Part shown: in pieces, positions 1 to 64,000 of the stretch
Position numbering within the stretch: position 1 is the first letter of the stretch
Layout: each line of letters starts with the position of its first letter
Assembly (NCBI GenBank): GCA_028716165.1
Contig: JAQUQI010000001.1
Span: 191,832-255,831 of the forward strand
DNA length: 64,000 bases
Direction: 5' to 3'
DNA from: Candidatus Omnitrophota bacterium
GTDB lineage: Bacteria > Omnitrophota > Gorgyraeia > JABMRG01
Program-made: the position numbers and the translations under genes
Notes under the pieces: generated by a model
Told to the model about the DNA's origin: nothing
Database searches by the model: none
Seen by the model: the letters and a program-made list of their open reading frames with translations, nothing else

Positions 1-3000
1 TTTTTACAAATTCTTCTTTCGTTTTGTAGAAAACATGGTATCCATGGTTATGAATGTCTATATGAGCATTTAATATAATTTTAGGCAAATGTTCGTATTT
101 TTGTTCGGTTGCGGGAATTTTAATTATGATATTAGTATGGCCTGGCCTAGATTTGATAGGGACAGATTCTATGTCTATTCCTTTAATACTTGTTTTTTTA
201 ATTTGTTGGATTAGAGCATCGTGTATTTGTTCATCTCCGAGAGAAGCAACTTCATCTAATAAAATATGGGCCTTTTCGTATAGTTCTTCTAGTTTTTCTG
301 CTTCTGGTTTTACTTCTTCTTCAATTCTTATTTCCTCAGGCTTTTTTTTCAACCGCTTTTTTTCTTCCCTCAAAGAAAGCAGGTCAGTTTCCAACCTTTC
401 TTTTTCTTGCCTAAGCAAAGCAAGATCTTTCGTTAAAAACTCCTTTTGGCTTGTTAATTTTTCAACCTCTAAAAGAAGGTCTTGTTTTTGAAGCTGAAAC
501 CGAGCTATTTCAGCTGTTAATATTCTGTGTGCTTCTGCTGCTTGGGCTATTTCGTGTTTACTGTTACTTAAACTTACACGTAAAGCTTCCTGTGCTCGAG
601 ATAGCTCCGCGAAATTTGCTTGCTTTTGCTGGCCTTCTGACTTTAATGTCTGCAGATGATCTGTTAAATTTTGAAAATTCTTTTCAAGCTGGGTTATTTT
701 TTGCAAAAGATAATCTTTTTGCTCAGCAAGACTTTTTATTTCTTCCCCAAGCATACTTTTCTGCTCCTGCGCTAATAAGATTTCTTGCCTTTTCTGAGTT
801 ATTTGATTAAGCAGATCTTGCATTCTGGAATTTAATTTGTCCACCAATGATACTTTAGCGTTTATCTTAGTTTCTTCGTCAGCTTCCTGCTTATCTTTTT
901 CATCAGTAATTTTGGTTATTTGCGCACGAAGCGTATGTAACGCCGCCGTCAGTTTTGCCAACTCTGCTTGGTCTGACCGCAATTTATTTTCAAAAGAATC
1001 TTTACGCTTAGCAAGATCTGAAATATCCGCTTTATATCTGGCCTTTTCGTTTTTTAATTGGCTTAATTCTAAGTTAATATTATCCAGTGCCATTTTAACC
1101 CGATTAAAAACTTTTTCGGCCTCTAATCTCTGGTCTTCAATCTGTGCCAAATGAGCTTCAAGAGCCTTCTTATCTGTTTTTAGTTTTTCTATTTCAGATG
1201 ATAGGCCGGCTAAGGTGATATTTACTTGGGTAATTTGCTGATGAGTATTGTCTAATTGTTCTTCGGAAGAAGTTTTCTTGCTTGATAGTTCAGAGATCCC
1301 TGTTTCAATATCCTCTTTGGCTTTATTACGGGCTTGTATTTCAGCTTCAAGAGCAGATTTTGTTTTTTCTAAGGCTTGTATTTGCCGGCGCAGGTTTTCA
1401 GCATCTGAAGATATTACATCTTGCGTTGCTTTCTCTTTCTTGTCTATTTCTGCTTGTATATTTGCAAGGCGTTGCTCAAAAACAGTTATTTCTTGGACAA
1501 TATTATTTTTATCCTGCCTAAGCCGGGCTATATCAGCAGATAAAGCACTGTTATCAGCCTCAAGCTGATCCTTGCGAGCTTTAAGAGCCTCTATTTCACT
1601 TACAAGAGTGTTTCTTTCAGATTCCAAAGATCTTGTCTGCTCTTCAAGGGCTTTGGCCTGTTCTTGTGTAACTTGCGCAGATACGTCATCTTCAGAGGGC
1701 TCAACAAGTAAAACAGGCGGGACTTGAACTGGCAAAGGCCTTTCTTTTCTTTTTAAGGCCTTTTCCCTTAAGCGGCCCTCCCCCATTTTAAAAAGATAAG
1801 GCTTTAAAGGCAGGCTTAATTCTTCTAAAAGTTCTTTCTTCCTTTTTAATGTAGACTCACTTACTGTAAGAAGGCCTATATATTTACCCTCACCTATGTC
1901 TATACCAATTTCATCTTTTATAAAATTAGCTCTTTTTTCCAAATCTATCTTTTCCGACCGTGCAAGCCGCTGTATGTACTTTGCTTGCATATTAGCGCCA
2001 AGGGATTTGAGAAAGCCTTCCTGTGTGCACTGAGTTGATTCTTTTTGTTCTGGAGGAGCCCGTAGCGCAGGCTTTTCTGAAGCAGCCGGTATTTCGTCCT
2101 GTTGCTTGCTTATATCCCCTTTTAAACCTTCTACTTGCTTATATAAAGCATCTACTGCCTTACCCATTTGGGCAAGGGCATCTCTTGCTGCTTCAAGCTC
2201 TTTTAATTGTTCTAGTGCGGATTTCAGCCATTCGTTTGAATCTTCATTTTCAGCAGGCGGTGCTGTAATCTTACGATGTTTTGTCATACCAGCCAGAAAT
2301 ACACCTAGCTGCTTTTCAACATCATCGGTTTTCTTCTCAAGATCTGTAATTCTTCTTGCATTATGTTCGAGGTCATCGGCAATTCCTGCATCTGTTTTTT
2401 TAACTTCTGTAACAGGTGGTATTACAGCTGCGGCCACTGGCTTTTTTGTTGGTTCTGCGAGTTTTGCAGGTTCTGCTTGCGCTACTGGTACTACAGGTGC
2501 TAATGGTTTTGCAACCGCAGGAGCCTCTTGAGGTTGTTGATGTGCTTCAGTATCCGGTTTCTGTTGCTCTCTAAGAAGCCTTTCAAGTTCTACGGCTTTA
2601 TCTTTATTTTCTGCGGCACTTCTTTTGACGGCTTCTTCATCCTGTTTTGCTTGAACTAAGAGCCTTTTTGCCTCTTTAAGCTCATCGTCTTTCTGCTTTA
2701 AAGACGCCTCAAGTGCGTTTGACTCTGTTATTTTCGATTTAAGGGCTTTATTTCGTACTAATAAAGATAGAATTGAAACTACAGAAATACCTATAAGCAA
2801 TAAGAGTGATAAAATGGCTAGTGTTTTTTGAAGGGCAGAGCTGTCTTGCCAGAATCTGCTTAATGTGTGGGGGGCTTCTGTCTCTTGTTTAAGTTTTTGT
2901 TCATATACTTTTTGCTGAGCAGAGAGCTCTTTTTCAAGGCTGGCTACCTTTTCTTCCTGCTCTGTTATTTTATCCTGCTGTTGGCTGATTCTATCTTCAT

Positions 3001-6000
3001 AGGCCTTTGCTTGCCTCTGAGAATCTTCCAGGCTTTGGGCAAGGGTTTCTGCCTTTTGTCTTTGCTCACCAAGCTTATCTTTTAAATCCCGGGCCATTAC
3101 TTCTGCCTGATCTGCCTGACTTTGGAGTAAATCCTTAATTTCTGCTATCTTTTCTACAAATTCGTCCTGAGCGCCTGTAACCTTATCATGCAATTCAGAA
3201 AATCTTTCTAAAATCTCTGCTTTTTCTTCCTGTAAGGACTCTACATCACTTTCTAAAGCCTGAGCTCTGTCTTGAAGCTCAGCAATCCTTTGTCTATCCT
3301 GTAATCTTTCGCGGGCTTCTCTTAATTGCCCTAATGGTTGGCGCCTTAAGCCCTGTTCCTCTAAAGCCTGGGCCAAGCGCCCCATATCAGGCAACCAATA
3401 CAAGTAATTACTTACCTGCTCAAGGCTGCCTTTACCTTTTCTTAAGGAATTTAAAGCCATTCTCAGCCGTGATAGATCAGCACGAGAAAGTGAGTAGTCT
3501 TTTTCAGCGCCACGTAAGGCCTCTACTGTCTGGCGGCCAATTCTTACGCCCTCCCACCAGAAGGTACGGCTGTCCCTGTCCGCAAGCTGGCATATCAGTG
3601 AGGCTATTTCAGAATACCTTACTGCTTCAATTCTTTGTATATCAACCTGCTCTTGTTGCGTTAATGGTATTATAACTTCCGCGAGTTGAGTTTGCGCATT
3701 AGACATGCTGGCCAGGCCCATTGTAAAAATGAATGCTGAGATAAGCAGTATGTTTCGAAGTATTTTAGTGGGGTTGAAATTTTTAAAGAATGTGGGTTTT
3801 GCAGATGAGATACCTGATGAAGATGATTTGATATTGTCTTGGGTGCCAAATACCTCCTTAGAAGCAGGCGACGGTAAATCTATTTCTGGGAGATCTTTTT
3901 TAATTGTTTCGGTAGGCACAGGCTGCGACAAGTCTATTGGGGGCCCTCTCCTTTGCCATATTCTTCTTAAAAGTAATGTTTGCCAGGAGATATTGGGATC
4001 GACTCTTTTTTTCCAAAAATAATTCCATTGCGGACTGAAAGTTTCTATATACTCATTTCGTTCTGATTTATCATTCCAAAGTCCTAAATTCTTTAAATGG
4101 TCAAATCCTCCTATTTTTCTAATCGTCGTTGGTGCTGTAGGATGTTTTGTGTCGAAATAACGTTGAAGTATAGAAAAATTAGAAACAAAACTACTCATTA
4201 ATACTTCCTGAAAACCAACATAATCTGCATAGCGTGCTATTTCTTCAATAACCCTGTCTGCAATTTTTTCCACAGAAATGGGCCAAGATCTATCAGATGC
4301 AGGAAGCTGCATCGCATCAATTATCAATACGGGAATTCCTTCTCTTTCAGCTACTATTGTATATACATTTCCTACCCAAACTCCTTCTTGAAAAATCTTA
4401 AATACCAAAAATCCAGGGTCAAATAAAAACTGGGGAATGGTATTATAGAAAAAGGCTCCCGTCCTGCCTGAGATTGCTGTACAATCACCGCTTGCTTCAC
4501 CTATAGCTATATCATCGGGCGTCCTGCCAAATAAAACCATCTCAAATCTAATGTCTTGCGCGTCTTCCAAATCAAGGTCTCTTGCCTCATGCAAAATAAT
4601 AAGCTGATCTAGATAATCATTTACTTCGGCCAATTCTCTTTGCAAAAGCTTATTTAAATCAGCGCTTAATTCGTGAGTTTTCTCAAGTGAAATAATTTCT
4701 GAGCCTAGTCCCACACGTAAACATTCTTCTATTAAACCAAGGGCTTCTAAATAAGTGTTTTCATTAAGTGATGTTCGCAGATTAACTAAGCGTGCTTTAA
4801 AACGCATAAATGCCAAGCTTTTAAGCAATAAAAAATAATTTTGTACTGCTGTCCGCTGATTAACTCGTTCCCAAAAAGTTGGTTTATTTAAATGGTCTCT
4901 TTCTTTTTTTATTTTATATAAAATTTCTCTTTCTGTCTCATATCTATGCAAAATAGGTTCACATTCCTCAATCAAAGAATTTAGGAATTTTTCAATAAAT
5001 TTCTCTATCTGTTCATTTCTATCACGTTTAATATCATTTTCTTTTATTATGAACGAAAATACGTGCCTTGGCTGGTCAAAATCATTGCTTAAACCTAAAT
5101 GATTTGTGTCTATTTTAAATTGCCTATAAAAATCTTGGCCAACAAAAAATTCATGAATGGATTTATAATCTGAAAGTACAGTAAACAATAACTTCATTAC
5201 TTTAAGCGATTGGTTGCGAGAGATGCCCACATCCCAGGGTAGTTTTATATCAATATGTGACGGCAATCTTTGCCTTAACGTAGGATTAATTTTTAGTAAC
5301 ACCTGCCCTAATAAATCCTGTATTTCAAATGGAAGATGATATTCTTCGTATAAAGGCCTGAGTAGCCGAGGTGAAGGTGCCGTATTGTTAAAATAGTCGG
5401 AACGAATATAATCTGTCTTGTCCTTTTTCTCATAAGGATATGAATATGCGTCTTCTTTAAGCAATTTATACAAAAAGCAAAAGATCTTATACAGTAGAAA
5501 TATCCCTGTAGCTATGCCTACTAATAAAAGCATAGATTCAGCAAAAGTGGTAACAGAACTTTTAACAATAGTAGCTGCACGAGCCATATTAGTAAAAGAT
5601 AATAAGAAAAAACCTGTAAAAATAAGTTTTAAAGGCACGGATCTGCTAATAGAGGGGCTGGCAAATTGCAAGCTAGGCATTTCCCTTTCTTTTGGTAGAA
5701 TTGTACCTAATTCTTTTTCCAGCTGTTCGATGAATGCTATGCGCGACTTCATTTTTACTTCTATTTCATGTATTTCTTGAATCATCTTATCTAATTCAGT
5801 TTTCTTCTTATCTATTGCCGGTTTTAAAGCGCCTATTACTGCAGTTCTTTTAAAATTAACTGCCTTATTGTAACTTTGCTGTAATTGACGAAGTTCTGTT
5901 GATATATCCTCAACAAGTGCTTGTAACCGAATAGTTTCAGCTTGAAATCCGGCAAACAGTCGCTGCGATTCTGCAATTTCCTTTTGGTATCTTAAGCTCT

Positions 6001-9000
6001 CTTTTGTTATATGTCTAATTTTTTTTGTTTTCGGCTCAATTTCAAATTTATACCCATTAACAGGTCTGAAATCACCTGTCGCTTCACTGCTAAAAAACTG
6101 AACATATTCTTTACTAAAACCAAATTCCTGTGCATATTCTGACGAGCCAGCTTTTTTTAAATTTAAGCTTTCTTGGATTATTCCATCATCTTTAATTGCC
6201 TGAAAAATTGCAGTTTTAATGCTTTCCGATCTTGTAGATGGGGTTGAACTTATTACAAGAAAGTCAAACCCTTCGTAAGCCAACCAATTTTTTAACTGTT
6301 GAATTAAATTCTTTGCAAGGTTCCTCCTGCGGGCATTCCATTCATCACCATTATTATCAGAAAGGGGGTGATGAGACATTTGAAGAACATCCAAAAATAA
6401 TCCTGTCCTATTTTCATTATCTTTGACTACTAACGAATATATATTGCCTATCCATTTGCCATTTTCAACTACTTTAAACAAAAAAAACGCCGGATCAACA
6501 ACTGTGTTAAATGAGTCAGAAAAATGCATATTCGCATGAGAAATACCGCTTTGAGGACTTGCCGAGCAATCTCCACTAACATTACCTTTCAAGAAATCAC
6601 TTATAGTTTTTCCTGATAAGAAAAACTGCAATATTCCTTCGCCTCCTACTCCAATGGCATTATTTGTATCAATAATTTTCCTTTTTAAGAAAGGAATTAC
6701 TTGCTGTTTAATGCGGGGGTTGGAAGTAAGCCTGCTCATTTTTTGAGATAACTCAAAAAGTTCCTGCCAGTACATAGAAATAAGTTCTAATCTTTGGAAT
6801 TCATCGTTTATAGTAAATATCTCATTTCTGCTTTCCTTTATTTCATCGGAAGAACTAAAAGCAAGTATTTCAATAAGTTGTAGAATACATGGCAACCTGT
6901 CTTGAGAAGGTATATCTTCCCAGCCTAACATCATCTTCAACAATCTTGAGGCCACGCCAGCAACATTTTCTTTAGTAATGAATTCTTCTACCTCTTGCTT
7001 GCCCAGAAGATCCTTTTTAGCTTTTGCGAAATTTCTATATAAATTTGGCCATTTGTTACGTAAATTTATAATAATATCTTGAACTGCTCTTACTTCATCA
7101 GACATAGGCATAATATTAGAGAAGTCTCTTTCATGTTTTTCAGTAATAGCTACGTCATATAATATTCTAAATTTCTCACCTGGCTTGTTAAATTCGGAGT
7201 TCAAAGCTTGGGTTCCTTGGCGAAAAGTTCTATAAAATATGGGGTTTTCAGTTTCAAAATAAGAATAAAGACCATCGCGACCCATCTTAGACATTGCTTT
7301 TTGAATTCCAGTATGAGTTAAATCTGAACTTATAGTGTTTTCTTTAACTGCACTAATCCATTCTTCTGCACTAACCGCGTCTCTTATATCCGCAAGATGA
7401 GAAGGCACACCTAATTTGACCAATTTCTGCTCTACAATATATTTCCTTGCTTTTTCTACTCTCTCTTCCACGCTTCTTGTAGGATACGTTAACTCAACTA
7501 AGAGATTATAACTGACGGCAAGAACTTCACCAAATTTAGCTCTATATTGGTTCAAAGCTGTGGCTAAATTGCGCCTATCTTTCCTTTTTCCTTCTTCAGA
7601 CAAACAAAATTCCAAAATTAATTTCATACCCCTGGCAAACGGCTCAATAATTTCTTTATCAAGACGTGATATAATTTCCATCCAGAATAAGAATTCTTTT
7701 TTATCTGGAACAACATGCACGAGTTCTGATATCGCAGTCCTTAAAAGATTGACAGATTCTATCTTTTGCCAAGATATTTTTGATTCAACATTATCGATAG
7801 CGGCGATTATTTCCCAAGAGTCTTTTTGATTGGCCGTATATTTGCGTGCTGCTTCTTCTTTGGCCTGGGCATAAGCCTTAAGGTCTGAATATGCAGCTAG
7901 TACTCTTTGGCTTCCAGACTTCCAGATGGTATCCTCTAATTCGGTTAATTTATTAAGCCAAAAAACAAAAGTGTTTTTATCTGTCGAATCTTGCGTAATC
8001 GCGATGATAATATCTTTAAAAGCAACTATTGCATCTGTATTTTTTCTTGTTACCTTATTTTTAAAATCATCAATTAATCCCAAAAAGCTTACTTTCTCTT
8101 GGGCAGTTCTACTAATTTTATTTGCTGCCGCTTTAACTGCCTGTTTATAATCTCTCAAATTCATATAAACTAATAAAATTTTTTGTTTGCCAGACTGCCA
8201 TACAGCCTTATCAAAGTTGTCCAGCGTTTGTATCCAATATAAATAATCTTCTAACCCGTCAGCATTTCTAGTTAGTTCGGGGATAATATCTTTAAGCAGA
8301 TCTGCTGAATTTAAGCCATAACTAGCTATTTTATCTTTTAAATTATTAGTAGCATTGACAAGTTGGGTTTTTTGCTGGTTATTATGCGTAAATTTTCTGA
8401 CAGCTTCCTCTTTGGCCCGCTCAAATTCCAAAAGATCACTGTAAACCTTAATTACAGATTGAATTCCTGATTTCCAGATCTTAATATCAATACTAGCCAA
8501 TACACCAATCCAATAAACAAATTCATTTAGATTTCTTGCATTTTCGATAAGTTGAGGCAATGCAATTTTTAAAAGACCAGCGGCATTTAACCCGTGGGCA
8601 TCTAAAACAGTTTTCAGATTATCAATAACTACAGATACCTGTCGCTGGTCATCGGACGAATGAGCAAATTTACCTAAAGCTGCCTTATGTGCTTCTTTAA
8701 ATTCTTTTAAGTCTGCGTAAATACTTAGGATACACTGAGAAGACTGCCATAAATCTTTATGAAGTTCTATTAATAAATTCATCCACGAAACAAATTCTTC
8801 TAAGCTTTGAGAATCTTGAGTTACTTTAAGTATTACATCCTTAAGCAGGCTGACACCACTTATCTGGTTTTGTTCTAATTTTATTTTTAAATCATTTATT
8901 ATGTTTAAAAGGCGCTGTTTGTCACCACTATTTTTAGTAAATTTATGTACAGTTGCTTCTTTTGTCTGAACATAGGAAACTAAATCAGAATAAATTTGTA

Positions 9001-10444
9001 ATACACGCTCTTTCTTTTTCCAATTGCCACTTGCACATAACCGAGTAATTTTGGACTCATGCCTTACATCCATCCAATTTTTTAATAAATTTTCCAGCGT
9101 CTCAGTGTGCATTCTTGAAAATGTACCTGCAGTATCATTTATTAAATCATCAGAAATGTCTTCAGGAAAATTGGTATTCACCGTTGAGAGCCGTATAAAG
9201 GTAAAGGGGTAACAAAACAAGCGCCATAGCATTCTTGATAGATCTATACCTCTCCCAATCAAAAACGGCAATCCTATGGCTATAAGTGGCATAGCAATTA
9301 TTTCTGTTAACCAAGCTACCCACTTAACAGCAGGCGTAGCATTATCAGTTCCTAACTGCCACCAATTAAAGCTATAGGCAGCCCATAATAACAGGCCTCC
9401 AATAAACCATCCCGCACCAGCTAGACCACCACTAAAATCATCAACGTCACGGTAAAAATCACCTACCCACTCACTTTTTACAGGTATAATTTCTTTAAGG
9501 GTTTTCCAGTATGACAAGGAAGGAATACGAGAATCTCTTTTGTTAATTGATAGGTAATTGCCGAGTAAAACGCCGGAAGCGCTTCCTATAATTGGAAAAC
9601 TTAAAGACGCAATACGCAGCGAAATTACACCTACTGGACTAATGAGAATTGCGGAGCAAACAATAGCACCTATAAGTAGACTGATAACACCTACGACTTT
9701 TCCTTCTTTTGCAATTGAAAGGCCTCCAACAATCATGCCTCCAAATATTCCCAAAAAACCTGCTACAAAAGAATAGGGATTACGTAAGATTTGCAATATT
9801 GAAACCGTTCCACTACTTATAATACCGAAAGGTATAAGTGAAATAGCATAACTAGCCACAACCCCAAAAATAGCCCACATAAAAACATCCTTGGCTATTG
9901 CACCGTGCCTATTACCAAACAAACGCATAGTATGCTTGGGGCTAGAAAAGAAAAAGCTATAAGGCAACGGTGCTCTTTTTGTATGTATTGGTTTAAATTT
10001 CTTAACGGGCTTTGCAGTGATTAAGTTTTCTGGGTGGCTTTCTTTCTGGACTAGTAAATGTTGCTGCTCCGGGGAAGCGCCTGATGAAGATGATCTGATA
10101 TTGTCTTGTTTGTCTGGAAAAATAGGTGAGCCATCTTTAAGGCGTTCTGTGGTATCAGCTGTATTTAGTTTATTATGAAGATAATCAACATCTAAAGATT
10201 TAATGAGCGCAATTGTTTCAGGGTCTATACTACCTAAATCAACGCCCTTATATCCTAATGCCCCCTCTATTTCTAGGCTAATAGGATTTGACTTTACAGA
10301 TTGTGCTCTTAAAGCAGAGTCATTATTGAATGAAAAGTCCCAATTACATGCCCACGAGATATCGTGGAGTAAAAAGGCAAGGATTATAACTATAGAAATG
10401 ATTTTAAAGATAAAACGGCTGGTCTTATTACGCTGCCACACCAT
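1..10444 (-). CDS. Giant hypothetical protein, at least 3,481 aa. It starts at ATG 10444 with an N-terminal signal anchor (MVWQRNKTSRFIFKIISIVIILAFLLHDISWA) and continues past the window start, so it is 3'-truncated here. It is membrane-anchored, with ~92-aa tandem repeats, a duplicated SGDC[ST]A-motif domain and a long C-terminal coiled coil.
   Basis: There are no long plus-strand ORFs across 10.4 kb. I translated the minus strand manually, and the frame agrees at the start codon (10444), at ~8000, at ~5500, at 3780-4080 and at the window edge (pos 1-61 read ...HIDIHNHGYHVFYKTKEEFVK). The translation is protein-like throughout: heptad-like E/K/Q/L-rich text at 130-3400, and hydrophobic helices at ~9200-10000, ~3720-3790 and ~2770-2840. 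The ORF tool probably skipped it because no stop codon lies in the window. Confidence 0.7.
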   Translation of the reverse strand, partial: MVWQRNKTSRFIFKIISIVIILAFLLHDISWACNWDFSFNNDSALRAQSVKSNPISLEIEGALGYKGVDLGSIDPETIALIKSLDVDYLHNKLNTADTTERLKDGSPIFPDKQDNIRSSSSGASPEQQHLLVQKESHPENLITAKPVKKFKPIHTKRAPLPYSFFFSSPKHTMRLFGNRHGAIAKDVFMWAIFGVVASYAISLIPFGIISSGTVSILQILRNPYSFVAGFLGIFGGMIVGGLSIAKEGKVVGVISLLIGAIVCSAILISPVGVISLRIASLSFPIIGSASGVLLGNYLSINKRDSRIPSLSYWKTLKEIIPVKSEWVGDFYRDVDDFSGGLAGAGWFIGGLLLWAAYSFNWWQLGTDNATPAVKWVAWLTEIIAMPLIAIGLPFLIGRGIDLSRMLWRLFCYPFTFIRLSTVNTNFPEDISDDLINDTAGTFSRMHTETLENLLKNWMDVRHESKITRLCASGNWKKKERVLQIYSDLVSYVQTKEATVHKFTKNSGDKQRLLNIINDLKIKLEQNQISGVSLLKDVILKVTQDSQSLEEFVSWMNLLIELHKDLWQSSQCILSIYADLKEFKEAHKAALGKFAHSSDDQRQVSVVIDNLKTVLDAHGLNAAGLLKIALPQLIENARNLNEFVYWIGVLASIDIKIWKSGIQSVIKVYSDLLEFERAKEEAVRKFTHNNQQKTQLVNATNNLKDKIASYGLNSADLLKDIIPELTRNADGLEDYLYWIQTLDNFDKAVWQSGKQKILLVYMNLRDYKQAVKAAANKISRTAQEKVSFLGLIDDFKNKVTRKNTDAIVAFKDIIIAITQDSTDKNTFVFWLNKLTELEDTIWKSGSQRVLAAYSDLKAYAQAKEEAARKYTANQKDSWEIIAAIDNVESKISWQKIESVNLLRTAISELVHVVPDKKEFLFWMEIISRLDKEIIEPFARGMKLILEFCLSEEGKRKDRRNLATALNQYRAKFGEVLAVSYNLLVELTYPTRSVEERVEKARKYIVEQKLVKLGVPSHLADIRDAVSAEEWISAVKENTISSDLTHTGIQKAMSKMGRDGLYSYFETENPIFYRTFRQGTQALNSEFNKPGEKFRILYDVAITEKHERDFSNIMPMSDEVRAVQDIIINLRNKWPNLYRNFAKAKKDLLGKQEVEEFITKENVAGVASRLLKMMLGWEDIPSQDRLPCILQLIEILAFSSSDEIKESRNEIFTINDEFQRLELISMYWQELFELSQKMSRLTSNPRIKQQVIPFLKRKIIDTNNAIGVGGEGILQFFLSGKTISDFLKGNVSGDCSASPQSGISHANMHFSDSFNTVVDPAFFLFKVVENGKWIGNIYSLVVKDNENRTGLFLDVLQMSHHPLSDNNGDEWNARRRNLAKNLIQQLKNWLAYEGFDFLVISSTPSTRSESIKTAIFQAIKDDGIIQESLNLKKAGSSEYAQEFGFSKEYVQFFSSEATGDFRPVNGYKFEIEPKTKKIRHITKESLRYQKEIAESQRLFAGFQAETIRLQALVEDISTELRQLQQSYNKAVNFKRTAVIGALKPAIDKKKTELDKMIQEIHEIEVKMKSRIAFIEQLEKELGTILPKEREMPSLQFASPSISRSVPLKLIFTGFFLLSFTNMARAATIVKSSVTTFAESMLLLVGIATGIFLLYKIFCFLYKLLKEDAYSYPYEKKDKTDYIRSDYFNNTAPSPRLLRPLYEEYHLPFEIQDLLGQVLLKINPTLRQRLPSHIDIKLPWDVGISRNQSLKVMKLLFTVLSDYKSIHEFFVGQDFYRQFKIDTNHLGLSNDFDQPRHVFSFIIKENDIKRDRNEQIEKFIEKFLNSLIEECEPILHRYETEREILYKIKKERDHLNKPTFWERVNQRTAVQNYFLLLKSLAFMRFKARLVNLRTSLNENTYLEALGLIEECLRVGLGSEIISLEKTHELSADLNKLLQRELAEVNDYLDQLIILHEARDLDLEDAQDIRFEMVLFGRTPDDIAIGEASGDCTAISGRTGAFFYNTIPQFLFDPGFLVFKIFQEGVWVGNVYTIVAEREGIPVLIIDAMQLPASDRSWPISVEKIADRVIEEIARYADYVGFQEVLMSSFVSNFSILQRYFDTKHPTAPTTIRKIGGFDHLKNLGLWNDKSERNEYIETFSPQWNYFWKKRVDPNISWQTLLLRRIWQRRGPPIDLSQPVPTETIKKDLPEIDLPSPASKEVFGTQDNIKSSSSGISSAKPTFFKNFNPTKILRNILLISAFIFTMGLASMSNAQTQLAEVIIPLTQQEQVDIQRIEAVRYSEIASLICQLADRDSRTFWWEGVRIGRQTVEALRGAEKDYSLSRADLSRLRMALNSLRKGKGSLEQVSNYLYWLPDMGRLAQALEEQGLRRQPLGQLREARERLQDRQRIAELQDRAQALESDVESLQEEKAEILERFSELHDKVTGAQDEFVEKIAEIKDLLQSQADQAEVMARDLKDKLGEQRQKAETLAQSLEDSQRQAKAYEDRISQQQDKITEQEEKVASLEKELSAQQKVYEQKLKQETEAPHTLSRFWQDSSALQKTLAILSLLLLIGISVVSILSLLVRNKALKSKITESNALEASLKQKDDELKEAKRLLVQAKQDEEAVKRSAAENKDKAVELERLLREQQKPDTEAHQQPQEAPAVAKPLAPVVPVAQAEPAKLAEPTKKPVAAAVIPPVTEVKKTDAGIADDLEHNARRITDLEKKTDDVEKQLGVFLAGMTKHRKITAPPAENEDSNEWLKSALEQLKELEAARDALAQMGKAVDALYKQVEGLKGDISKQQDEIPAASEKPALRAPPEQKESTQCTQEGFLKSLGANMQAKYIQRLARSEKIDLEKRANFIKDEIGIDIGEGKYIGLLTVSESTLKRKKELLEELSLPLKPYLFKMGEGRLREKALKRKERPLPVQVPPVLLVEPSEDDVSAQVTQEQAKALEEQTRSLESERNTLVSEIEALKARKDQLEADNSALSADIARLRQDKNNIVQEITVFEQRLANIQAEIDKKEKATQDVISSDAENLRRQIQALEKTKSALEAEIQARNKAKEDIETGISELSSKKTSSEEQLDNTHQQITQVNITLAGLSSEIEKLKTDKKALEAHLAQIEDQRLEAEKVFNRVKMALDNINLELSQLKNEKARYKADISDLAKRKDSFENKLRSDQAELAKLTAALHTLRAQITKITDEKDKQEADEETKINAKVSLVDKLNSRMQDLLNQITQKRQEILLAQEQKSMLGEEIKSLAEQKDYLLQKITQLEKNFQNLTDHLQTLKSEGQQKQANFAELSRAQEALRVSLSNSKHEIAQAAEAHRILTAEIARFQLQKQDLLLEVEKLTSQKEFLTKDLALLRQEKERLETDLLSLREEKKRLKKKPEEIRIEEEVKPEAEKLEELYEKAHILLDEVASLGDEQIHDALIQQIKKTSIKGIDIESVPIKSRPGHTNIIIKIPATEQKYEHLPKIILNAHIDIHNHGYHVFYKTKEEFVK

Positions 10445-10875
10445 GAATAAACCCCTATTTGAGACGTTTATACAATCTTTGAAAAAAGACTTATAAAGAT
10501 AATAGCATAATCCGCGTTTTCTGTCAACAAAAATTTGTATTTAGTAGTGTCAAGATAATTGTGCACTTGCGTATTTAAGTTCAGATTGAATTGAGTCTTT
10601 AGACATATCCTCTGGTATTGTTATGTTAAGGTACTTTATGATACCAAAGATCCATAAGTTTAAAGATTTCGCTTTACATATTGCCATTGTCTTGCGACCG
10701 TATCCTGGGAGAGGTCTAAGTCTCTCATGGGCATATCCTCCCTGGGACATCACGTCCCGGTTATTGTCGCTAATAACCAAAGGATATGCCTTTTTTATTG
10801 TGATTTCAATGAACTTTTATACTGAAAGTGCACAGAATATTTTACATTATGTTAAATCAAGGCAGGTGGCAGGTT

Positions 10876-12678
10876 TTATTTCGCGGGATTGGGCACGTCA
10901 CTCCAATTGTAATCTGTCTGTAATAATAAAGCCGTTTGTATAAATGCCATATGGGAATAGCCCTGGGGAAAATTACCGGTAAGGCGTCCTGTCCCGGGCT
11001 CTATGTCTTCAGAAAATAACCCGAACCTGTTGGCATGCCTTATAATATTATCAAACATAAGCTTTGCCTTGTCCTTACAACCTATAAGATAGAGAGCATT
11101 TATCATCCAAAAAATACACACAATAAAAGAATTTTTCGGCACGCCAAGGCCGTCATCTCCGAGATACCTGAAAACAAAATTATCCTTTACCAGCATTTCC
11201 ATGCTTTTTGCGACCGTATTTTTCATGCGGGCATCGGCCTTGTCAATAAAACCATAATGCAGCATGAGAAGGTTAGCGGCATCAAGCTCATCCGAACCAT
11301 AATACATTGTAAATGAGCCTATTCTGTCATTCCAGCCGTTTTTTAAGACATCGTCCTTAATCTCTGAAGCTATTTCAAGCCATTTGCGGACATACTGGTT
11401 TTTGCCTATCCTTTTGGCTATGGCCGCGGCCCTGTTCATTGCCACCCAGCTCATCAGCTTGGAATGGACATAATGCCTGGGCTCCTGCCTGCGTTCCCAC
11501 ATGCCCTGATCGGGCATCATCCATTGCTGTGACGCTATAAAAGCCGATGTCCTGACCGCTGTCCATATCTCCTCATTAAAATCTATCTTGACCCTTTTAT
11601 TTAGCACAAAATACGTGTATATGGCTTCTATCAGCTGGCCGTATATATCATTTTGCGTTTGGCGATACGCGTTATTGCCTATGCGCACAGGCTTGGAATT
11701 TTCATATCCGCTTAAATGTTCAAGCAGTTTTTCCTCCAGCACTTTTTCTCCGTTTATACCGTACATAATGGATATATTGGCCCTCTTGGAAAGCATGCGG
11801 TTTAGAATAAAATCCATATAATTTGACGCTGTCTTTAAATGTCCTATCCTTATATACAGGTCCACTACCATAGCGCTGTCGCGTATCCAGCAATACCTGT
11901 AATCCCAGTTTCTGTCCTTGCCTATTATCTCCGGAAGCGATGTTGTGGGGGCGGCAATAACAGCGCCGGTCTTTTGATATGTCATAAGCTTGAGCGTTAT
12001 AGCCGACCTTATAACCATATCCCTGAATTGCCCGGGCACATTTGTCCGATAGGCCCAATCCAGCCAGTATGTCTTGGTCTTTTCATATTCAATATAGACC
12101 TTATCGGTATTAATATCCTCAAGCTTCTCATGATAGGAAAAAAGCGCGTAAGAGGTAGCTCTTAACTCCATAGGTTCAGACCTGATTATTTTGTCAAGGT
12201 CAAGATTGCTATACAGGTAAAAACTGTTATATGCGCCCTTTTGGGATATAATCTTGATATAATCGCCTTCATTGCACAAATCAGCCTGCGCGCAGGCATA
12301 GTTAGGCATAGGCTTTAATTCAAAAATTATCTTAGGGTTGCCTGAAACAAGCAAAATGTCCCTGTGTATCTCGGGCGGGCAATAGCACTCTTCTCTGGCA
12401 TTGATAAACCTGGGCATATAATCTCTTACTTCAAAGGTGCCGTCTTTGGTGACAAACACCGTTTTAAGTATCGGGGTACGCGGTATATATGCCTGTGTAA
12501 TGCTTATCGTATCAACGCCTTTGATCCTGAAATAGCCCCCAAGGCCTTCATCTAATAACCGGGCAAAGACAGAGGGCGAATCAAAATACGGCAGGCACAG
12601 CCAGTCAATGGAGCAGTCGCTTCCTATCAGGGCCGCTGTAGTGCAATTGCCTATTATAGCGTAATCATAATTTTTCAT
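10876..12678 (-). CDS. Glycoside hydrolase family 15 protein (glucoamylase or trehalase-like), 600 aa.
   Basis: Length and (alpha/alpha)6-type composition fit GH15-related glucoamylase or glucodextranase proteins. The N-terminus reads MKNYDYAIIGNCTTAALIG. Confidence 0.55.
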   Translation of the reverse strand: MKNYDYAIIGNCTTAALIGSDCSIDWLCLPYFDSPSVFARLLDEGLGGYFRIKGVDTISITQAYIPRTPILKTVFVTKDGTFEVRDYMPRFINAREECYCPPEIHRDILLVSGNPKIIFELKPMPNYACAQADLCNEGDYIKIISQKGAYNSFYLYSNLDLDKIIRSEPMELRATSYALFSYHEKLEDINTDKVYIEYEKTKTYWLDWAYRTNVPGQFRDMVIRSAITLKLMTYQKTGAVIAAPTTSLPEIIGKDRNWDYRYCWIRDSAMVVDLYIRIGHLKTASNYMDFILNRMLSKRANISIMYGINGEKVLEEKLLEHLSGYENSKPVRIGNNAYRQTQNDIYGQLIEAIYTYFVLNKRVKIDFNEEIWTAVRTSAFIASQQWMMPDQGMWERRQEPRHYVHSKLMSWVAMNRAAAIAKRIGKNQYVRKWLEIASEIKDDVLKNGWNDRIGSFTMYYGSDELDAANLLMLHYGFIDKADARMKNTVAKSMEMLVKDNFVFRYLGDDGLGVPKNSFIVCIFWMINALYLIGCKDKAKLMFDNIIRHANRFGLFSEDIEPGTGRLTGNFPQGYSHMAFIQTALLLQTDYNWSDVPNPAK

Positions 12679-12761
12679 ATTTATATATCCGGCTCAATAA
12701 CATTATTCTATACACAGGCCTGTTTTATGTCAATGCCTATTAAGCCCGAAGCTGTCAGGCG

Positions 12762-14072
12762 TCAAGATATTTTTCGCTTCCTTGATATCCTTTGCCTTGA
12801 CGGATTGAAGTAACCCAGCATCAATGACGGAAAATTGCGGCGCAGGCCCATAATTACCTTACGCATGCCCAAAAGTTCTTCCTTTTCCGGAGAAAATCCA
12901 ATAGACTTGAAATAATAAACCGGGTCTATGTTAAGATTCCTTAGCTGTATCATGTCTATACCCGACGACCTGATAAAAGACAGGAACCCGTCTGATTCAT
13001 TTCTGGAATCCGTAAACCCGGGTAAGGACAGATAGTTAATTGAGACAAACCCTGAAGCCTGCTTTGCCTTTTTAATTGATTCCATTACATGGCTAAACTT
13101 GTAATCCGCCGGCCTGTAATACCTGTCATAATAAAGTTCTTGCACGCTGTTTATACTGACCCTTATACTGTTAAGGCCTGCCCGAAATAATCTCTCCACG
13201 GCTTTTGGCTTACTTGCATTTGTATTCAAATTGATAATGCCCTTGCCCGATTTGCTTCTTATTATTCTGATAGCTGCCTCAAGCGTATCGGATACCATTA
13301 AAGGCTCTCCCTCACAGCCCTGCCCAAAACTAACAATAGGGTCCTTGACATTACCCATATGGAATAAGGCCACCTCGGCTATTTCATCGGGGCTGGGGAC
13401 AAATTTTATCCGGGGCTGGGTGATAGAACATCTCTTATCGGGCTGATGGGATATGCACCCTACGCATCTTGAATTGCAATACGGCGATGAAGGAAGAGGC
13501 GCTTCGTAACGAGCCAGAAAAAGATTTTTTGCCGCGGGACAGGCATAGCACAGGGCGCACTTTTCAAGATGCCTGAAAAGCCTGTTTTTCGGAAATAATC
13601 TCCGGGCATTCCTTATGCCTGATTTGATCTTGGCAATATCCATAAACCGCAAGTCCTGGCGTAATTCCTTATCAACCCTCATGGCGGCAGTGTATAATTT
13701 TTCTTTATACAGGCATACGGCGGAATACGAAAAAAGAGGCAGGGGCCTGGCATGTTCCGATTCAACATAACAGCAATTATACGTTATCGTGTAACCGGGC
13801 GACAGGAAGGCTGAAACCGCGAAACATGGAAGCCTTTTTTTTGAATACGGGTCCCTTTTCACGGCAATGTATTTTTTTAGGCTTTTATCATATCCTATGG
13901 GGGCCCTGTCCGGCATGATAAAAAGCTCGCTGGCAGCGGGAAGCTCAATCAGATCATCCGCTGACAATGGAAAAAATATGCCTGCTTTCATTCCGCATGG
14001 GGCAAGGCCTGAAACAGGATATATCCCGCCTTTTCTATCGGCAACAATAAGTTTAAGCTTGTCCATTTTCAT
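12762..14072 (-). CDS. Radical SAM domain protein of unknown function, 436 aa.
   Basis: CNSRCVGC (Cx3Cx2C) lies mid-protein, with a GQGCEGEPLM glycine-rich SAM motif. A ~200-aa N-terminal extension carries extra Cys residues (CALCYACP). It is co-oriented with hydE. Confidence 0.6.
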   Translation of the reverse strand: MKMDKLKLIVADRKGGIYPVSGLAPCGMKAGIFFPLSADDLIELPAASELFIMPDRAPIGYDKSLKKYIAVKRDPYSKKRLPCFAVSAFLSPGYTITYNCCYVESEHARPLPLFSYSAVCLYKEKLYTAAMRVDKELRQDLRFMDIAKIKSGIRNARRLFPKNRLFRHLEKCALCYACPAAKNLFLARYEAPLPSSPYCNSRCVGCISHQPDKRCSITQPRIKFVPSPDEIAEVALFHMGNVKDPIVSFGQGCEGEPLMVSDTLEAAIRIIRSKSGKGIINLNTNASKPKAVERLFRAGLNSIRVSINSVQELYYDRYYRPADYKFSHVMESIKKAKQASGFVSINYLSLPGFTDSRNESDGFLSFIRSSGIDMIQLRNLNIDPVYYFKSIGFSPEKEELLGMRKVIMGLRRNFPSLMLGYFNPSRQRISRKRKIS

Positions 14073-14988
14073 ATGAGCAAACCGCTCTCCTTAACCCGTC
14101 ATAAGTTGTTACGCGGGGCAAATACCCCAAATCTTCTTTTATCCTGTCTATGCTGTAAAGCCTGTCTTTGGTAAAATACGAAACCTTATGCCTGATAAAG
14201 GGCATAAAAGACAAACCCGCGATAAGAAACCCCGGCAGATACAAAGGCGGTTTCGCTTTAAGGCATTTTGCCGTATATTCAAGGAACTCGGCTATAGTCA
14301 AAACTTCTTTATCAGCTACTATATACGTGCCTTCATAAGCTTTTTCATTAACAATGGCCTGAACCATTACGTCTACCACATTGTCAATATAGACAAGTTG
14401 TATCCTCGCCGAGCCTGTGCCGATAACCGGTATCAGCCTTTTTTTTACAAGCCTGCATATAAAACGCAAAAGATGGGGTTCATTTTCGCCGTATACCATA
14501 ACAGGCCTAATTATAGATATTTTAAGGCCTTTCTGCCTGTATAAAAATGCCGCTTTTTCAGCCTCAACTTTTGAACAACCATATCTATTGGTAAATGAAT
14601 ACGGCATATCGTCTTTAAGAGGGGCCGCGCTATTTCCGCTTATAACCGCTATAGAGCTCAAATATACGGCCCTTTTAACGCCTTGGTCAAGGCAGGCCTT
14701 AAAAACATTATAACTGCCGTCTTTGTTTACCTTCAAAAGCCTTTTGAGCGGGCCATTACCGACGAGCGCGGCGCAATGAAACACTATATCAGGCTTTTGT
14801 TTGCCTAATACATCCTGCACGGACCGGATATCCTCAATATCAATATAAACAGGTTTAACTTTTGATAAAATCCGGCCCAGGCAAGACAGCTTTCGTCCGG
14901 CACAAATTACTTCATGCCCTTGCTCAACCAGCCTAGTAGCAAGCCTCTTGCCTATAAAACCCGTTGCTCCTATAACAAGCGCTTTCAT
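14053..14988 (-). CDS. NAD(P)-dependent epimerase/dehydratase family protein (SDR), 311 aa.
   Basis: N-terminal Rossmann motif MKALVIGATGFIGKRL and a YxxxK-type region. Confidence 0.6.
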   Translation of the reverse strand: MKALVIGATGFIGKRLATRLVEQGHEVICAGRKLSCLGRILSKVKPVYIDIEDIRSVQDVLGKQKPDIVFHCAALVGNGPLKRLLKVNKDGSYNVFKACLDQGVKRAVYLSSIAVISGNSAAPLKDDMPYSFTNRYGCSKVEAEKAAFLYRQKGLKISIIRPVMVYGENEPHLLRFICRLVKKRLIPVIGTGSARIQLVYIDNVVDVMVQAIVNEKAYEGTYIVADKEVLTIAEFLEYTAKCLKAKPPLYLPGFLIAGLSFMPFIRHKVSYFTKDRLYSIDRIKEDLGYLPRVTTYDGLRRAVCSYENGQA

Positions 14989-16019
14989 AAATTTACCTTA
15001 AAGCCTCGGACAGAATCCCCCGCATGCGCCATAGCGTCGCCGGCATTATGCGATGCATATCTTCCTATCCGCTCCAGCATGGCCTTTGCCCGGGCCATTG
15101 AATCCAGCGGGTTTTCTCCAATGCAAAATTTACCGGGATAAATATCATAATGGCTCCTAAAAGCCGGCGGAGTAATGTCCGGCATAAAAACATTCGCACC
15201 GCATTTGAGAGCCTTTTCAATACCGTCTTTAGCAATCGTGCCGATAGCCGTTGTCGCCGGTATATGGGCGAGCGGCAATGCCAATCTTGCCGCGGCTATA
15301 ACACGCAATGCCAACTCAAGCCCGCCCGGGACATTATTTCCAAGAGGCGTATTGGGATGAGGTATAAACGGGCCTATTCCTATCATATCAAGGCCGAGTT
15401 CCCGCATTAAAAGTATATCATCGCAAAGCGTATCATATGTTTGACCCGGTAAGCCTGTCATGATACCGGATCCTGTCTGAAACCCCAAAGACTTCAGGCG
15501 TTTTATGCAGGATATCCTGTTATCATAGCAAGAGGGTTTTAGCTTTTTAAAAAGAGGCCTGTCTGAAGTTTCAAACCTTAAGAGATATCTATCGGAGCCG
15601 GCATCCTTGAGACTTTTATATTCGTCAAAATCCAGCTCCCCTAACGACAATGTAATACGGCAATCTGATTCTGATTTTATCCTCTTTATTATAGCGCACA
15701 GGTTATCCGTGCCATAGGCCTTGTCCTCGCCCGACTGTAAAAGTATCGTCTTATAACCGTGCCTGATTGCTCCAAGCGCTGTGTCTATTATTTCACCGGC
15801 GCTCATCCTGTAGCGCTTGACAAGGCCATTACCTTTCCTTAATCCGCAATACAGGCAGTTGCACGCGCAGTAATTGGAAAACTCTATAATACCTCTTATG
15901 TGGACCTCGTTTCCAAAACGCGCCGCCCGCTCGGAGTCTGCCGCGGCAAAAAGAGCGCCGGGGTCATCAGACTTTAACCATCGCAGGATATCTTCTCTTT
16001 TTATGTCCGGCATAATCAA
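14985..16019 (-). CDS. hydE: [FeFe]-hydrogenase maturase HydE (biotin-synthase-like radical SAM).
   Basis: CACNCLYCGLR Cx3Cx2C motif near the N-terminus, ~344 aa, BioB-like. Sits with hydG and hydF. Confidence 0.8.
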   Translation of the reverse strand: MIMPDIKREDILRWLKSDDPGALFAAADSERAARFGNEVHIRGIIEFSNYCACNCLYCGLRKGNGLVKRYRMSAGEIIDTALGAIRHGYKTILLQSGEDKAYGTDNLCAIIKRIKSESDCRITLSLGELDFDEYKSLKDAGSDRYLLRFETSDRPLFKKLKPSCYDNRISCIKRLKSLGFQTGSGIMTGLPGQTYDTLCDDILLMRELGLDMIGIGPFIPHPNTPLGNNVPGGLELALRVIAAARLALPLAHIPATTAIGTIAKDGIEKALKCGANVFMPDITPPAFRSHYDIYPGKFCIGENPLDSMARAKAMLERIGRYASHNAGDAMAHAGDSVRGFKVNL

Positions 16020-17512
16020 AAATAAAGGTCTCTCTCGCCTTTTTTTACCCGCTCATATAATTTGATAAATTCGCAAAACATATCCGGCATCTGTTCTTTT
16101 ATCTGTTTTATCTCCGATTCTATAACAGGTTCGGATTTTTTCTTTACCTCTTCTGTCGCGAAATCATCAAGCCATTCCCTGAATGTCAATACCGCGTTAA
16201 GCTTGCAAAATTTCCCTTCCTGCCCACTGCGCAATAATTCCATAATACACTTGCCTGTCCTGCCGCAGCGATAACCTGCCGTGCAAAAAGAACTTATATA
16301 CCCCATTGAGGCAAACTCGCCTATTACCTCCTCCAGACTGCCGGTATCGCCAAGGATAAACTGTTCTCTCTTGCCGTCAAGGCAGGCGTCATTGTCCGAG
16401 TAAGCGCCGATGCCTATTTTTGTAGAAGCGTCTGTTTGCGTGATACCAAGCGCCAATGCCTGCCGCCTCATCTGCCGCGTTTCGCGCGCGGTAATTATCA
16501 TGCCTGTATAAGGAACTGCCAGCCTTAAAACAATAATAAGCTTTTTGAAATCATCGTCTGATACTTTATGCCCCAAGGCGCTTATAAAAGGCGTGTTATC
16601 GGCAGGCTCAAGTCTGGGAAACGAAATAGTATGAGGGCCGATACCGAAATCCTCCTCAAGGGCCAATGAATGCGCGACAAGGCCCATGACCTCAAATCTC
16701 CAATCATAAAGCCCGAACAAGACGCCTATCCCGACATCATCTATACCGGCCTCCTGCGCCCTGTGCATGGTATACAAGCGCCATCCATAATTGTTTTTTA
16801 TGGTGCCGTGCGGATGGACCGTATTGTAAGTATCGCGGTGATAAGTCTCCTGAAAAACCTGGTATGTGCCTATTCCCGCTTCACGCAACCGGGCCAGCTC
16901 TTCCACCCTAAGAGGCGGGGCATTAACATTAACCCGTCTGATATTCCCAAACCCGTTTTTTGTTTTTACCTTTACGTCATATATGGCCTTTATCGTATCT
17001 ACCATATAGTCTATGCCGCAATCCGGATGTTCACCATAAACGACAACAAGCCTCTTGTGCCCTATTTCTCCGGCAAGCACTTTTACCTCGGATTTGACCT
17101 GCTCAAGGCTAAGCAATACCTTTTTTGACCGGTTATTGGAGCTTCGGAAACCGCAATAAAGGCAGTTATTTACACATAGATTGCTAAGATAAAGCGGGGC
17201 AAAAGTCACTATCCTGTTATCATACACCTTTTTCTTTATCTCCGCCGCGGCCCGCGCCATCAGCAAGATCAGGTCTTTGTCTTTAACGTTTAACAGGTAT
17301 GCCGTCTCCTCAAGGCTTAATGACTGTATGCTCATGGACTTGTCTATTATATCGCTTATTCTTTTTTTATCATTACCGTTACACGTATCCAGCTTTGCGA
17401 GTATTAAACTCTCATCAATAAAATCCCTGCCTGATTTCAGGTATTTTTCAACCTGGCACAGGGCCGGCCTGTTTTCAGACCACTGCCTCAAATCCTGACC
17501 GCAAATATTCAT
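16016..17512 (-). CDS. hydG: [FeFe]-hydrogenase maturase HydG (ThiH-like tyrosine lyase radical SAM).
   Basis: CVNNCLYCGF radical SAM motif, 498 aa, and a C-terminal auxiliary cluster motif CTAGYRCGRTGKC. Overlaps hydE and hydF by 4 bp. Confidence 0.85.
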   Translation of the reverse strand: MNICGQDLRQWSENRPALCQVEKYLKSGRDFIDESLILAKLDTCNGNDKKRISDIIDKSMSIQSLSLEETAYLLNVKDKDLILLMARAAAEIKKKVYDNRIVTFAPLYLSNLCVNNCLYCGFRSSNNRSKKVLLSLEQVKSEVKVLAGEIGHKRLVVVYGEHPDCGIDYMVDTIKAIYDVKVKTKNGFGNIRRVNVNAPPLRVEELARLREAGIGTYQVFQETYHRDTYNTVHPHGTIKNNYGWRLYTMHRAQEAGIDDVGIGVLFGLYDWRFEVMGLVAHSLALEEDFGIGPHTISFPRLEPADNTPFISALGHKVSDDDFKKLIIVLRLAVPYTGMIITARETRQMRRQALALGITQTDASTKIGIGAYSDNDACLDGKREQFILGDTGSLEEVIGEFASMGYISSFCTAGYRCGRTGKCIMELLRSGQEGKFCKLNAVLTFREWLDDFATEEVKKKSEPVIESEIKQIKEQMPDMFCEFIKLYERVKKGERDLYF

Positions 17513-18780
17513 TGTAAAAACTCTTTCCTCTCCGAATATGATACTACTCCGGCGTTAAGGTTAAATGGGGACAATGCCCTGGGTAAAACTCCTTTCACGT
17601 ATGATATGCACATACCGTAGTTTGTCATGGCAATGTTATGGGCGGCGGCCTGTTCCATCCTTGCCAGCATCTCCCGTCTTGATACCATGCATCCGCCGCA
17701 TTGTATAATCAGCTTGTATTCTTTCAGATTATCAGGAAAATCCCTGCCGGCACAGGAATCAAAGCGGATATCCTGGCCCGTATAATCTTTTATCCACCAC
17801 GGTATCTTTACCCTGCCTATGTCATCCTCTATCGGATGGTGGCTGCAACTCTCGGCTATAAGAACCTTATCGCCTGAAACCAGTTTGTCTATAACGCGCG
17901 CGGCCCTGGCCATGGCCTGGAGATCGGATTTCATTCTCGCGAATAATATTGAAAATGTGGTGCATTTTATATCGCGCGGGGTCTGGTCAAAAACCTGGCG
18001 GACGACTTGAGAATCACAGACCACGATCGCGGGAGGTACCTTTAATCCGCGCAGGGCATTAATATATCCGTCCTCTTTTACGACAAGCGCCATCTGGCCG
18101 TTATCCAGGGCGTCTCTTATGGTCTGCACTTGTGGCAATATTATCCGGCCCTTCGGCGCTTCCATGTCTATCGGGACCACCAATACGGCAATGCCTCCTT
18201 GCGGCATAAGGTCGCCTATTATAGGAGGAGGTTTTAAAAAATCTACCGGGACTATATCAATAAGGCATTTTTTGAATTCATGTATGGTAGCATTCCGGCG
18301 TTTGCTATCAATGCTTGATGAAATAATTATATGCCGCGTATAAGAACCCGCCTTATCAATAAAATCTTTATTGGGCATACCGGTATCGGATTTATTTATT
18401 ACTATGATAAGAGGGGCATTCTCTTTTTCCGCGCGCCGGGCTATGGATTCCTCATAATCCTGCCATATGCCGGGCTCTATAATTAACGTATATATATCCG
18501 CCCTTTTAAATACGGCCTCGGTTTTTTTAAGGCGCAGGGAAGAAAGCGAAGATATATCGTCAATACCGGCAGTATCCATAAAAAGCACGGGCCCTATAGG
18601 AAGAAGCTCCATCGTTTTCTCAACAATGTCAGTAGTCGTCCCGGGAACAGGCGAGGTTATGGATACGTCCTGATTGGTTATATAATTAAGAAACGCGGAT
18701 TTGCCCGTATTGACGCGGCCAAACAGCCCTATCTGAAGGCGGAGGGATTTAGGCGTCTTGAGCATCACGGCCTCCCGCAT
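17509..18780 (-). CDS. hydF: [FeFe]-hydrogenase maturation GTPase HydF. The real start is possibly the internal Met at ~18765.
   Basis: N-terminal P-loop GRVNTGKSAFLN and G-domain motifs (DTAG, NKSD). C-terminal cluster-binding motifs ESCSHHP and IQCGGCMV. 423 aa. Confidence 0.8.
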   Translation of the reverse strand: MREAVMLKTPKSLRLQIGLFGRVNTGKSAFLNYITNQDVSITSPVPGTTTDIVEKTMELLPIGPVLFMDTAGIDDISSLSSLRLKKTEAVFKRADIYTLIIEPGIWQDYEESIARRAEKENAPLIIVINKSDTGMPNKDFIDKAGSYTRHIIISSSIDSKRRNATIHEFKKCLIDIVPVDFLKPPPIIGDLMPQGGIAVLVVPIDMEAPKGRIILPQVQTIRDALDNGQMALVVKEDGYINALRGLKVPPAIVVCDSQVVRQVFDQTPRDIKCTTFSILFARMKSDLQAMARAARVIDKLVSGDKVLIAESCSHHPIEDDIGRVKIPWWIKDYTGQDIRFDSCAGRDFPDNLKEYKLIIQCGGCMVSRREMLARMEQAAAHNIAMTNYGMCISYVKGVLPRALSPFNLNAGVVSYSERKEFLQ

Positions 18781-19036
18781 ACGGTTTGCTCAACGATGAT
18801 TTGACGCTTATGCCCGCGATCTTTCCCAATTTACCCGTCAAGGCGCCTAATTCGTCTGTTGTCGCGTCAACAACCAGAGTTATAACATTAAGGCCCTTTT
18901 TGCCGCTGGGCACACCCATTCTCGCTAATATGATATCCCCGTAACCGGAGAGTATCTCATTTACCCTGGGGGCGTTTTTCTTCCTGTCCTCTACTATAAT
19001 ACCAATAAATCCCAGGCGTTTGTCTGTATTTGCCAT
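18749..19036 (-). CDS. Small ACT/NikR-C-like putative iron-only hydrogenase system regulator (TM1266-like), 95 aa.
   Basis: About 90 aa, with an IVEDR...VNEIL...GRMGVP...TGKLG pattern typical of the small protein family found next to hydEFG. Its 3' end overlaps the hydF start. Confidence 0.55.
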   Translation of the reverse strand: MANTDKRLGFIGIIVEDRKKNAPRVNEILSGYGDIILARMGVPSGKKGLNVITLVVDATTDELGALTGKLGKIAGISVKSSLSKPYAGGRDAQDA

Positions 19037-19075
19037 CGGTGGCGCCTTTTTACGCGTTTGATTCTTAAAATATTT

Positions 19076-19127
19076 CTTTTAAAAAAATAAACCCCAAAAT
19101 TACCAAAAATAAGCGGTAAGTTTGGGG
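19076..19127 (-). terminator. Rho-independent terminator ending the hydrogenase operon, just downstream of hydA1.
   Basis: The minus-strand transcript reads CCCCAAACTTACC-gcttattttt-GGTAATTTTGGGG, a 13-bp stem with one mismatch, followed by the U-tract tttattttttt. Confidence 0.6.
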
Positions 19128-19217
19128 AAATATTAAATACATGGTTTCCTTGGCTTTAGATTTTCAATCCTTACCGCAGAACGATTATGTTTAAAGGCCC
19201 TTGCCGGAAAGAGCCTT

Positions 19218-20963
19218 TTACTTTCTATAAAGAGGCCTTGGCAGATAATGAGTGTGTAAAAGCTTGTGTGATTTCTCGCTTAACGGTTTTATCAGAAATT
19301 CTTTATACAGTTTGATTATATATGGATTTTCATGCGCGAATCTTAACTTCCTGTCACTGTCATCCTGATACAAGCCCTTGGCCCTTATCACCCTTAACTG
19401 GTCAGTGGCTCCGTAGGGTTGGCCGCCGCCGCCTACACACCCGCCCGGACATGCCATAACTTCTATAAAATCATAAGGTATTTCTTTGCCTTTAGCGGAT
19501 GCTTCATGGACCCTGTCTAATACGCATTCAACATTACCCATGCCATGGGCCACTGCTATCCTGACCCTGGCGCCTTTTATGTCTATCTCGGCCTCCTTTA
19601 CGCCCAGCAATCCTCTTACAGGCGTAAATTCCACCTCTTTTAAGTTTTCGCCTGTCGCGTAAAAATACGCTGTTCTTATGGCAGCCTCCATAACGCCTCC
19701 TGTGGCGCCGAATATCACGCCCGCCCCGGTATAATCGCCGAGCATATGGTCAGGTTCTTCATCGGGGAGGTTTAGGAAATCAATGCCTGCCTGCTTTATC
19801 ATGCGGGCTAATTCTCTTGTCGTGATAGATATATCAACATCCTGCTGGCCTGATGAAAACATTTCCTTGCTTCTGGCAATCTCGTATTTTTTTGACGTGC
19901 ACGGCATTACAGAGACCATGAATATCCTGGATGCCTCAATCTTGTTCTTGTCCGCGTAATAGGTCTTTGCCAAAGCGCCCACCATTTCATGGGGGGATTT
20001 AGCCGACGAAAAATGTTCTATCATATCGGGATAAAACTTTTCCATAAAATCAACCCACGAAGGACAGCATGTGGTAATAAGCGGAAGCGGGCCTTTCTTA
20101 TGGACAAACCTGTTTATAAATTCAGACGCCTCCTCTATTACCGTAAGATCAGCGCCGAAACATGTGTCAAAGACAGCCTTAAACCCCATCCTTCTTAAAG
20201 CAGTGTAGATCTTGCCAGTCAGGTTCTCCCCCGGCCTGCACCCAAAGGCCTCTCCAAGAGCAACGCGGACAGCAGGGGCTATCTGCACCACGGGGTACTT
20301 ATCATTATCATAAAGCGCTTTCCAGACCGCGGGCGTCTGATCGTATTCAGCGATGGCCCCGGTAGGGCAATGGGCGGAGCACTGCCCGCATCTTATACAG
20401 GGGCTTTCTGCCAGTTCTATGTCCCCTGCCGCCGATATCCTGGTGCTGTGGCCTCTTTCCAGAAAAGAAAGGGCCCACACATCCTGCTGTTTCTGGCATA
20501 CTTGGACGCATCTTCCGCACAATATGCATTTTTCAGGCACAAGGGTTATTGTCTTTGTTGAATCGTCATTGGGTATCTGCCGCAAAAACTGGGGAAAAGC
20601 CGATTCTCTTATGCCGAAGTCCGAAGCGAGCTTCTGCAATTCGCAATTATTGTTTCTTGCGCATTTCAGGCAGTCGTTGGGATGGTTGGAGAGTATAAGC
20701 TCTAAGACATTTCTCCTTATGTCCTGCAATTCATCATCATGGGTTATTATGTCCATACCCTCTTCCAGCGGGGTACAGCACGAACGCAGCATCTTATTAC
20801 TGCCTTTTATTTTTACTATACATATGCCGCAGGCCCCTGTGGCATCAAGATCAGGGTGTTTGCAAAGAGACGGTATATTTATCTGTATTTCTTTGGCCGC
20901 GTCAAGTATGCTGGTTCCTTTTTTGACGCTGACCTCAATGTTGTTGATTTTAGCTTTTATCAT
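19218..20963 (-). CDS. hydA: [FeFe]-hydrogenase catalytic subunit HydA, bifurcating group A3 type, 581 aa.
   Basis: N-terminal 2Fe-2S ferredoxin-like domain plus 4Fe-4S domains. H-cluster motifs: L1 TTCCPSW, L2 MPCTSKKYE, L3 EVMACPGGCVGGGGQP. Confidence 0.9.
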   Translation of the reverse strand: MIKAKINNIEVSVKKGTSILDAAKEIQINIPSLCKHPDLDATGACGICIVKIKGSNKMLRSCCTPLEEGMDIITHDDELQDIRRNVLELILSNHPNDCLKCARNNNCELQKLASDFGIRESAFPQFLRQIPNDDSTKTITLVPEKCILCGRCVQVCQKQQDVWALSFLERGHSTRISAAGDIELAESPCIRCGQCSAHCPTGAIAEYDQTPAVWKALYDNDKYPVVQIAPAVRVALGEAFGCRPGENLTGKIYTALRRMGFKAVFDTCFGADLTVIEEASEFINRFVHKKGPLPLITTCCPSWVDFMEKFYPDMIEHFSSAKSPHEMVGALAKTYYADKNKIEASRIFMVSVMPCTSKKYEIARSKEMFSSGQQDVDISITTRELARMIKQAGIDFLNLPDEEPDHMLGDYTGAGVIFGATGGVMEAAIRTAYFYATGENLKEVEFTPVRGLLGVKEAEIDIKGARVRIAVAHGMGNVECVLDRVHEASAKGKEIPYDFIEVMACPGGCVGGGGQPYGATDQLRVIRAKGLYQDDSDRKLRFAHENPYIIKLYKEFLIKPLSEKSHKLLHTHYLPRPLYRK

Positions 20964-20965
20964 AA

Positions 20966-22768
20966 TTACTCCTTAATAACGGCGTCAAATTTGCATACCT
21001 CAAAACACTTTCCGCATTTTACGCACTTGGCCGCGTCTATAGTATAGCCCTGTTTGGAATCGCCGGTTATGGCCTTGACGGGACAATTTTTCGCGCAGAG
21101 CCCGCAGCGCCTGCATTTTTCGGTAATTATGCGATACGTCATAAGTTCGGCGCACTTGCCTGAACGGCATTTTTTAAGCTTTACATGCTCTTCATATTCG
21201 TCTCTGAAAAACCTTAAAGTTGACAATACGGGATTGGGGGCGGTTTGGCCCAGGCCGCAGAGTGAAGCGCGTTTTACAGTATTGCATATTCTTTCAAGCT
21301 TTACGATATCATCCATTGAGGCCCTGCCGGAGGCAATCTTTTTTAGATACTCAAGCATCTGGTATCCGCCTATACGGCAAGGCGCGCACTTCCCGCATGA
21401 TTCATCCACGCAAAAACCCAGATAGAATTTGGCAATATCAACCATGCAATCGGTTTCATCCATGACTATCATTCCGCCCGAGCCCATAATAGAGCCGAGC
21501 TTTTGCAGATTCTCATAATCTACAGGCGTATCAATGTATTCCACGGGTATCACGCCGCCGGAGGGCCCGCCGGTTTGAACAGCCTTGATCTTTTTATCAT
21601 CTATTAACCCGCCGCCTATATCATAAACGATCTCTCTTATCGTTATACCCATGGGGACTTCTATTAGCCCTGAATTCTTGACCTTTCCTGTAAGCGCGAA
21701 TACCTTGGTGCCCTTAGAATTCTGACTGCCTATGGAAGAAAACCACTTGGCCCCTTTCGTGAATATAACAGGCACATTGGCCAATGTCTCCACATTGTTT
21801 ATAACAGTAGGCCTTGACCACAGACCCCTGACAGACGGATAAGGCGGCCTCGGAGTCGGGACGCCGCGCTTGCCTTCAATTGAGGCGATAAGCGCTGTTT
21901 CTTCGCCGCAGACAAAGGCTCCGGCCCCAAGCCGTATCTCAAGTTCAAAGTTGAAATCACTGCCTAATATTCCGTTGCCGACAAGGCCGTATCCTCTGGC
22001 CTGTTCTATCGCATTTTGTATCCGCTTAATGGCCAACGGATATTCGGCCCTTATGTAGAAAAAACCCTTGCTCGCGCCTGTCGCGTAGCCGGCTATAAGC
22101 ATGCCCTCTATTACGGAATGAGGGTCGCCTTCCAATATGCCCCTGTCCATATAAGCCCCGGGGTCTCCTTCGTCGCCATTACATATTACGTATTTTTCAT
22201 CGGCCTCTATGTCCTTGGCAAAATTCCATTTCATCCACGTAGGAAAGCCTCCGCCGCCTCTGCCGCGCAGGCCGCTGTCCTTAAGCTGTTTTAACACATT
22301 GTCCTGGCTTTTGCCCGCTAATACGGCCTTGAGCCCCTGATAACCGTCACGGGCGATATAATCATCTATGCTTTCGGGATCTATGACGCCGCAATTTCTT
22401 AATACGACCTTGAGTTGTTTTCCGGATTTATCTTCATATCTGGCCGAGTCAAAGATTTTTTTACCGCATATATGCTGTTCAATAATACTGCGGGCAACGT
22501 CTTCATTAACATTCCTATAAATCACCGGCCCTGACCAGGCAGTATTAACTTCAACTACAGGCTCCGCGAAACACAAGCCGTTACATCCTGTCTTCTTAAG
22601 ACAAACATCAAGGCCTTTTTCATCTATAAGCTTTTTTATCAGGTCAAAAACGGCCGAAGCGCCCGCGGCGATACCGCATGTGCTCATGCCTACCCTTATG
22701 CACGTCTTGGGTTCTTTCCTGAATTTATTCCTTATCTGGTCAATATCGTTTTTTATGATTTTTGACAT
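20966..22768 (-). CDS. hydB: Hydrogenase flavoprotein subunit HydB (NuoF-like, NADH-binding), 600 aa. Carries an N-terminal thioredoxin-like 2Fe-2S module and C-terminal 2x[4Fe-4S] ferredoxin.
   Basis: GLRGRGGGGFPTWMKW FMN/NADH motifs, a CGKCAPCR cluster, and C-terminal CRRCGLCAKNCP...CVKCGKCFEVC. Confidence 0.85.
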   Translation of the reverse strand: MSKIIKNDIDQIRNKFRKEPKTCIRVGMSTCGIAAGASAVFDLIKKLIDEKGLDVCLKKTGCNGLCFAEPVVEVNTAWSGPVIYRNVNEDVARSIIEQHICGKKIFDSARYEDKSGKQLKVVLRNCGVIDPESIDDYIARDGYQGLKAVLAGKSQDNVLKQLKDSGLRGRGGGGFPTWMKWNFAKDIEADEKYVICNGDEGDPGAYMDRGILEGDPHSVIEGMLIAGYATGASKGFFYIRAEYPLAIKRIQNAIEQARGYGLVGNGILGSDFNFELEIRLGAGAFVCGEETALIASIEGKRGVPTPRPPYPSVRGLWSRPTVINNVETLANVPVIFTKGAKWFSSIGSQNSKGTKVFALTGKVKNSGLIEVPMGITIREIVYDIGGGLIDDKKIKAVQTGGPSGGVIPVEYIDTPVDYENLQKLGSIMGSGGMIVMDETDCMVDIAKFYLGFCVDESCGKCAPCRIGGYQMLEYLKKIASGRASMDDIVKLERICNTVKRASLCGLGQTAPNPVLSTLRFFRDEYEEHVKLKKCRSGKCAELMTYRIITEKCRRCGLCAKNCPVKAITGDSKQGYTIDAAKCVKCGKCFEVCKFDAVIKE

Positions 22769-22780
22769 TTAGTTTGGCCT

Positions 22781-23659
22781 TTATTTTGTTTCCGCGGCGG
22801 ATTCTTTTACGTAGGCGGAGATTATATTCAACACATCTTCTTTCTTTACCTTGCCGTGTATTTTATTATTTATCATTACAACAGGGGCGAGCCCGCAGCA
22901 GCCAAGGCATCTGACTATCTGCAAATGGAATAAACCGTCCTGCGTAGTCTGGCCTTCTTCAATGTCAAGTATGCTCTTAAACTCCTGGAGTATATCGTTG
23001 GCGCCTTTCAGATAGCAGGCGGTACCCATGCACAAGGAAATTGTGTATTTACCCGGCGGGTCAAGCTTAAAATAATTGTAAAAAGTTATAACCTCGTATA
23101 TGCGCGCCAGCGGGACATCAAGCATGCGCGACAATTCAAACGATATTCCTCTTGGGACATACCCATAGTGATTTTGTATTTCATGCAATATCATGACAAG
23201 AGAGCCTTTTTTCCCTTTCCATCTTTCGGCCAGGGTATTTATTTCATCTATTATCTCTCTATGCCTTTTACCCGTCTTGCTAATATGGCCTTCTATCAGC
23301 TTGAGCAGGGCCTCGGGTTTTATGGGCTTTTCAACAATAGCCCTTACCGGAAGATTTTTGGGATCAGGCTTGAGTTCAACCGGGAAATTAATCTCCTTGT
23401 GCGCGCCCGTGATAAGTATTATCGGTATGTTCTTACTGGCGGCATCCTCCGATATGATCTTTGCCGTGTCAAGGCCTTCCGTCTTATAAGACATCATCAT
23501 ATCCAGCAGTATAAGATCAGGCGATTCACTCTTCACCTTCTGCACGCCCTCCGTGCCCTCAAAGGCGTTTATAGTATTATAACCGCTGTTGTTAAGGAGC
23601 ACTGAAATAGCTTCAACAAAATCCTTATCATCATCAATAATCAAAATAGTATTGCGCAT
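22781..23659 (-). CDS. hydC: Fusion protein: N-terminal response-regulator receiver (REC) domain joined to a NuoE-like thioredoxin-like [2Fe-2S] ferredoxin (HydC), 292 aa.
   Basis: REC: ILIIDDD...DLILLDMMM...IILITG...EKPIKPE. NuoE: CMGTACYLKGA...CLGCCGLAPV. This is the first gene of hydC-B-A set 1. Confidence 0.8.
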   Translation of the reverse strand: MRNTILIIDDDKDFVEAISVLLNNSGYNTINAFEGTEGVQKVKSESPDLILLDMMMSYKTEGLDTAKIISEDAASKNIPIILITGAHKEINFPVELKPDPKNLPVRAIVEKPIKPEALLKLIEGHISKTGKRHREIIDEINTLAERWKGKKGSLVMILHEIQNHYGYVPRGISFELSRMLDVPLARIYEVITFYNYFKLDPPGKYTISLCMGTACYLKGANDILQEFKSILDIEEGQTTQDGLFHLQIVRCLGCCGLAPVVMINNKIHGKVKKEDVLNIISAYVKESAAETK

Positions 23660-23662
23660 TTT

Positions 23663-25501
23663 TTAACCTTTTTTTAGCTTAAAAATAAAAGAATTGCCGC
23701 CAGTTTTTGGCTCAACCCATATACTGCCGCCGTGAAGCCGTATGATTTCTCTGGTGATAAAAAGGCCGATGCCCGTCCCCTTGACCTTATCCTCGCCTTC
23801 ATAATGAAGGCGCGAAAACTTTTTGAAAAGCCTGTCCATATCAATAACCGATATGGGTTTGCCTTCATTATACACCTCTATCTCTATATAGCCTTCGGAG
23901 ACCCTTGAGGAAAGGATTATATTTCCATCCCTTTTGCCATATTTTATCGCGTTTGTCAAGAGATTGTTTGCCGCAATACGCAGAAGGCCCGAATCAGCCG
24001 TGACTTTTATATCACCGGCTATATTGTTTTGTATAGTCATTTTCTTATCCTGGGCCTGATGTATAAGCGCCTCAACGGAGGGGTCAAATATTTCCTTTTT
24101 TATAAAAAACTCCGTTTTTCTTAATACCATCTCCTGTTTTTCAATCCTGCTCAAATTGAGAAAATTCTTTACTGTCTGCGTAAGATAATCAAGGTTGCGC
24201 GAAACAGAGTCAAGCGCCTTTGTCTGCGCTTCATTGATAGGCCCGAGTAATTTATTATTGAGCGAATATACATTCAATATTATAGAAGCCAATATGCCCT
24301 TCAGCTCGTGGGACACAAATCCGACGAGATCCAGATAGCTCTTGTTCATCATCTCGCATTCCTGTTTTGAAGACAAAAGGCTTTTTTCCCGTTCCGACAA
24401 TTTTACGGCCATAGCATTAAACGCGCCCGCAAGCCGGTCAAATTCCTTGATTGAACTATTCTCAACAAGCCTGGACGACAGATCTCCTTGCGATATGCGG
24501 CTTGACGCGTCAAGGGCCTTGTATAAAGGGCTCAATATCTTTGAGGCAAGTATATAAGAAGTGAACATCGCCAGAAAAGCCGCTACGGCTATGATGGCCA
24601 AAAACATCAGAAACCGTTCAATCATCAAATCATTAAACGGTTTTTCAAGCATCCCCACATATAATATACCTATGGTATCGCCGGTCAAATTTTTTATTGG
24701 CCTATACGCGGTAAGATACCAATCAGAGACTACAAAGGCCCTGCCGTTCCAATAACCGTCTTTTCGCATGACCTTATCGTATACTTCTTCGGATACCCTT
24801 GTGCCTATAGCGCGTTGGCTTGCAAGGGTCAGGACATTGGTGGTTATCCTGACGTCGTCTTGAAATATCGTAACGGTCCCTACCGGCAGATTATTGTAAA
24901 ATTCATGGCCGAAGACAACGTCTCTTATATTATCCACAAGGGCAAAATCCCTGTTAATTATCCTCCCGGCATAACGTGCCGCCGATACATTTCCGGCCTC
25001 ATCCATTACCGGCATGGCGTATTCTATAGCAAGCGCGCTTTCGGAAAAAAGCTTATCGTCGGGCCTGGCCATGGGCGTATATTCTATCTTGGTTTTTACC
25101 CTGTCAAGCAATACATTGGAGATGGCCTTCAATTCATCGGCTTCTATAATCCGGCTGCCGCCGCAAAGATTACCTTTAAACGCGGCGCGGACAATATCGC
25201 TTTTGACCGCGTCTTTTAAGGATACCGGCACTTCATAGACATAATCAACATCCAATATGCCTTTTACGGATATAAGGCTTTTGGTATCTCGGGTAAGGAT
25301 AAGGGCTGTTTTTATTTTCTCCAATTCATTGTCATATACTATACGGGCGGCCTCTATTTTTTTGGCGACCTCTTTTTGCGCCCGGGCTACAATATCATGC
25401 TGTATAGTATAATAGCCGAGAAAGGCCGTAAGGAGCGCTGTTACAACAATTTGAAGAAACAGCGTGAAAAATATATAAAATTTCAAATTACGGGTTTTCA
25501 T
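23663..25501 (-). CDS. Sensor histidine kinase with two TM helices, a ~280-aa extracytoplasmic Cache-like sensor, HAMP, HisKA and HATPase_c; 612 aa.
   Basis: TM1 at residues ~8-30, TM2 at ~296-320. H-box FVSHELKGIL. G-boxes GTGIGLFITREIIRLHGGSIWVE. Confidence 0.8.
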   Translation of the reverse strand: MKTRNLKFYIFFTLFLQIVVTALLTAFLGYYTIQHDIVARAQKEVAKKIEAARIVYDNELEKIKTALILTRDTKSLISVKGILDVDYVYEVPVSLKDAVKSDIVRAAFKGNLCGGSRIIEADELKAISNVLLDRVKTKIEYTPMARPDDKLFSESALAIEYAMPVMDEAGNVSAARYAGRIINRDFALVDNIRDVVFGHEFYNNLPVGTVTIFQDDVRITTNVLTLASQRAIGTRVSEEVYDKVMRKDGYWNGRAFVVSDWYLTAYRPIKNLTGDTIGILYVGMLEKPFNDLMIERFLMFLAIIAVAAFLAMFTSYILASKILSPLYKALDASSRISQGDLSSRLVENSSIKEFDRLAGAFNAMAVKLSEREKSLLSSKQECEMMNKSYLDLVGFVSHELKGILASIILNVYSLNNKLLGPINEAQTKALDSVSRNLDYLTQTVKNFLNLSRIEKQEMVLRKTEFFIKKEIFDPSVEALIHQAQDKKMTIQNNIAGDIKVTADSGLLRIAANNLLTNAIKYGKRDGNIILSSRVSEGYIEIEVYNEGKPISVIDMDRLFKKFSRLHYEGEDKVKGTGIGLFITREIIRLHGGSIWVEPKTGGNSFIFKLKKG

Positions 25502-25552
25502 AAAACCTTTTCCATTCCCGCCTAAAGTACCGCGCGGTATTGCCAGATAGAT

Positions 25553-25894
25553 TTATCGGCGTATTTTATTAATAGAGTTTACGGCAAGCAGGGCATACGT
25601 CATAACGCTTGCCCCTCCGACAAGAACGGCCACCATGCACGCCTCTATCATTTCATCCTTGGACCAGCCCGCGTCAAGGCAGTGCTTGACAGCCCTGGGT
25701 ATGCAAACAGGGCATTTCTGGCTAACGCCGGCAACCAGGAGTAAAAGCCATTTCATTTTTTGGCTTATCCTTCCTTTTCCGGTCATAGCATTCTTGCTTT
25801 GAATAAAAGCCTCGTATTGCCCGGGCACAGACTTTTTGACATCATTCATAAGCGCCTGGAATTTCTTCAATATATCATCTGATCCATATTTCAT
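25553..25894 (-). CDS. Carboxymuconolactone decarboxylase/AhpD-like family protein. The ORF-track start at 25993 would overlap hydA2, so the internal Met (MKYGSDD) at 25894 is preferred.
   Basis: About 113 aa from the internal start, with a KCPVCIPRAVKH CxxC...H motif like the AhpD core. Confidence 0.5.
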   Translation of the reverse strand: MKYGSDDILKKFQALMNDVKKSVPGQYEAFIQSKNAMTGKGRISQKMKWLLLLVAGVSQKCPVCIPRAVKHCLDAGWSKDEMIEACMVAVLVGGASVMTYALLAVNSINKIRR

Positions 25895-25944
25895 ATCACG
25901 CCTCTTTTTTATATCGGTTGCCGTATTAGATAAAACAGGCCTTA

Positions 25945-27870
25945 TCAACTGCCGGAGCCGGGCCCGCGCTTTGTTTTTTTGACATTTATCCATTTGCCGC
26001 GGGCGGTATAACCTGTATGCAGCAATTTATGGCTAAGATGGCCGCATGGGCCTTCTTTAAAATATTGCTCGTATATTTGTTTGACAACAGGGTTTTCGTG
26101 TGATTTTCTTAATACAAGGCTTTCGTCCTCGGCGTAGATTGCCTTTATACGGGCGCCCCTGATATCAGGGCCTGTGGGTATAGGCTGGCCGCCGCCGCCA
26201 ATGCAACCGCCCGGGCATGCCATTACCTCAATAAAATGATAGTCGTCCAGCTGTCCTTCGCAGAGCATGTCCATGACTTTTTTGGCATTAGCCGTGCCGT
26301 GCGCTACCATAACCTTCAGGGTAACGCCTTCTAAAAACTTCCATTGCTCCAGGGTATCTTTGATAATAATCTGCGCTTTTCTTATTCCTTCCACTCCCCT
26401 TACAGGCATTACGCGTAAATTTTCAAAAGGCGCCTCGCGGCCTGTAACCAGTTCGTAAGCCGTCCTTATGGCAGCCTCCATTACTCCTCCCGTAGCGCCA
26501 AAAACAAGCCCGGCGCCGCTGCCGGTTCCAAGAGGATCGTCAAAATCAGACAGGGGCAAATTCGGCAGGTCTATGCCGCACTCTTTTATCATGCCCGCTA
26601 ATTCACGCGTCGTAAGGGCATAATCCACGTCTTTATACCCTGAACTGTTCATTTCAGGGCGTTGGCATTCAAATTTTTTCGCTGAACACGGCATCAGCGA
26701 AACAGAAACTATATCAGCCGGGTCAATATTATTCCTTTCGGCATACCAGGTCTTGGCTATAGCGCCGAACATCTGCTGAGGGCTTTTGGCTGTTGACAGG
26801 TGGCCTAATCTACCGGGATAAAAATGTTCAATAAATTTTACCCATCCCGGCGAGCAGGATGTTATCTGCGGAAGCCTGACACTCTTGTCTTTGCCGGCAA
26901 TGGCCTTTTTAAGCCTTAAAAGCAGTTCGGTCCCTTCTTCCATTATCGTAAGATCCGCGGTAAAATTGGTATCAAAAACCTTGTCAAAACCTATGCGTTT
27001 TATGGCAGTGTTCAGCTTTTTAGTAACACTTGTACCCGGTTTTAGGCCAAATTCCTCGCCGATAGCAGCCCTGGGGCTCGGCGCCGTCTGGATGATAACA
27101 TGCTTTTTGGCATCTTCAATAGCCTTCCATATTCCTTCAGCAGGGTCTTTGGCCTTTAATGCTCCGGTGGGGCATCTATTGATACACTGGCCGCAGTTAA
27201 TGCAGACTACATCGTTTAAAGGCATATCCATATAGGTGGATATTTTTGTGCCGGCACCCCTGTGCACAGCCTCCAAAGCTCCTACCTCCTGCAAATCAAT
27301 ACATGTCCTGACACAGCGCCGGCAGAGTATGCATTTATTCATATCGCGCTCAACAGCATAGCTTGACTGGTCTTTATCATATCTCGGGGCCTTGATGTGC
27401 CCGAATTTATAAGAAGTAACTCCGTATTCTTTTGCCAATACCTGCAATTCGCAGTTATTGTTACGCGCGCACGAATAACACTCGCCATAATGGTTTCTTA
27501 ACAATAATTGTATTATATTGCGCCGGGCACGGCGAATACGCGGCGAATATGTCCTTATATTTATCGGGCCGAATATGGGATACGAACAGGATGCCTGTAA
27601 AGTCCGCTCATTGTCCACTTCAACAACGCATATCCTGCATACGCCCGCCAGGCAGAGATCATCATGCTGGCAGAGGGTAGGTATCTTTATATTTACCATA
27701 CGCGCGGCCTCAAGTATGGTAGTGCCCATGGCAACCTTTACGGCTATGCCGTCAATATTAACCGTAATGTCGCCCCCAATAGCGTCTTTTTTTATCTCGC
27801 CCGTTTCCTGCCTTCTCTGGCTTACAGGCGCCCTTGATGTCTCACGCGCGAAAGCTTTATTATCAGCCAT
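25945..27870 (-). CDS. hydA: Second [FeFe]-hydrogenase large subunit (HydA2), 641 aa. It has a non-canonical L1 motif TSCSPGW, a 2Fe-2S N-domain and a ~35-aa N-terminal extension.
   Basis: L1 ITSCSPGW, confirmed on the DNA (26842-26862 reverse-complement = ACA TCC TGC TCG CCG GGA TGG). L2 SLMPCSAKKFE, L3 IEVMACPGGCIGGGGQP. N-terminus LCQHDDLCLAGVCRIC. Confidence 0.85.
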   Translation of the reverse strand: MADNKAFARETSRAPVSQRRQETGEIKKDAIGGDITVNIDGIAVKVAMGTTILEAARMVNIKIPTLCQHDDLCLAGVCRICVVEVDNERTLQASCSYPIFGPINIRTYSPRIRRARRNIIQLLLRNHYGECYSCARNNNCELQVLAKEYGVTSYKFGHIKAPRYDKDQSSYAVERDMNKCILCRRCVRTCIDLQEVGALEAVHRGAGTKISTYMDMPLNDVVCINCGQCINRCPTGALKAKDPAEGIWKAIEDAKKHVIIQTAPSPRAAIGEEFGLKPGTSVTKKLNTAIKRIGFDKVFDTNFTADLTIMEEGTELLLRLKKAIAGKDKSVRLPQITSCSPGWVKFIEHFYPGRLGHLSTAKSPQQMFGAIAKTWYAERNNIDPADIVSVSLMPCSAKKFECQRPEMNSSGYKDVDYALTTRELAGMIKECGIDLPNLPLSDFDDPLGTGSGAGLVFGATGGVMEAAIRTAYELVTGREAPFENLRVMPVRGVEGIRKAQIIIKDTLEQWKFLEGVTLKVMVAHGTANAKKVMDMLCEGQLDDYHFIEVMACPGGCIGGGGQPIPTGPDIRGARIKAIYAEDESLVLRKSHENPVVKQIYEQYFKEGPCGHLSHKLLHTGYTARGKWINVKKTKRGPGSGS

Positions 27871-29068
27871 GAAATTCTTTCTCCTTTTCTACCGCCTTTG
27901 ACAGCTTATACTCCCGCTTAAAATGGCCGATCGCGGATATGAAAGGCTTGGGGCACGATTGGCCCAGCCCGCATTTTGAGGCTGTCTGCATAGTCTCGGA
28001 CAAAGACAATAACTCATCCAGATATTTCTTGCTGCAAAGCCCATTTCTTATCATGTTTAAGCCTTCAAGCAGAACGGGAATTCCTTCTCTGCATGGAGTG
28101 CATTGGCCGCATGATTCATCCTTGAAAAATCTCAAGAAATTCTCCACGACTTCAAGCATGCGGCGTTCTTTTGAAAAAACTATAAGAGAGCCTCCTGTTG
28201 AGAAATCCTCAAAACAGACAGCCCTGCTAAAATGCCTTCTGGCGACAATCTCCCCGGAGGCTCCGGCAGAGACCGCCTTAGCGTTTTCTCCGCCAGCAAT
28301 TTTTAATATAGACTTTATATCGGAACCAAACTCTACTTCATAGACGCCCGGCCTTTTGCAATCGCCTGATACGCTTAGTAGTTTTGTCCCTGTTGATTTC
28401 GCTGTGCCGAAACTCTTAAACCAATCGGCGCCTTTTTCCACAATATGAGCAAAATTACTGAATGTCTCAACATTATTCAATACCGTCGGATAACCGTTAT
28501 AGCCCGTATTTACCGGAAAAGGCGGCCTGTTTCTCGGCTCGCCGCGGCAGCCCTCAAGCGATTCTATCAATGCTGTTTCTTCGCCGCACACATAAGCGCC
28601 AGAGCCAAGTTTTATTTCAATATCAAAATCAAAACCCTGCCTGCCCATAATGGACATGCCCAGGGCGTTTTCTTTTCGCATCCCTTCAAGAACGCCTTCA
28701 AGAAAACCCGTAAACGATTTGTATTCGCCGCGAAGGTATAAAAAACCCGTATCAGCGCCGCTTGCAAAAGCGGCAATAGCCATACCCTCAAAGATAAGGC
28801 GCGGATATTCCAAAAGCATTACCCTGTCTTTAAAAGTTCCGGGTTCGCCTTCATCCGCGTTACAGACAACATATTTTTTTTCAGAACGCGCGGCAGATAC
28901 CAGATTAAGCTTTATGCCGGCGGGAAAACCCGCCCCTCCTCTGCCGCGAAGGCCCGAATCCCTTATCCGGCTCAATACACCGGCCCTGCCAAGCTCTATG
29001 GCTTTTTTTAACCCCGCGTACGGAATAATTTCGCTGAAGATGACCGCGCCTTTTCTTTTTTCAGGCAT
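27863..29068 (-). CDS. hydB: NuoF-like flavoprotein subunit (HydB2), short form at 401 aa, lacking the extra N- and C-terminal Fe-S modules.
   Basis: GLRGRGGAGFPAGIKL, YVCGEETALIESLEG, ESCGQCTPCREG. Confidence 0.8.
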   Translation of the reverse strand: MPEKRKGAVIFSEIIPYAGLKKAIELGRAGVLSRIRDSGLRGRGGAGFPAGIKLNLVSAARSEKKYVVCNADEGEPGTFKDRVMLLEYPRLIFEGMAIAAFASGADTGFLYLRGEYKSFTGFLEGVLEGMRKENALGMSIMGRQGFDFDIEIKLGSGAYVCGEETALIESLEGCRGEPRNRPPFPVNTGYNGYPTVLNNVETFSNFAHIVEKGADWFKSFGTAKSTGTKLLSVSGDCKRPGVYEVEFGSDIKSILKIAGGENAKAVSAGASGEIVARRHFSRAVCFEDFSTGGSLIVFSKERRMLEVVENFLRFFKDESCGQCTPCREGIPVLLEGLNMIRNGLCSKKYLDELLSLSETMQTASKCGLGQSCPKPFISAIGHFKREYKLSKAVEKEKEFHG

Positions 29069-29567
29069 AATCTCTCCTTGTTAATGGCTTCTTTGAAAGC
29101 CTGCGGACTATATCTTTGACATCTTTTGGCGTAATATTGCCGACCAGTTCACCGTCTATTAAAGCGGCGGGCGCCTGGTCGCACATGCCTATGCATCCGG
29201 TCTCTTCAAGAACTATATTTTTATATTTACCCGGGCGGCCTTTTTTTATCTTTAAGGCTTTTTCAAACTCCTTTTGTATCTTCCCACTGCCCGCCATTAT
29301 ATTAGGCATACAATTGCTTATCCGTATCGTATGCCTGGCTTTCGGGCCTGACGTAAGAAAGGCGTAGAAGGTTACCACAGAATACACCTCAACAGGGTGT
29401 ATCCCGAACCTGTCGGCCGTCTCCTGCATATCCTTATCCGATATATATCCTTTTTTCTGTTGTATGCCTTGCAATACAGGCAATAATTTTGAGCGCGTTT
29501 CATCACACACGATAATTTCTTTGCCGTCTTTTACCGTCTTTTTTGTTACAGCGCATTGTTTAACCAT
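29061..29567 (-). CDS. hydC: NuoE-like thioredoxin-like ferredoxin subunit (HydC2), 168 aa. The second Cys of the first CxxxxC pair appears replaced (CMPNIM).
   Basis: VYSVVTFYAFL...IRISNCMPNIMAG...ETGCIGMCDQAPA. Overlaps hydB2 by 8 bp. Confidence 0.65.
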   Translation of the reverse strand: MVKQCAVTKKTVKDGKEIIVCDETRSKLLPVLQGIQQKKGYISDKDMQETADRFGIHPVEVYSVVTFYAFLTSGPKARHTIRISNCMPNIMAGSGKIQKEFEKALKIKKGRPGKYKNIVLEETGCIGMCDQAPAALIDGELVGNITPKDVKDIVRRLSKKPLTRRDYA

Positions 29568-29584
29568 AAAACCAGGCCCCCTGT

Positions 29585-29956
29585 TTATTTTCCTGTGATT
29601 GAATTGACCTTATTAATAAGGTCTTCCGGGCTTACAGGTTTTTCAAGAAATCCGGCGCAAGGCAATACTTCATCACAACTGCCATAATCGTATCCGGTAA
29701 CCTTACTTACGCCGCTAAGCATTATTACGGGCGTTGGCAGGCCTTTGGCCTTAAGCCTGGCCGCCAAAGCTATGCCGTCATCAGCCTCCTGCATCATAAT
29801 ATCAAGAAATATAATATCAAAAGCCTCTTTGTCTATTATCAATTCAGCATCCTTTACATTATGGGCCATGGACACGCTATGCCCTTTTGCCTCAAGCACA
29901 GCCTTGCCCGCTTCGGCAAATTCCCTGTCATCATCCACCATTAAAATCCTGGCCAT
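29585..29956 (-). CDS. Stand-alone response-regulator receiver (CheY-like). Preferred start is MARILMVDDD, with a strong SD AGGAGG 7 nt upstream.
   Basis: ILMVDDD...DIIFLDIMM...VIMLSG...LEKPVSPEDL. The ORF-track start at 30013 has no SD. Confidence 0.75.
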   Translation of the reverse strand: MARILMVDDDREFAEAGKAVLEAKGHSVSMAHNVKDAELIIDKEAFDIIFLDIMMQEADDGIALAARLKAKGLPTPVIMLSGVSKVTGYDYGSCDEVLPCAGFLEKPVSPEDLINKVNSITGK

Positions 29957-30083
29957 AATACCCTCCTGATTTTCCACCGAAACGATAAACCCAAAATTTA
30001 TACCCCGTCCCATGTGCCGGAGTTTGAAACCCCGCAGTCAGGATAACTGCCGGCCTTTCCGGCGCGCGATTACAATCACCAAT

Positions 30084-30701
30084 TCAGGCAAAAAAAGTAA
30101 GTGTTTCAAGCGCGCGGGAGAGATCCACATCTTCAACCCTGACACCTTCGGGCACATTAAGTTTTACAGGAGCAAAATTCATTATACAGCGTATGCCTGA
30201 TCCGATTATCTTGTCGGCAACCGCCTGCGCCGCGCGGGCAGGCGTTGTTATTATCGCTATGGATATACGTTTTGCCGCGGCAATATCAGCCATCTTTTCC
30301 ATAGGCTCAATAGTAATACCGGCTATGGTCTTTCCTATTTTTTTCGGGTTTATATCAAATACCGCGACAATATTCAACCCGTCTTTGGCAAAGCCCGGAT
30401 ATATCATTAATGCGGAACCCAATCTGCCGGCACCCGCAATGCATATGTTCCAATCCTGGTCTTTTCTTAATATGGATTCAAGGGCCTTTCTTAACTCATT
30501 GGTATTGTACCCTGCTCCGCTTATGCCAAAGGAGCCGAAAAAACCCAGATCTTTCCTCACCTGGGCATCGCTTAGATTAAGCCTTGCGCCTATAGTAGAT
30601 GACGACACCTTGCCTATATTAAGCTCGGATAAGGCCTTGACTTCTCTTAAGTAAGCGAATAACCTTGATATGGTCCCTGTGGGAATTTTTTTTTCTTTCA
30701 T
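30084..30701 (-). CDS. rex: Redox-sensing transcriptional repressor Rex.
   Basis: N-terminal wHTH (ISRLFAYLREV), Rossmann NADH-binding NICIAGAGRLGSAL, ~205 aa. First gene of the hydrogenase operon. Confidence 0.75.
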   Translation of the reverse strand: MKEKKIPTGTISRLFAYLREVKALSELNIGKVSSSTIGARLNLSDAQVRKDLGFFGSFGISGAGYNTNELRKALESILRKDQDWNICIAGAGRLGSALMIYPGFAKDGLNIVAVFDINPKKIGKTIAGITIEPMEKMADIAAAKRISIAIITTPARAAQAVADKIIGSGIRCIMNFAPVKLNVPEGVRVEDVDLSRALETLTFFA

Positions 30702-30723
30702 AAAGCAATCACTTATCTTAAAT

Positions 30724-30763
30724 CTGTAATTAATTTCACAGATACTGTGCTTTTTTTCACGAA
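30724..30763 (-). promoter_or_regulatory. Two adjacent Rex-box-like palindromes between the -10 and the rex start codon. Minus-strand reads cGTGAAaaaaaGCACag and cTGTGAAattaaTTACAGa.
   Basis: They match the TTGTGAA-N4-TTCACAA consensus at 10-11 of 14 positions, with the GTG/CAC cores and N4 spacing intact. Confidence 0.3.
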
Positions 30764-30772
30764 TAGGTTTTT

Positions 30773-30801
30773 ATATTAACTCATTTTTTAAGCTGTGTCA
30801 A
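30773..30801 (-). promoter_or_regulatory. Sigma70-like promoter for the rex-hydrogenase operon: -35 TTGACA (30801..30796) and -10 TAATAT (30778..30773), 17-nt spacer.
   Basis: Read directly on the minus strand: TTGACAcagcttaaaaaatgagtTAATAT. Confidence 0.4.
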
Positions 30802-30859
30802 GAATAAAATCAAACCAGGCAATCCATGCAAAACCATCACAAATAGATAATGCGGGCGA

Positions 30860-31507
30860 TTACTTAAAGATAAAACCTGTCTCGCGCGACCAAAACAAAA
30901 GATCTAATTCGTCAAGCGGTATATGAACGGTTTCGGAAAACCGCCTCATTCGGCCTTCCAGAAATAAATAGGTTTTTTTACTGATGGAGCGGGGAATTTC
31001 TTTTATAATATTTAATCTCTTTAAATTCTTAAGGATATGGGTATCAAGTATAGCCAGGTCCCGGCCAAGGCCGACATTGCGCAAAAAATGGCTTGCCTCC
31101 TTATACCCTATCCCCTTAATATTGGAAACCAGCCACTGCCTTGCCTCGCGGGGATTAGCGGCATTAAAAATATTTTTAAAACCACTGCCGGATTTTTTTA
31201 CAAAAACATTCCTTGCCAGAGTAAGATATAAAGCCTTATTGTTGTGAAACCTTACAATGCCATTTATATTAGCGGCTATCCGGACCCTGCTTCCGGTAAA
31301 TAAGAGGCCTTTTGCTTTCAGTTTCTTAACAGCCCGCGCCCCGTTTAATGCCTTTGAGCCCGGGGTAAAAATACAAAACGCGAGCTCTTCAAATGCCTGT
31401 TTCGGCGTAAGAGGCAAAGGCCTCTTAAAAGACTTTAGCCTCGCGGTAATGCCTGCTTTTTTAATCTTATACTCATATAGAAGGTTTTTAATATTGGCAC
31501 AAGACAT
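30860..31507 (-). CDS. HhH-GPD N-glycosylase/DNA lyase (Ogg2-like 8-oxoguanine DNA glycosylase).
   Basis: About 215 aa. The HhH region (GIGYKEASHFLRNVGL) and ILDTHILKNL pattern are typical of archaeal/Thermotoga-type Ogg. Confidence 0.45.
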   Translation of the reverse strand: MSCANIKNLLYEYKIKKAGITARLKSFKRPLPLTPKQAFEELAFCIFTPGSKALNGARAVKKLKAKGLLFTGSRVRIAANINGIVRFHNNKALYLTLARNVFVKKSGSGFKNIFNAANPREARQWLVSNIKGIGYKEASHFLRNVGLGRDLAILDTHILKNLKRLNIIKEIPRSISKKTYLFLEGRMRRFSETVHIPLDELDLLFWSRETGFIFK

Positions 31508-31522
31508 GATAAAGAAGTTATT

Positions 31523-32437
31523 TTATAGGCTAAAACGGCTCACGATATAACGAAAAGCGGACAGCGCCGCCTTGGCGCCTTCGCCGGCGGCAACTATTAT
31601 CTGTTTTTCAGGCACATTGGTTACGTCTCCCGCGGCGAATAACCCCTCTTCGCTTGTCCGGCAAAGACAGTCTATCTCTATTTCGCCCTCGGAGTTTTTC
31701 TTTATATTTTCCATAAAACCGGAATTAGGCGTAAGCCCGATTTCAATAAATACGCCTTCAAGAGGCAAATGCTCCGCGCCATGCGGCAATGTTATGTCCA
31801 GGCCTGTTACGAATTTATTGCCGGTTATAGCGCGCACAACAGCTCTGTTATATACCTTAACATTTCCGGCTTTTTCAAGCGCCTTTTGCAAAATAGCGTC
31901 TCCGGAAAGCAATTCATCATTATTAATAATGCTGACAAAGCCTGCGATCTTTGAAAGCGCTATGGCCGCGGTAATAGCGGAATTTCCGCCGCCTACGACA
32001 CAAACCCTTTTGCCGGCAAAAATTGGCCCGTCGCAGGTAGCGCAATAAGCAACGCCTTTATTCCGGAACTCTTCTTCACCAGGCACATCAAGCCTTTTGG
32101 GGGTCTTTCCCGAGGCGGCTATCACGGCCCTGGCATTATAAGAACCTTTTATGGTCTTTACGGTAAAAATACCGCCTTCTTTGGCAAGAGATTGAACAGT
32201 CTCGTCTTCTCTGGCGTCTATACCATAAAGCTTTATGTGTTTTCTAAACTTATCCGATAATTCGGCCCCTGTTATTATATTATATCCTGTGTAATTCTCT
32301 ATATCCGAGGCCCACAATGCCTGGCCGCCTATATCCTTGCCCAGCACCAAAAGCTTCATCCCCTTGCGGGCCGCGTATATGGCCGCCGTTATCCCGGCAG
32401 GGCCGGCGCCGATTATTATCAGATCATATGTGGTCAT
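31523..32437 (-). CDS. trxB: Thioredoxin-disulfide reductase.
   Basis: FAD motif IIGAGPAGITAA, redox CATCDG, NADPH motif GGGNSA. 304 aa. Confidence 0.8.
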   Translation of the reverse strand: MTTYDLIIIGAGPAGITAAIYAARKGMKLLVLGKDIGGQALWASDIENYTGYNIITGAELSDKFRKHIKLYGIDAREDETVQSLAKEGGIFTVKTIKGSYNARAVIAASGKTPKRLDVPGEEEFRNKGVAYCATCDGPIFAGKRVCVVGGGNSAITAAIALSKIAGFVSIINNDELLSGDAILQKALEKAGNVKVYNRAVVRAITGNKFVTGLDITLPHGAEHLPLEGVFIEIGLTPNSGFMENIKKNSEGEIEIDCLCRTSEEGLFAAGDVTNVPEKQIIVAAGEGAKAALSAFRYIVSRFSL

Positions 32438-32670
32438 ATGCCTAATTTACTGCTTATCGCGGCTTTGTCAAAACCTATTATAATATCGCCGTCTATATCC
32501 ACGACAGGCACCCCCATTTGAGAACTTTTTTCAATCATCTCATCCGCCCTAGCAGGGTCTGATGCCACGTCTATATCATCAAAAACTATATTATTCTCTT
32601 TTAAGAATGCCTTAAGCCTCAAACAATGAGGGCAGGTATTAGTGCTGTATACCATTATTTTTTGCGCCAT
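32434..32670 (-). CDS. Glutaredoxin-like small protein (CPHC active site).
   Basis: MVYSTNTCPHCLRLKAFL, 78 aa. Confidence 0.6.
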   Translation of the reverse strand: MAQKIMVYSTNTCPHCLRLKAFLKENNIVFDDIDVASDPARADEMIEKSSQMGVPVVDIDGDIIIGFDKAAISSKLGI

Positions 32671-33160
32671 ATAAACCTCCCTTGGATAAATTTTCCCTTA
32701 TACCCCATATTAATCTTACATGACTTTTTTCCTGGTCTATTATCATCTCTATAACAGGCTTGTCTTTATCGGGTAATATCTTTTTCATCTGTTCGTAAAT
32801 CAGTATAGAGTCTTTCTCAATGCCAAGGCTGAAATCAACCGCGTCTTTTACCGTGTCTATATCTGAAACCCTTTTTCTAAAATCATCGTCTGATTTAAAC
32901 AGATAACCGCCGGCCACGGCATTAAGATAATAAAGGTATTCCTGTCCATACGCCTGGCACGGCTGATAACCGCCTATTGAAGATAGTATGGCCAAAAAAT
33001 CCTTCTCGTGTTTTTTCTCTTCTTCGGCCATATCGTTAAAAAACCGGGCGATAGCCTTGTCTTTGCATTTTTTGGCAAAGCCTGAATAAAATTGGGCGCC
33101 GTTTTTTTCAATCTCAACAGCTACTTCAATAATATCGCTTACCGAATATCTCTCGTCCAT
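32639..33160 (-). CDS. Ferritin-like diiron protein of the rubrerythrin family, with no rubredoxin domain. Preferred start is MDERYS at 33160, with a GGGGA SD.
   Basis: ExxH motifs EEEKKHEKDF and DQEKSHVRL. ORF track gives 32639..33202. Confidence 0.5.
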   Translation of the reverse strand: MDERYSVSDIIEVAVEIEKNGAQFYSGFAKKCKDKAIARFFNDMAEEEKKHEKDFLAILSSIGGYQPCQAYGQEYLYYLNAVAGGYLFKSDDDFRKRVSDIDTVKDAVDFSLGIEKDSILIYEQMKKILPDKDKPVIEMIIDQEKSHVRLIWGIRENLSKGGLYGAKNNGIQH

Positions 33161-33161
33161 A

Positions 33162-33350
33162 TCAATTCCCCGTTTTTTCCATAGGCTGGCCGCAGCATAC
33201 AAGCTCTCCGCCGCCTACGCTGGTTACTGTAACTTCATTACCGCATATATTGCATACATAGTGTTCGCCGACATTTTCAACCGCCATAACCCCTCCTTTG
33301 GCCGAACGGCCTTTCCAAGATACAATATTATTTTCTAAGCATATCGGCAA
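33162..33350 (-). CDS. Desulforedoxin-like small protein. The start is possibly the internal MAVENV at 33287.
   Basis: YVCNICGNEV...GGELVCCGQPM, the CxxC...CC desulforedoxin signature. Its stop lies 1 nt before the downstream ferritin-like start. Confidence 0.5.
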   Translation of the reverse strand: MPICLENNIVSWKGRSAKGGVMAVENVGEHYVCNICGNEVTVTSVGGGELVCCGQPMEKTGN

Positions 33351-33382
33351 GGCTTTAACCCGCGCCTGACTGTCTTTAAATA

Positions 33383-34333
33383 TCAGTATTTAACGGCCCT
33401 TAAAACAGCCTTTAAAGCGTCGGATGATTCCTTCAGCTTTTTTTGTTCAATATCCGATAATTCCAGCCGAAGAATTTTCTTTATGCCTGACTTGTTTACC
33501 ACGCAGGGCAGGCTCAAGCAGATATCTTTTATTCCGTAATAATCGTCAATAAGAGCCGATACCGGCAGAACGGAATTCTCATCCCTTATCATTGCCTCAA
33601 CGATCCTGACCAGAGCAAGCGCGACGGCATAGCATGTCGCCCCTTTCGCGTTTATTATTTCATACGCGGCGTTTTTGACCTGATTAAAGATACCGTCAAG
33701 TTCTTTGCCGTAATCGCATTTCGCCTTGCACAGGGGACAGTATTCCTTCAAGACCATGCCCGCGATATTAGCATGGCTCCACAGCGGTAATTCAGTATCT
33801 CCGTGTTCACCCACAATATAGGCATGGACATTTCTGGCGTCTATATTGCAGTGCCTGCCTATAAGAAATCTTAACCGCGAGCTGTCTAAAACCGTGCCCG
33901 AGCCGATAACTCTGGACGGGTCAAACCCGGATATCTTATAGGTAATATAGGTAAGAATATCAACCGGATTTGTCACAATAAGAAGGAGCGCGTCCTGGGC
34001 GTATTTTATGACTTGAGGTATGATTTCGGCAAATATACGCGCATTGGCCTGGACAAGGTCTATCCTGGTCTGATTGGGTTTCTGCCTTGCGCCCGCTGTA
34101 ATAACAACAATATCAGCTCCCCGGCAGGCTTCATAACCGCTGTGATATATAAGGACAGGCTTTATAAAACTCGCCCCATGGTTTAAATCCATGGATTCGC
34201 CCCGTGAAAGATCGTTATTATTGTCAATAAGCGCTATTTCACGGGCAATACCGTTAATGCTTAAGGCAAAAGCGAATGCCGAACCGACATTACCGCAGCC
34301 TACTATAGCTATTTTTGGCCTCAACGCCTTCAC
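33383..34333 (-). CDS. ldh: L-lactate dehydrogenase.
   Basis: IAIVGCGNVGSAFA, ITAGARQKPNQTR (the Gln points to lactate specificity), GEHGDTELPLWS. Confidence 0.75.
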   Translation of the reverse strand: MKALRPKIAIVGCGNVGSAFAFALSINGIAREIALIDNNNDLSRGESMDLNHGASFIKPVLIYHSGYEACRGADIVVITAGARQKPNQTRIDLVQANARIFAEIIPQVIKYAQDALLLIVTNPVDILTYITYKISGFDPSRVIGSGTVLDSSRLRFLIGRHCNIDARNVHAYIVGEHGDTELPLWSHANIAGMVLKEYCPLCKAKCDYGKELDGIFNQVKNAAYEIINAKGATCYAVALALVRIVEAMIRDENSVLPVSALIDDYYGIKDICLSLPCVVNKSGIKKILRLELSDIEQKKLKESSDALKAVLRAVKY

Positions 34334-34356
34334 GTAAACTCCTCCTTAAAAAAAAT

Positions 34357-35004
34357 TCAATCCACAATTTCCTTGAGCTGTAAAATATCATCTATTATAA
34401 AATCCGGCGCGGAGCGTTCTATATCGTCTCTTTTTCCTATGCCGTATGTTACCGCGCATGTCTTTATGCCGGAAGCTTTTCCGGCTAAAACATCAATATC
34501 CATATCTCCCACCATAAGAACGCGGCGCTTGTCATTAACGCTTGTTTTTTTAAACAGCCTGTCAAATTGGCATCTGCTCGGCTTAAGGCAGCTCGTATTA
34601 TCATCACCGATAATATTGTTAAAATAACGCTCAATACCCAGCTTACGCAGTATCAGTAATGAAGAGTTGTGATTCCGGTTGGTCACAACGGCCTTCTCCT
34701 TGTTGCAAAAAAAATCAAGCATTTCCAGCACGCCGGGATAAAGATAAGCGTTATCTGCCGGATGCTTCTGATAATACTGCCTGTATATTTCAAAGGCGCG
34801 GTCTTTCAGGCTGGCGAAATCTTTGCCTAAACAGGCCCTGATAAGCTCATTGATGCCGTTTCCTACGCAGGAAATTACCTCGTCAAAAGACTTTTCTTTA
34901 AGCCCAAGCCGGACAAGCATATGGTTGACAGCTTCTACTATATCCTGCCGCGAATCAACTAAGGTTCCGTCCAGATCAAATATAATCATTTTAATATTTG
35001 CCAT
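34357..35004 (-). CDS. HAD-superfamily hydrolase (phosphoglycolate phosphatase-like).
   Basis: IIFDLDGTLVDS motif I, VVTNR motif II, VGDMDIDVLAG motif IV. Confidence 0.55.
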   Translation of the reverse strand: MANIKMIIFDLDGTLVDSRQDIVEAVNHMLVRLGLKEKSFDEVISCVGNGINELIRACLGKDFASLKDRAFEIYRQYYQKHPADNAYLYPGVLEMLDFFCNKEKAVVTNRNHNSSLLILRKLGIERYFNNIIGDDNTSCLKPSRCQFDRLFKKTSVNDKRRVLMVGDMDIDVLAGKASGIKTCAVTYGIGKRDDIERSAPDFIIDDILQLKEIVD

Positions 35005-35044
35005 GATAAACCGGGTATCCGTTATTTTTTAATGCAGAGCTTTT

Positions 35045-35761
35045 TCAATAACCCGTAAAGCCCTCTTTTATCAGGCGCTCTTTCGGAAAAGACATATTGT
35101 CAATAAGCATCCGGTCCAGGACAGATACCATTGCCGGCGGGCCGCACAGGTAAAAAACCCTTTCGGCATAATCAGGCACCTCTTCTCGTATCATATCGCT
35201 GTTTATAAAACCCGTCCTGCCTTTCCACCCGTCAAGGTCTTTGGCCTGGGCAGAAGTAAGAGTATATATTATCTTCAGGTTCTTTACGCTCTGCGCCATG
35301 GCATCAAGGTCTTTTTTAAATATAATATCTTTTTTGGTATTATTTCCGTAGAAAAGGGCGATATCCGAGGATATGCCCTTATCTGCGATATATTTGAGTA
35401 TGCTCCTGATAGGGGTTATGCCGATACCTCCCGAAAGAAAGGCCGCCTTGCCAGGAATACCCTCATAGATAAAATTACCCAGCGGCCCTTTTATCCTGGC
35501 AGTATCGCCCGGTTTAAGAACAGCCAGCGCTTTTGAAAAATCACTGTCTGTAAGGCGTTTTGTAAATTCAATATAACCTGTTTCAGTCGGGGAATTTGAA
35601 AAAGAAAAGTGCTTGACCGCCTCCCTGCCGTTTACAATAATACCTACAAAAAAGAATTGCCCCGGCCTGAACGCGAATTCCCCGGAAAAGGCAAACCTGA
35701 AACTCTTCACCCCGGGCGCCCTATCTATCACATCAATAACACGAGTATCAAAAGATATCAT
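35045..35761 (-). CDS. FNR-like FAD/NAD(P)-binding oxidoreductase.
   Basis: GGIGITP NAD-binding motif and a C-terminal YLCGPPAM. 238 aa. Confidence 0.55.
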   Translation of the reverse strand: MISFDTRVIDVIDRAPGVKSFRFAFSGEFAFRPGQFFFVGIIVNGREAVKHFSFSNSPTETGYIEFTKRLTDSDFSKALAVLKPGDTARIKGPLGNFIYEGIPGKAAFLSGGIGITPIRSILKYIADKGISSDIALFYGNNTKKDIIFKKDLDAMAQSVKNLKIIYTLTSAQAKDLDGWKGRTGFINSDMIREEVPDYAERVFYLCGPPAMVSVLDRMLIDNMSFPKERLIKEGFTGY

Positions 35762-35764
35762 ATA

Positions 35765-36205
35765 CTATGTCCGGGCTTCATTAAACCAGGCACCGTGTAT
35801 ATTGCATAAAGCCACTACCTCTACCTTTGCCCCCGGCCTTTTGAGGTGCAGGCAGGCGGCGGGGTTGGGTATCTCCGGCATGAAATGCACGCGTGAAACA
35901 AATTTCTTATCCACATAAAAATCAATATGAATAATATAATGAGCGGCTTCCATCGGGTGTTGAACCTGGCCCAGCCTGGCATGTATATCCAGGCATCCTT
36001 CGGGAACAAGGCCGCATTTCTTTTCCACGGCAATCACGGGTATATGCTTTTTTTCAAGCTCTGCCTGGCCGGGCGTTTCTCCTGATGAACGCATAGCAGA
36101 CATATCTTCTGTAAACGCTGCCTTAGCGGCGCCGCATACGGGGCATTTTTCGGGCGCCGAGTCAAAAGCTATATACTTGCAAACCTTGCAGACATGCCCT
36201 TTCAT
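35765..36205 (-). CDS. Superoxide reductase (desulfoferrodoxin family) with a non-canonical N-terminal CxxC...CxxC zinc-ribbon or rubredoxin-like domain.
   Basis: N-terminus CKVCKY...CPVCGA. SOR-center ligand pattern HIPV...H...H...LCNIHGAW. Confidence 0.65.
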   Translation of the reverse strand: MKGHVCKVCKYIAFDSAPEKCPVCGAAKAAFTEDMSAMRSSGETPGQAELEKKHIPVIAVEKKCGLVPEGCLDIHARLGQVQHPMEAAHYIIHIDFYVDKKFVSRVHFMPEIPNPAACLHLKRPGAKVEVVALCNIHGAWFNEART

Positions 36206-36278
36206 TTTTTACCTCCAGCTTTTTTAAGTCTATCCTTTTCTCACCGTATGGATAAAAATTACCGCGTCTTGCGGCATA

Positions 36279-36854
36279 TTAATAATTTTCGCAAAGCAGC
36301 TCATAATACGCCTGGGGGTGCAGGCAGGCGGGGCATTTATCCGGCGCCTCTTTGCCCTCATGCACATAACCGCAGTTACGGCATTTCCATCTGACCGTAT
36401 TGGGCTTGCGGAAAACCGTATTTTCTTTCACGTTTTTAAGCAGTTTGCGGTATCTTTTTTCATGCTCTTCCTCAACCTCCGCTATCTCTTTAAACTGGTC
36501 GGCTATCTCTCCAAATCCTTCTTTGCGCGCCGTTGCTTCAGCATCCTTGTAAAGTTTTGTCCATTCCTCGTTTTCGCCGTCCGCGGCGGCCGTAAGATTC
36601 TGGACAGTATCCCCGATAATCCCTGCCGGATATACGGCCTGTATCCGGACATCGCCGCCTTCCAAATATTTAAAAAATCTTTTGGCGTGCTCTTTCTCGT
36701 TTTCAGCCGTTTCCAGGAATATGGCCGCTATCTGTTCATAGCCGGCTTTTTTCGCTATGCCGGCAAAATACGTATAACGGTTTCTGGCCTGCGATTCTCC
36801 GGCAAATGAAGCCAATAGGTTTTTTTCAGTTTCCGTGCCCTTAACGCTTTTCAT
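36279..36854 (-). CDS. rbr: Rubrerythrin: a diiron four-helix bundle plus a C-terminal rubredoxin domain.
   Basis: ENEKEHAKRF and EVEEEHEKRY ExxH motifs. C-terminus CRNCGY...CPAC. Confidence 0.85.
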   Translation of the reverse strand: MKSVKGTETEKNLLASFAGESQARNRYTYFAGIAKKAGYEQIAAIFLETAENEKEHAKRFFKYLEGGDVRIQAVYPAGIIGDTVQNLTAAADGENEEWTKLYKDAEATARKEGFGEIADQFKEIAEVEEEHEKRYRKLLKNVKENTVFRKPNTVRWKCRNCGYVHEGKEAPDKCPACLHPQAYYELLCENY

Positions 36855-36855
36855 A

Positions 36856-37341
36856 TTAGTTCTCCTTTCTTTTTATACCTTGTTTTAAAATATCACGCGG
36901 AGTAAGGTCAACGATCTTTTCCACGCGCATATATATTATATATTCCGGTTCAGGCAAAATGGCTTCAGGGTGGCTGCTGTGCCCCCTGTCTCCTTTTATA
37001 TTCCTTATCAGTCTGCCGGACAACCTTGAGGTTATCTTCCTGTTCCAGGCCAAAAGCATATCCTGCTGTATGTCCTCTTTATCCACTATCCTGGCCCGGC
37101 CTTTTAAAGAATATCCGATAAACTTATGCTCATCAACAGCCGTAAGGCTGATAACCGGGTTCCTCTTTAAGTTCTTATAGGTTGACTGTTTATAGAGATC
37201 TAAAAGTTGTATATATCCGCGCGGGTCAATGGTAACTATGCCTTTACAGGAATTATGCGCATAACCATCCCTGCCGATGGTAGATACCACGGTGTAATTC
37301 TGTTTATTCAAAAAATGGATAATATCATCGCTTATGCGCAT
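36856..37341 (-). CDS. Pyridoxamine 5'-phosphate oxidase-like FMN-binding protein.
   Basis: The size (161 aa) and split-barrel-like pattern fit. Weak call. Confidence 0.4.
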   Translation of the reverse strand: MRISDDIIHFLNKQNYTVVSTIGRDGYAHNSCKGIVTIDPRGYIQLLDLYKQSTYKNLKRNPVISLTAVDEHKFIGYSLKGRARIVDKEDIQQDMLLAWNRKITSRLSGRLIRNIKGDRGHSSHPEAILPEPEYIIYMRVEKIVDLTPRDILKQGIKRKEN

Positions 37342-37351
37342 AAAGCCTCTT

Positions 37352-37789
37352 TTAATTTAAAACAGGTCTGATAAAATCAAAATACGCGGCTAAAATAACA
37401 GCAAGGGCTGAAAAGAAAAATATGAAAAAATAATTAATAGTATCTTTTTTAGAAGATAATTTACATATAATAGAGGCCAGTATATCATAGTCATGGCCCG
37501 ACAGCGGCTCTTTTGAAAACAGCTTATCTGCCATTCTCGTCTTGGACAGCTCTTTTTGCATAAGCTTGTCGTATTGAAATTTATAGGCAAAAAATATAAA
37601 AAACCCGATAATGCTAATATACCAGAAAATCTTTGCCAAAAGCGGGTTTGTATCCATAATCAAATTTACCGCCCGCATGGTTATAACCGATACAAAACCG
37701 ATAAAAAACAATATCCACGACACAAAAGGCTCTCTGCACTTCTTCAGCCTGATGCAATCACCGCATATCAATTGGCCTCTATCTTTCAT
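37352..37789 (-). CDS. Hypothetical membrane protein with an N-terminal CxxC...C and three predicted TM helices.
   Basis: Hydrophobic segments WILFFIGFVSVITM, IFWYISIIGFFIFFAY and YFFIFFFSALAVILAAYF. Confidence 0.3.
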   Translation of the reverse strand: MKDRGQLICGDCIRLKKCREPFVSWILFFIGFVSVITMRAVNLIMDTNPLLAKIFWYISIIGFFIFFAYKFQYDKLMQKELSKTRMADKLFSKEPLSGHDYDILASIICKLSSKKDTINYFFIFFFSALAVILAAYFDFIRPVLN

Positions 37790-37800
37790 GCCCTTATCCC

Positions 37801-38031
37801 TTAAACCGACACGACCCGGCTGACCGCGGGTATCTGCTTCTTCAGTTGGCTCTCAATGCCCTGCTTCAACGTCATCTGGCTCATAGGGCATCCGGCGCAG
37901 GCGCCCTTTAATCTTACCTTTACCGTCCCATCGTCGCTGACGCTGACAAGTTCCACATCCCCGCCATCAGCCTGCAGTGCCGGCCTGATTTTGTTAATAG
38001 CCTCTCTAACATTATTTTCAAGCATATGCAT
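37801..38031 (-). CDS. nfu: Nfu/NifU C-terminal-domain Fe-S scaffold protein.
   Basis: GACAGCPMS CxxC motif, 76 aa. Confidence 0.6.
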   Translation of the reverse strand: MHMLENNVREAINKIRPALQADGGDVELVSVSDDGTVKVRLKGACAGCPMSQMTLKQGIESQLKKQIPAVSRVVSV

Positions 38032-38215
38032 TCTCCCTTTATAAGCGTAAACGCCTGGATTAGTATAGACAATCGTTAATTATTACGCGGACCGCAAAAA
38101 GCATGATAAAAAGCGGGCCTTTTAGAGTCATGCCCAGGACCTCATACTGCAGCCTTCTTTACAATGGGCAACAGCCCTTAACATCCACTTTTTTGTAAAC
38201 ATCATATCACCTCCT

Positions 38216-38821
38216 CTACTTATAATGCCTGCCGGAATATTCTTCCAGAAGGCTTATAACACGGTCTTTGCACTTGCCGCATACAGTGCCTGATTTTGTT
38301 TTTTCCTGCAAGGCTGAATATGTACGCGCTCCTTCCTTAACTGCATTTTCTATTTCTTTATCCGTAACATTCATACACTGGCATATTATTTGCTCATTAT
38401 TTCTTTTAATCTTATTAGGCATGCCTTTTCTTTTATAATAATCATCTATCGCCGCGCGAAGGGCCTTGTCTCCGAGAACAGAGCAATGTATCTTGTGTTC
38501 AGGCAGGCCGCCAAGCTCGGCCGCGATATCTTTGGGCGATATATTATACGCGTCCTCAACCTTCATGCCTTTTACTTTTTCCGATAAAATGGACGTGGAA
38601 GCTATGGCGCTGGCACAGCCAAATGTTTTCCACTTGCAATCAGTGATAATGCCTCTCTTATCAACTTTTATTGCCATCATCATCTGATCGCCGCATTTTA
38701 TATTGCCGACAATGCCTTTGCCGTCTTCCTTATACGAGGCCTCGTCTGATAACACATTCCTTGGATTGGCAAAATGATCTTTTACGATATCCGTATAGAC
38801 CCACTCCACTGGTTTATCCAT
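38216..38821 (-). CDS. nifU: NifU-like Fe-S cluster scaffold: an IscU-type N-domain plus a BFD-like [2Fe-2S] domain.
   Basis: GNIKCGDQMMM, TFGCASAIAS and HCSVLG (IscU Cys), then CQCMNVTDKEI...CGKCKD. Confidence 0.7.
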   Translation of the reverse strand: MDKPVEWVYTDIVKDHFANPRNVLSDEASYKEDGKGIVGNIKCGDQMMMAIKVDKRGIITDCKWKTFGCASAIASTSILSEKVKGMKVEDAYNISPKDIAAELGGLPEHKIHCSVLGDKALRAAIDDYYKRKGMPNKIKRNNEQIICQCMNVTDKEIENAVKEGARTYSALQEKTKSGTVCGKCKDRVISLLEEYSGRHYK

Positions 38822-38827
38822 ATAAAA

Positions 38828-40015
38828 TTATCCTTTTTTAAAATAAGATGATGACATGCCCCGCACCTTTTTAATAACAGCGGGAAGCCTTTCTATCACA
38901 TAATCAATATCTTCGTCTGTAGTCTCTCTGCCCAGGCTGAAACGTATAGCTCCATGGGCATCTTCAGCCTCCATGCCTATTGCCAAAAGCACATGCGAAG
39001 GCTCTAGCGAGCCGGAAGCGCAGGCTGAACCTGTGGAAACGGCTATGCCTTCCATGTCAAGATAGAGCATTACCGCTTCTCCTTCAGCCGCCTTAAACGA
39101 AACGTTCAATGTGCCCGGAAGGCAATCCTCGGGATGGCCGTTAAAACTTATATCATCTATATTATCTTTTATAAAATCTTTTAGCCTTTGCTTTAACCGC
39201 GTAAGGCGGCGCGCCTCTTGCGCCATCTCATTCCTCCTGCAGGCAATTGCGGCCGCCATGCCTATTATGCCGATAGTGTTTTCCGTGCCCGCCCTGCGGC
39301 CTTTCTCCTGATGCCCGCCGCGTATAAAAGGGCAGAAGGGCGCTTTTGATCTGGCATATAAAGCGCCTATACCTTTGGGCCCATAAATTTTATGCGCGGA
39401 AAAAGATAAAAAATCAACCCCGAGCTCTTTCACGTCAACGGGCAGTTTACCTACGGCCTGAACAGCGTCTGTATGCAGTAATGCGCCGTTGCGATGCGTT
39501 ATATCAGATATGCTTTTTATATCCTGGATAGTCCCTATTTCATTGTTTGCCATCATTATTGAAACAAGCACGGTATTTTCATTTATCATATCCTTCAAAC
39601 GGCCAATATCAATCTTACCGGAGCGCTGGACTCCGGCCCTGGCCACCGTCATCCCTTTTTGCCCCATGCACTTAGATGTCTCAATAACGCAAGGATGTTC
39701 TATATCGGATACGATAATCTGGCGCTTTCCGCCGTATTTGGAGGAGCATAGGGCGGAACAGCATGAAAGCATATTTAATACAGTATTATTTGCTTCCGAA
39801 CCGCTGCCGACAAATATAATTTCATCCGGATCGGCATTGATAAACGAGGCCATATCGGCCCTTGCCGTCTCTATGGCGGATTTTGCCTGCCTGCCGAAAA
39901 AATGAAGGCTTGAGGCATTGCCATAGATATCAAACAGCCCGCTGATAGCTTTTTTAACTTCAGGATGAAGCGGGGTCGTCGCGTTATTATCAAGATACAC
40001 GTTTCTGTCTTTCAT
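38828..40015 (-). CDS. nifS: Cysteine desulfurase NifS/IscS.
   Basis: PLP lysine SFSAHKIYGPKGIGALY, catalytic Cys loop STGSACASG. 395 aa. Confidence 0.85.
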   Translation of the reverse strand: MKDRNVYLDNNATTPLHPEVKKAISGLFDIYGNASSLHFFGRQAKSAIETARADMASFINADPDEIIFVGSGSEANNTVLNMLSCCSALCSSKYGGKRQIIVSDIEHPCVIETSKCMGQKGMTVARAGVQRSGKIDIGRLKDMINENTVLVSIMMANNEIGTIQDIKSISDITHRNGALLHTDAVQAVGKLPVDVKELGVDFLSFSAHKIYGPKGIGALYARSKAPFCPFIRGGHQEKGRRAGTENTIGIIGMAAAIACRRNEMAQEARRLTRLKQRLKDFIKDNIDDISFNGHPEDCLPGTLNVSFKAAEGEAVMLYLDMEGIAVSTGSACASGSLEPSHVLLAIGMEAEDAHGAIRFSLGRETTDEDIDYVIERLPAVIKKVRGMSSSYFKKG

Positions 40016-40452
40016 TTTTTAAACGCCTTTTCCTTTCTGCGCAAAAGCAAAAGCCCTTTTAGCGTGTAGAGTTTAAGGTAATCCCCGATAACAGACCTAA
40101 GCCCGAGCCATAGCCCCCTGACCTTGCAATCATCAAAATGGGAGCAGTCTTTTCGCCTGGCCCTGGGCCGTTCACAGACAAGTTGTAAAACGCTTTTTTC
40201 TACTGCCAATACGATATCCATTGCCGTGATGTCCGCGGGCCGCCTGGAAAGCACATAACCTCCTTTTGATCCGCGGGCGCTTTTTACTATCCCGGCTCGT
40301 CTTAACGCGCGCAGTAATTGTTCAACGTAATCGTACTCTATACTCTCTCTCTTGGAAATAAGGCCCACAGGGGTAGGCTTACCCTGCTCATACCTGTCCG
40401 CCAGTATAATAGCGCATGATAAAGCGTAATCCAAACGAGAACTTATCTTCAC
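40012..40452 (-). CDS. iscR: Rrf2-family transcriptional regulator (IscR-like, with a Cys cluster).
   Basis: N-terminal wHTH MKISSRLDYALSCAIILA. CERPRARRKDCSHFDDC three-Cys motif. Confidence 0.65.
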   Translation of the reverse strand: MKISSRLDYALSCAIILADRYEQGKPTPVGLISKRESIEYDYVEQLLRALRRAGIVKSARGSKGGYVLSRRPADITAMDIVLAVEKSVLQLVCERPRARRKDCSHFDDCKVRGLWLGLRSVIGDYLKLYTLKGLLLLRRKEKAFKK

Positions 40453-40489
40453 CCTATTTTACTCCCCATTATTTCTCTAATGCGAAATA

Positions 40490-40518
40490 AATATACAATA
40501 TCCGCTATTTTTTGTCAA
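40490..40518 (-). promoter_or_regulatory. Sigma70-like promoter for the iscR-nifS-nifU operon: -35 TTGACA (40518..40513) and -10 TATATT (40495..40490), 17-nt spacer.
   Basis: Minus strand reads TTGACAaaaaatagcggatattgTATATT, ~35 nt upstream of the iscR ATG. Confidence 0.45.
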
Positions 40519-40530
40519 GTATTATTTTAA

Positions 40531-40890
40531 TGAGCACATAAGTTACGCGACCGTAAGGAAGCGTAACTTATAAGTGCGAATGCATCCTGAAAATACGACG
40601 AACAGGAGTATTTGAAGGATCCAGGTGTCAATACAGTATACGGGAGCATTGTCAGGATCTAATTGTGAACATAAGTTACGCGACCGCCAGCAAAGCGTAA
40701 CTTATAAATGAGCACATAAGTTACGCGACCGTAAGGGAGCGTAATTTAATAGTGCGAATGCATCCTGAAAATACGACGAACAGGAGTATTTGAAGGATCC
40801 AGGTGTCAATACAGTATACGGTAGCATTATCAGGATCTAAGTGCGAATGCATCCTGAAAATACGACGAACAGGAGTATTTGAAGGATCCA
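40531..40890. repeat. Intergenic tandem repeat array: a 178-bp unit in two copies plus an extra partial copy. It contains three copies of a 34-bp hairpin-forming palindrome and three copies of a ~50-88-bp B-unit.
   Basis: Palindrome copies (ATAAGTTACGC-N12-GCGTAACTTAT): 40538-40571 is perfect; 40671-40705 has a variant spacer; 40716-40750 is degenerate. B-unit copies (gtgcgaatgcatcctgaaaatacgacgaacaggagtatttgaaggatcca...) lie at 40574-40662, 40752-40840 and 40841-40890. Confidence 0.85.
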
Positions 40891-40957
40891 AGATTACCTT
40901 AATTGTCACGAGGATAATTGATAGGTGTAGTACGATAACCTGATAAAAATAAGCGGG

Positions 40958-41926
40958 TCACAGATATTTTCCAGAGCCAAGATAGCCCGCATAATCCTTC
41001 ACAGCCTTGTCCATATCCATAAAACTGTGATCGCATCCGGCAGATCTTAATTTAGCAATAACAGCCTTGGTAAAATACTGGTATTGTTGTTTAATATTTT
41101 GCGGCATGTCAATATATTCTATAACAGGCTCTTTGCCTAAAGCTTTAAATAGAGCGCGCGCTAACTCGTTCCAGGTATAAGCGCGGCCTGTTCCCACATT
41201 ATATATCCCTCTCTTACCGGGATTTGATAAAAAAAACCACATTATATCAACAACGTCTTTTACGTATACAAAATCTCTCATCTGTCCGCCATCGGCATAT
41301 TCCGGTTTGTATGACTTAAAAAGCTTAAGCCTGCCGGTTTCTTTTATCTGATAATATCCTTTATTAATCATGCTTCTCATGTCCTGCTTGTGATACTCAT
41401 TGGGCCCATAGACATTAAAAAACTTAAAACCTACTACCTTATCGGCAATCTTATTGTCTAATACCCACAGATCAAATTTATGTTTTGACCGGCCGTATTC
41501 ATTCAATGGTTGAAGTTTCAAAGTGGATGAATCATCATCACTATAACCCAACTCGCCGCTGCCGTAAGTCGCCGCGCTGCTCGCGTAATAAAAAGGCTTA
41601 TTATTCTTTATTGACCACAGGGCAAGCTCTTTGGTATATAAAAAATTATTATGGTCAAGGTATTTGCTGTCCGTCTGCGTTGTGTCGGCGCAGGCGCCTA
41701 AGTGCACTATCACATCTATGGCATCATTCATGCGGCCTGTCCCAATGAGCCTGCGAAAATCATCGCGTTCAATGTATCCGGCAATATTTTTTCCTTTTAT
41801 GTTCGCGCTGTCTTTAGCCTTACAGCCAATATCTACAACGATAATATCCTTTATGCCCTGCGTATTAAGCTTCCACAAAAAAACACTTCCTATAAAACCC
41901 GCCCCGCCTGTCACTGCTATCTTCAT
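40958..41926 (-). CDS. NAD-dependent sugar-nucleotide epimerase (ADP-L-glycero-D-manno-heptose 6-epimerase HldD-like).
   Basis: MKIAVTGGAGFIGS and a YGRSK catalytic motif. 322 aa. Confidence 0.55.
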   Translation of the reverse strand: MKIAVTGGAGFIGSVFLWKLNTQGIKDIIVVDIGCKAKDSANIKGKNIAGYIERDDFRRLIGTGRMNDAIDVIVHLGACADTTQTDSKYLDHNNFLYTKELALWSIKNNKPFYYASSAATYGSGELGYSDDDSSTLKLQPLNEYGRSKHKFDLWVLDNKIADKVVGFKFFNVYGPNEYHKQDMRSMINKGYYQIKETGRLKLFKSYKPEYADGGQMRDFVYVKDVVDIMWFFLSNPGKRGIYNVGTGRAYTWNELARALFKALGKEPVIEYIDMPQNIKQQYQYFTKAVIAKLRSAGCDHSFMDMDKAVKDYAGYLGSGKYL

Positions 41927-42795
41927 ATCTGATTCTCCGGATTTATATACTCATCCGCCCTGTAAGAACTTCTTACATAAGGAGCGCTGGCGGTATATTT
42001 AAAACCAAGTTCCTTTGCCTTGATCTTATAATATTCAAAAATATCAGGGCTTATATAATTTTTTACGGGATAATGCCGTTTACTCGGCGGAAGATACTGC
42101 CCTATACTTAAAAAATCGCAACCCGCCCGGCGTAAGTCGGCTAATACCTCAAGCACTTCCTTATCATTTTCGCCAAGGCCCAGCATTATACCGCTTTTTG
42201 CCAAAATAGCGCCTTGTGACAAAGTCTTCACAGCCTCCAGCACGGCCAGCGACCTGTTATAATCAGCTTCCGGCCTTATCCGCGGATAAAGCCTGGGCAC
42301 GGTTTCAACATTGTGGCCTATAATAACGGGCGAGGCCTGGACAATCTTGTCTATGTCGTCTATATGGCCCTTAAAATCCGGGATAAGCACTTCAACGCTT
42401 GTGCCATTATTTAAACTGCGGACAGAACATATAGTCCGCGCAAAATGTCCGGCACCGCCGTCTTGTAAGTCATCTCTGGTAACACTCGTAATTACAACGT
42501 GGCTTAATCCAAGCCGCTTAACCGCTTCTGCCACATGGCCCGGTTCGGCATCATCCGTTTCACAGGGCGCGTGTTTTTGGACATTACAAAATTTACATCC
42601 CCTTGTGCAATTGCCGCCTAATATCATGAATGTCGCGATACCCCTTGAGAAACATTCCGAAATATTAGGGCAGGCCGCCGCTTCGCACACTGAATAAAGG
42701 CCTAAGCCTCTTAATAGCGCCTTCATGCGGCCGCAATCCCTTAAGTTTATTTTCTTATCAAGCCACGCCGGCTTTATCTTAGTCAATATCGGCAT
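41923..42795 (-). CDS. lipA: Lipoyl synthase. Preferred start is MPILTK at ~42795; the ORF track extends to 42888.
   Basis: CEAAACPNISECF auxiliary cluster and CTRGCKFCNV radical SAM Cx3Cx2C. Confidence 0.85.
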   Translation of the reverse strand: MPILTKIKPAWLDKKINLRDCGRMKALLRGLGLYSVCEAAACPNISECFSRGIATFMILGGNCTRGCKFCNVQKHAPCETDDAEPGHVAEAVKRLGLSHVVITSVTRDDLQDGGAGHFARTICSVRSLNNGTSVEVLIPDFKGHIDDIDKIVQASPVIIGHNVETVPRLYPRIRPEADYNRSLAVLEAVKTLSQGAILAKSGIMLGLGENDKEVLEVLADLRRAGCDFLSIGQYLPPSKRHYPVKNYISPDIFEYYKIKAKELGFKYTASAPYVRSSYRADEYINPENQI

Positions 42796-43576
42796 AAAGA
42801 TTCCACCTGTCTGTTCCGTATTTACAAGCCAAAAGTTTTTTAAGCAAACTATCTTCCGCGGGATTAAGCGCGTCACGGATAAACCCAACGGAAAAACTCT
42901 TCTGAAATGAATCTATGATATTATATTTTACTTCTTCAAAAGTAATTTCCCTGCCCGCGGCCTGGCTCAATGAATAGGGCCTGAAACTGGCACGCGGATT
43001 TTTACCCTTCAATAATAAATCATATTTTTCAGGACACGGACAAAGAGGTATTGACCCATGTTGAAATATCAAGCCACGGCTTCTCCGTTGGGCATTGCCT
43101 CCTATTTTTTTATCTCCTATAACGATATCGTATTTTTCCCTGCTCCTAAAACAAACCCAGCCTGATTTTGGCGTTTTATCATGTAATAGAGAAAATCCGG
43201 CCTCAAGCCCCATTGCCCTGTATGCCCTAATCAAAAAAGCGCATAAATATCTGTATGTCTCCTTGGCAAAGCAGGGGCTTTGTATATCTCTTTCGGAACA
43301 TACAATGCTGTATGTAAGCTCTTTATCGTGAAAAACAATACCGCCTCCGGACATCCTCCTTACAAAACCTATATTAAGTCCGCGGCAGGCCTCAAGGTCA
43401 AGTTCTTTTAAGGGGTCTTGAAAAAGGCCTATGGAGAATGCCGACGGATGCCATCCGTATATCCTTAATACCGGAAGAGACGAGGCGCTGTCATACGCCT
43501 GGAACAAGGCCTCATCCAGGGCCATATTATACCTGCAATCGCCCTGGCCTGTTTCAAGAAGCCTCCATTTATTCAT
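42779..43576 (-). CDS. Lipoate-protein ligase/octanoyltransferase family protein (LplA/LipM-like BPL_LplA_LipB domain). Preferred start is MNKWRLL at 43576.
   Basis: Conserved Lys region KKIGGNAQRRSRGLIFQHGSI. Confidence 0.6.
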   Translation of the reverse strand: MNKWRLLETGQGDCRYNMALDEALFQAYDSASSLPVLRIYGWHPSAFSIGLFQDPLKELDLEACRGLNIGFVRRMSGGGIVFHDKELTYSIVCSERDIQSPCFAKETYRYLCAFLIRAYRAMGLEAGFSLLHDKTPKSGWVCFRSREKYDIVIGDKKIGGNAQRRSRGLIFQHGSIPLCPCPEKYDLLLKGKNPRASFRPYSLSQAAGREITFEEVKYNIIDSFQKSFSVGFIRDALNPAEDSLLKKLLACKYGTDRWNLYADID

Positions 43577-45080
43577 ATGTTTGCAAAGGACATGCCTTGC
43601 CGGGAGACGGAGATAGCGGACGAGCGCCGGCAGAAGGCCTCCAGCACAGATCAAGCTCTCTGGCGGCCTTTACCTCATCCATACGGCTTACAGGGGTTGT
43701 AACAGGCATATCATGAAATTTATTGGCGTCCCTGCGGGCTAATTCAGCGGCTTCTATCATTGCTTCTATGAACTCGTCTAAAGTCTCTTTTGATTCGGTT
43801 TCGGTCGGCTCAATCATCATGGCCTCCCTGACAATAAGCGGAAAATATATCGTGGGCGGGTGAAAACCCCTGTCAATAAGAAATTTAGCTATATCTAATG
43901 CCTTTACCCCGTTTTCAGACTGTCTTTGCGCGGACAGGACACACTCGTGCATACAGCGCTTGCCATAAGCAACATCATAATATTGTTTAAGCCTGCACAT
44001 GCAATAATTGGCATTAAGCACGGCATATTCGCTGGCTTTTATAAGCCCTTCCCTGCCAAGTATCAATATATACGCGTAGGCTTTTAATATAACGGCAAAA
44101 TTACCGTAGAAAGGCGCGATATAGCCTATGGATTTAGGATTATTGTATTCAAGATAGAATGCCCCCGCCGGCCTTTTCATCACCCTTGATACAGGCAGAA
44201 AATCCACCAGCTGGCTGGCTACGCCGACAGGGCCGGCGCCTGGGCCTCCGCCGCCATGGGGCGTGGCGAATGTCTTATGAAGATTAAGATGGACAAGATC
44301 AAAACCCAAATCACCGGGACGGCACTTGCCCATTATCGCGTTAAGATTAGCGCCGTCATAATACACCAGAGCGCCTGCTGAATGCGCGATGTCGGTTATC
44401 TCCTTTATGGCAGGATTAAATATGCCCAGCGTGTTTGGGCATGTAAGCATGACAGCCGCCATGTCCTCACTCAAAGAATCCTTGAATTGGCGCATGTCCA
44501 TACAGCCGTCAGGGCCTGTTTTTATTACCTTGACATCATAACCGGCTATCGCGGCGCTGGCGGGATTTGTGCCATGAGAAGAGTCGGGGACTATAACACA
44601 TCTCCTGCGCCGGCCTTTATTCTTGTGATACGCGGCTATAAGCATGATACCGGTAAGCTCTCCATGAGCGCCGGCTAAAGGCTGCATAGTAAAAGCCGCC
44701 ATGCCCGTTATCTCGCAGAGAAGCTTTTCCATATTGTATAAGACCTCAAGCGCGCCCTGTGAAAGCCTGCCGCCGCCGAGTAATTGCGGGATAAGAGGAT
44801 GCAGTCCGGAAAATCCCTCCATACAGGCAATCTTCTCCGTAAATTTCGGATTATACTTCATGGTGCACGAACCGAGCGGATAAAAATTATTATCAACCGA
44901 AAAATTCATGCGGGAAAGATTAGTATAGTGCCTTACAACATCAAGTTCCGACACTTCGGGCAGAAAAGCCCCGTGATTTCGGGCATACCTAATACCTATA
45001 TCCTTTTTCCGCGGCACATCAGGGGCGGGCAGGCTAAAACCCGTCCTTGATTTAACGCTCTTTTCAAATATTAATTTCAT
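43569..45080 (-). CDS. gcvPB: Glycine dehydrogenase (decarboxylating) subunit 2.
   Basis: N-terminus FLPEVSELDVVRHYTNLSRMNFSVD and a PLP region. 503 aa. Confidence 0.9.
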   Translation of the reverse strand: MKLIFEKSVKSRTGFSLPAPDVPRKKDIGIRYARNHGAFLPEVSELDVVRHYTNLSRMNFSVDNNFYPLGSCTMKYNPKFTEKIACMEGFSGLHPLIPQLLGGGRLSQGALEVLYNMEKLLCEITGMAAFTMQPLAGAHGELTGIMLIAAYHKNKGRRRRCVIVPDSSHGTNPASAAIAGYDVKVIKTGPDGCMDMRQFKDSLSEDMAAVMLTCPNTLGIFNPAIKEITDIAHSAGALVYYDGANLNAIMGKCRPGDLGFDLVHLNLHKTFATPHGGGGPGAGPVGVASQLVDFLPVSRVMKRPAGAFYLEYNNPKSIGYIAPFYGNFAVILKAYAYILILGREGLIKASEYAVLNANYCMCRLKQYYDVAYGKRCMHECVLSAQRQSENGVKALDIAKFLIDRGFHPPTIYFPLIVREAMMIEPTETESKETLDEFIEAMIEAAELARRDANKFHDMPVTTPVSRMDEVKAARELDLCWRPSAGARPLSPSPGKACPLQTYE

Positions 45081-46408
45081 AACACCTTTTCCAATGCCTG
45101 GACAAACTGCTCTATATCCTCTTTTGTCCTCTTTTCGGTAACAGCCACAAGAAGATAATTGTTCATACCCTTATAAAATTTACCTAATGGAAAACCCGGG
45201 GCAAAGCCTTTGTCTATCATCTTTTCAACAACAACATCCGCGTTCCTGGGAAGGGCAATGGTAAATTCGTTGAATGTCGGAGAACTCCTTTTCACCTTAA
45301 GGCCTGGTATCTTCTCAACGCAGTCCTTGGCGTATTCACATTTATCATAATTTAATCTGGCAAGTTCTTCCATGCCTGTTTTGCCAAGAAGTGACAAGTA
45401 TATGCCTGCCCTTAAAGCGCATAATGCCTCGTTTGAGCATATGTTTGATGTAGCGCGCTCTCTTCGTATGTGTTGTTCTCTTGCCTGCAAAGTCAGCACA
45501 AACCCGCGCCTTCCTTCCCTATCCGTGCCAGCTCCCACTATCCTTCCGGGCATCTTGCGCGTAAGAGCCTGCTTGCAGGCTATAAACCCAAGATATGGCC
45601 CGCCAAAAGAAAGAGGCATGCCCAGGCTCTGGCCCTCTCCGGTAGCTATATCCGCCCCCATTTCAGCAGGAGTCTTTAGCATGCCAAGCGATACGGGGTA
45701 AACACTGATTATGGAAAGAGCCCCCACGGAATGGGCCTTTTGCGCGATATCGGAATGGTCGTCTACGGCGCCGAAAAAATTAGGATTTTGCGTTACCACG
45801 GCGGCGGTTTTTTCATCCAGATACCTAAATATCTCTTCGCGGCAGCTTTGGCCGTGTATAACAGGCGTTTCCACAAATTCAATATTAAGATTTGACATAT
45901 AGGTATAAAGCATTGTCCTGTATATCATGTTCAATCCGCTATCCATTATTATTTTTGTCCGGCCGGTCGCTCTTATTGCCATCATAGCCGCCTCGTAAAT
46001 AGCCGTTCCGCCGTCATATAAAGAAGAATTTGCGCAATCCATGCCCGTGAGCTGGCATATCATACTCTGGTACTCATAGATTGCCTGCAGCCAGCCCTGG
46101 GAACACTCCGCCTGATACGGAGTATAGGCTGTATAAAACTCTGACCTGCCGGCCATCATATCAACTGCCGCCGGTATATAGTGGTCATAAAACCCGGCGC
46201 CAAGAAAGTTTTTTAATGAGACAATATTTTTTTGAGCAATCCGGGACAGGCGGGAAATAACCTCCTGTTCTGATAAAGACTGCGGGATATTAAATGATTT
46301 GGGCCTTAATTCGGGCTTTATCCCGTCAAATAATTCATCAATAGACGATACGCCTATCGCCTCAAGCATCTGACGAGTCTGTTCTTCCGTGTGCGGGATA
46401 TAATTCAT
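45077..46408 (-). CDS. gcvPA: Glycine dehydrogenase (decarboxylating) subunit 1.
   Basis: 443 aa with typical P-protein alpha features, 4-bp coupling to gcvPB. Confidence 0.9.
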   Translation of the reverse strand: MNYIPHTEEQTRQMLEAIGVSSIDELFDGIKPELRPKSFNIPQSLSEQEVISRLSRIAQKNIVSLKNFLGAGFYDHYIPAAVDMMAGRSEFYTAYTPYQAECSQGWLQAIYEYQSMICQLTGMDCANSSLYDGGTAIYEAAMMAIRATGRTKIIMDSGLNMIYRTMLYTYMSNLNIEFVETPVIHGQSCREEIFRYLDEKTAAVVTQNPNFFGAVDDHSDIAQKAHSVGALSIISVYPVSLGMLKTPAEMGADIATGEGQSLGMPLSFGGPYLGFIACKQALTRKMPGRIVGAGTDREGRRGFVLTLQAREQHIRRERATSNICSNEALCALRAGIYLSLLGKTGMEELARLNYDKCEYAKDCVEKIPGLKVKRSSPTFNEFTIALPRNADVVVEKMIDKGFAPGFPLGKFYKGMNNYLLVAVTEKRTKEDIEQFVQALEKVL

Positions 46409-46794
46409 GCGTTCAATTCATCCAAATATTTTTTATATTCATACTGGTCAAGAAGGCCCTGTTTTTCAGAAAGATCGCGGGTTTTAATGACGGCGAACCA
46501 GGCTTTTTCATACGGAGACTGGTTGACTATTTCCGGATTTGCCACGATTTCTTCGTTTATCCTGGCAACCTTACCCGACAAAGGAGCGTATACGTCCGAA
46601 GCGGCCTTCACGGATTCAACCGTCGCTATAACCGATGATTTTTGAATATCAGCTCCCGGCGCGGGCAGTTGAACAAAAGTAATGTCCCCTAATGAAAACT
46701 GCGCGTAATCCGTGATTCCAATAGTTGCCATGTCCGATTCTATCTTTACCCATTCATGTTCTCTGGTATAGAGCAATCCTTCAGGTATATTCAT
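46405..46794 (-). CDS. gcvH: Glycine cleavage system H protein.
   Basis: Lipoyl-lysine motif ESVKAASDVYAPLSG. 129 aa. Confidence 0.85.
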   Translation of the reverse strand: MNIPEGLLYTREHEWVKIESDMATIGITDYAQFSLGDITFVQLPAPGADIQKSSVIATVESVKAASDVYAPLSGKVARINEEIVANPEIVNQSPYEKAWFAVIKTRDLSEKQGLLDQYEYKKYLDELNA

Positions 46795-47888
46795 TTCCTC
46801 AATGTCCCTTTCCTATAAAACGGCTTGTCTGTAATCCTGGCCGGTAATTCAAACCTTTCATTTTTTATCAATACGCGCGCGCCTATCCAATCATAACCGT
46901 TCTCAACATAACCCATGCCCACACCAATACCCAGGCTGGGGGCGAATGATCCGCTGGTAACGTATCCTGCCTCTTTTTCTTCAATATAGATTTTATCTCC
47001 ATGGCGCGGGCTTTGCCTTGTCCCCATGGTAAATACTATAAGCCTTTTTTGAAGCCCATCGCATCTCTGTTTTAATAATGCGGGTTTTCCAATGAAATCC
47101 TTTTTAAGGTCAAGAAAAACCTCAAATCCGGCTTCAAGCGGAGTAGTAGATTCATCAATATCCTGCCCGTATAAAGGATAGCACATCTCAAGCCTTAATG
47201 TGTCCCTTGCTCCAAGGCCCGCGGGCCTTACGCGTTCATCGGCAAGTATGGCCTGCCATAATTGCTGGGCAAAGCGGCTGTCGGCATATATCTCAAACCC
47301 AAGTTCACCGGTATATCCGGTACGGCTTATCACCGCGTTACAACCAATCAATTCAAACCTGCCGTGCTTGTAATACCCAAGCGCGTTTATGCCGTCACCC
47401 GCCAACGCCTTCATAATCTCCGATGACAAAGGCCCCTGGATATCCAGTTTAGCGGTCTTATCCGATATGTCTTCAATGGAGATATCCGGCGGCAATTTTT
47501 GCCGCAAATAAGCCAAGTCATTATCTTTAGTCGCGGCATTTACAACAAACATCCATTCATCCTCGCCCATTCTATAGGCTACGAGGTCATCAATGATTCC
47601 TCCTGATTCGTTAAGGATAAAACCGTATCTACAGCCTCCGACAGGCATTAAGGCGAGATTAGAGGTAAAACAAAGGTCTTTTTCCATGTCCCGGGCAGTG
47701 CCGCGAATTAAAAACTCACCCATATGGCATATGTCAAATAACGATGCTGACTGTCTTGTCCAATTATGTTCGGCGATAATACCTTTATATTGTATAGGCA
47801 TCATCCATCCGCCAAAAGGGCCAAGCCTGGCAGACAGCTGTTTATGATTTGACAATAAGGGGGTGTATTTCAATTGCGCATTTTCCAT
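46791..47888 (-). CDS. gcvT: Glycine cleavage system T protein (aminomethyltransferase).
   Basis: 365 aa and first gene of the gcvT-H-PA-PB cluster. Confidence 0.85.
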   Translation of the reverse strand: MENAQLKYTPLLSNHKQLSARLGPFGGWMMPIQYKGIIAEHNWTRQSASLFDICHMGEFLIRGTARDMEKDLCFTSNLALMPVGGCRYGFILNESGGIIDDLVAYRMGEDEWMFVVNAATKDNDLAYLRQKLPPDISIEDISDKTAKLDIQGPLSSEIMKALAGDGINALGYYKHGRFELIGCNAVISRTGYTGELGFEIYADSRFAQQLWQAILADERVRPAGLGARDTLRLEMCYPLYGQDIDESTTPLEAGFEVFLDLKKDFIGKPALLKQRCDGLQKRLIVFTMGTRQSPRHGDKIYIEEKEAGYVTSGSFAPSLGIGVGMGYVENGYDWIGARVLIKNERFELPARITDKPFYRKGTLRK

Positions 47889-48060
47889 TAAAGATTACCT
47901 TTAAAAAAATATTAAACTATAATAAATACGGGCAGTATAAGGAAATACGACGCGTTGGCTGCGGCAATACGTATCAAACCTGCGGCATATTCGCGTTAGC
48001 GCTTTGATAAATAATTACATAAAAACGCCTTACTCACGATACTGCGCGAAGGCAAAGCCC

Positions 48061-48450
48061 TTACGGCAGATCGGAGGGCAGATATTGAAAGTCCTCGTGG
48101 CCTGTATTCTTTTCGCTGGGCCCGTTAGGCAGTGTGTATCTGTAAAGCCAATCACCGGATGCATTGCATATCTCAAGTTTGGGCCCTGAAACTATCTGAT
48201 ATATCAATTTACTGCCCGCGGGCTGGCTTATCTTAAGATAATCCCAGGCGCCGGCAACCGGAAGCCCTCCTATGCCGTATTTAAGGTCATAATATTTTGC
48301 GCCAGCGCGCACAAGATCCAATATGCCGGAAGTCTCTTTGTATTCAATGGTCTTTTTTAATTTTCCGTAAGCAGGCAGAGAAGCGACGGCAAGCACGGCA
48401 ATTACAAAAACCACTATCAACATTTCTATTAACGTAAACGCCCTTTTCAT
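48061..48450 (-). CDS. Type IV pilin or pseudopilin with a prepilin N-terminal methylation motif.
   Basis: MKRAFTLIEMLIVVFVIAVLA. Confidence 0.6.
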   Translation of the reverse strand: MKRAFTLIEMLIVVFVIAVLAVASLPAYGKLKKTIEYKETSGILDLVRAGAKYYDLKYGIGGLPVAGAWDYLKISQPAGSKLIYQIVSGPKLEICNASGDWLYRYTLPNGPSEKNTGHEDFQYLPSDLP

Positions 48451-48499
48451 GTTTTACCCTCCGGCAAAATTTATTACGCCATATAAAAAATACCCGCGG

Positions 48500-49012
48500 T
48501 TACAGGTCTATGGCCTTACAGCGCGACATGGCTCCTGCCCTGCCGTACCCTATGGCGCCTGTCGCCGTATCCTTTAACCATATATTTGCCTGTAAATAAT
48601 TGCCGCCTATTAGTTCAAAAACAGGCGCCTTAGAAGAGTCTATAAGATCCGTTATCGGGGTATCGGCCGCGGACGGCAAAACACTGCTTCTATACAATAT
48701 GCCTGACGAAGCCCAATACCTCATCTCATAGTCCACTCCTTCCGACTGAAAATTAAAAGTAACCTCATTCGGAATGCTGACATCAATAATATCAGCCCTT
48801 ATCGCGTCTTTTTTAATATACTCAAGCACATTGGCCAGGTCTTCAGTAATAACGGTTTCCTTGCTCTCTGATTTTAGAAAACTCAACATTGACACCGACG
48901 CGGAAATGCCGGCGGCAAAAACCACGGCAATGAGCATGGCAACAAGCAAAAACTCAATTAACGTGATCGCGGTTTCTGAACCCAAAAAACCTTTACCCTT
49001 ACGATAATTCAT
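48500..49012 (-). CDS. Type IV pilin-like or pseudopilin protein.
   Basis: Prepilin-like GSETAITLIEFLLVAMLIAV. Confidence 0.5.
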   Translation of the reverse strand: MNYRKGKGFLGSETAITLIEFLLVAMLIAVVFAAGISASVSMLSFLKSESKETVITEDLANVLEYIKKDAIRADIIDVSIPNEVTFNFQSEGVDYEMRYWASSGILYRSSVLPSAADTPITDLIDSSKAPVFELIGGNYLQANIWLKDTATGAIGYGRAGAMSRCKAIDL

Positions 49013-49412
49013 TCCACTTGACTTCCACCGTTATCGCTTTGAATTCAACACCTGAACCAAGATCAGTATCGCTTATCGTATAACCTGTATTTGTCATCTG
49101 GACTTTGGGCCTTAAGGCCATTGCCCAGGCATTGTAGTCCTCCTGGCACACGGAGTCGGCGGCATTAAGATCCTTAGCTTCCGCGTCAACCATATCATGG
49201 TATCTCCCGATACCGCCATAACCGGTCCTGACCTTGTCAAGCCAGGATTGAGCATTATAATAAGCCTCTAATTCATTCTTTGTAAACATGCGCAGATGGG
49301 CTATAGACATATAAACAGCAAACGCCGAACCTATTACTATGGCCATGACCAAGACAGATACCATTATCTCAACTAATGTAAAAGCCCTGTTTTTATGGTT
49401 TGGGCAAGTCAT
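48999..49412 (-). CDS. Type IV pilin-like protein.
   Basis: NRAFTLVEIMVSVLVMAIV. Confidence 0.6.
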   Translation of the reverse strand: MTCPNHKNRAFTLVEIMVSVLVMAIVIGSAFAVYMSIAHLRMFTKNELEAYYNAQSWLDKVRTGYGGIGRYHDMVDAEAKDLNAADSVCQEDYNAWAMALRPKVQMTNTGYTISDTDLGSGVEFKAITVEVKWNELS

Positions 49413-49762
49413 AGGCTGAAATCGCTTTCGTTTATAGTAGCGGATACCCTTAACTTGTTTGCCGTTGCGTCAAACTGCACATTAACCTCAACAGGGACCC
49501 CGTCAATAACCATAGTTTGCGGCGAGGCCCAGGGGTCCGGAGTCCAGCCGGCATAACCTGTCCGGAACCTGTTAAACGTCTCATACAAAGCTGCCTCCGC
49601 ATAATTGATAGCCTGAAACCTCTTCAGCCGCGTTACGGACAAGGGTATTTTATTAAAAAATATATTAACAACAGATACAAGGCCTATAATTATACAAATA
49701 GTAAAAATCAAAGCCACTATAATCATGCCTTGCCGGGATTTTTTAAGGCTCATATTATGCAT
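49409..49762 (-). CDS. Minor pseudopilin-like hypothetical protein with an N-terminal TM helix.
   Basis: KSRQGMIIVALIFTICIIIGLV, and it sits in the pilin cluster. Confidence 0.35.
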   Translation of the reverse strand: MHNMSLKKSRQGMIIVALIFTICIIIGLVSVVNIFFNKIPLSVTRLKRFQAINYAEAALYETFNRFRTGYAGWTPDPWASPQTMVIDGVPVEVNVQFDATANKLRVSATINESDFSL

Positions 49763-49873
49763 TATGTTTTTTATATTTTATATTATGTGAAAATAAATGT
49801 CAAATGTTATAGGCGCGCGGGCGCAAGAAACCTGTCTTGAGACAGGATAGAGGCGCCTGCCGCGGCCGCAGGG

Positions 49874-50605
49874 TTAAAAACAAGAGTTCCTGCATGGCGG
49901 GTATAAAAAAGCTAATTTTATCATGTGGAAACAAGACATGGCGCACTGCAGTATCCCCATCTTGCTTTTCCCCTTCCGCCTGCGGTTAAATGTGTATAAA
50001 ATTTCTTCTCTGCGCCTGTAACTGCCCTTGACAAGCACTTCAAGCAAAACCTTATAGCCTATGGGTTTTATCGCGCTGGCTTCTATAACCTTTTTACGGA
50101 ATATGAAAAATCCGGACATCGGATCGTTTATGCCGGTTACCGCCCGCGGCAAAAGTATCCCGGCAAACAAACACGCCAACCGCGATATTACTGCGCGCAG
50201 GGGATTTAAGCCGGACATAATTAAGGCGGAAAAGTGCCTTCCGGCAATAACTATGTCAATATCATCCCGGCGCGACATCATATCCAGCATAGCAGTAAGC
50301 GTATGCGGCGGATGCTGAAAATCAGCATCCATTACCCCCAGAATATCTCCGTTGGCAATAGACCAGCCATCGGCCACCGCGCTCGCCAGGCCCTGCCTCC
50401 GCTTCCGGCGCAATATACGTATCCTTGCGTCCGAGAGGGATAACTCCCGCGCCAGGCGCCAGGTTCCGTCAGCGCTGTTATCATCAACGATTATTATCTC
50501 AAATACGGTGTTACGTGCCTCAAGCACCCCGATAATATCACGGCAGATGGCTTTTATGTGCGGGGCCTCATTATATGTAGGCAGGACCAAAGAAAACTTA
50601 CTCAT
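49874..50605 (-). CDS. GT2 glycosyltransferase (polyprenyl-phosphate sugar synthase-like).
   Basis: FSLVLPTYNE...IIIVDDNSADGT and a DAD motif (VMDADFQH). Confidence 0.6.
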   Translation of the reverse strand: MSKFSLVLPTYNEAPHIKAICRDIIGVLEARNTVFEIIIVDDNSADGTWRLARELSLSDARIRILRRKRRQGLASAVADGWSIANGDILGVMDADFQHPPHTLTAMLDMMSRRDDIDIVIAGRHFSALIMSGLNPLRAVISRLACLFAGILLPRAVTGINDPMSGFFIFRKKVIEASAIKPIGYKVLLEVLVKGSYRRREEILYTFNRRRKGKSKMGILQCAMSCFHMIKLAFLYPPCRNSCF

Positions 50606-50620
50606 TCTAACGCTTTCTAA

Positions 50621-51919
50621 TCAAATGCCTGCCTCGGGCCCGGGCTTCAAGCATTCACCGCGGTCGGATTTCTGCCTGCCGTTTTCATTTGAAACTATAA
50701 AAGCGCATAACAACCAAAAGATAACCGCTGTCTGCGGCACAAAAAAACTGAAATCCAGCATATTATGGATCAAAAATACAAATACCGCGCCCAGGCATGC
50801 CGATTTAAAGGCATAGTCCTCAAAAACAGGCCGGGCTTTTTTCAATCCCCTGATAGCGGCCAGGACAACAGATGCGGCAAACCAGATAAATACCGCCATA
50901 CCCATAATACCTGTTTCTATCCATAACTGCAGGAAAAGATTATGGGCCATTGTGCTCTCAAACTGCGCATAAGGCGCGTAAAGCCTGTAAAGAAATCCAA
51001 AACCTTCCAGGCCCACGAACTGAAAGGGCTGATCAGTTATGATCCTCATTGCCGTTTTCCAGAATTCCAGCCGGCCCGCCAACGACAGGAGCATCTTATC
51101 GGTCCCCGTGTCGTAAATAATCCTGCTCGTAGTCAAGCAGGCCATGGCCGCAAACACAACAGCGCAAAAAACCGCCAGTGTTATTCTAAACCGTTTTTCG
51201 CGCGGAGCGCCTTTGGCTGACATTAACAGGTTCAGCAAAAATACGCCTATCGCAAAACTTACCAGGCCCGCGGCAGACCTTGTAAGCCATAATGAATAAC
51301 AATTCATCAAAAGCGCTAACAAACAGGCGCCTCTGAAGGCCTTGCTTTTTACGACGAAACAAAAAAATAAGGCGATGAGGTTTACCATGGATAAATACGA
51401 CGCCAAAAGATTCGGCGTGACGAACGTGGAAATCGTCCTTTGCCTTAAAGCTATATCGGTTATATAAAGCGCCTCTTTTTCCGACAATCCGAGGGCGCGC
51501 TCCTGTATGAGCGGCGCTATCTTTTCAAAAAACACAAAATATTGAAAAATGGCGCGTGCTGATATTAAAATAGAGCCGATAACAAGCATAAACGCCAACT
51601 GCTTTTTCATTTTATCCTCAATGCCCGCGACTGTGATAAAAACAAAGGCGTAAAATAACATATTGCACATACCGGTAAAAGCGCCGGGCCTGTAAAGCGC
51701 GTAAAAAGACGTAAAGAACACCACAAAAAGCCATAAAGATAAAGGCAGTATCAAAGCCTTGTTATTCAGCCAGGACCTATTTACTGCCGCTATGCCGAAC
51801 AGGCCCGCGGCAAAAAGCGCGTATAAAGTATAGGTTTGAGTTTTGAACGCGTCCGAGGAAAAAAAAGGCAGCAGGAATGCGACTGCCATTACAATTATCC
51901 ATAATATTTTTTTAGGCAT
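50621..51919 (-). CDS. O-antigen ligase / Wzy_C-family polytopic membrane protein. Possibly a PglL/PilO-like O-oligosaccharyltransferase.
   Basis: More than 10 predicted TM helices, 432 aa, located between the pilin genes and the glycan genes. Confidence 0.45.
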   Translation of the reverse strand: MPKKILWIIVMAVAFLLPFFSSDAFKTQTYTLYALFAAGLFGIAAVNRSWLNNKALILPLSLWLFVVFFTSFYALYRPGAFTGMCNMLFYAFVFITVAGIEDKMKKQLAFMLVIGSILISARAIFQYFVFFEKIAPLIQERALGLSEKEALYITDIALRQRTISTFVTPNLLASYLSMVNLIALFFCFVVKSKAFRGACLLALLMNCYSLWLTRSAAGLVSFAIGVFLLNLLMSAKGAPREKRFRITLAVFCAVVFAAMACLTTSRIIYDTGTDKMLLSLAGRLEFWKTAMRIITDQPFQFVGLEGFGFLYRLYAPYAQFESTMAHNLFLQLWIETGIMGMAVFIWFAASVVLAAIRGLKKARPVFEDYAFKSACLGAVFVFLIHNMLDFSFFVPQTAVIFWLLCAFIVSNENGRQKSDRGECLKPGPEAGI

Positions 51920-51984
51920 ATTACTCCCGTCTCATGTCCGCATCCGGACAGTTTGGAATACCAATTTAATAAACACCCGCGATA

Positions 51985-52986
51985 TCAAGCATGGGCACGA
52001 GTTACTTTAACACATATAAACGTAAAAACAAAAATCGCGAGCACGAAACAAGATAAGACCCACGGCTTGATGCCGGGGGGCAGGCACTGGAGCAGGATCG
52101 CGCTCAAACCCGATGCCAGGCACAGAGAATACATAATAGCCAGCACCTTAAATTGGCTGTAGCCTTTACACATGAGCAGTAAAACCAGATGGTCAGCGCT
52201 TTTTTTAAATACCGGAATATGTTTTATCTTCCGTACGCATACCGTAAATACCAGGTCAAAAATGGGAAGCGACATTATAAGTAAAGGTACCAACAGCGCC
52301 AGCCTCTGGCTGATGTCAACGGCATAATGAATCTTCAAGGCGCAGCAAGCAAAGATATAGCCCAACAGCATACTGCCTGAATCTCCGAGATAAAATCTTG
52401 CCGGAGGCCTGTTATAAGCCAATGCCGCCAGTGTTGCCCCTGCCAAAGCGCAAAAGAAAACACACAGGATTAGCGCGCCGGAAAAAGAGCTTAAAAAAAG
52501 AAAAGTCGCGCATATGATAAAGCTTATGCCCGGACAGAGCCCGTCCATTATGTCAAGAAAATTAAAGGCATTGATAAGGGCCACAATCCAAAAAAGACTT
52601 AAGACCACGTTCATCCATTCCGGAATAAACACTATTGACGTCCTGATGCCAAAAAATACCGCTATGCACGCGGCCGCTATTTGGCCTGTCAACTTACCGG
52701 CAACAGAAAGATTTCTAATATCGTCTATTAATCCGACAAAAAACAGGGCGCTTGCTCCCCATACCATATCCATCAAAAATGAGGCGTCTTTTTGCCGGCT
52801 GTTTAAAAGCACGAGGGCCGCGGTTAAAACAACCGCGTAAACCGAAATACCCAGCAGCATGGGCTTTTCCTTGTTGGTTGAAAGCCTGCTCATTGATAAA
52901 GGCTTTTCAAGGACTATTGGCAAAATAAGGCATATCAAAAAAGAGCAAATAAAAAATATCATGTCACACCCCTCCTGCCCGCCCAT
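51985..52986 (-). CDS. Polyprenyl-phosphate N-acetylhexosamine-1-phosphate transferase (WecA/MraY family initiating GT).
   Basis: DDIRNLSVAGKL and NAFNFLDIMDGL motifs. Polytopic membrane protein. Confidence 0.65.
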   Translation of the reverse strand: MGGQEGCDMIFFICSFLICLILPIVLEKPLSMSRLSTNKEKPMLLGISVYAVVLTAALVLLNSRQKDASFLMDMVWGASALFFVGLIDDIRNLSVAGKLTGQIAAACIAVFFGIRTSIVFIPEWMNVVLSLFWIVALINAFNFLDIMDGLCPGISFIICATFLFLSSFSGALILCVFFCALAGATLAALAYNRPPARFYLGDSGSMLLGYIFACCALKIHYAVDISQRLALLVPLLIMSLPIFDLVFTVCVRKIKHIPVFKKSADHLVLLLMCKGYSQFKVLAIMYSLCLASGLSAILLQCLPPGIKPWVLSCFVLAIFVFTFICVKVTRAHA

Positions 52987-54091
52987 AGAGGCTCTGTATA
53001 CGGTTTACCATATATGACAAATGGTTTTGCGGTTTAAAACTGTCCGCGGCATTTTTTGAAAACGCGCGCAATTTTTTGCTGTCAGAAGCGAGAATCAATA
53101 TATCGCGCGCCAGGCCAAGGCAATCTCCTTTTTCCTCTAAAAATCCGTTGACACCGTTTGAGATAATCTCCGGTATGCCGCCCGCCTTGGTCGCTATCAC
53201 CGGTTTACCTGCCGCAAACGCCTCCAGTATGACTACAGGCAGGCCCTCCCAGCGTGATGTCAGCAAAAGCATATCCACACGGGAAAGGATATCGGCAATA
53301 TCTTCCTGCCAGCCTAAAAACTTTATATAACCGTCTACTCCAAGCCTTGAAGCCTGCTCCGATGCTAAAGGGCGCAGAAGTCCGTCACCGGCCGATATAA
53401 ACTCAACAGCCTTGTTTTTATCCGTAACCAATTTTACCACTTTTATAAAATCCATAGGCGCTTTCTGCGGCTTAAAACAGGCTATAAAGCCCACCCTTAC
53501 GGTATCATCTCTTTTACCGGGATTTATTCCACCGGCAAAACCATCCCTATCAATGCCATAGGATATTTTAGCATATTTTTCGCCTCTACTGTTAACATAT
53601 TTGAGCCCTGCCATCATATCTTTATCAGAAACAACTATTAATTTTGTGGTTATTAATGATGTAATTTTTTCAAACATCCTGTAAGCAAACCTGGTAAACG
53701 CGCCCGACTCAATGTAAAAAGGCCAGCCGTGAACGGTATGAAAAACATATTTTACCCCTGAAAGGCGCGCGGCCCATCGTCCAATTATACCGGCCTTTGA
53801 ACTATGCGTATGGACAACAGATATTTTGTAACGCCGCAGATAATACGCTATTTTAAAAAAAGACCGCGCGTCTTTTACTAGATTAATGTCACGGACAAGG
53901 CTGTCAATAACGATGACCTTTAACCCCTGTATAAGCCCTGCCTTCTTAGCAAGATATCCTCCATCCGAAGTAAAAAGAAAAACGTCATACAGCGCCCTGT
54001 CAAGACAAGCAAGCAGGGAAAGCGTGGTCTTTTGCGCGCCGCCAAGCTCAAGGCCGGTTATAATATGAGCGAGCCTTATCTTGGGCATCAA
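52964..54091 (-). CDS. GT4-family glycosyltransferase.
   Basis: EGLPVVILEAFAAGKPVIATKAGG (E-x7-E region). Confidence 0.6.
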   Translation of the reverse strand: MMPKIRLAHIITGLELGGAQKTTLSLLACLDRALYDVFLFTSDGGYLAKKAGLIQGLKVIVIDSLVRDINLVKDARSFFKIAYYLRRYKISVVHTHSSKAGIIGRWAARLSGVKYVFHTVHGWPFYIESGAFTRFAYRMFEKITSLITTKLIVVSDKDMMAGLKYVNSRGEKYAKISYGIDRDGFAGGINPGKRDDTVRVGFIACFKPQKAPMDFIKVVKLVTDKNKAVEFISAGDGLLRPLASEQASRLGVDGYIKFLGWQEDIADILSRVDMLLLTSRWEGLPVVILEAFAAGKPVIATKAGGIPEIISNGVNGFLEEKGDCLGLARDILILASDSKKLRAFSKNAADSFKPQNHLSYMVNRIQSLYGRAGGV

Positions 54092-55413
54092 AAACCCAGC
54101 CTGTTATTATTTATATTATCGGCCGTCATTTTTGCCTCCAGCATGCATTCCTCCATTGACATGTATTTCCAGCCTCCGTACCTGCCGATAGAATAGATTC
54201 CGCGCGCGCGCAGAAAATCATCAATACTTTTCACGAGCCCGTTTCGGCCGCGGATAGGATAAGCATATTTTATCCGGCATAATTTTTCGGATAGGACCCG
54301 GTCGCGGCCGGACAATATGCCGGCCTTTCTAAGGTCATGTATCACGCGTTCCCTGACCTGGGTGTCATCCATTTTCAAAGGCCTGTCATCCGTATACGAA
54401 ACCTCCGCGTATAATGAACTAGCGCCGTTAGGACAAAGATTGTCAGAAAAATTAGAAAAAAACCCAACCCTATAAAACACGTATTTTCTCTCCGGGAAAT
54501 AAATCCAGTGTTTATCAGAAATACTATTTCTGTCTATACCGAGATTCAGGTTCAGGACTGAAACAAACTTTAACCTGCCGGCAGCGTGTTTTAAGGCAGG
54601 AGGAGCGGCATCTATTAATCCTATAAGCTCTGGCAGAGGCATAGTTGAAATAAGCGTATCAAAATAGGCCGTTTCTCCCGCGGCAAACCTTACTTTCCTT
54701 TGAGAAATATCTATCGCCTTGACTTCCTTGTTAAAAAAAACCTTTTCTTTAATCCCGGCACAAAAAGCATCCGATAAAACCTGTATACCGCCATGCGACG
54801 GGTAAAAAAATATCCTGTTATAGCCAAAACCCCTTTTAAAATCAGACACAGCCCCGCGTATGGCATAGTCAAGCCTGGGCTTGGGTATAAATTTATCAAC
54901 CCAGTCTATGCCGACACCGCTTAAGGGGGTCTTCCACAGTTTCCGGTTATACGGAAACATAAAATGCTTGGCAACCCCGCTGCCAAGACTCTCCAATATC
55001 CAATCCCGTAAATTGTCCGCGGGCTTTTTATTGCGGGCATCGGATACCTGCGCGTGGGCCATCTCAAGCAGGCAGTCCTTAATCACGGCCGGAGGCAGTT
55101 TATACGTATTAACCTGAAAAGGATATCTTGTATATATGCCCTTGGACAATATCCAGGACCTCCTGCGCTTTTTATCCAGGCGGACCGGGCTTATCAATTT
55201 TTCAACAAGATTTTTTACCCAGGAGGTTTTAAAATGCAGAAGATGGCCTGCTTTATCAAAAATAAAACCATCCACCTTTTCCGAAGATGCTGTTCCGCCG
55301 GCAAACCGGTTTTTTTCAAACAAAGCATAATCGCCCTTGAGATGATAGGCCGCACTCAAGCCCGTAATCCCGGCCCCGATTATTAATATTTTATTATTAC
55401 GCCTGTTCATCAT
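54088..55413 (-). CDS. FAD-dependent oxidoreductase, amine-oxidase/UDP-galactopyranose-mutase-like.
   Basis: KILIIGAGITGLSAAYHL dinucleotide motif and an FMFPYNRKLW motif. Confidence 0.45.
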   Translation of the reverse strand: MMNRRNNKILIIGAGITGLSAAYHLKGDYALFEKNRFAGGTASSEKVDGFIFDKAGHLLHFKTSWVKNLVEKLISPVRLDKKRRRSWILSKGIYTRYPFQVNTYKLPPAVIKDCLLEMAHAQVSDARNKKPADNLRDWILESLGSGVAKHFMFPYNRKLWKTPLSGVGIDWVDKFIPKPRLDYAIRGAVSDFKRGFGYNRIFFYPSHGGIQVLSDAFCAGIKEKVFFNKEVKAIDISQRKVRFAAGETAYFDTLISTMPLPELIGLIDAAPPALKHAAGRLKFVSVLNLNLGIDRNSISDKHWIYFPERKYVFYRVGFFSNFSDNLCPNGASSLYAEVSYTDDRPLKMDDTQVRERVIHDLRKAGILSGRDRVLSEKLCRIKYAYPIRGRNGLVKSIDDFLRARGIYSIGRYGGWKYMSMEECMLEAKMTADNINNNRLGF

Positions 55414-55486
55414 AATACGTAAATTCCATATTTTAAAATACCGCGCGCCGCGTTACGGCATATCATCATAATACGCCAAAGCGGGC

Positions 55487-56440
55487 CTAATACCGGCTCG
55501 GAAAACAATATTTTCTCTTAGCCAGGGCCCTGCGTATCCAATAATGGCCTTTTAAGGCGCGTATAACTTGCCTCCGGCAAAAAAAGGCATAAGCCAATTC
55601 CAAAAGCCCGAATAACAGGGCTGGTACGATGTGTAATATTAATCCGGCCGCGGATTCATTTTTCAACATAACTATATAACGGTTTTTTATTAACCACGCG
55701 TGCATTTTATTGTCAAGATACCTGCGCGCGAAAGGCTTATTTAACCCCGCATCGGGCCGGAATGAGCCGCCGCGGATATGATAGGCTGCTGCCGAAGGGA
55801 CATAATAACCTCTCCAGCCGTAATTTCTTCCGCGCCAAGCGGCATCAAGGTCTTCATAAAACATAATGAGGTCCTCGTCAAAATACTGGCAGTCATATTT
55901 TATATCCTCAAGCATCTTTTTCCGGTAAAAAGCGGCCGCGCCGCCGGGGCCGAATATAAAGGCTTCTTTTTCAAAAGACTTGCCGGCGGCTTTTCCATAA
56001 CCTTTTTCTTTGGCCCTGCGAAATATGTCAGGCCTAATGCCGACACTGTCTATTGTTTCGGCATCATCTCTAAAAACTTTTCCGCTTACCATGCCTATAT
56101 TTTTACCGGCAAAAAATCCTCTGCTGGCTTCGCTTATAAAATTCGCGTCTAACACAACATCATCATTAAGACAGAGTATGTATTCGCCCCTGCTTATAAA
56201 TACGCCTTTGTTTAAAGACGCGGCGTAAAAAAGGTTCACGGGGCTTTCGTATACCGCGACTTTCGGAAAATCGCATTTTAGCTTACGCGAAAAACCGCTA
56301 TCAAGAGAATTATCTATAACAATCACCTCCGCGGGAGGCAGTGTTTGCGCGTCCAAAGACCTAAGGCATCTTGAAATATAATCCCCGGCGCCTTTTGTAA
56401 CAACAATAACACTTATAAAAGCGCCGTCAGGCCTATTCAT
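55487..56440 (-). CDS. GT2 glycosyltransferase.
   Basis: ISVIVVTKGAGDYISRCLRSL...VIVIDNS and LNDDV. Confidence 0.55.
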   Translation of the reverse strand: MNRPDGAFISVIVVTKGAGDYISRCLRSLDAQTLPPAEVIVIDNSLDSGFSRKLKCDFPKVAVYESPVNLFYAASLNKGVFISRGEYILCLNDDVVLDANFISEASRGFFAGKNIGMVSGKVFRDDAETIDSVGIRPDIFRRAKEKGYGKAAGKSFEKEAFIFGPGGAAAFYRKKMLEDIKYDCQYFDEDLIMFYEDLDAAWRGRNYGWRGYYVPSAAAYHIRGGSFRPDAGLNKPFARRYLDNKMHAWLIKNRYIVMLKNESAAGLILHIVPALLFGLLELAYAFFCRRQVIRALKGHYWIRRALAKRKYCFPSRY

Positions 56441-57315
56441 GGCACGGGCCTCAAAATATCCTCCGGAAGACTGCCTGCTCTGGCATACCGGTTGAATATG
56501 AACAAATACATAAAACGAAATGATTCGTAAAATACCTGCAGTATTTTATACGCGGAATGGGCTGGCGGGCAAACATTTTTTTTAATCATCAATTTACGGT
56601 TGCGGTATGATAAATATTGGCGCACCCTTTTATCCGTGTGAAAACTGCCGCCCTTATGAAAGCAAACCGCGCAAGGGCAATAAAGCGATGACCAGCCGGC
56701 ATTTCGGCATCTTAACGCCAAGTCTATGTCCTCTACCAAAAAGAAGAACCTTTTGTCAAAATACCCTGTCTCCTGCTTCACCTCTTCAAGCATATCGCGC
56801 TTATAGAAAGCGGCGGCCGAGCAGGGGCCTGTCACCTTACAGAGATGTTTACCGTTTCTATCCGCCGGCATTCCTTTATCATAATCATAGAATCTCTTTA
56901 TCGCGGTCAGGTAAATACCGTGGCTATATACTCTTCCGCCGTCTTCTGTTAGTATGTTGGGCTGGACCATGCCGGTATCCGGGGTAAGTTTAGGCCTCAA
57001 TTCTTTAAAAGCCTCTATGAAACCATTGCCCAAAATAATGTCACTGTCCAGTGTTAGCACCCATTCGCCTTCCGAACGCGCTATGGCCTGGTTCCTTGCC
57101 TGGGCAGCGCCGAGGTTTTGCCTGTTTTCAATAAACCTGACACTGCCATACGCGCTCTTCAATGCCTCAACAGATCTGTCGCTGGATCCATTATCTACGA
57201 TAATCACCTCTACGCCGGGGCCTGCCTGGCCTGATATCGAGTCCAGGCAATTTTTCAACAATGCGCCGCTGTTACAGGAAACAATAATTACGGAAATATC
57301 CATTCTATATGTCAT
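56437..57315 (-). CDS. GT2 glycosyltransferase.
   Basis: ISVIIVSCNSGALLKNCL...VIIVDNGSSD and LDSD. Confidence 0.55.
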   Translation of the reverse strand: MTYRMDISVIIVSCNSGALLKNCLDSISGQAGPGVEVIIVDNGSSDRSVEALKSAYGSVRFIENRQNLGAAQARNQAIARSEGEWVLTLDSDIILGNGFIEAFKELRPKLTPDTGMVQPNILTEDGGRVYSHGIYLTAIKRFYDYDKGMPADRNGKHLCKVTGPCSAAAFYKRDMLEEVKQETGYFDKRFFFLVEDIDLALRCRNAGWSSLYCPCAVCFHKGGSFHTDKRVRQYLSYRNRKLMIKKNVCPPAHSAYKILQVFYESFRFMYLFIFNRYARAGSLPEDILRPVP

Positions 57316-58399
57316 TTATTATTTTTGCCAATTTGCCGCCCATAACTTCTAAACTGTAATCAAGCAATACCGCCTGCCTGGCCCGGCAGCCCAATTCCCG
57401 CCTTAACACATTGTCACGGCACAATAAGCGCATATAATGGGCAAACTCATCTTTACCCGAAGCCAAAAATCCCGTTTTGCCGTCGGACAATATACGGCAG
57501 GCCTCGCCCGTGGCGCTGGCTATAACGGGTTTGCCCATTGCCATGTACTCAAATAATTTTGTCGGGCTTTTTGCGGCGTTAAAACGGCTGTTCTGGATAA
57601 GAGGCAACAGGCAGATATCAACCTGGGACAGCGCGGCAGGCATATCATCGGGCTGGACCCAGCCGCAAAATTCAATCCTGTCAGCGCAGTTTAAATAAAG
57701 GGCGTCCTTTCTGATCTGTTCATAATAACTACCACAGCCGGCTATTTTAAGATAAATATCCGCGCGTTCTTTTTTAAGCTCTGAAAAACAAGAAAGCATA
57801 AACCTGATATTATCAAACATGTCCTTGTGGAAAACGGTCCCTGCCCAAAAAAACACTATCCTGCCTTTCTCGTTACTCCCGACAGGGGTAAACAAACGGG
57901 TATCAACGCCTGTCGGCAAATAATAGATACGCCTGCTGAAAGGCCGCAAATATTTCTTAAGGTAAAAACTCGCGGCAATGCAGGCATCGGCATATCCGGC
58001 CATCCTTCTGGTAAAATATTCCATTTTGGAAGAAGGGAATATCCAATAATACCTCGGATTTTCCCTGATATTCCAGTCATCACAATCAAATATAATCTTA
58101 TTCCTGTTCATGACAGAGGCCATGATCGGCGCCAAAACATGGTAATTCAGCCTTTGAATAAAAAAAATATTTCGCCCTCCTTCGCGCGCCAGACGACGGA
58201 ATGCCCGGATATTATATCCTATTTTTTCGGACAAAGACATGCCGTATTCTTGCTCTCCATCACGAGCGCCAAGGTCATCCGCAAAAGAAAATACCTTCGT
58301 CTCAAAGCCTGCCAGGCGTAACTGCCTTGCCAGATTATAGCATCTTATCCTTGCCCCGGCCTGCCGATAACCTTCTCTTGTAACAAATATTACTCTCAT
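57305..58399 (-). CDS. GT4/GT1-type glycosyltransferase.
   Basis: C-terminal EYMAMGKPVIASATG E-x7-E-like motif. Confidence 0.5.
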   Translation of the reverse strand: MRVIFVTREGYRQAGARIRCYNLARQLRLAGFETKVFSFADDLGARDGEQEYGMSLSEKIGYNIRAFRRLAREGGRNIFFIQRLNYHVLAPIMASVMNRNKIIFDCDDWNIRENPRYYWIFPSSKMEYFTRRMAGYADACIAASFYLKKYLRPFSRRIYYLPTGVDTRLFTPVGSNEKGRIVFFWAGTVFHKDMFDNIRFMLSCFSELKKERADIYLKIAGCGSYYEQIRKDALYLNCADRIEFCGWVQPDDMPAALSQVDICLLPLIQNSRFNAAKSPTKLFEYMAMGKPVIASATGEACRILSDGKTGFLASGKDEFAHYMRLLCRDNVLRRELGCRARQAVLLDYSLEVMGGKLAKIINDI

Positions 58400-58416
58400 A
58401 AAAAATTCCGGCTATA

Positions 58417-59925
58417 TTAATCGCCTGGCCGCGACGCGCTAAGTCTGGCATATTCACAGCGATATTTTATATATCGGAGGGCCTTAGAAACGGCAAAAAC
58501 AATACCCCTGGCGCGCATATAGTTCAAAAAGCGTTTAAGCCCTGTTAAAAAACCCATTCTCCTTCTGGCGTATTCCCCCCATACCTGATAAGCCCGCGCC
58601 TTTGCCTGTTCAAGGTCTCCGAGGCTAAGCCTGTCGGGCTTAAAGACACAATGGTAATGGCCGTCATACTTAGACCAGTCCCTGGTAAGTATCCTGCCAG
58701 AATTATCCAGCGAATTAAATAATGCTGTCCCCGGAAAAGGGGTCAATATGGAAAACTGGACAGAATCAGGCCCCAAGATAAGCGCCTGTTTTATGCTATC
58801 GCGTATAGTCTCTTTGGTCTCTCCCTCCAATCCAAAGCAAAATGTCAGGTGGACTTTTATGCCCAAGGCCTTTGTTAAGGTAATCATGCGAAAGCTGTCT
58901 TTTAATCTCATATTTTTGTTTGATCTTTTTACCAGGGACTGGGCGCCGGACTCAACCCCGTATTTCACTGCCCATAGGCCGGCGGCTTTGAGTTCCTTCA
59001 ACAGCTCTCTGTCCATTAAATCAGCCCTTGCCATAATGGCCCAAGGTGTTGTATGCAGACCTCTTTTTCTTATCTCTTTGCAAAAATCCAATATCCTGTC
59101 GCGTCCGATATTCCATGTATCATCATCAAAATATACTGATTTAAATTTCATCTCCCTTATAAGATATTCCATTTCATCAACCACGTCCTTGACCGACCTT
59201 GCCCTGTAGTGCCTGCCTCTATACATCACCTGGGGCCAAAGGCAGAAGTTACAGCCAAAAGGGCATCCCCGGGATGCCAGCATCTGAACGCTCGGAGTAG
59301 GCATTTCCCCTGGGGCGTCCAGATATTTTTCCATTGGCAGCCCTGCCCTGTCCGGCCAGGGCAAGAGGTCCACGTCAAACGGGCCCCTTTCCGGCGTCTT
59401 AACTATTTTGCCGGCATCCCTGTATATAAGCCCTTTTACTTTACGCATATCTCTTCCGGTCAAGCGGCTCTGGACAAGTTCAAGCAAAGTAAATTCGTAT
59501 TCCGCGCGCAAGACATAATCAATAAAAGAATGGTCTTTTAAAAAAGACTCTTCATATATTAAGGAATTGGGCCCGCATAGTATTATTGTCCTTCCCGAGC
59601 AAGCAAGGTTTTTGAGCGCCTTCATATCATCCATAAACGACGGAACGGATGTTTCGGCAACCAAAATATCAGGTGCCATTGACCTGATATTTTCCATAAA
59701 CACAGATTCGGGCATACGTTCAGCCGCGCAGTCAAGAATACCGGCATTAAAACCATTTCTTTTAAGCAGTGATGAAGCGTGGGCAAGAAAAAAAGGAAAC
59801 GGCATATAATCGCCTTCCGATGCGTCTTTTAAATGGGGCCAGCGCGACCCTGCCCGCACGCCCCATCTGCCGTCTTTCTGCCACGGTAAATTAACCAGTA
59901 ATATTTTAGGACCCGTTGCCATCAA
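58417..59925 (-). CDS. B12-binding-domain radical SAM protein (class B).
   Basis: N-terminal B12-like domain and CPFGCNFCLWP Cx3Cx2C. 502 aa. Confidence 0.65.
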   Translation of the reverse strand: MMATGPKILLVNLPWQKDGRWGVRAGSRWPHLKDASEGDYMPFPFFLAHASSLLKRNGFNAGILDCAAERMPESVFMENIRSMAPDILVAETSVPSFMDDMKALKNLACSGRTIILCGPNSLIYEESFLKDHSFIDYVLRAEYEFTLLELVQSRLTGRDMRKVKGLIYRDAGKIVKTPERGPFDVDLLPWPDRAGLPMEKYLDAPGEMPTPSVQMLASRGCPFGCNFCLWPQVMYRGRHYRARSVKDVVDEMEYLIREMKFKSVYFDDDTWNIGRDRILDFCKEIRKRGLHTTPWAIMARADLMDRELLKELKAAGLWAVKYGVESGAQSLVKRSNKNMRLKDSFRMITLTKALGIKVHLTFCFGLEGETKETIRDSIKQALILGPDSVQFSILTPFPGTALFNSLDNSGRILTRDWSKYDGHYHCVFKPDRLSLGDLEQAKARAYQVWGEYARRRMGFLTGLKRFLNYMRARGIVFAVSKALRYIKYRCEYARLSASRPGD

Positions 59926-60893
59926 TGTGTCCTTTCGTTTTTAAAATAAGAATGCCCGCAAGTTCTATACCATTGCACGGACTCATCAAGCCCCCGGCTA
60001 AGATTGAATTCAGGGGCATAGCCTAAAACCCTTGACATTTTGTTTATCTCGGCGCACCTGTTCAACACATCGTTTAAGCGTTTGGGCGTAAACCTGATAT
60101 TTGCCTTGCTGCCGGTAACCTCTATTATGGCCCGCGCCAGCGACAATATTGAAGTCCTGACGCCTGTGCCGATGTTTATCACTTCCCCGTCGCAGGCTTT
60201 AGCGAATAAAGCCTTCTCCGAACTGTTTACCACGTCCGCGATAAAAGTAAAATCCCTTGTCTGGCTTCCGTCACCGTATATTGCTATGTCCTCCCCGGCC
60301 AGCGCGCGCTTAATCAATATCCCGACAACAAAGCCGTAAGGCGAGGCATTTTGCCTGGGGCCATACACATTAAAAAACCTCAACGAACAAGTCCTTAAAC
60401 CGTATTTTTCATAATAAGCCCTGCAAAACCTCTCTCCTATTAATTTGACGGCCGCGTATGTCAGGCTCGGATTTATACAGCTTTTTTCATGGGTAGGTAT
60501 TTCCACCGGCTCGCCATAAACTTCCGATGATGAAGCGTAAATAATTTTTTTGACATTGTGCCTTAACGATAAATCCATGATATTTTTGATACCGTCAATA
60601 TCCTCAAGAACACTGAAAGGCCTCTCCTGGGTCCTCCTTACCCCTACTACGGCGGCATAGTGATAAACCGCGTCTATATTATACGATTTAAACACGCCCT
60701 CAATCTCACTGCGCCTGTTCACGTTCGCGTTTATAAAAATAAATTCTCCGCCTGTTTCGCGCGCTGAATCAAGATTTTTAGGACTGCCTGTCAACATATT
60801 ATCTACGCATACCACCCTGTGGCGCAGATTCAAAAACCTGTCGCATAAATGTGAACCGATAAAACCGGCCCCGCCTGTTATCAGAATATTCAT
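59922..60893 (-). CDS. NAD-dependent sugar-nucleotide epimerase/dehydratase.
   Basis: MNILITGGAGFIGSHLCDRFL and YAAVK. Confidence 0.7.
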   Translation of the reverse strand: MNILITGGAGFIGSHLCDRFLNLRHRVVCVDNMLTGSPKNLDSARETGGEFIFINANVNRRSEIEGVFKSYNIDAVYHYAAVVGVRRTQERPFSVLEDIDGIKNIMDLSLRHNVKKIIYASSSEVYGEPVEIPTHEKSCINPSLTYAAVKLIGERFCRAYYEKYGLRTCSLRFFNVYGPRQNASPYGFVVGILIKRALAGEDIAIYGDGSQTRDFTFIADVVNSSEKALFAKACDGEVINIGTGVRTSILSLARAIIEVTGSKANIRFTPKRLNDVLNRCAEINKMSRVLGYAPEFNLSRGLDESVQWYRTCGHSYFKNERTH

Positions 60894-60939
60894 AAGCGCC
60901 TGCCGCCTTTTACCTTTCTTTTAAACATATTGTTTCGGA

Positions 60940-61605
60940 TTAAGCCCGGCCAGCTTTCCATTTGAGCATCATCCATATGGCTTTCAATCCGTCCCGTTTA
61001 CGCATGCCGTTTTTTTTGTCATTGTATATCGTTTTGACAAAAACCTGTTCATATCGTAACTTATGCCTTATGGTCTTATAGGCTATTTCGGTGACAATTC
61101 CATACCCTGCCGATTCCCACCGCAGGCTGTCATAACAATCAGCCCTGAAGGCGTGGAAACCCGTCTGTGTGTCAATTATGTCCGAAGCGAATAATGCCCT
61201 GGCAATAAAAGATAAAAAAGCATTGCCCGCTCTTTTTCCGATAGGCATCCTGTTGTCTCTCGGACGCATACCGAATACTATCTGCGCCCTATTTTCCAAT
61301 ATGGGCTTAAGCAGTCTTGGTATATCAGCCGGATCATGCTGGCCGTCGGCATCCATGGTCACAATAATGTCCGCCCCGTTGTTGACGGCATAATCACAGC
61401 CGGTCCGCGTAGCAAAGCCGGCGCCTTTGTTACATTCAAGTTTTATGACGCTGGCGCCTTTGTTTTTTGCTATCACAGGCGTGTCGTCGCAAGAATGGTC
61501 GTCAACAACTACAACCTTCTGGACAAAATCCAGAGCGCTCTCTATTACCCTGCCTATCCTGGCCTGCTCGTTGTGCGCCGGCACAACCGCTACAATGCTC
61601 TCCAT
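60940..61605 (-). CDS. GT2 polyprenyl-phosphate glycosyltransferase (DPM1/GtrB-like). Preferred start is MESIVAV; the ORF track extends to 61629.
   Basis: VAVVPAHNE...VVVVDDHSCDDT and TMDADGQHDP. Confidence 0.6.
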   Translation of the reverse strand: MESIVAVVPAHNEQARIGRVIESALDFVQKVVVVDDHSCDDTPVIAKNKGASVIKLECNKGAGFATRTGCDYAVNNGADIIVTMDADGQHDPADIPRLLKPILENRAQIVFGMRPRDNRMPIGKRAGNAFLSFIARALFASDIIDTQTGFHAFRADCYDSLRWESAGYGIVTEIAYKTIRHKLRYEQVFVKTIYNDKKNGMRKRDGLKAIWMMLKWKAGRA

Positions 61606-61674
61606 TATTTTCCGCCTTACAATTTTCAAAGACTCTTTTTTCGGGCCGTGGTTTAAGAAAAAACCCTTAACTCG

Positions 61675-63639
61675 TCATTTTACTGCCGTTAATTTCGGGA
61701 CAGACCGTATCTTCTTAATCACATAATCGTAATCAAGCCCGATCTTGTCTATGTAATCCCTGATAGCCTGCCAACGCGGCCTGTTCTCCGCTAAGACAAG
61801 CCTCAAGGCTTCCTGCCTGCTCAAAACCCCTTCTCTTATCTGGTTGCTCCTGAAGGCATCATTCTCGGTAAAACCGCCCAAAGTATAATATATAAAATTA
61901 TAAAAAGGCGAGGTAAGGTCATCTATGCGCCATGTTTGTATTGTGTCCCGGGCGGATTCCCAGTCATATTCATTTTTAAGAGTTGTTATCACCTCGGCCT
62001 CGTCCCACGGAATATAATGCCATAAATACAGATAATCGTAAGTCTGTATATAGGTGGCCCAGTAGCCAAAAAACGTTGACCATATGGAACTGTTAAAATA
62101 AGCGGGGTTTAGCATAAACTGTTTAACGGCATTTATGGAAAACTGCAGGCGGCCGGCGAAAGTCAGGTTATGGATAACACCCTGGGGTTCTCCTGACGGT
62201 ATGCCGAGAAAGCCCCATTTAAAATCCGTGTTTTCAAATTCATTGCCGCGCGCCATGACCACCAATCCGATACCATACTCTTTAGCTGTTCTCTTTATAT
62301 AATATTCGGCCGGCTTGTCCCCGGCCATGAACAAAACCACCATACCGGGATGCGGCCTCTTAAACCATGCGTTGATATTCCGCCGGACATAATCCCTCTG
62401 CGCCCGGATGTCTGCGGACATTACAATATGTTCCACGCCCAGTTTTCCGCAAAGGCGGGCCTGGTTTCTATACGCGGAATCGGATGTCATACCCCAGTCA
62501 AAAGTAAAAGCAACAGGGTTCATCTTCAACACGGTCTTGACATAATGAAGGGCAAAAGAGCTGTCTCTGCCGCCGCTCAATGCCACAAGGCAGTCGGGCC
62601 TGCCGTCATTTCTGCGATATTTTGAAACAACATTTTCTAAAGCGGGCTTGCCTTTATAAACCAATTTTTTATGGGCCAGGCAATAATTGCATATCCCGTC
62701 ATTGTTAAACCGGATAAAAGGTATCGTTTCAGGCAATACGCATCTGGCGCATCTTTTTAGCGCTTCCCATCCGGCTTGCCCGGCGCCCGCTTCATTTCTG
62801 TCCAATAGCCGCGAAAAATACGTATCAGTTTTATGGCTTATCTTACCGCGAACTAATAATTTTCTATTTATATCAAACGTTGTCTTGACAAAATCTCTAA
62901 ACCGAAGGCAAAAAGCGGTCCCGGCCTTCACTTGGCTGACAATACAATTACCGGCATAAGACTGCGGTATTGATTTTCTGATAAATTTCTCAAGAATAGT
63001 CCTTTGGGATGAAAAAAAACAAAAACCCTTGCCCGTATCGGCACAATAATAAAGAGATCCCGTATTCGTTGCCAAAACAATGCTGTCGTGTTCTATCATT
63101 AACGCGGCTATTGAGGCTGAACCGTCAATATTTTCATAAAGCTTTATGACAGCCTCCTTCAGGCCCATGCCTTGCTCAATAAACAACTCCAAAAGACCGA
63201 ATATCCTTCCATGCCGCGGCGCTGTTTTGCCTAAAACCTGCGCGGAAGCATTGTCTAAAACAGTCGGGTCCGCGATAAAACCGTCATAGACACCCGACAG
63301 CCGGCCCCCTGTAGCAGGCTGTATATCGGTACCGCTACTAGCGTTAAGCCCCGCGCAAGCCAAAAAAACCGCCGGAGTTGATATCGTCCTGCCGCGCGAT
63401 GGAAAGATACGGCTGATTGAGGCCCGGCAGAACTCTTTATACGCTCTTGTGTTAAGCAATCTGCGCGCGCGAACATTATCTTTACAGCAAGATAACTTTT
63501 CTTCGGCAAAAAACAAAGCCCCGGCGGTATCTTTGCCTCTTGATTCTGAAAGCAAAAACAACCCCCTCATCGCTTCTTTCACGGAAGAGGCCGATATATT
63601 CAAGCCTTTCTTTAATACAAACCCCGAAATACCGCTCAT
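61675..63639 (-). CDS. Asparagine-synthetase-like PP-loop amidotransferase. The N-terminal nucleophile Cys is replaced (MSGISGF).
   Basis: PP-loop LVALSGGRDSS. 654 aa. The N-terminal Ntn domain starts MS- rather than MC-. Confidence 0.55.
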   Translation of the reverse strand: MSGISGFVLKKGLNISASSVKEAMRGLFLLSESRGKDTAGALFFAEEKLSCCKDNVRARRLLNTRAYKEFCRASISRIFPSRGRTISTPAVFLACAGLNASSGTDIQPATGGRLSGVYDGFIADPTVLDNASAQVLGKTAPRHGRIFGLLELFIEQGMGLKEAVIKLYENIDGSASIAALMIEHDSIVLATNTGSLYYCADTGKGFCFFSSQRTILEKFIRKSIPQSYAGNCIVSQVKAGTAFCLRFRDFVKTTFDINRKLLVRGKISHKTDTYFSRLLDRNEAGAGQAGWEALKRCARCVLPETIPFIRFNNDGICNYCLAHKKLVYKGKPALENVVSKYRRNDGRPDCLVALSGGRDSSFALHYVKTVLKMNPVAFTFDWGMTSDSAYRNQARLCGKLGVEHIVMSADIRAQRDYVRRNINAWFKRPHPGMVVLFMAGDKPAEYYIKRTAKEYGIGLVVMARGNEFENTDFKWGFLGIPSGEPQGVIHNLTFAGRLQFSINAVKQFMLNPAYFNSSIWSTFFGYWATYIQTYDYLYLWHYIPWDEAEVITTLKNEYDWESARDTIQTWRIDDLTSPFYNFIYYTLGGFTENDAFRSNQIREGVLSRQEALRLVLAENRPRWQAIRDYIDKIGLDYDYVIKKIRSVPKLTAVK

Positions 63640-63663
63640 CCCCTACCCCCTTTGTCTATTAAA

Positions 63664-64000
63664 TTACTTCTTTCTGTAAATAACTACCTCGGAACCGTCT
63701 TCAGGCACTTTGACGCGGGCAATCACTTCAAAAAGTTTTTCATGCGCTATAAGGGCTTTTTCAAAACAGCTCCTTATGTCTTCCCTGCTGCCGCGTGAGC
63801 CTATCGGTCCGGAATTCTTGTCAATAAGATAATCCGCTCCCGCAACCAGCCTATCCCAGTCATAAGTACCCGGTTCACGGGCATCAACTCCATCGGCCAT
63901 AATACAGCAATCCAGCTCAAACGGCATCCTTTTCATAACAAATTTATACTCAAGCGGATAAAAAATCTGCGGCAGGCCGAACAGGCACAATACCCTTTTC
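63664..64000 (-). CDS. Partial CDS, 5' end beyond the window. Hypothetical.
   Basis: The ORF stays open to the window edge. The track starts it at a TTG at 63990. Confidence 0.2.
   Translation of the reverse strand, partial: KRVLCLFGLPQIFYPLEYKFVMKRMPFELDCCIMADGVDAREPGTYDWDRLVAGADYLIDKNSGPIGSRGSREDIRSCFEKALIAHEKLFEVIARVKVPEDGSEVVIYRKK

Follow-up and report, generated by a model that had tools for sequence, protein, structure and literature searches.

The window analyzed here, a 64-kb stretch of DNA, contains a 505-nt non-coding spacer (40453-40957) between two minus-strand genes. On one side of the spacer lies hldD, coding for an ADP-glyceromanno-heptose 6-epimerase, which is the final gene of an lplA-lipA-hldD run, and on the other lies a gene for an Rrf2-family regulator, downstream of which are nifS and nifU (the Rrf2-nifS-nifU operon). 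The closest homologues of both hldD and the Rrf2 gene are annotated as Candidatus Omnitrophota. An earlier note on this DNA had named the former gene hldD-like, which its profile score bears out, and the latter iscR; here, membership of the Rrf2 family holds, but the match to the IscR equivalog model is 85 bits as against a cutoff of 207, and the gene is IscR-like by context only. The spacer is occupied by an array of hairpins, and the short ORFs within the repeat block match no protein family, in agreement with the previous reading of the array as non-coding. The features of the locus are:

40012-40452, minus strand: Rrf2-family regulator gene (PF02082; TIGR00738 95.6 bits, above cutoff)
40490-40518, minus strand: sigma-70-type promoter of Rrf2-nifS-nifU (TTGACA at 40518-40513, 17 nt, TATATT at 40495-40490; 11 of 12 matches)
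40527-40584, plus strand: A1, a full 58-nt A-type hairpin (core palindrome 40538-40571; covariance model R1 77 bits, E 2e-18)
40584-40620, plus strand: Ba1, a B-type hairpin (ATCCT-GA-AAATAC-[GACGAACAGGA]-GTATTT-GA-AGGAT; fold -11.9 kcal/mol)
40617-40657, plus strand: Bb1, a degenerate B-type hairpin (from inverted repeats I2 and I13 and the fold)
40671-40705, plus strand: A2, an A-type core palindrome (13-nt loop GACCGCCAGCAAA; inverted repeat I11; partial R1 match of 23.5 bits)
40705-40762, plus strand: A3, a full A-type hairpin (core 40716-40749; R1 72.4 bits)
40762-40798, plus strand: Ba2, a B-type hairpin identical to Ba1
40795-40835, plus strand: Bb2, a degenerate inverted B hairpin differing from Bb1 at 2 bases
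40851-40887, plus strand: Ba3, a B-type hairpin identical to Ba1 and Ba2
40893-40928, no strand assigned: AU-rich hairpin, positioned between the array and the stop codon of hldD (fold -9.3 kcal/mol)
40958-41926, minus strand: hldD (TIGR02197 363 bits, cutoff 274.6)

Local folding resolves the array (40527-40887) into eight successive hairpins in the order A1-Ba1-Bb1-A2-A3-Ba2-Bb2-Ba3, with centre-to-centre steps of 35-54 nt (mean 44.9), and this spacing explains the repeat spacings of 44, 45, 89, 133 and 178 nt observed in the region. A1 is organized as a P1 helix (TTAAT/...), a GA/GA mismatch, P2 (GCAC/GTGC), P3 (TAAGTTACGC/GCGTAACTTA), a GA/AA mismatch and a CC-GUAA-GG tip; its core, ATAAGTTACGC-N12-GCGTAACTTAT, forms a perfect 11-bp stem at 40538-40571. 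The earlier note had counted three such 34-bp palindromes with perfect stems, a description that fits the copy in A1, whereas the second has a 13-nt spacer and the third is imperfect. The second, A2, is also devoid of the conserved outer flanks of the A type, while A3 has a decayed 3' arm (GCGTAATTTAA); its 2 mismatches relative to the palindrome include a G-T. Similarly, of the three B-units proposed to alternate with the palindromes, a 49-nt core is indeed present three times with zero mismatches (at 40574, 40752 and 40841), but the actual order is A1, B-long, A2, A3, B-long, B-short, and B-long is not a single module: it comprises two hairpins, Ba and a degenerate Bb that reads better inverted (ATCCTGACAATGC...GTATTGACACCTGGAT on the minus strand), such that Ba1 and Bb1 constitute an inverted pair. 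The stem of Ba1 covaries with those of its relatives.

At a larger scale, a 141-nt stretch is repeated at a spacing of 178 nt with 94% identity, which upholds the higher-order period originally proposed. The A palindrome pattern and the B-core pattern were each reproduced by 0 of 100 shuffles, and the fold of the array is far better than that of shuffled sequence on both strands (z = -9.5 for the plus and -6.5 for the minus strand, the latter being the folding check that had been suggested). Tandem Repeats Finder gives no report for the region, as the units are too unlike one another, and the three differing unit types along with the lack of unique spacers concur with the earlier dismissal of a CRISPR array. 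Relative to hldD and the Rrf2 gene, every A and Ba copy in the window has the R-sense (the F sense being defined as that of the window plus strand); hence, the array resembles a multiplied B-A(R) half-element.

The promoter of the Rrf2-nifS-nifU operon is separate from the repeat: A1, which abuts the conserved region upstream of the promoter, ends about 9 bp upstream of the -35 hexamer, whose position in the earlier note is retained here. The promoter block AAAATAATACTTGACA...TAGCGGATATTGTATATT is kept in the contigs L031, L033 and L036, which have a short array or none. Over the minus-strand interval 40483-40530, the promoter, its spacer and the upstream A-tract are kept in relatives whose Rrf2 identity is as low as about 71%. 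The -10 hexamer of L033 and L036 is followed by the ATG after about 10 nt, which would make the mRNA nearly leaderless, while the Rrf2 mRNA of the window has about 28 nt of extra leader, a Shine-Dalgarno (SD) sequence and a GTG start. At the other end of the spacer, the AU-rich hairpin at 40893-40928 occupies the position where relatives have a terminator-like hairpin after hldD, and shows one A-U to U-A compensatory change relative to L004.

At the same locus in other samples, array length differs even between near-identical strains. Two short-read contigs from the same population (L001 and L002) end inside it. A third contig, L003, with 0 differences over 2.6 kb of flanks, is without exactly one 178-nt period, a difference that could be a genuine deletion or could stem from a collapsed assembly. 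L004 (SACC01000457.1), whose hldD is 96.3% identical at the nucleotide level, is without exactly one 45-nt unit (an A2/A3 hybrid) and has one more B unit, a variant of sequence ATCCTGATAATGC-GACCAACGGGA-GCATTAGAAGGAT whose stem differs from that of Ba by two compensatory changes; the minus-strand 5' arm of Bb1 equals this variant unit but for one base. Thus, against the eight hairpins of the window, strain-level change includes both the loss of a 45-nt unit with the gain of a variant one and the loss of 178 nt. The MAG containing L004 is titled 'Clostridia bacterium', and its hldD is 98% identical to that of the window; given this near-identity, and as the next-best homologues and the Rrf2 relatives are annotated as Candidatus Omnitrophota, the label is probably wrong.

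In a more distant relative (L010, L013, L020, L031 and L032; proteins 74-90% identical), the A arms and flanks are identical to those of the window, and the B hairpin has GG/CC in place of AA/TT. Between these species of about 80% amino-acid identity, the A stems and flanks, the outer helices and the GA/GA mismatches are fully kept. L010, L020, L031 and L032 show A and Ba' modules only, and their contigs end inside the array. Farther out, in L033-L036 (Rrf2 71-76% identical), the promoter block is kept and the hldD-Rrf2 spacer has neither an A nor a B hairpin. The array is hence a lineage-specific addition placed against a pre-existing promoter. In L005-L009, with hldD 67-68% identical, nifS directly follows hldD, so that the Rrf2 gene and its promoter are themselves variably present at this position across the lineage.

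These observations bear directly on the earlier proposal that the A palindromes are operators of the adjacent IscR-like Rrf2 regulator, arrayed upstream of its own promoter. The location of A1 close to the -35 hexamer favors this, as does the fact that the palindrome starts with ATA and ends with TAT, just as IscR type-1 sites begin with ATA and end with TAT. Yet L033-L036 keep the -35, spacer and -10 without any palindrome, and the palindrome occurs upstream of the GAPDH, gvpA, acpS and ptsN genes on contigs with no Rrf2 gene nearby. Its arms covary, as expected of a hairpin rather than a fixed double-stranded half-site, and its 34-bp span with a 12-13-nt spacer is a misfit to Rrf2 sites, which span 25-29 bp. 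We accordingly abandon the operator proposal, whose probability we rate as very low; the promoter spacer, being conserved in relatives, is a likelier autoregulatory operator than the array.

To search for relatives of the hairpin away from this locus, metagenomes were scanned with a pattern consisting of only the bare arms, TAAGTTACGC-N10-14-GCGTAACTTA. This recovered 20 loci, of which 5 look like chance palindromes and about 15 share flanks and a loop lying outside the pattern, namely TTAATGAGCRC on the 5' side, GACYG..AAGGA in the loop and GYGCGAATTAA on the 3' side, none of which was required by the search. A metagenome pattern that included the loop start found no match. All members of the family are intergenic and lie between co-directional genes, with downstream genes that are mutually unrelated (genes for GAPDH, gvpA, acpS, ptsN, a glutamate-synthase-like protein, a lipoprotein and a zinc-ribbon protein). 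Several contigs (L012, L018, L023 and L029) have several separate intergenic sites, with 2-5 members per 4-14 kb on contigs other than that of the window. Two contigs of the family, L022 and L023, are tied to Candidatus Omnitrophota MAGs by exact protein matches. The family is therefore dispersed over metagenome contigs, at least some of which come from Candidatus Omnitrophota.

In the recurrent layout, followed along the direction of transcription, the stop codon of the first gene comes first, then an F-sense A copy, a hairpin of GC-rich or B type, an R-sense A copy, and lastly the SD and ATG of the second gene. Such an arrangement, fitted into very small intergenic spacers, is that of REP pairs/BIMEs, BOX elements or a MITE ending in hairpins. 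The stop codon is often the TAA or TGA inside TTAATGAG, while the R-sense copy ends in ...GYGCTCATTAA, flush with the ribosome-binding site of the next gene. Such inverted F/R pairs are found between co-directional genes in L011, L012 (two sites), L014, L018, L023 and L029; in the L011 composite the partner terminal hairpins have different stems. Single B-A(R) modules also precede genes. A second hairpin type, CCCCC(C)TGCTTTCTTGYGAAAGCAAGAAGGGGGG, is nearly identical at L011 4295-4327 and L018 11276-11314 on unrelated contigs; it forms the centre of composite elements and is echoed in the hldD-nifS spacer of relatives (L005 4975-5020). At the ptsN site, L037 and L039 have 35 nt from a tRNA gene to the ATG, as compared to about 190 nt in L023, where an A(R) copy is flush with the same SD; this is an empty/filled-site pair. 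The tRNA genes upstream of ptsN are flanked by long AT-rich hairpins in which short words are reiterated (GCTGTCAGCT..., GGTTCTAGGT...), another and distinct type of Omnitrophota repeat (L037 1665-1755 and 2140-2245, also in L039).

The earlier note had held that many copies would point to a generic REP/MITE element. This is what is seen at the level of the family in other contigs, but within the 64-kb window the array is the sole site, even with the filters of the R1 covariance search off, which counts against a REP/MITE reading. So does the finding of the Ba core on one contig only (L004) among 185,579 representative genomes. The sole occurrence in the window and the recent 178-nt duplication (94% identity) would also be expected if the array were a structural accident in which DNA upstream of the promoter was duplicated in tandem at this locus alone, without relatives elsewhere. 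About 15 unrelated contigs contain members of the family, whose flanks are conserved and whose stems covary, and this runs against such an origin, which we find scarcely credible.

Elsewhere in the window, a stretch of about 6.6 kb (3813-10108) is AT-rich (GC 0.32-0.36 as compared to about 0.42 nearby), has no ORF of at least 100 aa on either strand and is bracketed by a 29-nt direct repeat (3813-3841 and 10080-10108, 97% identical); an element that has integrated or degraded is a possible explanation. Additionally, the regions 19200-22800 and 25900-29100 share 30-120-nt stretches of 70-87% identity at a constant offset of about 6.7 kb (repeat families D3, D5, D6, D9 and D12), which suggests two tandem paralogous gene sets.

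The A type (58 nt) and the B type (about 37 nt) are built alike, with an outer helix followed by a conserved GA/GA mismatch, then a variable helix, another GA/GA and a short tip. In type A this takes the form of a 5-bp P1, GA/GA, a 4-bp P2, a bulge, a 10-bp P3, GA/GA, a 2-bp P4 and a loop of 3-6 nt. The alignment of A members shows changes on both sides of the helix in 7 of 21 pairs and that of B members in 4 of 12; the covarying A pairs include some in P1, P2 and P4, beyond any possible search bias. Paired cells make up 96-97% of the total, falling to 23-45% when partner columns are slid, and none of 500 shuffles reached the observed covariation score. While P1, P2, P3 and P4 covary, the GA/GA positions are invariant in all 16 aligned members. 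When 233 kb of fetched DNA was searched with R1, a covariance model built from the A-member alignment, about 30 members were recovered, many with wholly different P1-P3 but with the same architecture and GA/GA positions.

Read in the F sense, the conserved mismatches are all GA/GA, and in the opposite sense UC/UC; for 27 of 30 members the F sense gives the more stable fold. With respect to transcription, 19 members are in the R-sense and 8 in the F-sense. The stems are almost wholly Watson-Crick (602 such pairs as against 11 G-U pairs, with no strand bias); in a strand-asymmetry test comparing G-U with A-C, there were 11 versus 8 wobble pairs among about 600, which are few counts. Such near-pure Watson-Crick stems fit DNA palindromes or young repeats better than an old functional RNA, and may still be compatible with recognition of the hairpin as a single-stranded nucleic acid.

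A rival proposal is that the family is a host-selected structured RNA or ssDNA module, recognized by a protein via the two tandem G.A motifs and serving as intergenic punctuation for mRNA processing, protection of 5' or 3' ends or insulation of ribosome-binding sites, with the array being a reinforced version. The invariance of GA/GA amid covarying helices argues for this, as do the stereotyped placement directly against the stop codon at one end and the SD at the other, the identity of the A stems and flanks between species at about 80% amino-acid identity, and the greater stability of the plus-sense fold in most members. Nonetheless, as both orientations occur, the mRNA of most copies would contain UC/UC rather than GA/GA, G-U pairs are nearly absent, and the presence/absence differences between close relatives together with the instability in copy number suggest dispensability. 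Flush placement would also result if elements inserted into a compact genome whose intergenic spacers are very short. On balance, we regard a host-selected module as unlikely. A more specific version, to which we assign a somewhat smaller chance still, is that the 58-nt double-G.A hairpin and its B cousin are an unrecognized protein-binding module that punctuates Omnitrophota intergenic regions, with the array acting as a super-barrier or decoy; if true, the module would set mRNA ends and shield ribosome-binding sites, and the array would be functional rather than junk.

A different RNA-level possibility is that the plus strand encodes a CsrB/RsmZ-like sponge RNA, with GGA motifs in the loops for a CsrA-type protein. 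Such motifs (AAGGA, CAGGA, CGGGA) are present in 6 of the 8 plus-strand hairpin loops, and the plus-strand fold is very stable. On the other hand, no sigma-70-like promoter and no terminator were found on the plus strand, GGA has disappeared from A2 and Bb2 as well as from B loops of orthologous hairpins (GACAGCCGAGA in L010 and GACGAATAGAA in L022), and the G and A residues belong to the tandem GA and the 2-bp helix rather than to open loops. Moreover, single modules occur in both orientations by unrelated genes, and tblastn with E. coli and B. subtilis CsrA (approximate queries) on the fetched DNA, a limited sample, found no csrA. We hence consider a sponge RNA highly improbable; the absence of a plus-strand promoter or terminator and the presence of modules in both orientations relative to the flanking genes likewise speak against the sRNA array that had been offered as an option.

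Several other candidates, considered from the sequence, were dismissed. Hexamer matches and spacings for a sigma-70 or sigma-54 promoter within the A hairpin are poor, and a separate promoter is present. The GTTACGC/GCGTAAC boxes are in the order opposite to the R''/R' of an integron attC. UGAG...CGAA is like the stem II junction of a hammerhead ribozyme, although there is no CUGA core and the helix of P1 is uninterrupted; for a kink-turn, the 3-nt bulge does not adjoin the G.A pairs. A UCCUU loop that could act as an anti-SD for the downstream SD is lost in members with other stems, and a type III toxin-antitoxin repeat RNA is not accompanied by a toxin gene.

Taking these together, the same modules being found between unrelated genes elsewhere identifies them as a family of the REP/BOX/MITE kind rather than as sites for binding of the operon's regulator, and we propose that the array is probably a cluster, amplified at this locus, of modular palindromic intergenic repeats akin to REPs/BIMEs, BOX elements or MITEs. 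Among the options listed in the earlier note, that of a REP- or MITE-like element is the best supported, as the hairpin with its unrequired flanks occurs beside unrelated genes on about 15 other metagenome contigs. Membership of the family, its dispersal, covariation, presence/absence polymorphism and copy-number change are all directly observed. Points that weigh against the REP/MITE reading, in addition to the distribution noted above, include the lack of a GTAG/CGTC REP tag and the fact that no transposase, parent insertion sequence (IS) or target-site duplication was identified for the family in the contigs examined; any signal of a target-site duplication is masked, as the TTAA/P1 ends are palindromic and the empty and filled sites are too diverged. 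That the outer helices, GA/GA mismatches and A arms are fully kept between species of about 80% amino-acid identity might just as well be due to selection by the host on the RNA.

For the amplified repeat cluster, we envisage a scenario in which a B-A half-element came to lie just upstream of the pre-existing conserved Rrf2 promoter, and unequal recombination or slippage among modules of about 45 nt would then have raised the number of hairpins to eight. The family may be mobilized non-autonomously by a hairpin-recognizing enzyme. RNA reading through from hldD might fold into the eight stable hairpins and thereby act as a barrier or 3'-end stabilizer, which could leave the Fe-S operon to its own promoter. 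The insulator or terminator between the hldD operon and the Rrf2 promoter, also among the options in the earlier note, may be a plausible local consequence, though a terminator scan found none within the array and no array hairpin is followed by a U-tract.

The family appears to be new, though of a known kind, and undescribed as far as found: no description of such repeats in Omnitrophota was found in the literature, and the phylum was absent from the REP literature found. Rfam searches gave no credible match for the array at E up to 10 or for two composites at E up to 1, BLAST against plasmids and phages found no match to the family, and scans of viral contigs with the A and B patterns found none either. 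A structured, covarying repeat family is now recorded in an uncultivated phylum, where it is without an Rfam model. As the array is not a set of IscR/Rrf2 operators, it should not be used for inferring Fe-S regulation, removing a false lead. The family also breaks short-read assemblies, with the contigs L001, L002, L031 and L032 all ending inside the array, and the array could consequently be a strain-typing marker. The invariant double GA/GA design in turn provides a handle for finding an enzyme or protein that recognizes the hairpin.

Among known systems, REPs, as described from Enterobacteria and Pseudomonas, are short imperfect palindromes of 20-40 nt with an unpaired GTAG or CGTC tag at one end, and lie between ORFs that are unidirectional or convergent (Di Nocera et al. 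2013, PMC3733652). Our family resembles the REP/BIME/REPIN group in consisting of short imperfect palindromes in transcribed spacers between unidirectional genes (PMC3733652; Bertels & Rainey 2011, PMC3116915). As with REPs and BIMEs, the copies often form pairs in opposite orientations around a short linker and at times tandem clusters, the hairpin is kept by compensatory changes, and its presence differs between relatives. In contrast, neither type A nor type B has GTAG or CGTC next to the stem on either strand, the flanks being AATGAGCRC and GYGCGAATT, and the A hairpin is 58 nt long, with two conserved tandem GA/GA mismatches. REPs are, furthermore, associated with RAYT (a Y1 transposase) and dispersed at high copy number in a single genome, while our family is known here from contigs rather than from complete genomes of the lineage.

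The BOX elements of Streptococcus pneumoniae offer a second parallel, being composite modules with variable tandem number and strain-specific length changes, which are intergenic, co-transcribed, predicted to fold as stem-loops if transcribed and capable of altering gene ends (Croucher et al. 2011, PMC3049150). They differ in that the unit repeated here is a B-A hairpin pair, whereas BOX has boxB repeated between fixed boxA and boxC ends; our family comes from a different phylum. The neisserial Correia element is a hairpin-forming MITE, MITEs being marked by terminal inverted repeats, a target-site duplication and a related autonomous IS. Comparably, our composites have inverted terminal A copies (F ... 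R), lie beside gene starts and stops and show empty/filled polymorphism. Unlike in Correia-type MITEs, each terminus of our family is a complete hairpin, the stems of partners can differ, as in L011, and at the window locus all A copies point in the same direction. Finally, the tandem hairpins, many with GGA near the tip, recall CsrB/RsmZ, a resemblance that looks superficial, since the family has no promoter or terminator of its own, does not conserve GGA and consists of modules that are singly dispersed in both orientations.
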